From: Antedon mediterranea
Taxonomy: Eukaryota > Animalia > Echinodermata
DNA: 64,000 nucleotides
Assembly: GCF_964355755.1 (NCBI RefSeq)
Contig: NC_092675.1
Coordinates: 8,489,812-8,553,811, forward strand
Reading direction: 5' to 3'
The position numbers and the translations under genes are program-made. How positions within the stretch are numbered: the stretch's first letter is position 1; every line of letters starts with the position of its first letter. Below, piece after piece: positions 1-64,000 of this stretch. The notes under the pieces were generated by a model. That model had not been told where the DNA came from. It searched no databases and saw only the letters and a program-made list of their open reading frames with translations.

Positions 1-140
1 ACTTAAGTGAATTTTGTTGTTGTAATTTGTTTGGTTTGTTTAGGGGGAGGCTGCTTAATTAGCCAATAGGGATATCTGGCCTCTCTGGGAGACTTATCTC
101 TAAACTAAAAACGACATAAAAATAAGTAAAAAACAATTAC

Positions 141-2215
141 CTTCAAAATTGCCAAAGAACTTATGCCAGATACGGTGTCTATCGCCCTCACAGTAAGATC
201 AAAATAGTCATAAGCATCTTGATTAACTTGCTTGTTCAGGGTAACCAGTCCCGTGTCTAAGTAGATAATGAATGTTCCATCTGCCTCGGCTTGCGCATTG
301 TTCTTATTGCTAGCGGTAGCTAAAATGGCGTATTCAGTTGATGTGTGTTTATCACTATCAGGATCTTCAGCATTCATTTGATAAACCTCAGTACGAATAT
401 CAGCCTCTGCAGCAATTCCTTTAAAACATAATAAATTTACATAATTTAAAATGATCAACCTAAAGCCTTGTTTACACTATCAAACTTTATGCGACAACAA
501 AATGTGATGTGACCATATATAAACTTGATGATGTCATATCTTTACCATATTTGGGCATATCACACTTTTGTTGCCAAACAAGTTTGATAGTCTAGACAGA
601 GCTAAAGAGCTCCTGAAAAAAAAGACAGTGGAAAAAGTGGCAAATGGTTCACTGTCTACAAACTCTTATTTTTACTTTATTTTCAATAGTACTAAAAATA
701 GGATTCCAGAATTATATCAAGTCTAGCTAAATTTTGTAAATTGTCAGGCAAAACCTGTTGGTTTGGATTAAATATATTTTTTTGGGTGTGATGTTTACCA
801 AATATAGCTTATTTTAACCTATTTTATCTAAAACTTGTGAACAGTAATTTGTAGGTTTTTATGATAATTTTCAACACTTTCTAACATTATTTGTTTTTTT
901 GAAGATTCCAAAGACAACTACGTGAATTTGGTTATGATTATTTTTATTTATTGTTTTCAGAATCGAGTGCATACCTGCAATATATTCATCTTTTGCAAAC
1001 ACAGGGCCATTGTCATTGACATCCTCCAAGTTGACAATGACTTGTAACAAAGAAAGGTCAGTTTGTAAGTTAAATGTTGACCTTCTTTTCCTTTGTGATG
1101 TCACTGTGTAGTTTGGATCACTAGACACCTTGATGAGAAGAGTGATTGATAATGTAGCTTCACGATCTACACTTCCAATCAAGAACAATTCACCAGACTC
1201 TTTGTTTAAGCTGAATGTCACAGGGTCATTACCATCTGCAAAAAGTAACATTTGGCAATTTTACTAACAAAAATACTGATAATGTAAACTCAGTAGCCAT
1301 TCTAATTTACACAAAAGATAAACGCTGCTTGTATCAATCTACACTACCAGTATATACAAATATATATCACCGGACAGAATTCAGTTGGATCCGAATCAAC
1401 TGAGCAGAGTTTGCTAGTGATAGTGTAACAAAGACAGTAATACAGTATGTATTCAATGTGCAATCACCATTGACTTGAATGTGTGCTACCCACTAAGCCC
1501 TCTAGAGTGCAGCACACATAATTTGCCTCTTTAAAAGATAATGTTAACAACAACAAAACACAATTCAAAATGACTGGAACACTGACAATCACCTACCGAC
1601 TTACACACTGATTTTTTAATTAAAATAATGTCATGCAATTTGCTTTCCCAGAGAACTGATTTAACTAACCTTATTTTGCTTATAAAAAAACATACCACTA
1701 CATTTTACTCGAATAATACTGTATATGTGTTTCATTTCTGTTTGTTGAATATTAAATTAACAATAAGACAATAATATAAATCCTACCAACAATGAAGTAG
1801 TAAAAATTTGATCCTTCATCTGGATCTACAGCTGCCATGATGGTACCAACGTAAGTTCCATCACTAGCCCCTTCTTGGACTGACAGTGATTGTACAGGGT
1901 AAACGGCAGGGTCTTCTCTAGCAAATCCTGGTTCATTGTCATCTACATCAGATATCTCTATAATAATTTCCTGCTGGGTGGTTTGTCTAGGTACACCATT
2001 GTCTTTTGCAGTTAATATCAACTAAAAATGTATAATACTGAATTAATGCTTTGATTCTGTAAACATTTAGATAAAAATGTATTTCTTTAGGATTTTAGGT
2101 TTAAGATTTGGCTGTGGCTGTTTGCAGTCAAAGATCAGGGATCTTTGCTCAGAAATTGCCTATAAGTTTTTAGTCGCGTGGAAGCGACTCTATAGTTCAC
2201 TATGTCGGTCGGTCG

Positions 2216-2250
<35 letters not shown>

Positions 2251-5200
2251 GGTCTGTCTGTCGGTCTGTCTGTCGGTCTGTCTGTCTGTCTGTCGGTCTG
2301 GTATCACTATGCGTTTTGTCGCTTTATGACCTTATCTTGATATCAGTTTAATCTAGCTAAGTCAATTTTTCACAGAATATTCCTTATGGCCAGGAATCGA
2401 TGTGGTTATGTTTTCACGGTGCGCAATAAAAAATTACGCGGTCTACGCACGATTTAACGAAATCACGTTTGTAATCATATCTTAACAACCATGAATCACA
2501 ATTAAATAAAATTTGGTACTCATAAATTTCAGGGCATAAATTATCATATGGCAATACAATTACGTGCGTAGCGCATGTAACGCATGCGTACGCGCGCTTA
2601 AAATTTTCAAAATTTTTTTTCGATGAAATAAGAGTACGTTTCAGGCAATTTTAAGCGTTTACAAAATTGCCATGAGTGCGCAGAATTTTGCGCGCGCACT
2701 GCGCGTTAAATGTTATTGCGCACACTTTTTGCCCGATTTCTGTTTTCTTGACTTAATTTTCAACTCGAAACTACGTTATACGAGCACGTCAAATGTGACA
2801 GGCTACGCACGTGTAAATTAAAAAAATATAAATGTTTTTAAACATTTCAACATTTTTAAACATGTTCAGTAATTTCGGTCAGTATAGTTCACTATGTCGG
2901 TCGGTCCGTCTGTCTGTCGGTCTGTCTGTCTGTCTGTCAGTCTGTTTGTCTGTCGGTCCGGTATCACTATGCATTGTAGCACGCGACTTAATGGCTGTGG
3001 CCTTGTTATAGCATATATATGGTTTTCTTACCGTGTATATTGCTTGTTCTTCCCTGTCAAAGGTAGTGTTGCTTAGTAAAGTACCATTGTTGGGGTCGAT
3101 TATAAACTTCTCAAGTATTTCACGATCTTGCATACGTGAATCATCAAATCCATATGTGATGATGCTGCTACTGCCATCATCTCCATCTGTAGCTAATACT
3201 GTCGCGATCAAGTATCTGGCTTCCACATTCTGTACAATCAATTTAATTATTCAAACATAATTAAAGATGTTTATAATAAAACTTTATTAGACAAACAAAA
3301 TGTAACACAAATACTAATATTTTCTTTTTCAAATTTTGTGATATGTATTTTTTTTGTAATGCACAAATGAGGTTGAAAGGCAATGCTCTGTATTAAAAAC
3401 ATATACTAGCAGCCCATCTAAGAGCTTCTACTAACAAACTTTATTAATTGATTAGCAATTATAACACTGTACTTTGTAGTTGTATGGCATTAGTTGTTTA
3501 AAGATGTATTGTCCCCTTGAAAAAATAATTCTGAATATGCCATTTTAATGTCACCTAATAGTTATCCACCTTGAGAAAAAATTGGATAAAAAAAAAATGT
3601 ATTTACCTAAACAAATTTATTTTAAAGCAAAAATCGTCAAATTGGCTGCCATCAACCAATGGGTTTTTGAATGAATTTACCCATTTATTTTGTCATTTTA
3701 TAGGTAAAAACATAATTTTTTTTCTACGAAAGTGATTAACTTGATTAAAATTACAAAATAATCTATTTAAAGACTGATTTTATTAATCTTTATTTTTCAT
3801 GTTTTTGGGGGACAATACATCTTTAAAAAAAACTTTTTACTATGTAAGATAGTCACTTTGATGGATAGTAAGTTAATTATGATTTTTTTATTCTTTTAGC
3901 GCTTATTTTAATTTTAAGGATGCACCATCGAATGATGTACCATTTCACATGTGTATGTGTTCCTTGAAATCAAGATATAAGGTGAAAATAAACAGCAGCC
4001 TTTAACATAATAGACACAATCTAAATTTCAAATTTACCTCAGGAATGGTTAGCCTCTGTCCAGCCACTGGGTACACAAACACTGGTTTATGATTATTCTC
4101 ATCAGTGATTTTGACATCAACTATGATTGTACTTGATAATGGATTGTTACCTCCATCCATTGCCTTCACTACTAGTTGAAAGTTGAATATCTGTGGATTT
4201 TGCTCATATAGTAATTTACCAGTTGAAATAGTACCTGACTGTTGATCAATAATGAATACATCTAAAAATATAAACAGTTATTTTAAAGAATTAATGACAA
4301 TAATTAATAAGCAAAAATAACACTACAGTCTGTTTTTGAGGAGTCCATAACCTCAACCCTACGATGGTTGTGGATTAGGTGAGAACATTATAAAATATGA
4401 TGCTGAATTGCAATATAACACTATTCAGCTGGTGTTATGTTCAGAAGTTTTAAAATTTAGCACAAATCTAACAAATGCATGTGTCAAGAAGTAGTGGCTG
4501 AGAAATGGAAATTGTTTATTGTAGGTAAAACATGAAGATATTGCGCAGAGAGGACTTCATTCTATTGACCAACAGGCTAACAGGATTAAAAGGAGTGATC
4601 AAAATATTATTGGTTTGTAAGATTATCTTTACATAAAAGAATTGTATTTGTACTAGTGAACATATTCCAGAATGGTTATAGTTATAATATTGTGTTTACC
4701 GCCAATATTTCCATCGATAATGCTATATGCAACCTCTCCATTGGCTCCCGCATCCTCATCATTAGCAGCTACTGTGACAACAAAAGAGCCTACACTAGCA
4801 CTTTCCAAAAGCTGGTAAGTTGATTGAGAAAGAGTCTCAAAATGAGGTACAACATCATTAATATCTTCAATAGTTATTGTGACCTGAAAGAAGTATTTTT
4901 AATATCTGCCATGAGTAAAGAATGGTTATAAAAATGTTTCAAACCTAATATATATGATCATATTAATATTATTTCAAAAACCATATTTAAAAAGTGTAAA
5001 CTTCCTCTTAAACCATTTTATTGGAGAAACACCACCCAAACAAATCAGATCTTAGTTAATTACTTGAGTTGTCTTTGCCAATCCATCTTTGTTGCTGGCT
5101 TCAATGATGAGGTTGTATTGTGCAACAGATTCTCTGTCAAGCAATGCTATAGTCTGCAATATGCCTGATAATGTGTCAATAACAAACTCCCCTTTACTCC

Positions 5201-8200
5201 CTCCAATGATGCTGTAAAGCACTTGTGATGAATCAGTTCCTGCATCACTGTCAACTGCACTGCACTTTCCAACTTCATGACCTATTAGAAATACATTTTT
5301 AAAGAAATACTATCGATTTTTATATATCAAATATGAAAGTTTAAAACACTAATTATTTTTTGAAATAATTTATTCATGTAAACCTCATTTAAAATGACCT
5401 ATAATATGATAAGTATGACACTAAGTATTTACTATGTAAATGTGCTATAATGATAAGAATAACTTCATACCTATTGTAACATTTTCTGCAACAAAAAACG
5501 CATATGGAGCATTTAGAAAAACTGGTGAATGATCATTGACATCTTGTACACTGATGTCAAGTATAGTAGAACCAACACGTCCACCACCATCATCTGCTTC
5601 AATATGTAGGCTAAATGCTCTTATTGACTCAAAATCAAGATTTTTTGCTGTTATGACGAAACCACTGTCAGCTGTGAAATAACAAGTTTTTTGTTTTATA
5701 CAATGTAGTTTGTATATCGGCAAAAACTGTAGACATAACATTATGGAAAAAATAAAATAAGGAAGAGCATTAAAGCTTAACACCACCAAACTATACCATA
5801 AATTCTGTTTTGGTTGGTGTCAGCAAGTAGAATTGCAGGTGTTGAAAAACAATTCAGCGTGACTTACATTTGCAAATGATTTACAATTATTAAAACAAAT
5901 TTTTTTCTAGTTTATTTATTTAACTGAAATGTCACTTTTAATACCCGACGCTGACACTTATCATTTATCTGAACCTAACCCTTTGTTTGTGATTCACTGT
6001 ATGGAAGGAAGTATGGGCCCGAGTTGCTGTTGACCCAACTTGACGCGGGGCCGAGATGGTTTAGGGTCGACTTGAGTACCTGAATTTTGTTTAATATAAG
6101 TAGCCTAGTTTATCCAATCCCATCCTTATATTGACATTTTTAGTTTTGACCTGAAATCTTAGTTAATGTACATATTGTTTTAATTAAAATGGATTTTGTC
6201 AAATCAAACATATAGAAATAGATAAGACTGTAAAATAAATTGATTGCAAACTTACAGAGTATTTTAAAAGTACCATTGATGTTTCCAGACGTTATACTGT
6301 AGGAAAGCTCACTATTTTGATCAGCATCTATTGCTGTAACTCGAGCAACCTAAAACAAAAACAAATGCAGGGTCACTACAATAGTTATATCAATAATGTA
6401 TCTCTAAAACGTGTTTCTATGCATGTATTACTCTTTATCATATTTCATGATTTTACAATTGTAAAAATAATAATTACCACATTGTCAATTGAAGAATCTT
6501 CAGAAATATTTGCATAATAAACAGATAAAGAAAATGTTGGGTTATTGTCATTGACATCACTTATGATAACATCAACAAGAGCTTGTGAAGACATCTGTGG
6601 TACACCATTATCAGAAATCTTTAAAAAAAAAAAAATTTTTAATTATACGTGTGGAATGCTATCATGTTATTCAATATCATGATTTCATTTATTTTGTCTC
6701 CGAAAACAATAACAATAGAGAGAGACAGGATTCCCAAAAGCAAACTAAATCAAACTATCAAGTGGTGATGGAATAGTTACATACATACGGTCATCTTTTT
6801 AGTAGTAAGTTTAGGTTTAAAGCTTAAAAACCTGTTTATTTATGGTTAAGATCATGTTCATGATTTGTCATAGGTGTACAATTTCATATTGTAATACATT
6901 TCCTTACATTAACTGTCAATGTTATGCTACTTGGATAGATTAATGACTCTCTATCCAACGAAACAAGTGTGAATAATTCTCCAGTAGATGAGTTGATTCT
7001 TAATAAAGATTGAAAATCTGTAAAACAGAAAAAAAAGGAATTCCTTGTTGTATTAAAAAATTGTTTATGGTAATTAAGCAAGTATATGTACAAATCATTA
7101 CTATGTAAACATATTATTTGACTATAGAAAAAGGAATCCAACAGTTTCTGATATAGTTCATGCATGCCCACCGTCCCACATCTCTACATTATTAGTGTTA
7201 TATATTAGATATATATACAGAAAATGAAATATTCTGAAGCGGCTTAAAGGACTACTTTATCGAGAACCATATTTTGAAAACGTATTAGTGATGTACATAT
7301 GATTTCAGAACAATTGCGAGATTTACGATTTCACTGTGTGTGCTTGCCGTACAGTCATCGCCGTAAATTGCTGTGGTGTCAAGTGTGCTTAACAAAACCT
7401 CATAAGTTTTCACTGTTGTTAATTTGGCCTGTATTTAGGCTTTGCCAAAATGTTTAGTTGTTATTTGAAGAAAGACACATATAGCAATTTACTATAAAGT
7501 TGTCCTTTAACAGATTTCTATTAATATTATAATTACTAATGTTATATAGTAAATTATCACCTTGATATGTTGTATCTATTATTGAAAATGTCAATTGGCT
7601 TTGAGAATCATCTGGATCAATTGCTTCTATGTGACCAATACGAGTAGAAGCAGGTAAGTTTTCCTGGATATCAAATATATAGTGGTCCATTGATGGCAGT
7701 GGTGGAAACTCATTGACATCATCTACAGTAACAATAACCTTTGGGAAGACATGACATGAAAAAGAAACATGTTAGAAAATTGAGAAAATTAAAAAATGAA
7801 AGTATCTGGTACAACATTTATGTTATTAACATTACTATTATATTTTGACACATTAATTATGCCCAAAAAAATGGGAGACAAAATTAAACTGATATTTCCA
7901 GAGTCCATTATTTATTTACCTGCCATACTACTGTGGTCAAAACTTGATTGATGCAGTTCTCCTGATCTATATTTTATTGATACAGTCTGAGATTCTCCCT
8001 TATTTTGCCACTAAACAGCAGGACATGTAAAAGGGTTTTTACCGATTCAAGTATGTGGCAGGGTTGGTAGGGTACATATCATCTGAGACAGGTTGGGTAC
8101 ATATCTGAGACAGATAGGGTACATATCTGAGACAGGTAGGGTACATATCTGAGACAGAGTTTGAGTCAAAACGATTTGCTTTTGATTAGATTATAGTGCA

Positions 8201-11200
8201 GACGGATTATTTCATACCTGTGTTGAACTCTCTCGTCTGTTATTGGCTGAACCAGATGGATTATCTCTTGCTGTCACAGTGAGAGTATACACAGCTTCAT
8301 TCTCCCTATCTAATGGAGCTGAAACAATTATTTGACCCTGTCAAGAAAATATTTAAAAAAGTGTGAGTGAAAAGGCATAATAGTTGATGGTTAACTCATG
8401 GAGATATAAGGTTAACTGTTGATCAGATTGGAATTTAAAACTATATATATTGTGCCACTAAAAGCTAAACTAAAAGTGGTTTTAATTTCATTAATTTCAA
8501 TAAAATTAACCCTTTGAAGACGTGGCCCATATCCCATATAGGGTAATTTACTGTCTCAGGACGCGAGGCCCGTTTATGTACGGGTTGACTTTTTGGGGTC
8601 ACTCCATTTGACCTTTGACCTAGGTAAAAAAAAAAATTTCAGAAGGCCAAAACATTTCACATAACAATAAAACCAACAATTACAGAAAGTTACAGTCATG
8701 AAAATGTATTTTGAATTTTTCCAAAACCTATTAACAATACCTTATTTAGCCTCAGTCACTTGGGGAAGAAACTTTGTGTCTTCAAAGGGTTAAAATGTAA
8801 AAATAACTTTCTTATTTAAAATAATATAAACAAAGATACAATGGCTGAATAAAAAGAAGGTACATACAGTCATTTTATCAATGCTAAATTTGCCTTGACC
8901 TCCGGACAAGCTATATTCAACCATTCCAAAGTTTCCTTCATCAATATCATCAGCTTTCACTTGTAAAACAGGGGTACTGACAATTACATTCTCAGAAATT
9001 CTAACATGATATTCTGTCTCATTAAACACTGGATTGTTGTCATTGATGTCAAGAATCAACAGATCAAACTGTAGCATTCCAAGTAGGGTTGGAACACCAC
9101 CATCTGATGCTTGAATCAAAAAGACTAATTTCTCAGTTGATTCTCTGTCTAATTCTTGGTTAAGAGTTACTTGACCAGTTGTGTTGTCAATTATTATGAT
9201 ATCTGTGGTGTTTAACAAAGTGTACATAACTTGACCATTTATATCAGCATCAGGATCATAGGCCATAATGTTCAGGATGACATTACCAACTGGAGGACCC
9301 TCTGTAACACTCTCAGTTACAATGGGGCTGGCAAACATTGGTGCATTATCATTTTCATCACTGATTTCAATACGCACAACAGCTGAAAATTAAACATCAA
9401 TATGGTAAATAAATTAATTAAAAATAATAACTGAGCATGAACAAGCTATATAAACCAACCGACTGTAGTTTTGTAGACAAACTTAAATACACTATTTTTT
9501 ACAAAGAGAAAGTAAAAATGAAATAGTAGTTATTACCGTTAGGGTCAGAAGTACTAGGAACAATAAGAGTTTCTAGGTCCTCGGCTTCCACAGTTATTTC
9601 CAAGCGTACAGCAATCTCGCGATCTATACCCTCATTTGTGTAAATATCACCTGTAAGAGATTCTAGATGTACAAAATCCTGAAACATACTTGTATCCGAT
9701 ATTAAGTTACTGTTACCATCAAATGCAGTTATAGACACAATTGAGTAGGAGATGTTTGAGTTTGTATCATCATCCTCAGCATAGACAGTACCAATCAACA
9801 TCTGGGCCGCTGAGTTTTCCTGGATGACGTAATTACTAATAACAGATGTAAATCTTGGAGGACTGTCATTGACGTCCAGTACATAGAGGTTAACCATTGT
9901 GTATCCTGTTTGAGGTGAAACCCCAATATCCGAAGCCGAAACAATCAGATTGTAAATTTGTTGTTGTTCAAAGTCAAGAGGATTGGCAACCTAACAAAAT
10001 TGAATGATTTGTAAAATACATATGTAGTAAACAATATTATATAACGCCTAAATAAATTCTTGTCATTGGACAATTGTGGGTGACATGGTGTGCAATAGTA
10101 CTCACTATTAAATGATCGTTTAATAGAACTTTGTTTCGTGTACAAAAAAAAATCTTTTCGCGTTTGCAAAATATTTTTTTTATACTACTGTATTGCTTTT
10201 GAAATACAACATCGCCACCTATTTTGTACTTTCGCCACAAAGAATGAATGTTATGACTGGTTTTGCAATGGAAGTTCATTTTTGGAGACGAGTGTTTGGA
10301 TTCACGCCCCTACTAAGGTAAAACTACTATTACCCTCATTTACTTTATCTGAGCTGAGGTAGGTGATTTCACTTTTATTCTTTGAATTGTGTGGAAATCT
10401 GCTTACAAAACTAAAGAAAAATACCTTACCTTAATGATACCATTTGAATCAATAGTGAACTTATCCAATGCACCACTGTCAAGTTTGAAGGTCAGAGAGT
10501 AACCGTCAGGATCGCTTGCAAAAAGCTGAATAACATTTGTACCTAAAATAAAATATATACTTAAAAGCTTATTTAATTAGAACCTGAAATGAGAGAGTTC
10601 AATGTTCTGAGTTTTTTATAAATTAGAAATGAAATTATTTGAATAAAATCAATATACATTTAGTGATGGACCACAGAACTTACAGCCAATCAACTGGCCT
10701 ATTGTACTTCATAACAAGATTTTCAATATAGAAAAGATAACATATTTTATCTTAAATAACTTAGATAATAATATGTAACAATCTATTTAAGAAGAGTAAG
10801 AAAATAGTGAGGAAATAAACTATGTTCATAAAATATAGTATGGCAATAAATTACTGAGTTAAAAAATAAAAAATTTGTAACAACAGTATAAATAATAATC
10901 GAAAACATCTCAGTAATCAGAGAAAGAGTAAATATTTTATCGATAAAATCATTTTACCTTGAATGGCATTTTCAGCAATAGTTACATTAAGAACATCTTG
11001 AGAGAATACTGGAACTTCATCATTTACATTGGTAACCGTTATATTGATAGTAGCATAAGCTATATCACCTCCACTTTGTATTGCCTGTACATTAAAATAG
11101 AAAGATGCATCTTCTTCATAATCCAACACAGAGGAAGTTGTAATTATACCTGAAAAGATTAATCAATGAAACAATAATAAAACCCATCAATCGCAAATCA

Positions 11201-14200
11201 CTGCATATTTCAGTAAATCTAAATATTTGTATTGTAGTGGTGTAACAATATTCCAAACTTTAATCTCTAAAAAAGCTGACGATTATTTTAAAACTAAATA
11301 AAGATTTTAACAACACCATTACCTGTTTTTTGATCAATAGTGAAAAATGAGGAGCCTCGACCCAGTAAAGCATAAGTAATATCATTACTTGAACCTGTAT
11401 CTCCATCTAAGGCATTGATTGCTGTAAGCTATTTTAAAAACATAAATTTGGTTTAGATATAGAAACTGAATACAAATTGTATTCCAACTTTTGAAATGTT
11501 AATACTGCACATTTTGTCTAGAAATTATCATAATAAACCGATATATTTTAGTACTTACCATTTCAATTAATGTACCACTTGGCTGGCCCTCTTGTACTTG
11601 CCCATAATAAAGTAATGTTGAAAACTCAAGTGGTAACTCATTTATGTCCAATACTGTGATTGTTACTGTTGTAGTTGTCTGAAATTAAACATTAGGAATT
11701 AAACATAAATGTTTAATGAAAGAGATGATGTGTCAATGTACGGAAAACATATTTGAGAGAACCTATATGTTATAGTAATCAAGAATAACTGTATATTTAC
11801 CGTTCTACTGTCTCCAAGGTTGTTAAAGTTATCTGTAGCAGTAATCACAAGTTCATATAAACTTTGAGTCTCGCTATCCAAACTTCTGTTGACAAATAAC
11901 TCTCCACTCATCTAAAAGATTGAATAATAATATATTCAAGTCTGTAAACTGGGCCGTAAATTGAAATAGGATGGGGAATTTCACTTAACTAAACGGGACA
12001 TTTCTCAGCTTATTTGGAATTTTCAGAAGCAGCTCCAAAACATAAACCTGTATTTAGTATTATTCTAATATTGTTTTGAATTATCAAATATATATATTGG
12101 AATTTTGTGAACTACAGGTATCATCATAAATTTAAAAAAAGGTTGAGAAATATTCAACATTCATATTCAATATAAAAATAATTACATATATTGTTTATAA
12201 ATATATAATTATTAATTTATAATAATTGAAAATTATACCTCATCCATTATAAATGCACCATTAGTATTTCCCTCAAGTATACTCAATTTGATTGGTTGAA
12301 ATTCTTCACTGTCAATATCGTATGCCTCAACTTGAAAGATGTTAGCACCTACACTTACATTTTCTGCAACACTGACTTGATATGGAAGGTTGATGAACAC
12401 TGGACTGTTGTCATTTTGATCCATTACTTGAACATTTAATATCATCTAAAATATATTAAATTGATTAACTTTCGTTTTCAGTTGGCCACATTAATCTTCA
12501 GTGGCATCGCACAAGATTTCCAAAATAATTACAAACAAATATGTAAAAGAACCATTGATTGGAACATTACAATGCAATTAAATTAAATAAACGGCACATG
12601 AAATATTTAAAAATTCAAATGCTATAATTAATTATAAAGAAGAATGTACCATGCCAACTAGTGAAGGGCTTCCCATGTCTGCTGCCAAGATGGTGATATT
12701 GTATTCATTCTTCATCTCGTAATCCAGAACTACATTTCCTTTTATTGATAGTATTCCTGTTATAGTATTGATACTGAATGTATCTGAAAAATATAGATAG
12801 ATTGTATTTGTTAGTTGTCGCAAAAATATTTTGTTTTGTTTTAGGTTAACTATACTACATTATAATAAATAAATTTGTATCCTCATCAACACCAAGTCCA
12901 AGTAATTACAAATTCGTTGAAGGTTTACTTAAAAACTATTAAGACAGCTTATTATTTATATCTTTGTCCAACCAATATCACAACTGTTTTGGAATAATAA
13001 ATTACCTTTGAATAGGAATAGTATATAGAAAAACCTACTTATTTTACATTCATTTTCTTTCCTTATTTTTCCTGAATTTTTCTTTGTAATTATATTTTTT
13101 AGATTTTTATCTTAAATTGTTATTATTTTTAGGCACGTCCTCGAGCAGTGATTCAGTTCGCTTCTGACTTTCCTTGGCATTTGTTTTCCTTATATTGTTT
13201 TGTATTTTTCAGTAATTTTTGTTGTGGTGAGTCAGTCGCATAAATTATTAACATCCTTTTCTTTGATTCATAATTACCTGATGATTCATTCCCTAATGAA
13301 TAAAGAATGCTTCCACCGAGTCCAAGATCTGCATCTAGGGCAGTGTATGTTCCCAGGTATTCACCAGACCGTCCTTCGGGAATGACGATAGGACCAACAA
13401 ATGAGGAGGGAAATGTTGGGAAAACATCATTGATGTCGTCTACTTCCACTGTTAGCTAAAAACATTATGAAAAGTTGTATATCAAAATGATAACCTTTTA
13501 ACCATCACATTTTATATAGGCATTTACTAATATCAAATCTTCTCCTGGAGAAAAAAATATGGAAGATGTCAAGTGGAAGATTATCAAATGTAATTTATTT
13601 TATTTATGTTATTTACTTACAGTTGTCGTGCCAGTTTGTCTGTTTTTATCACTTTGATCATTTGCTGTGACTATAAGTAGATACTGTTCAGTGATTTCTC
13701 TATCAAGAGCCTTTATTGTTTTTATTAATCCCTAAAATAATCAACATTGTTCATAATTATTATTTTTTCATAAAATCGGATGTAAGTTAGGCAACTACAG
13801 ACGTCCCAAAATTGGACAGCTTGCTTGGTGAAATGTGCCAAAACATAACATGATCATGTAACATCACTGTTTAAAGAGTTGCATGCATTAGCTGTGGAAT
13901 CCTGCTCTTCAGATGCCTGTTTTGCAGTGCTCCCAAATACCTTTCTGAATTATTATCCTTTGAAGTGAGGAAAAGAGAACTGAGATCGAGCAATCAAATT
14001 CTCTTGGACATTCCAAGTAGAAAACATAGCTAGGGTTCAGTACCGTTGGGCCTAGACTCTGGAACAATTTGCCTTTACATATAAGGTAATCAAAATCTTT
14101 GGACAGTTTTAAGTCACTTCTAAAAACTCACATTTTCTTGTTGACAGTACTTAGGAGCAATGTTCATTGGAATGGTGCTTTAAAAATGGAACGATTGATT

Positions 14201-17200
14201 GATTGATTATGTAAGGTTGCTGTATGATTTTGTTGTTGTTTTCTATCATTTCTAAAAATATCCAATATCTGTACTAAAATGAATATATTTTTTCTTACCG
14301 TTGTAGAGTTAATAATAAACACATTGTCAATGTTCCCTTCATTGATTGAGTATTCAACATCTCCATTGCTTCCAAAATCTGGATCATTTGCCATCATCAT
14401 AGCAACCACAACCCCAACAGATGAGGGACCCTCAGCAATAGTGACTGATTGGCTGGCTGGTTCAAATACAGGTGCATTATCATTGTCATCCAAAATAGAT
14501 ATGATTACATAAGTTGAAGCCTAAAAGTCAAACATATATTCCATGTGACATCAATGTAAAATCTTGGAAAAGGTACATCAATGTAACACTTAAATAACGC
14601 AGCATTATTTGCGGATTTGTCTTTTTCAAACATAAAAATATAAGTCTCTAACCTGCATTGGTGGATTGCCAAGATCTGTAGCAGTAACAGTAAGATTATA
14701 CAATGCTTGAACTTCTCGATCCAAGTTGATATAAGTTGTTGTGATGTTACCCGAAACTGCATCTATAGTAAACACACCAGGATTTCCTTCAGTGATATCA
14801 TATCGAATGTCACCATTCCCAACACTATCGGCATCGGATGCTTGCACCTGGACCACAAATTTATTGGCCAAAGAGTTCTATAAAAGAAATTTAAGAATAA
14901 AGAAACGTATGAGAAAGACATTTTAGAAACATTAAAAAATGAACAGGTTTATATAGACGTAAAATATGTTAAATTAGTTGAGACTCAAAAGTCAAGGAAG
15001 AGGGAAGGACAGGTTTATTCAGTCAAGAAGGTTGCCTTCTTATTCAAGCAAATCAAACAAATTATAAGTACACTACACTATATTACATTTATTTACTACA
15101 TACTTTAGAGTATAAATTTCTAATATGTATGGTCTGGTATTGTTGGTCAGTTACACACATACTACAGGTTTAAGGCTGTTAAGAAAACATCAGTGTTGCT
15201 CTTTTTTCATTTAAAATCTAGTGCCTCCACTAGGAGAAACAATGTAAAGCCTATGAAAACTGAGTGGCTGTATACCATATAAAAAACCATATATACCTCA
15301 AGAATGCTAGCAGTAATATATTCCTTGACAGTAAACTCTGGAGCATTATCATTTACATCCTGAACTAAAACTGTTATCAATAAGAAATTTTGCATTGAAG
15401 GAATCCCTCTGTCTGAAGCAGATACCTAAACAAATATTAATAAACATTATTTGTTTTATTTGAATACATTTTTATCACGCTTATCTTGTGCGTCGGTGAA
15501 AACAATATTTAATACTGTACTGCAAATCAAGAAAATCAATTAAAATATACTAAATAAATAAACATTTTAAAAAATGTATAGATATAGTGTTATATTTAAA
15601 ATTCTGATATATAGTACTTACATTCAGTAAAAAGGTTGATTTTGTTTCTCTATCAATTTCAGATGTTGTATTAATTTGAACCCAGTCATTAGTTAAAACT
15701 GATACACTAAAAAAGTCATCTTCATTCCCACTTACAAAATTATACAAAATCTACAAACAAAAGATAATTGTAATAAATTTATGAAGTACTATACTGTATT
15801 ATTGTTTAGTGTTTAGTTTAGTTTTTGATTGTGCATTAATCATCAGTCTACTGCGTAGTAAAAAATGTAAATAAAAAGCTGGCCATTTAAATACAACCAG
15901 TACAACTTTCTCATAGAACTAAATAACCAATAGCATGTGATACAAATTAACCAATCAAATGTCAATCCGTGTTTTAATAATTAATCAGATATAACAAATT
16001 GAAACAAACCTGTGAATTTGGACCAATTTGATCTTTGTCTGTTGCTATGAAGGAAACAACAAGACTACCAATTGGGCCATTCTCCATCACTTCAGCAACG
16101 GTTTGGGAACCAACATCAAACATAGGCTTATTATCATTAACGTCAAGAAGTATTACTTTAAATAAAGCTGAGCCTCTCTCTATACCATCAGATGCAAAGA
16201 TTGTAAATGATATATCTGAACTAGCTTCTCTGTCAAGAAGGGCAATGGTTGTAATTTCACCCTAAAAAGCAATAAAAACACATACGTATTACTTAGGATA
16301 GGAAATAAGTAGGCTTACTTATTTGTATTGGCATTAAAAATGAAAAATTATTAACTTATATCAAACAATAACTAGACATCTCTTGCCCAATTGGGACATA
16401 GGGCCACTCTTGTGGTGATTTACGTAACTGATTTAACTAGTAGAGTTGTTAGACCAATAGGGGCTGAAAACATGACAATTAATTTATAGGAATCCAATGG
16501 AATTGGGGTCGAATTGGGGTCGTCTGAGCCTATTTGTGGGTAATAAATGGTGTTTTTTTTAATGAAACAAACAATAGTGTGTTATAAAGTGTTAACAAAA
16601 TTCATTAGTAAAAATAGTCAAATATGGTACATAGAGTATCAAGTTATAGACATTTTAAACAAGAAATTGTAAATATTGTACCGTAGCAGGGTTTATCTCA
16701 AACAGGTTTCTAGCATCACTATTGGCATCAATGCTATACACAACTGATGTCTGTCCATCCCCATCCACTGCTGTTACCTACAGACATAAAAAGCAAACAA
16801 TTATAACAGTTAAAAGCATTTCAGCAATTATTACTTTTGGTCTAGATAGTTATTTGTATATATAGTATGTTACATTTTTATATGCTGTTAGCATTTAACT
16901 ACTTATTAAAAATGACAAATTAACTTCTAGTAAGTAAATATATGTCTTAGTTGGCTAGTTCCTGTTCCTTAATTAAATTAAAGGGACAGGTAAAATGTAT
17001 AATTAATGAAATACTAGTTAAAAAAACATGCAGTTATATAAAAAAGCGTGGTTCCCACTAGCAACGCAACACACGGACGTAACGCAACGCAAGTGAATTG
17101 ACCAATCACAAGCGATGGCTTATTCGCTTGTGATTGCCAACTGTCTATAACTTCGCTTGTCATTGGTTAAAACGCTTGCGTTGCGTTTACGTCCTTGTGT

Positions 17201-20200
17201 TACGTTCTAGTGGGAACCAAGCTTTAGCAAGCTGGTTCCATTTTGAACTGACTAGGTTGGGTTCAGCTTTTATTGATCACATAATTAAGTGCACTGAAAA
17301 GCTTAAGTAACACCTTCACCTTTTCCACTTAGAGGAAGGAGATTTAAGTGTCTGAATAACTGCAGAAATAGGATACTACACTTGCATACCTGCATAACTA
17401 AATGTCCAATCATGACATTTTCACTAATATAAGCTGTATAAACTGTGTTCTCAAACAGTGGTACTTCATCATTCACATTAACAATCATAATCTCAACTTT
17501 TGCATATCCAACATTGTTGGGTGGTGACTGATCAGTTGCTGCCACTGTCAGTGTATAATTGCGATTGGTTTCATAGTCAAGACTTCTTCTTAATGATAAA
17601 GATCCACTTGTCGGGTTCAGGCCAAACATATCCATTTGGTTGCCTACGTGAAAATACACAACTTTCAACATGAAAAAATAGATATTACTTCAAGACATTG
17701 CAGTCCACTGCAATGACCACAAAGTACTATTGATCATTATACAAATATAAACATAACTTTATTATTAGAACAGCTTTAAGAAATCAAAGGCTTTATATAG
17801 TAACGAATGGTTGCGCAGAAATACACAATCTTTGAAATAGGAATATGCCTAAGAAGTGAAAACACCTTGGCTATTAAGGAATGCAATACAAAAAGAAACA
17901 TTTGCACACCTTCCATTAAATAACATACACTTTCTAGTTAAGTGTTTATAACAATCTGTTATTTAAACTACAAGTTGTTCATGTGTATATTTTGTAATAA
18001 ATTACCATTGACAATGCTGTATGAGACAACACCAGCATCACCACTATCTGAATCTGTTGCAGACACCACTACCACAACATCATTCACTTGAGCATTCTCA
18101 CTTAAATCAGGTCGTTGATAAAGTTCTTGGGTAAACAGTGGCACTTCATCATTCACATCAATGACAGTAATGCGGACAGTTGCTAAAATAAATTAAGACA
18201 TTAAAACCATAAGAAACAATGGAATAAACGACAAAAAAAACATTTCTTGCTTACTTACTGTTATATCTATATATCTCATTGTATATGTGTCAATGAAAGA
18301 CAAATGTTTTTTGTTATACATTTAGGCGAATTACCCAGGATTTCATTCAATATCTTTCTTAAAAAGTGACAATCCTGTTCACAAGACAAACATATAAAAA
18401 GATGCTCTACATAAACAGTCTTCATGTGTGTATATTTTTGTACTTGACGACAATAAAGTATCTACTGATTGGCTGATGCTTTAAAAATATTGCCAGTATC
18501 AGCATGGTAACCCTGACAATTAATTAGGTACAAAAAGGAAGTTTCAGAAAAACAAGGCCAACAGCCATTAAGTCGCGTGCTACAATGCATAGTGATACCG
18601 GACCGACAGACAAACAGACCGACAGACAGACAGACCGACAGACAGACCGACCGACATAGTGAACTATACTGACCGAAATTACTGAACATGTTTAAAAATG
18701 TTGAAATGTTTAAAAACATTTATATTTTTTTAATTTACACGTGCGTAGCCTGTCACTTTTGACGTACTCGTATAACGTAATTTCGAGTTGAAAAGTAAGT
18801 CAAGAAAACAGAAATCGGGTAAAAAGAGTGCGCAATAACATTTAACGCGCAGTGCGCGCGCAAAAATCTGCGCACTCATGGCAATTTTGTAAACGCTTAA
18901 AATTGCCTGAAACGTACTCTTATTTCATCGAAAAAAAAATTTTGAAAATTTTAAGCGCGCGTACGCATGCGTTACATGCGCTACGCACGTAATTGTATTG
19001 CCATATGATGATTTATGCCCTGAAATTTATGAGTACCAAATTTTATTTAATTGTGATTCATGGTTGTTAAGATATGATTACAAACGTGATTTCGTTAAAT
19101 CGTGCGTAGACCGCGTAATTTTTTATTGCGCACCGTGAAAACATAACCACATCGATTCCTGGCCATAAGGAATATTCTGTGAAAAATTGACTTAGCTAGA
19201 TTAAACTGATATCAAGATAAGGTCATAAAGCGATAAAACGCATAGTGATACCGGACCGACAGACAGACAGACAGACCGACAGACAGACCGACAGACAGAC
19301 AGACAGACAGACCGACCGACCGACATAGTGAACTATAGAGTCGCTTCCACGCGACTAAAAATGGATAAATGAGATTTAGATAGAATAGCAACGATTGTAA
19401 AATAAAAGAAGAAATTGCATATAGACAATTTGAGATCCATGTTATTATTTCTAAATAAAAGTTTTGCAGGCTTTGTGTATATTTTCTGATATTTTTGTAC
19501 AAAAATGGCTTTACATTATCAGTGAAATTTTCCATAAAAACTAAAAATCATCAATTTATCATTTATTTACCAGTTGATTGTTGACCATCTGGATTAGCAG
19601 CCAGAACAAGAAGACTATGCAAGCTGACCGATTCAAAATCAAGTGCATTAATTCCCCGCACAATCTCACCAGTTGTACCGTCAATCATAAACATTGCATC
19701 ATCATTTCCATTTATAATACTAAATGCAATAACGGCATTTACACCTTCATCTGCATCACTCGCAGCAACTTGAATAATTGTAGTACCCATTGCAACAGTT
19801 TCTGCTATATTTGTTGTGTAGATATCATTTGTAAAAATAGGTTTGTTGTCATTGAAATCAAGAATTTGAATCATGACAAATGCAGTACTTGTCATCTGAT
19901 CTGCTGTTATCGCACCATCTGTAGCCTGGATACTGAGGTTATAAGTAGAGATTGATTCTCTGTCTAGAGTGGTGGCTAGATACAAGCGACCTGTTGCAGG
20001 GTCAATTCTAAATACATTGCCAATGTTGCCATTCAGAATTGAGTAAGTTATTAAACCGTTATCACCTGGAATAAAATGACAGGTTAACATAATAATGTCA
20101 TATACACTATATTAATTAAAACCGTATCCTCATTTCAGTGTTTATAGTATCATTGATGTATAAATTTGTCTTGTTCACTCGAAGTGTTTATAAACTAACT

Positions 20201-23200
20201 GCATCTTAAGATAGTAACTACTTACATTTGAGATATTCTAAAATCAATTAGATTTCTATTGTTATGTGTTTCTTATTAATACTTGATGTATGTATTATTT
20301 TTTGTTGTTGTATGCAAAATAAATTCATTACTAAATTATACATGTGTAGCATTCCTAAATCTGCGCTGGTAGGAGTTTAATTTATAAGAGATAAAAACGA
20401 GGTATCTTTCAGCGGTTACCTAACGCATTTAATAGGTTGCTTGTTACTTCTTTGGATATTGATTTATTTTATGATAGTTTAAATGTATTTAAGGGTAAAA
20501 TTGTTAAATCTTTTTCATGTTGTTATCTTTGTTTATGTTTGTGTTGTTTATATGAATACATTTTATATTTATTATGTTTAGATTCAACCTGTTAGTGGCG
20601 GTTTCATCGCTGTTGGTTGACAACTGAATAAAATAAAATAAATAGTAAACATACAAACAAAAGTTAACATTATTTATTTACCTTCATCAACATCTGAAGC
20701 AGATACTTCAGTAAGCAATGCTCCTGAAGCAGCATTTTCTCCGACTGACACATTATAAATTTCCGGAGTAAATTGTGGTGCATTATCATTAACATCCATC
20801 ACAATGATTTTGACTGCCACATCTATAGAGTACTTTCCATCATTTACCAATGATTTGAGGGAATACTCAGAGATAGTTTCTCGATCTAATGAGGTTTTTG
20901 TCGTAATTTCTCCAGAGGTAATATTGATTGTAAATTCTGTTGATGTGTTTATGAATAAAAATGACAAACTTGAGGTAGAGTCTATATCTGAAACTTGTAC
21001 CTAAATTAAACAGAAACATTCATTTGCTTTAAAATAACAGGATAATTTCTTTCACGTTTATGCTAAAGCCACTAAACTAAAGTAGAACAATACAAATTGT
21101 CCTTTTTATAGGGATTGGCCGTAGTGTTAAACATTATAAATAGCCCTCATTTGTTACATAGAAACTTTTCCACTAATAAGGGTCCCAAAGGAATGTACAG
21201 AGTACTACTACTGTCACTCCAGTTGTTTATAGGCTTATTTTGATTTTGACAAATTAAGCACATAAAACAATATGTACATTTTTATAAAACATCCTATCAT
21301 ATTTTTTATATGAACAAAATTCTTTCTGATTTTCAATGTTTATTTTTGAATATTTCTTATATATTTTTATCGTTTTCTTGAATGCTTTGTATATAATTAT
21401 GATTGTGACCAAACCAATGAATTAATTAATATATAAAGTAATACATTGCATAGATTATTTACTACATATAATGTCTATTTAATTGCTTTGTTTGAGGTAC
21501 CTAGATAGGCATAAAGACAGAAAGTAAGACATTATCTAATACATAACTTAATCATTACCATTCCAACTGAAGTCCCTATTGGCGAATTTTCATTTACTGT
21601 AAAGATAAATTCAGAAAGGAGCGATACTGGAGGATTGTCATTGACGTCAATAACCATAATTGAAATTTCAGCCAAGTTTGTGGCACTTTGAGACACATCT
21701 CCACCTGAAATACACAAATAAAATACAATTTTTCAGTACAAATCATTTAACAGTATATACAAGTTGGAGCCTTATTAATTAGTTTGCCATATCATCACAT
21801 TTTACAAGTGAGATTCTGTAAACCTTTGAAAATAACCCCAAAAAACTTACTATCTCTAACATGAACAAAGAGTGTGATGAAGCTAGAGTCTTCTCTGTCA
21901 ATTTCTGTCACTGTAAACAATTCGCCTGTGCTATCATTTATGAAAAAGGCTACATGTGGAGGATTTAGTGTGTATACCAGATCACTATTTTTCCCTTCAT
22001 CAAAATCAGTTGCTTGAACCTATAATTAATAGCATGCAAGATTATTGTGATTGGTATAAAAGTGGTTTTAGATAAAAGAGAAAATAATGTAGTAATTCTA
22101 ACAATCATAACACACAAAAACCTGGAAAAACAAAATTGACAAATGACTATACCTGTAACAATAAAGCAGGTGAACTTCCCTCGGTTAAATTAACAGAGTA
22201 AGAGTCCTGGATCCATATGGGGAAATTATCATTTACATCCAATACTGTGATTATAACAGTAGATTCTGTGTGCAGACTAGGCTGATGAAAATCCTCAGCT
22301 CTTATAAATAAAATGTACGATGCCTTTTCTTCACGATTTAGATGCTTGCTAAGTATTAAGTCACCTCCAGATGAACTCAGAGTAAATAATTCTGAAAATA
22401 ATTAAAAATATACTTATTAGGTATAGATTATCAGTCTTATGCACATTTCGAATTTAGAATGAATGAAGTATATCAAATAAGATTCCTCAAGTATATTGGA
22501 AACATTAAATTACAGCATTGATATTTTTAACATTATCTGGTTTTGAGATTTTTTCATCTGTCAGAGATGATAAAAAGATGGAAGAAGGAGGGCTCTCTCG
22601 ATTTCTGGATAGGTAAACGTTACATACTGACTGTCTATGAAGTATAACTTTCATTTTTTCATTGTCTGTTTCTACACTTGTTAAGAAATGTTGATGTATT
22701 TTATGATATTTTTTTTCATGTTGCTTATGATTTGCTTTTGTTAATTTATGAGTATGTTTCTCTTTAAATTTTGAATGAAATGAAATTCACTGAAAAACTG
22801 CAGAAAGGTGAAGTGGAGTGGAGTTGTGGCCTGGTGGTTATGGAGTGGAGTTGTGGCCTGGTGGTTATGGAGTGGAGTTGTGGCCTGGTGGTTATGGAGT
22901 GGAGTTGTGGCCTGGTGGTTATGATGCTTGGCTGCCAATCCAAGGGTCCTGGGTTCAAGTCCTGTCATATGTCAGGATTTTTTCTAATGACAATTTACAA
23001 CTCCACTCCCAAAGACTTGTAATAAAGACTTTGTTTATGTAGAGCATTGTGTGTATATGTTTGTCTTGTGAACAGGATTGCCACCTTTAACCCTTTCACT
23101 GCGGAGCGTTATTCCCACCTCTGTGCGTAATATATATTTAAGAAAAACATATGATATTTTAATTAATTGCAAAAAAATACTAATTGAGATAATTGTGTAA

Positions 23201-26200
23201 TTATTTTTGTGGCGTGTGATGGGCAAAGGGTTAGTCTACAGTTAGGTATTAAAAAAAAAAGTAATTTGCATATTGATGACGTCATGTGACGTCATTACAG
23301 GTATTTTGGATTTCGTTTTTTTTATCAAATCAATGATAAAAACTATATTTTCTATAAGAAATTCTTATGGAATACGTTTTTCCAACTGGATATTGATGAA
23401 GATACGTATAAAAAATAAAAATATAAAAAAAAATTGAATTATTTTTATTGTTTTATAAAAATTATGCACAAATCAAAGTTTTGGGTCAAAATCGTGAAAA
23501 TAATGACATTTTCGAAAAATTCCCTATAGTACAAAAACTAACTATTTTTTCAGAATTTTTTTTTTTTGCGTGTTGTGATAAACACCATGTTGCCCTATTG
23601 GAGCTGGTAAATTTGTGTTACTTTCAAAATGGCCGCCATTACGCTACTCAACACAACTTTCCATAATAGAAATACTATTATATACTATACTATATATAAT
23701 ATAACTATAGAGGGCGCATTATTTTCAAGACGATAATACAACTATAGAGGGCCGTTTTTTTTGCTGGAAAAATTTTTTAATGACTTCCAAAAATATTCAA
23801 GTTCATCGAAAAAATACAGAGGGTGCTATATATTATAGGCAAATACGATTAAATCATTGTTTTGCCCATACCCGGTAATACCGGGTATACGTATTTCAAC
23901 GACGTCTGTTTATACCCGGTAGTACCGGGTATACGCAGTGAAAGGGTTAAGAAGGATAGTGATTGAATTTGCTTATGGTTATCCTTGGCAATTTGCTTAA
24001 ATATATAAAATAAAATAAAATAAAAAAAATAACAACAAAATTTTACCATTCTCATTGCCAGAAATAATTGAATATTTGATTTCAGCATTCAATATTGAAT
24101 CTGCATCTGTAGCTGATACTTTACCAATAGAGGTATCTGGCATCAAATTCTGTATAAAAAGATGTATGAAATTTACATAAATACTGTAGGTCATTGTAAT
24201 AATAACGATAACAAAATTGACAATTATATATCCTATTATCCTTGACATGAGAAATAACTATTGATTATGTTTGGTTGATAAAAAGTGTTATTTTCTAAAA
24301 TATAATTCAAGATGGTCTAAAATTAATGAAATTTAATTGTAAAAAACATTAATTTAATGTTATATAATTAGTAACAAAATTATGATTACTTATTATAAAC
24401 TAATGCTTACATGCTTAACAATTATAAAATATAAATCCGTAAATGTTAAATGTATTACCTCCATGACTTCAAAATTGTACTGTTCTTTGGTGAATACTGG
24501 AGCATTATCATTCACATCTTGAATGAATATTTCAACAATAGCTATTGCCATACCAGTCCTAAAAACACCAATAACAACAGTTCATATTAGTAACAGCAAA
24601 AGAATCAACCGTATTCTCCGTATTGTTGATCATTTTGAACTGTGAAGCTTTTTCACCTTTCTATTTAATGTTCACAAGAACCAATAAATGTATATTTACT
24701 TACGCAGGTGGAAATGGCAATGATATAGCTTTAAATGTACTTTTTATTTACTTACGCAGGTGGAAATGGCAATGATATAGCTTTAAATGTACTTTTTATT
24801 TACTTACGCAGGTGGTACTGGCAATGATATAGCTTTAAATGTACTTTAATTATATTTACTTACGCAGGTGGTACTGGCAATGATATAGCTTTAAATGTAC
24901 TTTAATTATATTTACTTACGCAGGTGGTACTGGCAATGAAATAGCTTTAAATGTACTTTAATTATATTTACTTACGCAGGTGGTACTGGCAATGATATAG
25001 CTTCAGCACGAATTGTTAATGTAAATAAAGCTGTAGTCTCATAATCCAGTCGTCCAGTAGTAGATATATTTCCAACTAATGAATCAATAATAAAAAGCCC
25101 CTATAGAAACAATAACAACAACAATGTAAATTATCTTTTTACACAATGTATGTTGAATTTATACCATGCAATAAAAATTACTATAAATTATCAATGATAT
25201 TATAATAATTACTCCGAAAAAAGTTAGGCAAACCATAATGAATGTTTTTGAATATTTATGAGTACAATGGTACAAATAATTTCATAAGGTGAAATATAAA
25301 AGACTATGCGCATGAACGCTAATATAACAAAATTCAATAGGAACATAACAAAATCGCACTCTTGATATAGAAAGAGTTCAATTGAGTAGATATTGAATAT
25401 CATGTGACCCACATTCCTCAAATCAAATGACAAGAATTTATTCAGATGTTCTATGATAATCATCCATGTTTATTAGTGGACCCTTTGAAAAACTTCAATG
25501 TTATAAATAATAAATTTAAATCAATAATACAAGATTATTTTACATCATCATTTCCGTCAATAATTGAATAAGTTACAGCTGTGTTGTTGATGAGCTGGTC
25601 CCTGTCATTAATGGTGACTATGTAAACTTGTTCTCCTACTGTTGCATTTTCAGGTAAATATGCAGTGATTAAATCTAAGAACAAATATAAAAACAAGTAC
25701 AACTTATAGCTGTTTCTTGGTTTACTAAGTGGTTTTTATATATGTATAAATTCATTACTATAGGAAGTCTAGAAAAACATATGTATGTCAATCCTGTACA
25801 AAAACATTCAGGCTCATCATAGCAGATGACGAAAAGAATGAATAAAATTGTTTGTCATTTCTTTGTACAGTACCACCATTCTGGCATTCTCTTACTCAGA
25901 GACGGTGTGTAGGCCAGAACAAGGAGAAAAATAATATAGATTACTTTTTGAAATTTATAGTAATTTAATGAAGTAATATAGTGGATATTATATCACACAC
26001 ATTTTTAAAATTGATGATCATCCTTTTTGTCATATTTTGCATCTCATACCTCATATAAATATGATAATAACAATTAATGATCAAACTTCAAATGGATATT
26101 TTCTCATTTTAATCTTTATTTGTTCATATTACTTACGATCTTCAAATACAGGGTCATTATCATTGACATCTGTAACTGCAATTGTAACAATAGCAAAAGA

Positions 26201-29200
26201 TGACATCTGATTTAAACCTTGACCTCCATCCATAGCAACAACCTATGAAACAAATTAATCAAATTTAAATATATTTAAATCAATCAAATACATTTTCATT
26301 GATCCATCATAATTCATGGGATAGATTGGCCAATTATATGGCCAATTACATTTGGATACTTATTTCAAACCTTGCAGTTTCCTTGTGTTTATTACCATAG
26401 AAGATCACTGTTTTCGAATGTGCACAGATTTTTTTTTTTTAATCAAAATCAAAAACCCTTATAGATTAAATCATTTTGTTGCTAGGGGCTCCTTTCCATA
26501 TTATATATAACAATCTTAGAACACGCCATGAGTTCGGTATCCCTAGATTTCACGAGGTAATCGTTCAAAATTGTTTATTTATATAATCTGTTAGTGTTTC
26601 TGTGACATCTGTAAATTATATTTTAAATTGAACAATAGAATTTCAATCTTCTAATGTTTTTAGTCTACGTATATTTGATGCGAGTGTTATAACATTGATC
26701 ATAGTGACATTGTTATTTTTTGTATCATTTATAGGTTTTAATGTTTTTTATATATCTATATACTTGGTTGTAATTTTATGGTGTGAAAAACTATTATTGT
26801 TAAACTTCAATATTTTGTTGTTGGATTGCAATAAAGTTATTCGTACTATATTGGTACTGAAGTTAGGAGGAGGATAGAGACTTAATAATCATAAAAAGGG
26901 GCTTTTATCAAGAATTTTATCTCTAATTTTCTATCGTGATAGATTCCGCAATTAAGCGGCTGCTGACATGATGAAGCGTTAGCAAGCCAATCAACCAATA
27001 GAGAGTGGGCGACCCAAGTCATGAGACTGCGGTATACAGCAGAGTTCATTAACTGTGTCATTTGATATAATCAATGTCTCATTTCAGGTTTTCTGGTACA
27101 ATATAACTAATTTTTATCCATTTTTTTTTTTTTTTTTAAATAATTTATTTTATTTTTATTTATGCCATTTCTGTCATTTGCCTTTGGAATTGAATTAGAA
27201 CTTTGTTATGAATGTATTATTTTTACTCACTTCAAAAACAATTGTATGCATTTCACCATCTGCATCAAGGGCTGCTATTGAGGAAATTTTTCCAGACACA
27301 GCATTTACTGTAAAAAAGCTATTTGGTTGTCTCAGTGAATAAAGAATTGATGGTGTTCCGAACAAAGAACCATCGTTATCTGTTGCTGAAACATCCAACA
27401 CTGTCTCTCCATTTGCTAGATTTTCTGGCACAATTGCTTCATAGCTTGGTTGCTCGAATATAGGTGCATTATCATTTATATCCTTTGTAAAAAACAAATA
27501 CAAACATGACATAGTTAATGCTGCCAATGAGAAATAAAAGCTGCCAATGAAGAGGTTTGTATTATTACCTAAAGCTGTTTTGCATTCATTAATTTGTTAA
27601 ATAATAATACATTCCATAAAACATTTCTGAAAGACCATTATATAAATTAAATACTCACAGCAATATAGACATTTATAGTAGAAAAATCTTGTAGACCTGC
27701 TGAATCTTCAGCTACCACTGTCATAACAACTGGATTCATAGTAGTAACCTCAAAGTCTAAGGCATCTATTGTGTAAACATATCCATTGCCATCATTGGTT
27801 GTTGTTATGATGAAGTTGTTGATGGATGTAGTTGTTTCTTTAGTTCCGTTTGAAAAAGTTTGTAAGAAATAGTATCTTACATAATTGTTGGAAACATCTG
27901 GATCATTTGCCTAATAATAAAATGCTTTGAATTAATTTTCCCAATCCAAAAATTAAAAACCTAGCCTTATTAATTAAATCTATCGAGTGAAAACAAAAAT
28001 GAGATTAAAAACAGAATACAAATACAGTGATTGTATAACAACAATGCGCTCGGTAGTGCCCGGTATTAAACTTGAACTGTCTATTTGGCAGTTTTTTATT
28101 ACTAAATAAATTGCATAAAACAAAAAATTTAACATCCAAATAGCATTTAACATGATGTTAGCAACATTTTTTATCATAAAAACCCTACCGGTTGTCCAGG
28201 CTTAGTATTAGTATGACATTCTATATACTGTATCCCAACAGCGTACTGTATATAACTTATCAAACCAAGCCTGCGTACCACCTACATGGCTTGGCACATG
28301 ACCAACAATATTCAAGTTAAGATGGAAGTGGGGAATAAATTTAGAAATAATAACAGTAGGTGTGTTTGATCCATAAAATAAAATAAATATACTTTGCCAA
28401 TGTTTCTGGTTAAAACTATGGGCCTTGGCAGCTAGGGCTACAATTCAGTGATTGCCTACTATTTTGGAGACAATTCCCATAGTTTTAATCACAAACTCTC
28501 AAGACAAAGAGTATTTGTATACGACTTACTCGGACAATTGTAACTTCCTTTCCAACACTATACATTTCATTTTCATTAATGTGAGCCTCATATAATTGCC
28601 TTGTGAATTGTGGAGGATTATCATTGACATCCATCACATTCACTGTTACATTCTTAAATGCGCTCTTGGGTGGAATGCCACCATCTACTGCAGTCACTGT
28701 CAATAAATAGTTTTGTTTCTCTTCGTAGTCGAGTTGCTGTTCCACTGAAATTTCACCAGTTGTTGAATTGATCTCAAATCTGCAAAAGTTTCAAAGTGTT
28801 GGAACTTTTTAAACACAAATCATTCTGATAAATATTGGAACAATATATATTATTATTAGTTTGCTGTATAATCATAATGCTTTTATGAACATTTTGTAAG
28901 TAGTTTATGTCAGCTGCTGCCTTGATGGATTTCTTAGAGAGTTTTTCCAACTTGAGTACCTAAGTCCTCGATTGACACAGAAATGTTTAAGGCGAGAAGA
29001 AATTATGGTGCATACCTGTCTGACCCACTTAATGTGTAAGTGACCTCACCAGGTAACTCCAGATCATTGTCTATAGCATTGACCTTTATTACAAAGTAAC
29101 CAATCTCAGCACTTTCATAGAGATCAGCAAAGTATGTTATGGAGGGATCAAACGTTGGTGTATTATCGTTTTCATTGATTACATTAATCATGATTGATGC

Positions 29201-32200
29201 TTCACTGCTCAATGTTTCAGTGGTAGAATCTGTAGCAATAATCTGTAAGAAAAAATATGTTAGTCCCAGATTATCCTTCTTCTCTAAATGTTCATATATG
29301 GTTTAGTTCTCTACATTCCATATTAAATCCTAATTTTTGTCTAATTAAGACGCAATAGGAGATTGAATGAAGCTGAATACGGGCCAAAAAATACAGGTTA
29401 GGTAGGTTTCTTTTTTTCTTCTCAAAAAAGTGTAGCTTAGCTAGGTGAGAATATTTTCTAAATATTTTCCTGAAATTGCACTCTTCTCTAAAAATGGTGT
29501 TCATTCTGGAGGGAGACCATATGAAAATCAGGGCGGGTGCTGTATATACCAAAGTGATGGTGTACTGATAATATCTGACTAGCACGTGATAGACTTGGGT
29601 TTGAACCTATCTGTACCATACTAATTGCATCCTTAGGAAAGATGCTTTAATCTCATTGCCTCGTCCTTCGAATGGGATGTAAAGCCATTTGTCCTGTGTA
29701 CATATAGTGCATGTTAAAGACCTTTTTACACCATTTGAAAAGAGATGGGGATATTGTAAACCTGGAATTTGGTTTTTTTTTTCAAATTTTTTGTTGAATA
29801 TGTCATTTTAATGTCACGTAATAGTAATTCACTTTAACCTAAAACTAGATCGAAAAAAAAAAAATGATTTACCTGAAAAAATGTAATTTAAAGTAAAAAA
29901 TACCTAAATTGTCTGTCAGACAATGGTTTTTGGTTAAAATTAAGTGTTTTGTTAAATAATTTTTATTTTTTTTTACAGAAGTGAATAACTTGATTAAAAC
30001 TGCAAAATGGTGTATTTAAAGTCTGATTTTATTAATCTTTATTTTTTCATGTTTTTCGGGGACAATATATCTTTAACAAATCAACCCCACCATTGTACTG
30101 AGGTTTTTGAGAATATGAATCTCGTGCCCTCTGACATTGCACTCTTACCTTGTGAGTGTGAGTGTTAAGCACTGGACCAATGTCAAGCAAAACAATGCAG
30201 TGCAGCTCAGGGTTTTTAGCATCGCATGTACAGTTTTAAAAGCACAAGGAAATAACAGAGTAAACCTATAAATTTCCTTTTCAACAACGTAACATATCAT
30301 TTTTTTAATGAATCAGAGTATACTTACTTGAAGAGAGTATGATTGTCTACTTTCATAATCAATGGATTGTAAAAGAGTAAGGTTAACCACTGTACTACCG
30401 GTAGCTTGCAGTGGAATCGGACTAAAAAGCTCAGAATACATGCCATGGAGGCGCAGTGTGAAATCTGCATTGGTTCCCTGATTATAAGATACAAACAAAT
30501 ACAATATTTCAATACCGCACAAATTAAGTTCTAAAATGGTAAAATGTTTTGTTATAATAAATATAGTCATTTGAAATAAAGTATGTTAAAGTATAATGTT
30601 ATCATCATTGTTAACTTACCAAATCTGCATCACTCACTACAATCTGTAGAGGTAACTGTTGCCCATGTTGAGCAAATTCTGATATAGAAATATTATATTG
30701 TGATTTGCTGAAAGTAGGTGGCTGATCACTCACATCCTCTACCGATATTGAAAAAGTGGTTTTAACAGTAGCATTACCACCTACTTCAGTAGCCTAAAAA
30801 TAGATTTTGAAATAAAACACATTTATTTTCTTTATTTACTCTGGTTTTTCACTCTTTGAAATTTAAAGACAATATCTATGCATTTTTTCGATATAATTTA
30901 AGGTCACAAACTGCAATTTATGTAACAATAAATACTACATGTGCCTATTGCGATAATAATTTTCGCCTTAAAATGTGAAAAATAAGTTGACTATAATAAT
31001 TTAATAAGCTCGCTATAAATACCAGCAAGCATTGCGCATGGATTGATATTTTGATTTTGCTTCTGTAATGCACCCACTTTTGGTGGGATCGTGAAAATAC
31101 CAGGTCTTCCTCGACTTGTATTACAGACTCTGCCAAAAGACAATTAATTCAGTAACAAAACAAAGCCAGGCTAGGCCTACAAAACTGAGCCTAGCTTTTT
31201 ATCAGTAAATAACCATAGAATGTACATTTTTTTAGGATTACCTGGTTTAATGTTTTTAATATATAATAATTTTTTAATATATATATATGCAATATTTTCA
31301 GAAAATGTCAACAATTTAAGAGATAGTGTCTTTACAAATACATAATCTTTGTAAAATGCTTCAACTGACAAATTGTACACCATTCTGAATTGATGGGATG
31401 CACCTATATGGTGTGTTTACAGAGAAAAGCAATGAGAAACAAATCACACAATTTCTGTGATTTATTAAGAATATTTAGGAAACATGAATGTGTATAATTA
31501 CCATCACTGTAAGTTGTATAATACCAGAGAAGCCCTGCATTTCTCGGTCAATGACATCAATAACAGTTATGTTGCCAGTAGTTGGATCAATATGAAAGAG
31601 GCCTGCCTCATTTCCCTCAACAATACTGTAACTGATCATGTTTGGAACACCAGTGTCTTGGTCAACTGCACTGACTGTGGTGACAACAGTACCCTAAAAG
31701 ACAATGTTATATATTACATAATGCTATGTGTGAGGAATGATAGAGAATACAGAACAATGATGATTCAATTTAATGGGTTGGTGAACAACAATAATGAAAA
31801 ACAGATCAAAACTGTAATATACTCTCTTTTTTTATGATTTTCACTTACTATTGGTGCATTTTCTTGCACTGTTGTAGTATAGGGTTTATTTACAAAAACT
31901 GGCAGAGAGTCTTGGACATCTAGTACATCCAAAATAAATGAAGTGGTATTTTCAAGAGGTGGTGTTCCAAAGTCCTGTAAAAGTAAATTATGCATTTCAA
32001 ATACTCAATTTATAATGTTCATGTTATAAGTAAGTCATTGTACTATTGATATTATAATATAGTACTACTTAAGCATTACAAACTATATGAGCTATAGAAG
32101 TTAACTTACATTAGCTTTTATTGTAAACTGGTAAGTTTTTGTGACCTCATGGTTCAATGTTTCCCGTAAGCGAACTTCTCCAGATACTAAATCAACTGAA

Positions 32201-32650
32201 ATAACTGAAGTATTCTGAAAATACAAATATTGGCAACTTTGAATACAATATGAGTATAAGTACAGTAGTATCTCAAAACAAAAATGTTATTCATTTGATA
32301 AATGCTAGTATAATTAGTAAATTATTAACTATGTCACTAGAAAACGTCACATGTACTTGTTGATTATCAATGATATTTACTACTTGTTGATGTATCAATG
32401 ATATTAACTACTTGATGTGATTATGAAACAAGTATCTTTGGTAAATGTAGCATAACTTGAATTTTTACACGATGGTATATAAAGTTGGTTCGTAGTTTCG
32501 GTACTGATTTTAACCACCTGATGAAACACTGTTTACTAATTGAGTTGAGTTGGATAATTAGTTATTGACAATTAAAATCAATTTAGGTTAAATGATTTGC
32601 TCCAAATAGGGGTATTTTCTGATCATTTATTTGCGCTATATAAATCTATC

Positions 32651-32681
<31 letters not shown>

Positions 32682-35600
32682 CAAACATATTGATTGGCGA
32701 TGAATGGAACATTCTAACCTCTCAGTCTCCAAGTATAAATATTTGGTATAACACAAAGTAGGTACATTTATGGTCCCTTGGGGGATAAACTCAAAACCTT
32801 TGACAATAAATACATAAACCATTTTTTGTTGCCTTTTGAAATGCAAAAATGTCTTACTGTGAGTGTGGGTACTGTTATTTTTAGATATATAAACGAACAA
32901 ACTTTATTATTGACAGTTGCTTCTAAACGTTAATTGTATTAATTAATAATTCCAAAAAATATAAACATTGTAGTCGTGTATCGTGTATAAATCGTGCCAT
33001 ACCTCAAGTATTCGATATTCAGCACCTGTAATGCCTGTATCACCGTCAGTTGTTGAGATAGTAGTGATGACATAACCAACAGGTGTATCCTCCGCTATTG
33101 TAAATATATATGGTGTATTTACAAATTGAGGAGCATTGTCATTAATATCTAGAATAATAATAGAAGATGGAGCTTCAGTCTGTAAGAAGAAAAAAGCATT
33201 AGAGAATATTACCAAGTGGATTAATATACAAATAATGAATGTTTATGAGTGCAATGGTACAAATAATGGCACGAGGTGAATGATGAAAGGTTATATCAAC
33301 GAGGCAAAGCCGAGTTGATATAACCTTTCATCATTCACCAAGTGCCATTATTTGTACCATTACACGAATACAAAACATTCATTATTTGTTTTATATAACA
33401 TCTAGACGTTTTTTTTTCGTACACAAAAATGTTTCAAAAAGTACTATTTAACGATCGTTGAATAGTGCGTACTATTGCACGCCATGTGACCCACATTCGT
33501 CCAATCAAATGACAGGAATTTATATAGGTGTTATATAATACTGTATACTGTACATAGAATATGCAATTTAACCGCAAAGTTATTAGCATTTATATAACAC
33601 CTAAATAAATTCCTGTCATTTGATTGGATGAATGTGGGTCGCATTGCGTGCAATAGTATGCACTACTAAACGATCATTTAATAGTACTTTTTTTCCTGTA
33701 CGAAAAAAAAAAATCTTTTCCCGTTGGGAAAATATTTTGTTTTATACTATTGCTTTTGAAATACAACAGCGCCACATATTTTGTACTTTCGCCATGATTA
33801 GAATATTATGACTGGTTTTTGCGAAATGAAAGTACATTTCTGGAGAGATATATGTATGTATATACTAATTTAGATCAAATTTAGATCAGTTGTAGGATTT
33901 TGATTAAGTAATGGGAACATCTCTACAAGACGTGGAATCGTTGGAAAAAACATAATTAGCCTAGATGAGTTGATTAATTGTCTGTCTAAGTTTTGCCTTT
34001 CAGCCAAGCTGGGCCTAGGCCTGTTAGTATATTAGGCTAGGCATAGCCTACAGTAGGCGTTTTAGCCTTGCTAGGCATAGGATTGTTTGATCGTTTGTTG
34101 ACATAATTATTACTAAAGTTGGTGCGTTTATAAAATCCATATAAATATAACATTCAATATAATATTATTAAAAACCAAATGTTACTGTTTTAATCAATGT
34201 GAATCAAATGTATGCATTTGGCTATAAGGGCTACATTTTATTTGATTCAAATGACAGGAACTATTTACTGTAGATGTTATATAGAACAAATAATGAATAT
34301 TTTATATTTGGTAAATGATGAAAGGTAAAATATCAACTCGGCTTTGCCTCGTTGATATATAACCTTTCATCATTCACCTCATGCCATTATTTGTATCATT
34401 AGACTCATAAGCATTCATTATTTGTATAATATTAAATTAGTGATTACATATTCCAAAATGAAGTAGCAAATGAAATTCATTATTTCTATGAATTCATTTA
34501 CATTAATTTAGTATATTTATTAACAACAATTAATTCTACAAAAAGACTAAACACTGTTTAAGTCATGTAGTGTATGTACTGTATACTATACTCACTAAAA
34601 TGTCAACAAGAACAAAAATTAAGTTTCATGGGGTTTGCTAATTTTGCTTGTTGGGAGTAGTTGTCAGGATTCGATCATGTAGGCCTTTCATGCACATTGG
34701 TTAATTGTAGGTCATGTGTAAAATGCTGAAATTATTATTTTTTTTTTTATGACAAAAAACATTATATACTTACAGGATTATTTGTACCATCACTAATTGT
34801 AAATGAAACACCTATTACTATATCAGTCTGAAAATGAATCCACAAATTACATATTATATTTAACATTGATATTACAAAAAAATAAGTAATGAAAGGACTC
34901 AGAAACTGAGTAAGTACTTGGCAAATATATCAGGGAAAACATTATTCGGAGAGAGATAGGGCTCACTCTTGATATTTAAAAAAAATGCGGGAATAACCTG
35001 CAACTTGCAGCATACTGGGCTGAATTACGCAAAGGTGTGGACGACACAAGCAACAACTTTCTTCTACACTAAAGGTCCCTTCGTGTCGAGGGCTGCCACC
35101 TGTTCGTCTGTCCACAACGACAAGGGATGAATAAGGTTTATCGCAAATTGTGTGAGCGATGCATATGGGAAGGGTTTGGGAGCCATAGCACCACCACCAG
35201 TATATAAAGTTTGTATTATACGGTGGCGCTATTGCTCCTAACCCTTCCCATCATGCATTGTGCAATGACAATTCTCACGAAATCAAGGTATTTGCGATAA
35301 ACCTTATGGACCTGTGCACTGGGGTAACCCCCTACTCTTCCAAAAGATGAACTGGGTTCTTAAAAGTGCACACCAGATGCACTCTTGATCTCCACCTTTA
35401 AGTCCTCCACAACAATGGTCAAGGAGTGCCCTCTTGAACCTGTGCCGATTGTATAACTATGGATTGGTGCTCTCCCCGGCGGCCTTAGCCACTTGACTGA
35501 TGTTTTGGTCCATGTCAAAGAATATATATCCATATTAAAAGAATACAGAGGGCGTACTATTTAATATATCTTGTATGAATAACACTTTTTTTATTTGTGA

Positions 35601-38600
35601 AGTTCATGAACAGATTTCCTTGAATTTCAATAGACATGTTCTGTAAGATATCTATTTACATATACACTGAAAAATGATACTATACTGTACTTAGCAAAAT
35701 TCTATTTTACAAGTAAAAATAAACAAGCGGTGCACAATTCACACAACTTATGTAAATGAATAAGAGCTGGAACCAAACTATTACCAACCAAATTTGAATA
35801 ATTACCAATCAAGCATACTGCTTATTATGGTGTTAATGGTATATGCACAAATTAACCTATAATTTGACCATGCACTGAAATTATAGCTTGCTTGAATACA
35901 AACGAAATTATTACTGTAGTCTTGAAATAATGCATGCGAATAGTGTAACAGTCAAATAATAACTATTGTAGGTATGAGTCACGTAAGAATGATATTTTGC
36001 AGTTATATAGACATCATATTATTTCCAGTAGGCTGGTTGCCTATGGCCATAAACACATATTTTCTATTTTTTTTTTAGAAATAAAGTTTACCTCAGCATC
36101 TAATTTCTGGAGAATTCGAACTTCACCATTGAAAGGTCCAACAGATAAATAGTTAGGTTGTGATTGATCCTGCTTTATTATTCCATAAGTAACTGAAGCA
36201 CCCTCTGGATCACTTCCTGATAGTGTTAGTATCAGACTCCCTATAAAAAAACAAAATAAAATAATAATTAAAAAATCATAATAGATATTTCATGAAAAAT
36301 GCATGTGTTGTAAATGAAATCGTAAAGCTGTTGCTGTTACACAGTAGACCATTTTTTTTTTCTTATTCTTTACTGTCAAGAGAAACATACAAAACAGACA
36401 GAAATAAGTTATAATTATAATTATTAATAATAAAATGAAATTATAATGCTAATAATAAACTGCATTTTATTTATTGTAGTTCATTTAGTTTTTTGCACTT
36501 GATTTTTAAACCTAAACAAATTTAAAACGTCTTACCAACTGGCTTATCTTCTTCAATTAGATATACCGTTGCTGGTTGGCCTAAAGTATCAAATTGTGGA
36601 ATATCATCTGTGGGTGCATTATCTGTTAAAAATATTGATTTGGATCATTTAATAACAAACTATGATTAATATAAGAGTACAATGGTACAGTAATGAAAAG
36701 TAAATTTAGGTAATGGCATTGCTAATAAAAGTAAGAAGGAATATTTTTAAAATACATAATAACATAATAATGATTCATTGTTAAATATTTAGCTATGCTG
36801 AGACTCGGCTTGACAGATAAACTTTATGTCAAGGGTCAACATAAAACTAAAATGTGTTCTTCGCATGTGTAATGTGTGCATTGAAATTTTGAAATGCTCA
36901 GATTATTTCTAATCTATTTAAAGAGCATGTTTGAAGAGATATAACAGTGACTTTTTATTGTTAGGCACACACATTTTTATCCTGTACAGCATGTACAGTA
37001 GAGTAAGTAATCTAGAAATACCATTCTTGCAATTGATATTTGTTTTTCATATGTGATAAATTCCATTCATGTTCATGAACTCTGAATGTAAAGAAACAAT
37101 AAGCAATTTAATGCAAATTTTGTGTAAATGCCCATTTAGAATATATTTTAGCTCCTCAGAATGAAAGTTGAGCACCTATTTTTGTATGCATGTGCAATTT
37201 TGGCATATCGTATCTCACATATATTTTCTCGATTTCAAATTGTTATTCCTGAAACTTTCATGAGATACAGTAGTTAACTGTGCCCAGACATTACCAGAAC
37301 CAGATGACTGCGACATTAGATTGTTTATTGTACAATCATATGACATTTTTTAATTATTATTTATATTTTGAAATATGTCATGTCGAAGATTGAAAATTTT
37401 ACATCATAAACATTGCATACAATTGTTATGTTTATGATATGTACTCTTTATGATTTGTAATGGTTTTTAACATAGTTGTAGCATATAAAAAAATTGTTAA
37501 AAACACATCATTATCAATGATAATTTTAACACAAAAAGAAAAAAAAATGTTACAAGACATGTTTCAAAAGAACTGAGTTTTCAAATGGCGGGTGTCGTTG
37601 GGGAAAAAATTAGTCACCTGAGTACCAACAAAAGCCTATGCATACACATAAGCAGTTCTTACACAACCTATTGTTTGAAAATTTAGTTTTTGTGGGTCTG
37701 TTGTCAGTGATGATTATGTAATGCCTTTGACACAGATATAACCGCTTACAGTATTATTACAAACTTTTTTTCTTGCTGCTTAAAATTCAATAAACAATAA
37801 TTGAATAAAAAATAAAAAGTTTTTGTTGACTAGTATACTACTAGATAAATCAATTCAAATTTTCTAAAGTGTAATATCTGTGACGAAAGAGTCTTGAATG
37901 AGTTTAGTATTGGGAGATTTGACAATCAACTCATCATGATAAATCATCATTACAGTACGTTAATGATTTTCTATGGATCTTGTCTTTTTATACTGTACAT
38001 TCACTACAGTACTGTAGGTTAATACTTGTGTACTGCCATAATCCTGGCAGGACAACAATCACTTAATATTGCTCTTATTTGGTAAAAAAAATAAAGAGCA
38101 TTGCAATATAGTTAGTACAGTAAAATATATATCATCATGTTTCTGCTGCAACAAATTCATAAATTATGTTTATATTGTACACATGAGAAATTTCAGAGAA
38201 GATACACAAAGAAACCAAGTTATTAAAGAATTCTCACACTGTAAAAGCAGATAATATAGAGAGAGTCAAATCACTATTCAACATGCAAACTAACATTAGT
38301 TATTGAATTATCATCATTATAAGTCATAGATATCTATAGTTGGCTAGCACTTTAAGAACCTTGTAATGAAAGAAAACATTAGTAATAAAAACAATATTTG
38401 TTTAGAGCAAGTCTATGAAAAAGAAACTAAGTTTAATGACAAGTGCAAGCAACCTTAAATTCTTGAGCATTATACCAACTTGATCATGCGTCTCAATTTT
38501 CTAAAGCTTTAGATTTATAAGCGTGAGAAAATTGTCAAGATTCATCAATACCCAGATTTGTATTGTCATTGTCTAAATAGATTCGTCTACCATTATAATC

Positions 38601-41600
38601 TGTTTTGACTTTTCAATGAAAAGCCAAATAGGTAAGATTACTGTCTATATCCTTTAACAATATTATACAATTACTGTACAAATATATACAAAATTTGTAT
38701 ATTGTTAAAGAAAATGTAATTTTTATATTGCTTATGGCTGTTACAGCAATCTTAAGCATTGTAGTTTGTAGTCTTCTCTTTCTGGCTAAACATTTTAATA
38801 AAAGATTCTATTTTTGCAAGAGTTTGTATATCAGAATGCCAGCGATGGTACTAACTGATACAATCTTTTCCAATGTTATTATTATATTGACCCATAGAGA
38901 GAGGCCTATCAGTATTGACCATCAACTAAACAATTTGCATTGATAATAAATTTAAGTAAATTCTTAAATGAATGAAATAAAATGACTTTGCAATATGTCA
39001 TTTAAAATTTATTCAGTAGACATAGATGCAGCATTTATTAATAAGTCATTATCTATTTAAAACTGTTGACACTATTAGTATAAGAAGCATTCAAATTAAA
39101 GAATTAAAATTATGAAACAAATATTATCATTTATCTAGGAAAAACGTAGTACTTTTATCATGCATCAAGCTTGTGTTAATATAAATACACTGATAAGTAT
39201 TATTACCGTATTTATTCGAAAAAAAAACGCCCTTCATTTGGAATAAACACCCCCACCCTTTGAATAATAAATGCCTAGAAGCAATTATTTATTTCCTTGA
39301 TTAAACGCCCCAACCACATGCACATTACACAATATTGTACATTGACATGATCTACAATTTACTAAGAATTTTTTATACAATTTTTACTGTATTTTATAAC
39401 TTAATATCAATTGTGTTGTATTTATTTGATTACTGTATACAGTACTGTACATGTTAAGTTCAACGTAAATTATTTTCTTTCTTTCCTAAACTATTACAAT
39501 AATATAAATTAATAAGGTACTTAAATAAGGTACAGTAGGTTATCATATTACACCAAAACAAAAAATAAACGGCTCTTCCAAATAAACGCCTCCTTCGCAT
39601 AAAATCCCAACCTAAAAACCCTCTTATATTAATACAATATACTGGCGTTTATTCGAATAAATACGGTATACAATTTAAATAACTACTTTCTAAGCCTTAA
39701 TCAAGGGCGGATCCAGGGGTAGCATTTCCGCTTTATGACAGAATTTAATTATGAACAACCTTTTAATATCTATTTTTGACATACTATTAGTATTATATCT
39801 TAGCGCTCCTATAAAAGATTCTGGATCTGCCCTTGATACTAAAGGTACATATAGTTACTGTTAAGTATACCCAGATGTGAATAATAAGCCAAATGAAGTC
39901 CCAGAACTGTTTCCCTACAATACTTAGTCTACTCTAGCAAAGTATAAATTACTTTATTCACCCCAACTCACACAAATCACAGTTTTTTCCGATATAGTTA
40001 GGTTTGCAAGTGCATTCGTACGATGTACCATTGTCAGTACAGGTTCCACTATCACAAGGAGATGGGTCGCATAATGAACGCGCTGAAATGGTTTCCAAAT
40101 ATAGACATTTGTAATAGACATGTAATGTAATAACAGACTAGATTAATTATCAAGTATCAACTATAGTAGTACTGTAGGCATACAGTATAGAATTGAGTAA
40201 TCACTTTACAATTATAGGAATAGAACAGGTAATCAATATCATTAAACTGTGTTTATTAATTCAATAGTTATAAACTATACTAGCAGTAGGTTACTATCAG
40301 ATTCATGTGTAAGCAGTAATTGATGACATTACTTAATGAATTGTGTAAAACAAGAGGGGAAGTCGCATAATAAGTTGAAGGGGTCACTAACAACTGGGTT
40401 CATATTCACACAAAGGCCTAGGAGAGAAGAATTGGCGGAGCCAGACAATCTGCTTATTGCATTTCACCATGAAACCCATATTTATATATTTTTTTTTCAA
40501 TATTAGGGCGACCATAGTGTTGCCCGGAAAAACTCTTGAGTCCTTAAAAAATGTTACTTAGCGTCAGTATGCTTTATTTTAAGTATATTAAAGGCAAAAA
40601 CATATTTTTCTATAATTATTTTAAAAACTTACACAATTCACAATTCAATCCCACAAATAAATCTGGGCACTGACAATTGTAGAAAGTGTCTAAAGGTACA
40701 CATGTACCACCATTAAGACACGGAGAGTTGTTACACACTTCGCTATCTGAAACAGTTAAATTATTCCTTAGAGGCCGGTTAACACAACATGTAGCAGTGA
40801 ATGTAATGCTTCCAATCAAACATTCAATTCAGTAACAATTTCTTTCCCAAAATATGTTTTTATTATGATTCGAGGCTCTTTTACATTTTGTATAATTCAC
40901 TGACCTCTTAAGTCTGAGGTGGGATTTGAACCAGACATTGAGTAAGCAGGTTAATCACATGTTAGCACTCTATTATTGTATTGTTTGGTCCACCCAAACC
41001 TCCCCCTAACCCCCGCCTACTAAAAAAGAGACAGTGAACTTAACATGATTCTTTGAAGTGAATGACCCAATAAATCTATGCAATACTGTATCTCATTCAT
41101 AACATTACTAGCCTTAATAATAAACACACTTAATTTGATATAAAAAAACATGTTGCAATATAATCGCTACATAAGAATTATTATTATTATTGAAATACCA
41201 ACAAAACTATTTAATCAAAGAAACATGTACTACAGACATGATGATACTATACTATAATGCCTCCATAAATAACCAGTATAACACATCCTCCTTATTAATT
41301 TGCTATGAAGCATTATTTGAAATCAGTAATATTTTGTTATAGTATAACCAACTCCCTGGTATAATAAACATGAAAGAAGAAAAAATATGAATTATACTTT
41401 ATATACTTATTGAAAGGATTAATTTAAAATTAAACATTGACAAAGTAGATACAGATTATCAACTTACAATTATCACAGTCTTCTCCAGAAAATCCTGTGA
41501 TACAAGTACAAGTATAACTATTAGAAGATGCTGTAAATGTGCATATACCATCATTCTTGCAAGGATTCGGCTCACAACCTATACCAGATGAAATTGGAAA

Positions 41601-41654
41601 AAACAAACACATAATAACAAATAAAATAGTCCTCCGTTGCATTTTCAATTTCAT
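141..41654 (-). CDS. CDH23: Cadherin-23-like giant cadherin (signal peptide + 3 EGF + ~32 EC repeats; 3' end outside window)
   Basis: GT-AG exons read manually, in transcription order: 41654-41468, 40746-40633, 40082-39972 (SP/EGF), then 36622-36536, 36240-36092, 34827-34774, 33179-33003, 32214-32110, 31974-31849, 31693-31502, 30793-30620, 30477-30328, 29242-29016, 28779-28530, 27910-27659, 27482-27231, 26242-26137, 25674-25544, 25100-24976, 24558-24459, 24149-24047, 22391-22153, 22019-21851, 21704-21559, 21000-20682, 20065-19571, 18182-18006, 17643-17390, 16777-16682, 16261-16010, 15750-15622, 15425-15297, 14877-14653, 14520-14299, 13731-13621, 13455-13278, 12783-12650, 12445-12239, 11911-11801, 11678-11559, 11428-11323, 11149-10958, 10542-10430, 9990-9537, 9382-8868, 8337-8218, 7738-7561, 7017-6908, 6618-6478, 6349-6256, 5671-5471, 5281-5064, 4883-4700, 4261-4038, 3229-3032, 2021-1787, 1235-975, 418-141. 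Repeated DxNDNxPxF, LDRE/LDYE and AxDxD motifs. CDH23-like signatures (recalled): [10 protein letters not shown] in EC1, DVQD linker after EC2, INENDN after EC4, and [12 protein letters not shown] / [22 protein letters not shown] in the last repeats. Cadherin part is high confidence; the join to the EGF exons is inferred. Confidence 0.88.
462..606. mobile_element. Foldback MITE, PIF/Harbinger-like
   Basis: Imperfect long TIRs aaagccttgtttacactatcaaactt.. / ..aagtttgatagtctagacagagct, with inner arms aaaatgtgatgtgacca / tgggcatatcacacttttg. Confidence 0.6.
2167..3007 (+). mobile_element. Non-autonomous Helentron-type element (HINE/DINE-1-like), copy 1
   Basis: 5' T-run, subTIR agtcgcgtg (2172-2180) with local hairpin agtcgc/gcgact, (GTCY)n microsatellite, 3' subTIR cacgcgact (2980-2988), short terminal stem ggctgtggcc, then TT. 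Near-identical inverted copy at 18551-19361. Confidence 0.8.
3502..3822. mobile_element. Kolobok-like MITE
   Basis: 15-bp TIR agatgtattgtcccc / ggggacaatacatct with TTAA on both sides. Partial related copy at ~29775-30076. Confidence 0.75.
8066..8156. repeat. 22-bp minisatellite x4
   Basis: Unit ggtagggtacatatctgagaca repeated four times with small variants. Confidence 0.85.
8510..8789. mobile_element. piggyBac-like MITE
   Basis: TTAA TSD (8506-8509, 8790-8793); 12-bp TIR ccctttgaagac / gtcttcaaaggg with CCC..GGG ends. Confidence 0.8.
10035..10290. mobile_element. Partial copy of the hairpin-ended dispersed repeat family
   Basis: Aligns by eye to 33588-33850 (ataacacctaaataaattcctgtcat..cgccac.tattttgtactttcgcca). 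Confidence 0.7.
13790..14210 (+). mobile_element. 5'-truncated L2/CR1-group LINE 3' end (decayed)
   Basis: Translates to [12 protein letters not shown].. and [34 protein letters not shown], typical of the L2 ORF2 C-terminus; followed by a (gatt)n tail. Confidence 0.75.
17043..17225. mobile_element. Foldback MITE, PIF/Harbinger-like
   Basis: Long imperfect TIRs aaagcgtggttcccactag..acgcaag..accaatcacaagcga / tcgcttgtcattggt..cttgcgttgcgt..ctagtgggaaccaagcttt. Confidence 0.75.
18551..19361 (-). mobile_element. Non-autonomous Helentron-type element (HINE/DINE-1-like), copy 2
   Basis: Reverse complement of 2167-3007 with few substitutions and different microsatellite lengths. Confidence 0.8.
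22816..24035 (+). mobile_element. tRNA-derived SINE with 4x tandem 27-bp head, split by a piggyBac MITE
   Basis: Unit gagtggagttgtggcctggtggttatg x4 (22816-22923, A-box-like), stem cttgg/ccaag, B-box gggttcaagtcc. Body runs to the TTAA at 23087; probable remainder 23951-24035 ends in a (taaaa)n tail. Confidence 0.7.
23091..23946. mobile_element. piggyBac-like non-autonomous element
   Basis: TTAA TSD (23087-23090, 23947-23950); 13-bp TIR ccctttcactgcg / cgcagtgaaaggg; two subterminal palindromes atacccggta-N-taccgggtat. Confidence 0.85.
24692..25002. repeat. 52-56-bp tandem repeat x6 containing an exon end and splice donor
   Basis: Unit tatttacttacgcaggtggtactggcaatgatatagctttaaatgtactttaat; minus-strand donors (ac on plus) at 24702, 24754, 24806, 24862, 24918, 24974. 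Confidence 0.92.
25238..25460. mobile_element. Deleted copy of the hairpin-ended dispersed repeat family
   Basis: Shares ttatgagtacaatggtacaaataat and catgtgacccacatt..aatcaaatgaca with 33222-33540. Confidence 0.6.
29555..29752 (+). mobile_element. tRNA-SINE remnant with Nin/Deu-like central domain
   Basis: B-box-like gggtttgaacc, then tccttaggaaagatgcttta..cgaatgggatgtaaagcc..gtgcatgttaaagacc..gaaaagag, resembling the recalled Nin/Deu SINE core. Confidence 0.55.
29775..30076. mobile_element. Kolobok-like MITE, partial copy
   Basis: Similar to 3530-3826 (cattttaatgtcac.taatag..ctgattttattaatcttt..ggggacaata.atctttaa). Confidence 0.65.
33222..33540 (+). mobile_element. Hairpin-ended non-autonomous DNA element (internally deleted)
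   Basis: About 80-bp-arm hairpin at 33228-33389 centred on gaggc-aaa-gccga; related copies at 33588-34430 (inverted), 47620-48348, 25238-25460 and 10035-10290. Confidence 0.75.
33588..34430 (-). mobile_element. Hairpin-ended non-autonomous DNA element (longer copy, inverted)
   Basis: Both ends are reverse complements of the ends of 33222-33540; hairpin centre ctcggctttgcctcg at ~34337-34351. Confidence 0.75.
34960..35500 (-). mobile_element. tRNA-SINE with Nin/Deu-like domain, interrupted by a MITE
   Basis: Minus strand reads tcagtcaagtggctaagg (A-box-like), ggttcaagag (B-box-like), gtgcacttttaagaacccagttcatc..gaagagtaggggg. Left boundary is approximate. Confidence 0.5.
35131..35307. mobile_element. 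Palindromic MITE
   Basis: Perfect 18-bp inverted ends ataaggtttatcgcaaat / atttgcgataaaccttat, plus inner arms atgggaagggtt..atagcaccacc / ggtggcgctat..aacccttcccat. Confidence 0.8.
39206..39666. mobile_element. Tc1/mariner (pogo/Tc2-like) MITE
   Basis: TA TSD; TIR ccgtatttattcga..aaacgcc / ggcgtttattcgaataaatacgg; internal aataaacgcc/aataaacacc repeats. Confidence 0.8.
39702..39835. mobile_element. Short hAT-like MITE
   Basis: 15-bp TIR caagggcggatccag / ctggatctgcccttg with one mismatch; TSD not clear. Confidence 0.6.
39972..40082 (-). CDS. Exon: EGF-like repeat 3 (not in ORF track)
   Basis: 111-nt phase 1-1 exon: [36 protein letters not shown]. Acceptor tttcag, donor T|gtgagt, no stop codon. 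Confidence 0.88.
40633..40746 (-). CDS. Exon: EGF-like repeat 2
   Basis: 114-nt phase 1-1 exon: [37 protein letters not shown], six Cys in EGF spacing; ag/gtaag boundaries. Confidence 0.9.
41468..41654 (-). CDS. Exon: signal peptide + EGF-like repeat 1 (putative first coding exon of the cadherin)
   Basis: [24 protein letters not shown] (basic n-region, hydrophobic core, small-residue end), then [34 protein letters not shown]. Ends T|gtaag, phase 1 (187 nt). Confidence 0.9.
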
Positions 41655-41880
41655 TTCTGCTAAACTTCCAGGAAAAAAATCAAAATGTTATCCTTTACAT
41701 CAGTCTTGCTGATTTAATAATACATGATGCTTTTGTTGATATTGCAATATTTAACTATCGAGTTTTCTAGTTATGTAATATATAGTCCAAGTGAAGTGGT
41801 ATCGCTGATGTGACTTGCTTTTTCTGTATCCGACTCTAGTGATTTACTTCTGTCAGATTGGGAGAGAATAGGCTGTACTC

Positions 41881-41895
41881 ATTTGCATAACAACT
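41881..41895 (-). promoter_or_regulatory. Octamer (POU) site with adjacent Sox-like half-site upstream of the SP-EGF exon
   Basis: Minus strand AGTTGTTATGCAAAT about 230 nt upstream of the ATG; TATA-like tatata near 41778-41784. Motif match only. Confidence 0.3.
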
Positions 41896-42687
41896 GTCAA
41901 CTAAACAATGCTTTAAGCACAAACTGAAATAAAGCCTGTCCAATAGTACTAGATTTCACACTGACATTAAACAGAGTTACCCTGATCAGCAAATCAAACA
42001 CAAGGATAGCCAAACAATACTTGCGTGCATCAACACACCCAGTGTATGAGTAATTTTGTGCTTGAACACACATTTATTCCATAAGCAATTAGGACCAGTT
42101 GAAAACAAAAACAAATACATTATGTTTTTGACACTAATATACCATCGACCTCAATGATATACCATCATTATAAAGAACATAAAAGTGTCTAAATTAATAT
42201 TTAGCGATGTTTGCAATTTCTTTCAAAATAGACAATGCTTAACATTTTGTTCTTGTATACATGCAGTAACCATTTGTTCTATCATGCTAATGAACATTAG
42301 ATACACATAACACTCATTTGTCTACTAGGCCTATATCAATTTCAACAATTTGATGTGTGTTTATATTTGAGTAAATCATTAACACAACATATGAAAAAAA
42401 AAAGATTAATCAAGTGAATATTATTATATAAATGTTAGGAAAGAATGCCATACCATATTTGGGTGTTGATCCACATCCATTATGAATAATAGACCTATGG
42501 TAATCAGTACAACTGGCAACTTGGTAACAGCAACTAATAACAAGGTAAAAACAATAATTAAATTAAAAAGTATATTTTGTTGTATAATACATATATAAAA
42601 TGATATTAATTCTTGTTGTTAGTCAATATTACCATTTTGGTCCCTTACCTTACATTATGCTTATTTGTCATATTTAGGCTACTTGCT

Positions 42688-42940
42688 AGTCAATTGGTCA
42701 AGCGGTTAAGGTAGGGGGTGCCAACGGTTACCGTACCTAAAGAAGGGCCAACAATATTGACATGGGTTTGAGGCTGATTTGCTCCTAGTTCTGGTGGTGG
42801 AACAAGTTTGCTTGGATAGCTATAAACCAGTCCAGTGTACACAGTTTGCCTAAAAACCCAGTTCATCATTTAAGGTGTGAACTCACCCAGTGTACTCACC
42901 CAGTGTGCGCCCCCAGTGTGTGTAAACACTGGGGTTTACA
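42688..42940 (+). mobile_element. Degenerate tRNA-SINE-like remnant
   Basis: tggtcaagcggttaagg (A-box-like), gggtttgagg (B-box-like), and aacccagttcatc shared with the SINE at ~35350. Confidence 0.4.
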
Positions 42941-44490
42941 GAAAGGTGTAGAAATCATACCATTAAAACAGTTGTGAAAATTTATCTAAAATTCTCAAGC
43001 ATTCCATCAATGTTTTATTGCTACACAAACAAGTTATTGGCCGCATATATATTATCCATCTCTACCTGCCAAATTTATTTCTATATTTATTGTTCATGCT
43101 TTTTTTATTTTGATGTATATATTTATATTTTTCTACTTTGTTTTTTCCCCCCATTGTTTGCTCAAGGTGTTGCCACCTGTTCATCCCTTTCTTTTTGCTG
43201 CCTTTGTGCTTTGTATTTCATGTTTACCAACCTCAATGGCTTTTTGCTAATTTTTCTATAACAAATACCGTATATTCCAAATAATTTAAAACAAAAACAC
43301 ATTATTATTTTTGGCTACAGGGCCCCAAGAAGTAGGAATTTAGAATTTAACCATTCCGTATAATCCCAACCAATATTATGACTGTACATTACTATATGCC
43401 AAAATATTGATTAATTGTATTGTTTATAAAACAAAAGTTACTAGGCTTGGTACATTTCATTTTTTTTATTATTCCATATTGGACTTTTCAATCTACTGTA
43501 TACCGCTTTCGGGTACAAAATAGATTTCTGCTATGACGTTTTCGGCACCATACATTAAAAATGTTTATACTAAAATTAATATATTCAATTATAAAATTAA
43601 AACAAAATTATTTTATACACAAAGTAGGTAGCTTTACAACAACAATAATCGACATCATCATCTCAATTTATACATAATCCGCAACAAAAGTTGTTTAATC
43701 AGAGACAGATTGTCTGATTCCATTGACTCATGTAAGGTGTGATTGTTCATATTTTCTTCATTTCCATTTTACCAGCACATCCTTCCTTCGTCTAATTTAG
43801 AAGGGGTGAATAACTTGCTGTAAAGAGGTAGGAGCAGATGTGATACACACAACATGCTACATATGACCATGATCAATCATTCATTATATCTAAAAATTAT
43901 CAACTTTTGTGTTAACAGAATAATCAGGTGTTTATTATTGTAAGAAAATCTTTCTAAGAAAACATTTTCACACATATTAAATAGCAAAATAATGTCACTT
44001 GGTTAGTATGTGCTGCATATATATCTGAAATGGTAATCTTATGAAAATATGATCATGTAGATACAGTGTTATGAAATCATTGGTCATAAATTAAAATTCA
44101 ACACAACACACAAGTCAGTTTCATATCAATAATATATCAGTTCTACAAAAACATTTTAAAGTGCCTGTGAGTTTTATTTGAAGTTGTACTCGATACAGAA
44201 ATGCAAACATATTATGTTTTAAAACAGTAGCCACTTTCAATTTGTATCGATAATATGTTCATAAACATCGACCTCACAAATATGCTCAGGAAAAACTTAA
44301 CTTAACTTACGTGATTGAAAATAACTTCCTAAGATTGTTACTGAATCTTTATTTCAGGATGTTTATTGTTCAGGAGGGGTTTTTGTTTTTTGGGGGCGGG
44401 GAAGAGTTGATTGTAGGGTTGGCGTTTAATCGAGGGAGTGTTTTGGGTGTAATATGGTAACATGTATAATTACATAAATTCCTCCTAAAA

Positions 44491-44848
44491 AAAGTACAAT
44501 ACTTTCTGTAAACTTTTGAGAATTGTTGCCATGCAATGTTGTTGACTGATCGGGTTCGGAAATCAACTTGTCTGTGTGCACAGTCTATAACTCCGTGTAT
44601 AAAGTTATAATTTTGAGATCTATAAAGTAAAGTACAATACTTTCTGTAAACATTTTGAGAATTTTTGCCATGCAATGTTGTTGACTGATCGGGTTCGGAA
44701 ATCAACTTGTCTGTGTGCGCTGTCTATAACTCTGAGTCTAAAGTTAGAATTTTGAGAATTTTTGCCATGCAATGTTGTTGACTGATTGTGTTCGGAAATC
44801 AACTTGTCTGTGTGCGCCGTCTATTAAACTCTGTGTCTAAAGTTAGAG
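44491..44848. repeat. Tandem triplication of a ~97-bp core
   Basis: ttttgagaatt.ttgccatgcaatgttgttgactgat..ttcggaaatcaacttgtctgtgtgc..gtctat..aagtta occurs three times; the first two copies share an extra aaagtacaatactttctgtaaac leader. Confidence 0.85.
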
Positions 44849-45477
44849 CACTGCCTTTTTAATGGCCTAACTTCACGGCCTATAGCAGCATTCGTCAATG
44901 ATTTACGATGGATAATTTGAACAAAACCAATAATTCATGTTTTGTAAGGAGAGACTATTTCATTCGATTTTCAACTGATGAAATATTCTCACCATCCAAC
45001 TCATAAACATTCATTATTTCAATAATACTGGGTATATATGCATGTGATGGGACATTTATCCAAGGAAAAAGAGTAAATGCCCTGGTGCGTTTATTCAAAA
45101 CAGGTACAGTATTTGTATGAACAGTTGACTTGAAATAAATGCCAACAATTAGTTTCTATGAATTTGTCCATGAGCTTAACAAAGCTTTGTGTTTTTTTTC
45201 TGATCAGTTTAGTCATGGAAAATGTCAGTGATTTTGCCAATATATTATCTATTGTTTGTAATGTATTACATATTGTATACCAAACATCTTTTACATTGCT
45301 ATTTTTTTTTCTATTTTACCAAGAATTGAACACAAAATCCAAGAACCAATACATGGAAATAAATTATGCACCTAAAAACAGTAAATTAAATTTATAATTT
45401 TGGTGTCATTTCTCATACTGCCTCTGTAGAATACTATACTAACGGTGTAGGATGTGTAGGTAGTTAGTAAAACCGTT

Positions 45478-45978
45478 GATCAAGATAGACTGATGTTAGT
45501 TACACCTGTGGTCAAGATAGACTATGTTAGTTACACCTGTGATCAAGATAGACTGATATCAGTTACACCTAATGTTAGTTACACCTTTGATCAAGATAGA
45601 CTGATATAAGTTACACCTGATTATAGTTACACCTGTGATCAAGACTGAATGTTAGTTACACCTTTGATCAAGATAGACTGATATAAGTTACACCTGATGT
45701 TAGTTACACCTGTGATCAAGATAGACTAAATGTTAGTTACACCTTTGATCAAGATAGACTGATATAAGTTACACCTGATGTTAGTTACACCTGTGATCAA
45801 GACTGAATGTCAGTTACGCCTTTGATCAAGATAGACTGATATAAGTTACACCTGATGTTAGTTACACCTGTGATCAAGATAGACTAAATGTTAGTTACAC
45901 CTTTGATCAAGATAGACTGATATAAGTTACACCTGATTATAGTTACACCTGGTAGTCAAGACTGAATGTTAGTTACAA
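45478..45978. repeat. Compound minisatellite with higher-order structure
   Basis: Alternating modules gatcaagatagact and gatgttagttacacct/gatataagttacacct, forming ~76-80-bp higher-order units. Confidence 0.9.
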
Positions 45979-46499
45979 GATGTTATGATAGTTATTAAAT
46001 AGTTAATATAACAATGTTGTGAGTGTGGACCACCATAATCTAGTTTATTATCATGATTTGATTTGATTAACGCCATCATCATCACCGCACCAGCATACTG
46101 TAGTTTATATTAAAACATTCCTAAAAAACATTTAATATTAGGCCTATTAGATAGTATTAGACCACATTTGAAAATGCAATGCTGGCAAGAGGGCAGCATC
46201 AAATTGTATTGTTTGTCTGCAAACACATACAAAACCACAACTTTCTTTAAACTATACTTTCTATTTGTTTCAAAGCACCTGTTTATAAATGTCAATACAT
46301 AACAGTATCTTTATATATTAATACTACTAATATTACTCCTTCGAAACCGCTAAATGATACATGCTCACATTTGGCACACTAATGGCTATGTCACTTTCCT
46401 GAATTTTAAGCATAAACAGATAGGCAAAACAAAACCACAGTAATTTGACATCTCAGCGGTCATGTTTTCGCGAGTTGCTATGTCACATATCAACTACGC

Positions 46500-46786
46500 T
46501 GCCGTTCCACAATCTATGGGTCACGACTCAATGTTTGGGCAACGAAAAAAATATTATGGGTCGCGAAATTGTTTTCGATGCTGAAACTTTTTATCAATTA
46601 TACAGTGATCTAGATGTCAAATGTTCTCAGAATCTGCAACACTGATTATACATTTTAAATCTACAGTTTGAGTTGCGTACCGCACATGGGGAGGGGGGGT
46701 ATGTGGCTCAAATACGCAATGTTGGGTCATGCAAACCTCCAAAATAGGATCATGGGGTCGCGGTCAAAAAAGGTTGTGGAACACTG
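46500..46786. mobile_element. hAT (Charlie-like) MITE with 8-bp TSD
   Basis: Direct repeat aactacgc at 46492-46499 and 46787-46794; ends gttccacaatct / aggttgtggaacactg; ggggtcgcg subterminal motif. Confidence 0.75.
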
Positions 46787-47619
46787 AACTACGCAACCTC
46801 CTCTGTTGTGTACTGTCATGGCCGGATCTACAAATACCATGACAGGCCTCCAAATTAAAACAGTGTTTAGTCTCGGCAGTCGGACAACCATCGAATGATT
46901 GCGTGATTGAAGTTATAATTAATTACACTTACCCTTTGAACAGAATGAATGTAGTAAATCACGGTTTGGCTCAGTGAGTAAAACGCTGTGGCGATTGACA
47001 TCAATACTTAGTACATTTTGAATTTTTTGAAATTGAGTTTGAATTTGCGAAACCTGTAAATAATAAGTATTACCGCTTAAAACAAAAAAAGTAAAACAAA
47101 CAAAAAATACACCCAAACTATAGTTTGGTATTTTATACTTTCGCTACGCACGCATCATCTAATTTCGACTACCACCATGTGCCATTTTTTGTGTTGATTT
47201 CAAAGTTCGTAAGCAGCTGTAGTTTTATTATTCCAATACTTCATATATTATTTCTATAAATTACCTATTTATAATTTATCATTGAAATGTTTGAAACTGC
47301 CGACTGATTTACGTGTAATAATATTCACACAGCACAATATTTCTTTAGCGTACGTCTTTTATTTTCATAAAGTCATGAAAAGTCAAAAGTAAAGTCTAAA
47401 GTTCCATATCCAGTATTGCTTTCATTTTTAGAGCTAACAGATATTTCAGAGTGAAGGGATAGTGTATAACAAAATCAATGTTCGTAAACAGTTCCTAATT
47501 ATATTCTTGATAGAATTTGTTTTTATTTTAATAATTTTTATTTTTATCAGAGTTACTCCCAAAGTTTATAACCACATATTAGGGCAGAAAAAGACCATGC
47601 AGTACACAGGTTAATGCTG

Positions 47620-48348
47620 GTACAAATAATAAATGTTTAAGAGTGTAATGATAATAATAGTTCATTCTTATATAGCGCATTACAAGCACTGCAGAGTTGA
47701 AATATAATCTTTCCTTATTCATCAAATGCCATTGTACCATTACACGAATATAAAACATTCATTATTTGTTTTATATAATATCTAAATAGATTACTGTCAT
47801 TTGAATCAGATTGTGTAGTAGGTCTACATTTGATTCACATTGAAACAGTAACATTTATTTGATTTTTTGTAAATATATGATTTTTTTTTATAATATATTA
47901 AATATTATATTTATTTGGATTTATAAACACATCTACTGTAGTGTGAATATGTCAACAAATAATCTTAGGCCAAAAGCTATGCTAAAATCACATAGGCCTA
48001 GTCTAATACAATTAGGCTATGAAAGCAATTCCATTACAAAACTTCGACAGGCAACTGGAACTGATTTAGGCAAATTTTTTTGTCTTCTACAAATGTTCCA
48101 TTAATTAATCAAAATCATATTATCTCTCCAAAAATGTACCGTCGCGATACACTCGTACCAAGAATCACTGCGGCGGAAAAATAGGCGGACCTGTTGGATT
48201 TATAAAGTAATGGTCTAAAAAAAATATTTTTCAAACGCAAACAATTTTTTTTTTCCTACATGGAAAAAATTGTAAAAAGTACTATTGCACCCCATGTGAC
48301 CAAAAATCGTCAAATCAAATGACATGAGTTTATTTAGGTATTATATAA
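47620..48348 (+). mobile_element. Diverged copy of the hairpin-ended dispersed repeat family
   Basis: Shares gtaccattacacgaata.aaaacattcattatttgttttatataa and ccatgtgacc..aatcaaatgaca..tttaggt.ttatataa with the 33 kb copies. Left boundary is approximate. Confidence 0.65.
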
Positions 48349-49292
48349 GTTATATTCTATTTAATATAGATATTGATTATCTTACTTATTTATTCATACA
48401 TGAATACATTGTTCATTTTAATTTATTACTTATATTTGTAAATTAATATGTTAATAAATTAAGACTTTTCTTTTTTTCTGTCAACGTTGAGTTGTAATGA
48501 GTTGCATTGAGATACACTTAGTCAACAACATTCAATGATTTTACAGGGAAAAGAGTAAGTTGCAGGCTGTGTTTGGGTTATTGAAGTTTCAATGATTGAT
48601 ATGAATGTGGTGCAAAATCAATGCAAGATATCATAAAGAATATTCAATAATTGTTGTAAGCATGTGAAAAAAAATTATCTAGAATATCATACGGTATATG
48701 GAAAAATATGGCCTAAAGTGAGATACACCCACACATTGTATTTGAAAGACACTAATTCTTTTAACATATCACCAGCCTACTGCTGCTACAGCTACACTGC
48801 CTATTTCAGCACCCTGACTGATAAGAGGAGACAAATTGATCAAGCTTGAAGGACAAGCAGAGCTGTTCTGCACCAACATACCTTGCGTTTGAACAAGAGA
48901 GTACTATCCAGATATGACACATTGACAAGCATCAGGCTTTGAAAATGTACTCAATGACAGATTGCCAGTAACAAAGAGAGAACACATAACCTGATTGGTG
49001 CATCCATTAAATCTGACTGAGTTGAATGGAGAGTTTTTTTATTCGATTAAAGATTAACTGTTAACTCTCAATTTCTATACAGGACACAGTGTTGTTGTGC
49101 TCAACCAATTCTAAATCCCAATGCAACTAACCACAACTCAATGTTGAAATAATATGAAAAAGATGATAAAAACTGCAATCAACCATTTTCAATCAAGACA
49201 TAAAAATATAATTTCTTAAATATCAATTCCGTTGTTATTATATTACAATTAATATAACTTTAAAATAGAAAATGTTTCAGCATGACATCATC

Positions 49293-52200
49293 TTATACAT
49301 TAGTTACACCCTTGTAGTTTGATCTGAAAAGAAAAAAACATCGAAAACTAATTCTTTTGTCCAGCCGAGTATTTTACTGCACATAACATATCAGTCAGAA
49401 ATAATTAAAATCCAGTTTCATAAACTAAATATTATTAAATATTAACATTAACTATTCCTGTAAATGTATATCATATTAACTATTAAACATACTTGGACGG
49501 TGTAGTTGGCTTAGTTCCTCTTCTTCTGTCACAGTCTCCACAGAATATAGGATCAATGATGTTCCAAAAAAAGAGGATACCACAAACCCAACTGGAAACC
49601 ATCTTCACATAGAATGGAGGCCATGTTCGCTGAAAGTTTTCTAGTTTTGCATACTGAGGTCTTTTAATACAAAAAAAAACAATAGTACAGCTCACATTAT
49701 TATGCATTTATTATTATATTGTACACAATGTCGTTTTGTGGATGGTTTTTTTGTGGAAATACAGTAAATTGAAATTGTGTATGTTTGTAAGATGTAGTCC
49801 CTTGAAACACAAAATATGAAGGTTAAAATATTCTAAATTTAAATTGGCCATATCAAAGTAATATTAAAGTTATTCACTTTAAGTCGAAAATTTGAGCCAA
49901 AAACAACAAGTTTACGTAATTAACAGATAAATTAATTTGATTACATTTCGTCTGGAAAATCGTCGCGAGCAAAAGTAAACAAAGATTTCACGAGTATGCA
50001 TTATGCTAATTAGGATTGTTTACAACTCGTCAGGGTTGAGAATGTGTTTCCACACAGATCGCGAGGAAGTTTTATGATTATGCATACAGTGTAGCCACAA
50101 GCAGGTTGCATTATGAGATATGTTTTGATCAAAAACTTTGACTGGAAGTCAAAGTTATATTTTTAACAAAAAAACGTCTGTATTTCAGTTAAATTATTTG
50201 TTTAAACTAATTTTTGGTGAAAGTTAATAACTATTATGATACTTCAAAATGACTTTTTTTTCAAAATATTTTATTTTTTTGGAATTTGTCAAAGGGATAA
50301 TACATCTGTAAGTTTTATTTGGAGTGCAATTCTGATTTAATAACATCAATTTTTGTTGCCTTGTTGTCATTTGTAATGTATGATTTGAATGTAAATTTTG
50401 GTGCAATTCACTGTTTTCTGCAAGGCCATTTTATTTAGGTATTTGAATGAAACAGAATTAAATTGGTTTTGGTGAAAAATTATTCACAATGTATGTTTAA
50501 ATGTATGCTGTAAATGTATGCTGTAATACACCATTTTTGTTGAAAATTCTATTTTCTGCAATTTTAACCAATAACCTTTTTTTTTATTAACGTAAAGAAG
50601 GGTTGTAGAGGAGAGAAACAAATGGCAAATCATTTGTAACATATTTTCAGTTTACTTAGATAAAAATAGCCAGAAGTGTAATTGATCTTTGCCATAAATA
50701 AATGAATTCCATATTCAAATGAGCTACTTTTGGTGTCCATTTATTTACGATGTCACGTGTATGTTATATATCTTTTCTAATTCAATGATTTCCTATATAG
50801 GAAAACATAATAAGTTAATGAAAATGTACCTACTTGTACCAATTTGTGAGCGTCATCATTATATAAAATGATGCCAACATAAAGACAAGATGAAGGAATG
50901 AATAATTGTATACAACGCCTTCTTCTTCATTGTGAATTACACCTGAAACAGGTCTCTTTTTCGATCCCTTTTCTTCCTGAATTCGTTTATTTTTCTGATC
51001 ATTTTTCTTCTTTTTCTTTCGCTTATTTGATGGCTGAGAACATTCTTCTTCGTCACTGATTCCCTTGCTTAAGTGCTGTCTAGCTAGAGGAAACTCTTTA
51101 AAAAAAAAGGAAATAGGTTTGCAAATGACAACAAAATCCTGATGTGTGGTTTTAATAGGCCTATCATATTAAAAATGATTATGATAGTAATATATTTTTA
51201 CCCTCAAGTTCTGTTTTTTCTCCAAGTGGATCACATAGACAGCAAGCACCTTCCTAGTAACATATATAGAAATACATGATTAAATCGGTATATTTATGGG
51301 TAAAATGAATAAATTAGTAAACTCATTCAAAATTAGACAATCAGAAAACAAATGCAAAATTAGTCGCATATATTTCTTTCATAATTACTCTAGTAGCTGG
51401 TTAAATAGCAGTCTATCTTTCAACTCATGAAATATTATCCACCATCCAATACAAAACATTCATTATTTGTATAATAGGATTTCATTATTTTCCTATAACA
51501 CACACGAAACATGCACTGGATGATCACATTTTTCACTGACATTGACAACATATATTAAATGCATTGTCTCCTAAGATACGATAAATAAAGATGAGTAAAA
51601 TCAAACTTTGAATAGGCTACTATAGGTTCTATTAATATAACACACAAAATAATGATTTTGCTTGAGAGAAAGACAAAATAAACAGTTTTAAATGGTTTAT
51701 GAATTCAATAGTGAATAATTAAAATAATTAACATTATTTTTTCAAGGGGAAAATGTATCTTTAATAAAAAAAAATCTGATGAAAATGAAAGCATACAAAC
51801 AAAAACGTCAATACTCAATACCAACTGTACACAGCATAGCTATCCAATGTACATCAATATTAAAAAATTTGTTTTATTGATGTTTCACGCCAAATTACAG
51901 ACAGTACAGTATACGTACAAAACATCTTATAGTTCATATTAAGTACTTACAGTTCCACGTCGGGGGAAACAATGCCATCGTCTGGCATTTACAACACTGT
52001 TGGTAAGAAAAGCAAGAAATAGTACATGCCAAATAAAAACAATTTATGAGCATCAATTCCCATTGAAAATAAATATAGAAACTAGAACTTTGAACTTGTC
52101 ACCAGAACGAGTTGGTGCAAGTGCAACATATTATATTAGCTATATGGTTCATATTGTATTACATTTATAATCATGTATGTATATTTGTTTGTAAATAGAG

Positions 52201-55200
52201 AATAAGACTAGATTAGAAAGAGTGTGCAAAACGACCTCTGAAATAATTGGATTATTGCTTAAACTTGTTATTAGTGATATGTATAAAAAAAATTAAATTT
52301 ATACCAAAATTATGAAAAGTTGTTTTATTGAAATTCCGAGAAAGAGATTCAAAATAGACATGTTCTTTACATTCAATTTCCCATTGCAGGATTTGTGTTA
52401 TTATTCAAAAATCAAGTGGAAAAAATCTTCCAATATTATGTGCTGTGTGAGAAAAAATATGAATTTTGACAATTTCTAAATACATAAAATTGCCTAAAAA
52501 AAGCTCCAAATTGAACAGTAATTAAGTGTGCACATATGCAACTAAGATTACTGCTTATTTTGTTTAGAGCAACCAACATTGTGGAAAGATGATTAATTAA
52601 ACTTAGATGGTAACTCTTAGCATGATGGTGATGGCCACTTAGGGTTTGGTGATGTGTGAAAATAAGCAACTTGTTAACAAAAAACATGCTTAAAAATTAG
52701 GTGTATAATTCTATTACTAACTTGTAAGTTTATGGTATTATTGTGCTGAATTGTATATTAAATATGGTAGGTAATATTACTCTACTCACTACTTTATTCG
52801 TCATCAAAATGAAAAATGAAGATTGTGAAAAGTATGGTTCGGCAAAACTTATGTGGGAGAAAATTAAGCATGGATAAACAACCAACTATGATGGAAGAGA
52901 ATAAAATAAACAGTTGTAAAATGGAAATGGCCATACATCACAACAAAATTGTACATGAAGTCATCTAAAACTCCAGTACCTTCCATTTAAACTAGATTTG
53001 AACTTAAATGATTGGTCTGTAAACATACCTCCTCTAAGATACTGTACTAGCTATTCATTTCTTTGTAAACATAAAATAAATATGAAAATGCACATTGTAC
53101 ATACAGTGAATATATATATATATATACACACACTGTATTTGCAGTTGATCTTTGACATTGACAGTTATTTGACCCAAATTGTTCGTGAACATACGTTTAT
53201 ATTCAAATGATACATTTTGGTAAAATGTGACCGGCGGACATTACCTTTTATTGACTGATCGTCTTGCATCTCAATTGTGCCAAAAAGTGACTGGAAGACA
53301 TAGGCCTAATACACTATAAAACACATTGTTAGTGCCCACTGAAAGTAGAGTGTTGGAATTAGTTAGCCTGTCTGTAAATGTTAATGCTATAGGCTTACTA
53401 AATTAACATTTGAGCAAATTTGAAATAGATAGATAGCTATTAAAACAAAAGGTATTTTTAGAGAATTGCTGTGCAGTAATCATGGCGGTATGCTAATAAA
53501 CATGACGTTATTGTTATTTACCATGTTTACATAGGTTAATTTATTTCCAGTTATGAATTGAAATGAAATTATTATTTTACCTTAACTTTTTCTGAAATTC
53601 TAAATTAAGAGCTGAAGAGTGTGCATTTCTTGCAATATTGCTATCATATTCTATGTGCGTACCACCTAATTCATTCATGGTGTATTATATTTCTAGTTTT
53701 AAACTGCAATTGGTTTGACTGTTTTGCCTTGTGTTCCTAAATAGAAGGATGGTCTATAAAAGGCTAATCTACAGATAAAGCGTGGAGAATTCCATACATG
53801 TACAAGTTGGAAGTGGTGCGATAGACAGAAAATTATCAATATATACAATGTGTTGTCCACTCAGTAAGGACCACACAGCAGAGTGGCCATTCACCTACTC
53901 ACTTTAAACCATATACTTAAAGGAAGTTGAAGGAATCAAAACAAAATTTGAGTGTTTTTGAGAAAAAGGAAGCACCTTCAGAAATCTGAAAAATGCTTAA
54001 AAAGTGCAATTAAATGGTTACTGACAACAAATCATTCAATACATCATTACACTGTAGGGATTCCAAGAGTATAGTTTCAGTTTTTGATGAGTGCAAACTG
54101 TAGTAGTTTTTGCGCTGAGTAATGCATATATCAGAGCATAATGGTAGATACCTCAGAATGACTAAAATGACCTAAAATACCTTATGAGGTTAGAAAATAT
54201 AATTATCTGCATTTGTTGAAGGAATTATCTGCATTTGTTGAATATTTGTTGAAAGATATCCAAGAGATTCAGATATGTGTCATCTAATGCACTTCCAAGA
54301 GTGGCATCACAAGAAATATTGACTTTGAATGAACAAGTTCAGAACGCTTCTGGAAAACAACATTGTGTTCATTTGTGAAGGCAACAAGCCTCCACAAATC
54401 TGATCAGCCTGAACACAGGTTTTGTATAACTTCTTATCTTTGTAACAGCAAACTCATAAAATTAGTTGACAAATTTAACAAAATAACAGGCAGGTTTATA
54501 CTGATTGTTGAGTAGTACAGTTATGAAATACAAGACATATACATGCAACAAACGTAACATCTGATATTATTCAATAAAAATTCATGCACCTGCTGACCAT
54601 TAAAAACGTATAACAAACTATTATACCTCATCCTTTGCGAAAATGCAGAAAATGAATTACAAACGCAATACATATTATTGAAAGTAGCAGGCCTGTATGC
54701 ATCATGCATTTGCTCCCTTACTATTGCTCGCACAAGACACTTCCCAATGAGTGGGATGCGGGATCCTACTGCCGCTATCATTTTTTCATTTTCAAAACTA
54801 CAATACAACCAAAATTATGTCATGTGTGAAGAAGTGTCAAGAATCTTTTTACTTCAGTAGCATAAAAATGCACATTGGAAAGTATTACTGGATAAAATGT
54901 CATGAAAAAATCCATGATCACATACAAATTAATGACAGCTACACACAGTATTTAGACAAATAGAATCGGAGAGATGAATGAATCAATCTGGCACAAAAAA
55001 GCACAACATGGCATTATCATAAATGGTTGGCTGGTTCATGTATGGTAGTGTAACAGTCAATCTAAATTTTCAAGTACATGCATGTTCCTCTATTAGGTAA
55101 ATTAAACAGATCCAGAAACCTTTTGAGGAAATATTAAAATTTCAATTTTATGTTGGAAATAAACAGTAGTAATTAATATCTGTAAATTAGGAGAGAGAGT

Positions 55201-58200
55201 TTGTAGGTTGTCTGTTGCTATTGCACGCATGCATATACATGACATATTAAAATGAAAAGAATTATATAATTATTATAAATGAACAAATTCAACTAAATAA
55301 ATAAAAAATACAGATTCTACAGTTACAGTACACATCAATCGATTAAATTAAATTGTTTAAATGTTTAACAAAAACAAACCTTGCATAAACTACCATTACA
55401 ATCATGATGGTGGCATCTGCAATTGCCTTAATAAGATCATTGTACGAGTTGTTGATCAGGTTTGAAAGCACAGAATCTCCTGGACCACAGAATGTCTGGT
55501 TATATTTAAATTGGGTTTCTCCAGTCTCTTGAGAAATGCCATTTGGTATCTTATCTACAAATATTAATGGAAAATGTGAATGGAATAAAGAAATCTACAT
55601 CTGAATCCTCACAACATGTGAATGTTGTAGAAAGTAAATTACAAATAAAAAGACATCAACAATAAATATAGAAAGACTAGTCTAGTAATGTAGTTAAATG
55701 TCATAGTATGTCATGATCATTGTACAGATAGTACGCGCTATTTGCAAGAGTGAAGATAGTGGAAGACCACTTTTAATACAATTACAAGCCTACTGTATCA
55801 TGTAAAACTACTGCAAATTTAAACTCACAATTAGAACCTCATTGGTTCATGATTATATATTTTAATTATATATAAATTATAAAGCTTTTTTTAATGTCAT
55901 GATGCATATTCAGACTCTGGAGACGTGTCATGCGTTAATAATCAGAAATAACTATGCAAAGCAATATTTGTATTTCTTTGATGGAGTCCTATTTATAAAT
56001 TGTTATAATCGCTAATAATATTACTATTTTCAACCCAACTCCCAAATCAAAAATGAACTTGCACCAGCAGGCTAGGATACACATTCATTCTTTGGGCGTG
56101 GGTTTTTATTTACAACAACTTACTAATTACTGGTGGTTCAATAGACATGGCTGTCCAGGTGAGATAAATTATATATAGGCTTATAATAGATGACTGCAAC
56201 AGGCAACAATCCGATTGCTCTAAAAGTAGTAAAAAATAATTACAATTACTTTATGTAACTAGACAGAGAAATGCCAAAATAATAGTAATTAAAAGTGTCC
56301 CCTCCATACACAAGAAATCAACCCGACATGATTTGTTTCCAACAAAACAAGCCCCTCAAAATAAGGGACTTTGCGACAAACATCGGGTTTAGCATGAAAT
56401 ATGGATTTCTGGGTAGTCCGTATTAGGGAGGTACACACTGTACATATTAAAATTAATTATTAGGAAAAACTTACTTTTACGAACGGAAGGTAACATCATT
56501 AAAAGAGAAAGGATCAAACAGACTGCAGAATTAGTAATGATGAAATACAAGTTTAAGGTGCAATGACTATCAAGAGCAAACTGTGTGATAAGCACGTAGA
56601 TACCAACTAGTACACCAGCATAGAACACTATAATAAACAAACTTAGAACTGAAAAAGCAAAAACAAAATACAGGTATTAGTCATTTTGTCAGTAATAATG
56701 TAATTTAATATTTGTGTACTAATGTAAGTAATATTGTACAGTAATAATACATTTCTTGTTAGTCTCCATATTTAACAATGGTATTTTACATTATTAAACA
56801 AAACATCAAAGACATTATACAATTTTACAACATTTTAATTCAAATTATAAGTATTGTGGACGTATTTAAGAATAATACAGTACATGTTTTTTTTAGCAGA
56901 ATATGGTTATTACCTTACAGGTGTATTTGTAGCTGAGTAGTGTACAATGGGGTGTATGTAAGAATGTGCTAAAAATGTCATACCTATGAACCACAAGATG
57001 GTGTTATTGCTTTTCATTTTTTCAGACCTATAAAAAAAAAGATATTTTATACCAAAAAAACATTAATTTTATCCTGTGCCTATACCCAGTGGTGTTGAGT
57101 CTTGTCCTCTGAGTATACTCAGTGGTGTTGAGGTTTTAAAAGATATTTAAATTATCTAAAGGTTCTCAAGCAGACATCCAGATCTGAGACGTCTCTCCAC
57201 CTATTTACAGAATTTCTGATTCCAATTGGTACGAAAGCTAAATTGCTGGGAGTCACTATTTCTGCTGACTTAACTTCTAAATCACATAGGCCTACTGTGA
57301 ATGTCTGCTGTTATTATTGTTGTCAAGAGGTACCCACTTCTGTGTTGGGCCATTGGCTCATGGTTTCCGCTATTTGCCACATTTTCAATAAATAAATAAC
57401 TTACTAATATCTTAAAACAAACGCATTAACATTTGAAATTTGAACTGCTTTTAAATTCTACATGCCTGGGGCTAAAAAAAATGTAGGTCATCACATAAAA
57501 ATATTGACACATCAAGTTGTTTCATTGATTTAATCAGCATTAAAAGGTTTAAAATGCATTAAAAATTGATATACAGTACTGTAACACTTATGTGTCTTAA
57601 CTAACAACAGATAAAAATCGATTTACATAAAAAGAAATAGCAAATCTATAGCAAGCAATAGCAATAGCAAGTATATCTGCTCCTTTATTATTTAGTATCG
57701 TTGAAAATTTAAACTTTTGCCAAATTATAAAATTATCCAATAAATAAATAAATAAAGGTCAGAATAGATTATCAAAATTATTATTGGAAAGCAAAAAATT
57801 TACCAACTATGGTTCCATGATGCTGCAAAATCAATCAGAAGGAGAAGTTGAAACAGGATAAACAGAGCAGCACCAATAAATCCAATATACATGCCTATCT
57901 CAGCAATATAACTAATGTTAGGCAAGTAAAAAGCAGCTACAATTAAGCCAAATAACAATAGCGTCTTAAAAAACCAAAACCTACACAAAACAAAATTCAA
58001 ATTTAAAATTAATCCAATCATGAAAATCATACACACAATTATTTATTTTTTAAAGCACAATTTCTAATATTTAATATTTATTAATTATAATATATTCAAT
58101 ACACAGCCATTCAATTATGATGAAGTTGTTGTCCAACTGAGACAATTGAATATTAACATTGGAATCAAATTCAATTCAATTCCATCTTTATTATCCCCAT

Positions 58201-59350
58201 GGGGAAACTCTGTTGGCCTTTTCAAAAATACAGTACATACAAATATAAAATACCCTAGCTCTCTTCTCATGTTGCTGGGTTCTATGCTATTCAAATATCT
58301 ATGGCATATTGCACTTTTGGTCAATATCAGTGATCCATGCAAGAAAAACATTGAAGAATGGATTGCTCAGGATAAAACAAGCCAATTATGATTGATTACT
58401 TAGTAGTAAGATGACAGACTAGCAGGGAGAATTATAGTTTTAATAATTAATAGACTTGCATTTCTTTTTCCAAATAGAATAAATAAAACACAATTTTACT
58501 ATTTAATAACTAAGTTTTTCAGACACAATTTAGCAAATGTATTTATAGAATTGCAGGAAAAATTTAAATTGTGAAAAAGCATGCAGTACCTACGCTCACG
58601 ATAGCCACTAGAAAAAAAAGATATCCTTCAAAACAATCATCCGTCTAGGCCTGGCTCTGAATAAAGTTTACATTCAGTATAAACTGGTTCCGACAACCAA
58701 CCCAGAGCCCAACAAATGCGTTTTTTCGAGTCAATCCAGTAAATTAAAACATCCATATTCTGCATTCCATTTCCAAAATTGAAAGAAGTTCTTACCCATT
58801 ATGAAGCATCCCTCTGGCAGATTTGCTTGTCTTTACTCCATATGTAGCAACCATAAAAAACATAAAAAACAGTGCCATACAGAAACATATTCGGTAAACA
58901 GCCAAATATTCCAATAAAATTGTACAGTTGGTTCCAGCTTTAATTTTGGCACAGAAATCTTTAAATCCACTTTGCTGATAAAAAAAGAAGATTTTGTTTA
59001 AACACATTAATTATAGATTATTATACACACTGTAGGCTGGGATACAACAATAAAAGAAAAACAGATTTTAGCTTAAACATTTTGTTTAGAATCTGATATT
59101 TCTGTCTGTGTTTCAACCAAAATAGTGATTATTACACACGATATTTCAGTCGGTCAGACAGCAAACATAGGTATCAATCAATAACATTTACCTGCATTAA
59201 TTTTTTCTCAAATGTTTCTGAAAGAAGTGCACATGATAATCCAGTTCCTATGAACAGGTAGAGTGTATACATAAGTCGTGATGTGGTCGATTCTCTGACA
59301 GGTGGACAACCGGGAAAAGCACATCCTGATGATCCAAAACAGCAACTCAA
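49293..59350 (-). CDS. SERINC5: Serine incorporator (SERINC/TDE family), SERINC5-like; first coding exon not located
   Basis: Phase-consistent exons 59350-59192 ([18 protein letters not shown]), 58974-58796 ([16 protein letters not shown]), 57980-57804 ([21 protein letters not shown]), 57027-56984, 56648-56475, 56219-56124 ([19 protein letters not shown]), 55554-55380, 53640-53581, 51996-51951, 51253-51202, 51095-50834 ([32 protein letters not shown]), 49660-49493 ([11 protein letters not shown]), 49323-49293 (SNYKGVTNV*). Family is clear; subfamily call is from recalled similarity. Confidence 0.88.
49790..50307. mobile_element. Diverged Kolobok-like MITE
   Basis: Imperfect TIRs agatgtagtcccttga / tcaaagggataatacatct, similar to those of the 3502-3822 element. 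Confidence 0.5.
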
Positions 59351-59833
59351 CTTGATAAAAATGTAATATAATAATCAAGTTAAAATGGCTGATCAGGTAT
59401 CCCCATGAAAACACAGGGGTATCACTTTTGAACTAATCACAAATTTAAATAAATTGTGTCACATTGACGGTAAAAAAAATCATATTCAGTTTTAACACTC
59501 ACAATTACAGATTATTATATAGAGTGGCACCGAGTATTTGATAGATTAAAAGAAAACACGTCTGTAAAATTATCAATTTAACTATTTCATTTGTTTGATT
59601 TTCATTTATAAAAATACTTATGAAGCTTCATTAATACTAAGGTGTGCTATACACGATAAAGTTTAGATAACAGGAGTTGAAATACAAGGTGGATGCGAAA
59701 CAGCAATAGCGCCACCAAACAAAGGTTCTACACTAAACAATACTGTTAATCAGTGACATTTTGGAGTTTATACAAATATCAATATTTTGTTATGAATTTT
59801 ACTGCAGGCTGTTTGGTCAGTCACACTTCATCT

Positions 59834-60265
59834 AATCTATGCCCAGAAGGGCCCGGTATACTTTATAACCGCGAGGGTTTTACGATATAAAATGATATTA
59901 CACAAACCAGCCCGTGCTCGCCATAGATACGAAAGTGAAAAGTTCCTAGAACACCCCTGTATTATAATGGACCAGTCCGCAACCACGCCCTTATGTTGGA
60001 ACGTTCCAACGTACCCCCGTCATCATTTTCTTTCGTAACGTGGAGATGTTACGACGCATGATACAAAACGTGATACGTTGTTGTACATTGTACTATACAA
60101 AGTTCCTAACTTACGTGCTGATTACCAGACGACTTGTGATAGGATATTTATTGTATTCTTACGCAGGTTGCAGTACAAGCATTTGTTATACTACATGTAA
60201 TCTATGCCCAGAAAGGCCCATTATACTGTATAATCGTTAGGGTTTTATGATATAAAATGATATCA
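59834..60265. repeat. ~65-bp direct repeat pair
   Basis: aatctatgcccagaa.ggccc..tatact.tataa.cg..agggtttta.gatataaaatgatat at ~59834-59898 and ~60199-60263. Confidence 0.65.
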
Positions 60266-61085
60266 AGTATTCACAAACATGCTCTATTGGTACAGTATAT
60301 TTAAAAAGAAGAGACTGTAGCTGTTAAGAGGTTACAGTACAACCTGTTAACTTAAATTTACAATTTTTTGTAACAAATTTGTATCCTTGACCCAGAGATT
60401 ATAGAATAGCAGAGGAAAGAAAGGTCAGAACACTCTCAAAAAAAGAATAAGTTTTCTCAGTAGGTAAAGTCTTTTTGCTATCATTTCCGTATTTAATTCC
60501 CAGATGAGGTTGTCCTAAAAAATTGTCTATAGTCTGGGGATTTTACTTGCAGACGTAGCAGCCACTTGATAGCTTGAATGCTATGAAACATCACTTATAA
60601 CAGAGGATAGTCTTCAGTTTCGAAATAAACCTAACCAGTTGACAGTTATTTACCTGTACATTAAAAATGAGGTTCTACTAAAACATGCTAAAAGCACCCA
60701 GGTGCACAGAGAGCACACTGCATACCAATAAATGCCCGGATATGGTTTAAAGAGTATTTTTATGTATATAAATACACATGTTTTTTTTAATTTTCTATTT
60801 CAACAATATTTTACAAGGGTGGTCCATCCAGTCGAAGCTGATCATTAGGGACCCTCACAAAAATACAATATGACGAGACATAAACATGTATATTAAATTA
60901 AAATAAATAGAATTTATAAAGATAAACAAAATAAAATGCACAACAAAATTATAATCAAAAATTGAATTAATTAAATTAACTAAAATTCAACTAGATTTGA
61001 ACTCGTCACTTTGACGAGTTAGTTATCCGCAGAAAATGCGGAAGGAAAAAGATTACACCATTATGATGACATTTTTATTTAACAG

Positions 61086-62390
61086 GCAACTTTGATAGAT
61101 AGCCTAGGATACCAATATACAAAGGTTGATCAGAGGCGGGCGAACACAACTTGGCGGTGCTACCGTAGGACTCCTGCCCTAACCTGCAAAGCAATGGTTT
61201 TAGAAAGAGATGGGGTATACAGTACACTAGACGACTCCACGAGCACATATGCGGGATGGTGTCAAGTACGTACATTTATATTTTTATCATGTCACATTTT
61301 TTTATTCAAGCAATATATATTTATATATGCATGGCAAAATCTAATGTTGATATAAAGTACAACACATTTATCTGTTCTGAAAACTGTTCAGTTTCGATCA
61401 TTATATTTTGATCGTTAAAAAATGTTTGCAAATCATGCGCTTTTACTCAAAATGATCGTGCATTAATGATTATTAATCCTACACTGCCTAATTCCAGCCT
61501 CGCAAAATAAGACAACCTACAAAGGAAATTGTCCAGACCAAGGAGGCATCCGTCAAACTTGCAATTCGAACTCCAAAAACCATTTTTATTTGCAACCGGT
61601 GCTATGGACATACTGGGAAGATCAAGAGTGTGGTTAGAATTTTTCCCTGTACACTTTCATTTTGTTTAAATTACAATGTACATACTTGTCTTGTTTCGTT
61701 AACATTCTTATAACGTTTTAAAAAATATCTTTACAAGTAGTTGATAAGAGATCCGTTTAGTCAGATATTCACATTCACAGCTTCATCAGTATGGGGACAT
61801 CGGTAAAGCAAGTACTATTTGTTGCTGTGATGTTAGGCAAGAGGAGTGTGGACTATTACAGCTGTGTTGCGTTCTGTTATGCGGATGTTGCGGGAAAAAA
61901 ACGTAGTGAAAGTGGAGGCTATCTTCAGACAGATGCGACGCAACGCCGGGCAATCGCCTTAACTCCAGGAACTTCTCACTTACATGAACGACTACTGGAT
62001 TAATGGTGACATCTACAGTCCAATGGATTGTCCGACAGCAACCACGATGCGGAAGGTTACCACCAACGCCTCAATCACAGAGCTAAATGAGGTGAGTTTT
62101 TCTGTTATTTAAACATCATTATTTTTTTTAAATATAGTTTGTTATTTAGTATTTTTTTTTTCTTCTTTACAGCAAACCTTCACTTCTACTTGCTGTATAA
62201 GCTTCTTCACAAGGAGAGTGAGATGGTAGCCATCAACACAGAGCTCATTTTTAGAGAGGATGAGATCTGAAGACAGTCACGACATGCCGTCATTGCAACA
62301 TAACGGTTGAACGGATACTGGGACAAGTCTCTAGTGTAAGAGGTGCACGAACTGCAAGATCATTGCTGTTAGCATCAAGCCGTGTCATCA
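61086..62390 (+). mobile_element. Decayed, intron-containing FLYWCH + MULE (Mutator) transposase gene
   Basis: LIDSLGYQYT..TTWRCYRR..TCKAMV..(frameshift)HEHIC is a FLYWCH zinc finger. Later ELLTYMNDYWING, NHDAEGYHQRLN and, after a GT-AG intron (62092-62171), NLHFYLLYKLLHKESE match the MULE C-terminus. Stops and frameshifts are present; the catalytic core appears mostly deleted. Confidence 0.75.
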
Positions 62391-64000
62391 GCACCGGGGA
62401 CGAATTCATTTTAGATGTGAATGCGTCAGACCTGGCGTTAAGGGGAGAGCTAATACAAATAATTGCCTATGCTAGCACCCATCTCATGGGGAAGCAGCGC
62501 AATTACTGTACGACCTGCAAAGAATTACTAGCGGTGGTGTTTCTAACGAGGCATTTTCTCCCCTAGACCTTTCCAGGTTAGAACAGACCATAGCAGTCTG
62601 GTCTGGTTATTGTCCTTCAAAAACCCCACAAGGGCAATTAGCCCGGTGGATAGAGGAACTCAGCCTCTATAATCTTGTCTTGGAACATCGTACGGGGGTA
62701 CTCCATGGGAATGCGGATGCGTTATCCTGTCAGGCCAAACCGGTTCACCACTTTGATCAGGAAGTTGACCCCGGGGATTTGCCATGCGGGGGATGCTCTT
62801 ATTGCATGTTTCGGGAGGAGGTAGATGACGTGGTCCCTATTTCACAAATCTGGCAGATAGAACCCGACCCTAATGAGGAGGGGTTCGTGGACCCAGGTGG
62901 GGTCATACGGGGCCTTCGTGCTGTGCCATTAACTTGGTTAAAAAAGACGGCCGTCCGCTATACAACCCGATGGCCGGGTGTCCATGTGTTGGGGATACCC
63001 CTGTAAAGAGCTTGAGCAATTTCAGGCTAAGGATCTCGACTTAGTGGCTATCAGGGGATGGCTAGAATTGGGGGAACCCCCATAAGGGGAATTATTTAGC
63101 TCCAGTTTGGCGACTAAACACCTGTGGCTAAATCCGCATTGGTTACGTATCGGGGAGGATCGGCTCCTTTACAATTTTATGGAGGACATGTGGGAGGGGG
63201 GAAGAGCGGCTAATTTTGCTACATGAACTGCATGCCTAGGCTTCATCACGACATCCCATCGTCCGGGCACCATGGAATGTCGTGCACCAAACTACGACTC
63301 CAGGCCAAGTTTTTTTGGTATGGTATGGGGAGAGATGTGGAATGCTACATACAAAAAGACTACACATAAGGGCAGGTCTCTGTTAATTGCGTTTCGCTCA
63401 GGGTGCCAATGGAGCGGGTCCACGTTGATTTCCTGGGACCATTACCTAAGTCGGAGGCGGGTAACATTCAGATCCTGATAATGGTGGATCAATTCTCAAA
63501 ATGTGTGGAAAGTAGCCTGTTACTTTCACAGACCGCAGAGGTGACTGCCAGGGCCTTAGTGGGTAACTTTTTTAGTCGGTTTGGGGTCCCGTTCGAGGTT
63601 CATTCGGACTGTGGCGATTCAAGATAAATTCAAGGCCGTAATTTTGAAAGCGAACTTTTTGAGTGTCTCTGTAAAGTCCTCCAAATTCATAACCCGGATG
63701 ACCATATGTTGATGTTGGGGCAGGAAGTGAACCTTCCGGCTGATTTCATGTGGGGAGTTGCAGGGAGACGGTCCAGATCCGGCGGTGGTGGGGTTGTGTC
63801 CTCCATGGAAAGGACTGGCAGTTATCGTGGGGTCCTTACTCCATCACTGTGTTTCGGATGCAGTTGCGAAACAAGGTCATAGTGCTGAATCACAATAAAC
63901 TGAAGCCTTGCAGGAACACGTTTACCCAAGTGGCTTCAGACCTTGTTTTTGCTAGCAGCAATGGGGTGGGGCTTTTATGATCCAGTGTGATTATTGTGAC
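62391..64000 (+). mobile_element. Decayed Ty3/Gypsy LTR retrotransposon pol fragment (RNase H + integrase)
   Basis: EFILDVNASD..IIAYAS..QRNYCTTCKELLAVV..RTDHSSLVWL..GQLARWIEELS..HRTGVLHGNADALS (RNase H); HHDIPSSGHHG; PMERVHVDFLGPLP..ILIMVDQFSK..FGVPFEVHSD..QGRNFESELF (integrase). Many frameshifts and deletions; no LTR seen. Confidence 0.92.

What the first reader, a model, noticed from the sequence alone, without database searches (positions are those of the whole stretch)
36536..41654. CDH23-like cadherin apparently capped by three N-terminal EGF repeats
Seen: the first cadherin exon (36622-36536, [32 protein letters not shown]) starts in phase 1 and has no signal peptide. The three exons upstream encode SP+EGF1, EGF2 and EGF3, contain no stop, and the last ends T|gtgagt in phase 1, giving an in-frame ..NCDL-Y-NAPT.. 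junction over a 3.35-kb intron. I found no convincing terminal exon or alternative SP exon in that intron. Known: in Fat, CELSR and invertebrate classical cadherins the EGF/LamG modules lie next to the membrane, and vertebrate CDH23 uses its free EC1-2 tip to bind PCDH15 in tip links. Inference: an EGF cap on EC1 is an unusual architecture that could replace, gate or extend tip binding in an invertebrate mechanosensory or adhesion filament. EGF2 has the O-fucose consensus (CLNGGTC) and EGF1 an O-GlcNAc-type motif ([10 protein letters not shown]), so binding could be glycan-tuned as in Notch.
Basis: partly seen in the sequence, partly recalled or inferred. Interest (0 to 1): 0.85.

Follow-up and report, generated by a model that had tools for sequence, protein, structure and literature searches.

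The report
Feather-star cadherin-23 with one EGF cap
This feather-star gene is cadherin-23, a relative of the vertebrate hearing tip-link protein; the only splice seen puts one EGF domain, not three, in front of its tip, sea urchin and sea star models carry a similar cap, and two further intact EGF exons are likely optional add-ons.

Summary
The four exons are as described: three intact EGF exons, all splice sites in phase 1, and no other signal-peptide exon. The three-EGF protein is not what the data show. One contig in run X1 joins exon 1 (signal peptide + EGF1, donor 41468) directly to the first cadherin exon (acceptor 36622), skipping EGF2 and EGF3. No joint at 39972/36622 was listed. The one-EGF model is identical at 3494 of 3494 residues to RefSeq XP_071953449.1 (cadherin-23-like, Antedon mediterranea), which has 32 EC repeats, a MAD-like domain and a membrane segment. 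So an EGF cap on EC1 is real, but in the one observed form it is a single EGF. It is not peculiar to this species: 5 of 5 urchin and sea-star CDH23 sequences in a published supplement have an EGF directly before EC1, while 3 of 3 non-echinoderm ones there do not. I found no text that remarks on it. EGF2 and EGF3 are likely optional cassette exons; their inclusion is unproven. The O-fucose site lies on a skipped exon. Binding, mechanosensation and glycan tuning are untested. The scan's earlier notes held nothing on this.

The parts
41655..41860 (-). 5' untranslated part of the exon that carries the start codon; contains in-frame stops, so ATG 41654 opens the frame in this transcript
   Evidence: X1 contig runs 41860-41468 unbroken; stops upstream in frame
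41468..41654 (-). E1: signal-peptide-like segment plus EGF1 in one exon; O-GlcNAc-type motif between Cys5 and Cys6; phase-1 donor used in the observed splice
   Evidence: Pfam EGF 31.8 bits; 62 of 62 residues identical to XP_071953449.1; joint at 41468; signal peptide judged by eye
40633..40746 (-). E2: intact EGF2, phase 1-1, carries the O-fucose consensus; skipped in the observed splice, likely a cassette exon
   Evidence: Pfam EGF 34.8 bits; acceptor 6.7 and donor 4.3 bits; covered only by an unspliced contig in X1; absent from XP_071953449.1
39972..40082 (-). E3: intact EGF3, phase 1-1, weak splice sites; skipped in the observed splice, likely a cassette exon
   Evidence: Pfam EGF 27.3 bits; acceptor 3.9 and donor 1.6 bits, both below the range of the 54 training exons; unspliced contig only
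39953..39960 (-). Stop codon reached by reading through the E3 donor, overlapped by AATAAA; possible end of a short secreted form
   Evidence: the chance of an AATAAA within 30 nt is about 0.08 given 9 in the intron
36623..41467 (-). 4845-nt intron of the observed one-EGF transcript (contains E2 and E3)
   Evidence: joint 36622/41468, ends CT..AC on the plus strand, in X1 only
36536..36622 (-). E4: first cadherin exon, start of EC1, phase-1 acceptor
141..36240 (-). 54 further exons encoding the rest of EC1 to EC32; the MAD-like domain, membrane segment and tail lie beyond the window's left end
   Evidence: model; identical to XP_071953449.1 over 3494 residues; 32 repeat starts and a PF23206 hit

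Best explanation
This is the crinoid cadherin-23 gene; the splice seen and the RefSeq model put a single EGF domain between the signal peptide and EC1, and the two further intact EGF exons are likely optional cassettes that would lengthen the cap to two or three in some transcripts. Shown: orthology, 32 EC repeats, the E1-to-EC1 splice, intact phase 1-1 E2 and E3, and EGF-before-EC1 in urchin and sea-star sequences. Because signal peptide and EGF1 share one exon and all three donors are phase 1, every route from these exons into EC1 keeps at least EGF1. Inferred: the protein is a long calcium-stiffened adhesion filament whose EC1-2 tip still binds its partner (probably the animal's PCDH15). 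On this reading the EGF is a small disulfide-bonded extension beyond the N-terminus that adds a contact or spacing and does not replace the cadherin interface. The cap probably arose once in the echinoderm stem by phase-1 exon shuffling, and its length has varied since.
For: One X1 contig of 428 nt (depth 10.2) consists of 393 nt on 41860-41468 plus 35 nt on 36622-36588, leaving no letters between; the joint is absent from X2, X3 and X5, which are one sample and behave as DNA. The one-EGF model matches XP_071953449.1 at 3494 of 3494 positions, and its 90% cluster has 1 member, so no longer isoform is held. EC1-4 groups with fish, amphioxus and hemichordate CDH23 (SH-aLRT 95, 16 rows). CDH23 crystal fragments map in order from 5W4T at 82-382 to 8TRI at 3148-3599, and the first 13 listed Foldseek hits of the tip model are N-terminal CDH23 structures. 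E2 and E3 keep six cysteines, frame, phase and GT-AG, and share no detectable DNA similarity with E1 or each other, so they are old and likely maintained by use. E3 has weak sites, as cassette exons often do (general knowledge). Supplement of PMC10734073, read by eye: EGF directly before EC1 in 5 of 5 urchins and sea stars, in 0 of 3 for acorn worm, amphioxus and mouse; the partial Anneissia model begins at a cysteine at the same spacing.
Against: No contig joins E2 or E3 to anything, so their inclusion is unproven. The splice rests on one contig in one run whose RNA status is a guess, and the RefSeq model may draw on the same data. Variation in the second individual does not show constraint: 1 change in E2+E3 against 2.7 expected, P about 0.25, and that change is non-synonymous by my reading. 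The PCDH15 arginine that I recall as R113 of the vertebrate handshake is absent in 8 of 8 invertebrate deuterostome PCDH15 sequences read by eye, so the vertebrate interface cannot simply be assumed. The site-0 DXDXD motif reads D-P-E-G-A.
Confidence: 0.6

Rival explanations
1. One reading: all three EGF exons are constitutively spliced onto EC1.
For: All exons are intact and in phase, and the frame is open.
Against: The only splice seen skips E2 and E3; the RefSeq protein lacks them.
Confidence: 0.04
2. E2 and E3 are unused relics of a once longer cap and are never spliced in.
For: No inclusion junction; not in RefSeq; weak E3 sites; no measurable constraint; sea stars have longer EGF/LDLa caps from which remnants could derive.
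Against: Both exons are fully intact with no indel or stop although they are old; the X1 indels listed in the region all fall in introns.
Confidence: 0.2
3. E2 and E3 serve a second, short product: E1-E2-E3 read through the E3 donor to a stop and poly(A) site, giving a secreted three-EGF peptide of 141 residues, while the membrane form uses E1 alone.
For: The E3 donor is the weakest in the model (1.6 bits); a stop follows four codons later with an overlapping AATAAA; an X1 contig runs from E3 174 nt into the intron.
Against: AATAAA is common here (9 in 3349 nt; about 0.08 by chance); that contig is also unspliced at the E3 acceptor and overlaps further intronic contigs; no E1-E2 or E2-E3 joint was listed; read-through leaves an unpaired cysteine.
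Confidence: 0.15
4. On mechanism, a separate question from splicing: the EGF cap has taken over tip binding, to matrix or to a non-cadherin receptor, and the CDH23-PCDH15 handshake is not used in echinoderms.
For: The cap is present in the echinoderm sequences seen; the recalled PCDH15 handshake arginine is missing in invertebrate deuterostomes (by eye); the site-0 motif is altered.
Against: EC1-2 keeps the CDH23 EC1-2 fold; echinoderms retain PCDH15 (PMC10734073); the altered site-0 motif and the missing arginine are shared with EGF-less hemichordates and amphioxus, so they do not track the cap.
Confidence: 0.25

Closest known systems
RefSeq XP_071953449.1, cadherin-23-like, Antedon mediterranea (P0167)
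   Same: The same gene: identical over all 3494 residues encoded in the window in the one-EGF form.
   Different: The record has no E2 or E3; its name does not mention the EGF.
Echinoderm CDH23 of Lytechinus (XP_041485604.1), Strongylocentrotus, Acanthaster, Patiria, Asterias and Anneissia (XP_033109345.1), PMC10734073 supplement 1
   Same: EGF directly before EC1; Lytechinus has exactly signal peptide + one EGF + EC1 (by eye). Anneissia is 71% identical over EC1-4.
   Different: The trimmed Strongylocentrotus and sea-star sequences have further EGF and LDLa-like modules upstream; none are in this window. The authors regard the longer upstream parts as wrongly fused gene models.
Vertebrate cadherin-23 (tip-link filament, partner PCDH15)
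   Same: Orthologous and collinear from EC1 to the MAD domain; same EC1-2 fold; C-terminus ETHL resembles the fish ITEL end.
   Different: 32 EC repeats against 27 (27 recalled); EGF ahead of EC1 where mouse has the signal peptide directly; site-0 motif DXEXA instead of DXDXD; no evidence of hair-bundle function here.
Fat, CELSR and type III classical cadherins
   Same: Combine EGF and cadherin repeats.
   Different: Their EGFs follow the cadherin repeats: of 277 fetched proteins, mostly Fat and Dachsous types, only P0167 had an EGF motif before the first cadherin motif.
Lefftyrins of choanoflagellates and sponges
   Same: Recalled to carry LamNT and EGF domains N-terminal to cadherin repeats, so EGF-before-cadherin is not unprecedented (family name seen in PMC5097364; architecture recalled).
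   Different: Unrelated architecture (recalled: FN3 and phosphatase domains); no homology tested.

Membership tests
Cadherin-23 | EC1-4 groups with vertebrate CDH23 to the exclusion of CDHR2, PCDH15, Fat and Dachsous | tested here: met
   SH-aLRT 95, quick tree of 16 rows; CDH88C-type proteins were not included
Cadherin-23 | Long EC array collinear with CDH23, ending in a MAD domain, one membrane segment and a tail | tested here: met
   on P0167; the MAD domain and tail lie outside the window
Cadherin-23 | First two repeats have the CDH23 EC1-2 fold | tested here: met
   the alignment behind the model included a fish CDH23
Cadherin-23 | Calcium site 0 at the EC1 tip (N, DXDXD, XDX-top; motifs from PMC8691648) | tested here: inconclusive
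   D at the N position, D-P-E-G-A, and S-D-G; the third acid is lost, as in EGF-less hemichordates and amphioxus
Vertebrate tip-link CDH23 | Free EC1 N-terminus directly after the signal peptide | tested here: not met
   EGF1 precedes EC1
Vertebrate tip-link CDH23 | Handshake with PCDH15 EC1-2 and location in mechanosensory links | not tested
   no crinoid PCDH15 sequence was fetched; localisation needs experiments
EGF-like domain (PF00008) | Six cysteines with EGF spacing, above the gathering score | tested here: met
   for all three exons
Notch-type O-glycosylated EGF | O-fucose C2-X4-S/T-C3 and O-GlcNAc C5-X-X-G/S/P-Y/F/T-T/S-G-X-X-C6 consensus (bioRxiv 2021.11.02.463467) | tested here: inconclusive
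   O-GlcNAc motif in EGF1, O-fucose motif in EGF2 only; a motif is not a modification, and EGF2 is skipped
   not listed in 4 runs laid, of which only one behaves as RNA; contigs drop rare variants, so absence is not shown

The most novel reading that the evidence does not exclude
Echinoderm cadherin-23 carries a clade-wide, splice-adjustable N-terminal cap: in this crinoid one, two or three EGFs are chosen by cassette splicing, with the O-fucose site switched in on EGF2, and the longer EGF/LDLa arrays of urchins and sea stars that were dismissed as fused gene models are partly real isoforms. This would tune the reach or partner choice of a tip-link-like filament.
Probability: 0.25. Interest if true: 0.65.

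Novelty: new variant of a known kind. Interest (0 to 1): 0.35.

Why it matters
The CDH23 tip is the best-studied heterophilic cadherin interface, and in vertebrates it has a free N-terminus. An echinoderm-wide EGF cap shows that the tip can be extended. It offers a simple test (EC1-2 with and without EGF against the animal's own PCDH15) of whether the handshake predates vertebrates. Interest is held down because this gene and its one-EGF architecture are already in RefSeq and in a published sequence set, and because the striking three-EGF claim is unsupported. What is new is the observation that the cap tracks echinoderms, unremarked in the texts I could search, and two unannotated intact EGF exons.

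Tried and rejected
No whole genome was held. The run search listed no holder on record as RNA. The first laying over 27500-44000 showed only repeat-derived joints among the 15 shown of 328; the narrower laying exposed the splice. Protein search with exon 31693-31502 returned 14 general cadherins of at most 2000 residues. With exon 36238-36092, none of 17 candidates scored. Single-exon PDB searches did not single out CDH23. The representative search ranked mainly by repeat number, and the orthologues had to be picked out by BLAST. None of the searches fetched an urchin or sea-star CDH23, so those were read by eye from the paper's supplement, cut at 400 residues and trimmed by its authors. The fold prediction left EGF1 and the linker below pLDDT 50, so it says nothing on how the cap sits. 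No complex was predicted, as only fish PCDH15 was at hand. Rejected: an alternative signal-peptide exon in the intron; E2 or E3 as alternative first exons (no Met in their open frames); an upstream coding fusion in the observed transcript (in-frame stops); mis-assembly across the intron; recent duplication of the EGF exons. One exon of my first automatic model (7428-7353) was spurious and was removed. Ptychodera P0227, Sparus P0092 and the second Anneissia paralogue P0118 are N-truncated and were left out of the cap count. Earlier scan notes held nothing relevant.

Full report
Observation. The minus strand carries E1 41654-41468 (hydrophobic leader plus EGF1), E2 40746-40633, E3 40082-39972 and E4 36622-36536, with GT-AG sites all in phase 1. 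All three EGFs exceed Pfam's gathering score. A 58-exon model from E1 to position 141 is open for 3569 residues. The E3-E4 intron (3349 nt) is the longest of its 57 introns (median 438) and holds no convincing signal-peptide exon. Overlapping contigs of the DNA-like runs (36400-39370, 39343-39507, 39503-41800) tile it, so it is not an assembly join.

Splicing. Five runs hold the stretch, none on record as RNA. Laying X1, X2, X3 and X5 on 36400-41800 listed ten joints; nine lack splice-type ends or sit in repeats. One, in X1 only, runs from 41468 to 36622 with GT-AG ends, exactly at my predicted donor and acceptor. The contig is 428 nt, of which 393 lie on 41860-41468 and 35 on the E4 side. No joint involving E2 or E3 was listed, and both are covered in X1 only by unspliced contigs. 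X1's RNA status is a guess by the tool and contigs drop rare variants, so this shows that the one-EGF form exists and not that the others are absent. The 206 nt upstream of the ATG in that contig contain in-frame stops, so nothing is fused further upstream in this transcript.

Identity. The representative search and BLAST picked out Anneissia XP_033109345.1, hemichordate, amphioxus and fish CDH23 as the closest proteins. A search with the Anneissia N-terminus returned XP_071953449.1, cadherin-23-like of Antedon mediterranea. My one-EGF model equals it at 3494 of 3494 positions. It has the signal peptide, EGF1 and then EC1, 32 repeat starts, a PF23206 MAD-like hit, a membrane segment and a tail ending ETHL. 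Its cluster has one member. The RefSeq model may not be independent of run X1. Orthology is supported by a 16-row tree, by in-order mapping of CDH23 crystal fragments and by the fold search, whose first 13 listed hits are N-terminal CDH23 structures.

Distribution. In supplement 1 of PMC10734073 (parts 1-2 and search passages seen, most sequences cut at 400 residues, read by eye), 5 of 5 urchin and sea-star CDH23 sequences have a complete EGF directly before EC1. Lytechinus has signal peptide, one EGF and EC1; Strongylocentrotus and the three sea stars have further LDLa-like and EGF modules upstream. The partial Anneissia model starts at a cysteine six residues before the PTD motif, the same spacing as here. 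Saccoglossus, Branchiostoma floridae and mouse go from signal peptide straight to EC1, as do Glandiceps and B. belcheri. The cap therefore looks echinoderm-specific on this small sample. The authors call the long upstream thirds of most models incorrect fusions and accept the Lytechinus model as complete (section 6). The four uses of 'EGF' in their main text do not concern CDH23.

What E2 and E3 are. They are intact, symmetric phase 1-1 exons with no Met of their own, and they show no DNA similarity to E1 or each other, so they are old. Scored on matrices trained on the 54 downstream exons (acceptors 4.2-14.7, donors 3.5-11.0 bits, self-trained), E2 lies within range and E3 just below on both sites. 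Variation in X1 is uninformative: 1 change against 2.7 expected from 22 intronic changes in at least 1832 nt, counted by hand. I judge optional cassette use most likely, ahead of silent relics and of a short secreted E1-E2-E3 product ending at the stop and AATAAA just past the E3 donor.

Mechanism. Shown: one EGF is joined to a genuine CDH23 EC1. Inferred: the filament still binds through EC1-2 and the EGF extends beyond the N-terminus as an added contact or spacer. The handshake uses the EC1-2 tips (PMC8691648, passages); that its surface lies along the sides of the repeats, leaving room for an extension, is recalled. Against simply assuming the vertebrate interface: the site-0 motif reads D-P-E-G-A, and the PCDH15 arginine I recall as R113 is absent in 8 of 8 invertebrate deuterostome sequences. 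Both changes also occur in species without the cap. The fold model gave no information on the EGF-EC1 joint. The O-GlcNAc-type motif of EGF1 fits the refined consensus (bioRxiv 2021.11.02.463467, passages) and is in the observed form. The O-fucose motif is only in skipped E2. PMC10734073 reports that CDH23 is not appreciably expressed in the first 70 hours of urchin development; no function is known to me in echinoderms.

Literature. Ten full-text searches, on cadherin-23 with EGF, echinoderm, sea urchin, LDLa, tip link, invertebrate, lefftyrin, mechanosensation, sea anemone and glycosylation terms, found no text describing an EGF cap on CDH23. Additional file 3 of PMC10734073, which holds the domain diagrams (Fig. 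S4, S15), could not be read and may well show it. The 2006 echinoderm adhesome paper was not held. Lefftyrins are recalled as a precedent for EGF ahead of cadherin repeats (only the family name was seen, PMC5097364 passages). Other listed papers were seen as search listings only.

Verdict. Observation partly confirmed and interpretation partly supported. This is a real but single-EGF cap on an annotated crinoid CDH23, shared with urchins and sea stars, with two unannotated and probably optional EGF exons. New variant of a known kind, interest 0.35.

Noticed in passing
window 1103-1070, minus strand (exon 1235-975): A furin-type RKRR site sits in a loop of EC31. An R-x-K/R-R motif at the aligned place is also seen in Anneissia, Glandiceps and Branchiostoma belcheri, but not in Ptychodera, the second Anneissia paralogue or the fish. 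The ectodomain may be clipped near the membrane.
   Followed up: partly
window 51168-50833 and about 49660-49483, minus strand: Last exons of a SERINC gene directly upstream, on the same strand (Pfam PF03348).
   Followed up: partly
window 47053-46933, minus strand: Strong acceptor-donor pair beside a CpG-richer stretch (46500-47500); may be a non-coding upstream exon or promoter region.
   Followed up: no
P0048 and P0118: Anneissia japonica has two cadherin-23-like paralogues, both partial models. P0048 lacks about two repeats that this gene has, by eye near window 11678-10958.
   Followed up: no
P0057, P0227: Hemichordate CDH23 also has about 31-32 repeats, so the longer array looks ambulacrarian while the EGF cap looks echinoderm-specific.
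   Followed up: partly
window 45463-45977, 44491-44847, 24691-25003: Tandem repeat arrays with 77/158, 139/97 and 56 nt units; a dispersed repeat also lies in the E3-E4 intron at about 39200-39670.
   Followed up: no
window 62000-64000: GC-rich stretch (47-49% against about 31%) with short broken frames; two tested frames had no Pfam hit. Possibly an old mobile element.
   Followed up: partly
EGF3 (window 40082-39972): By eye, EGF3 has the 8-residue C3-C4 loop of the EC1-adjacent EGF in three sea stars, whereas EGF1 has the 10-residue loop of the urchin one. This is a weak hint that both are old modules of an ancestral multi-EGF cap.
   Followed up: no
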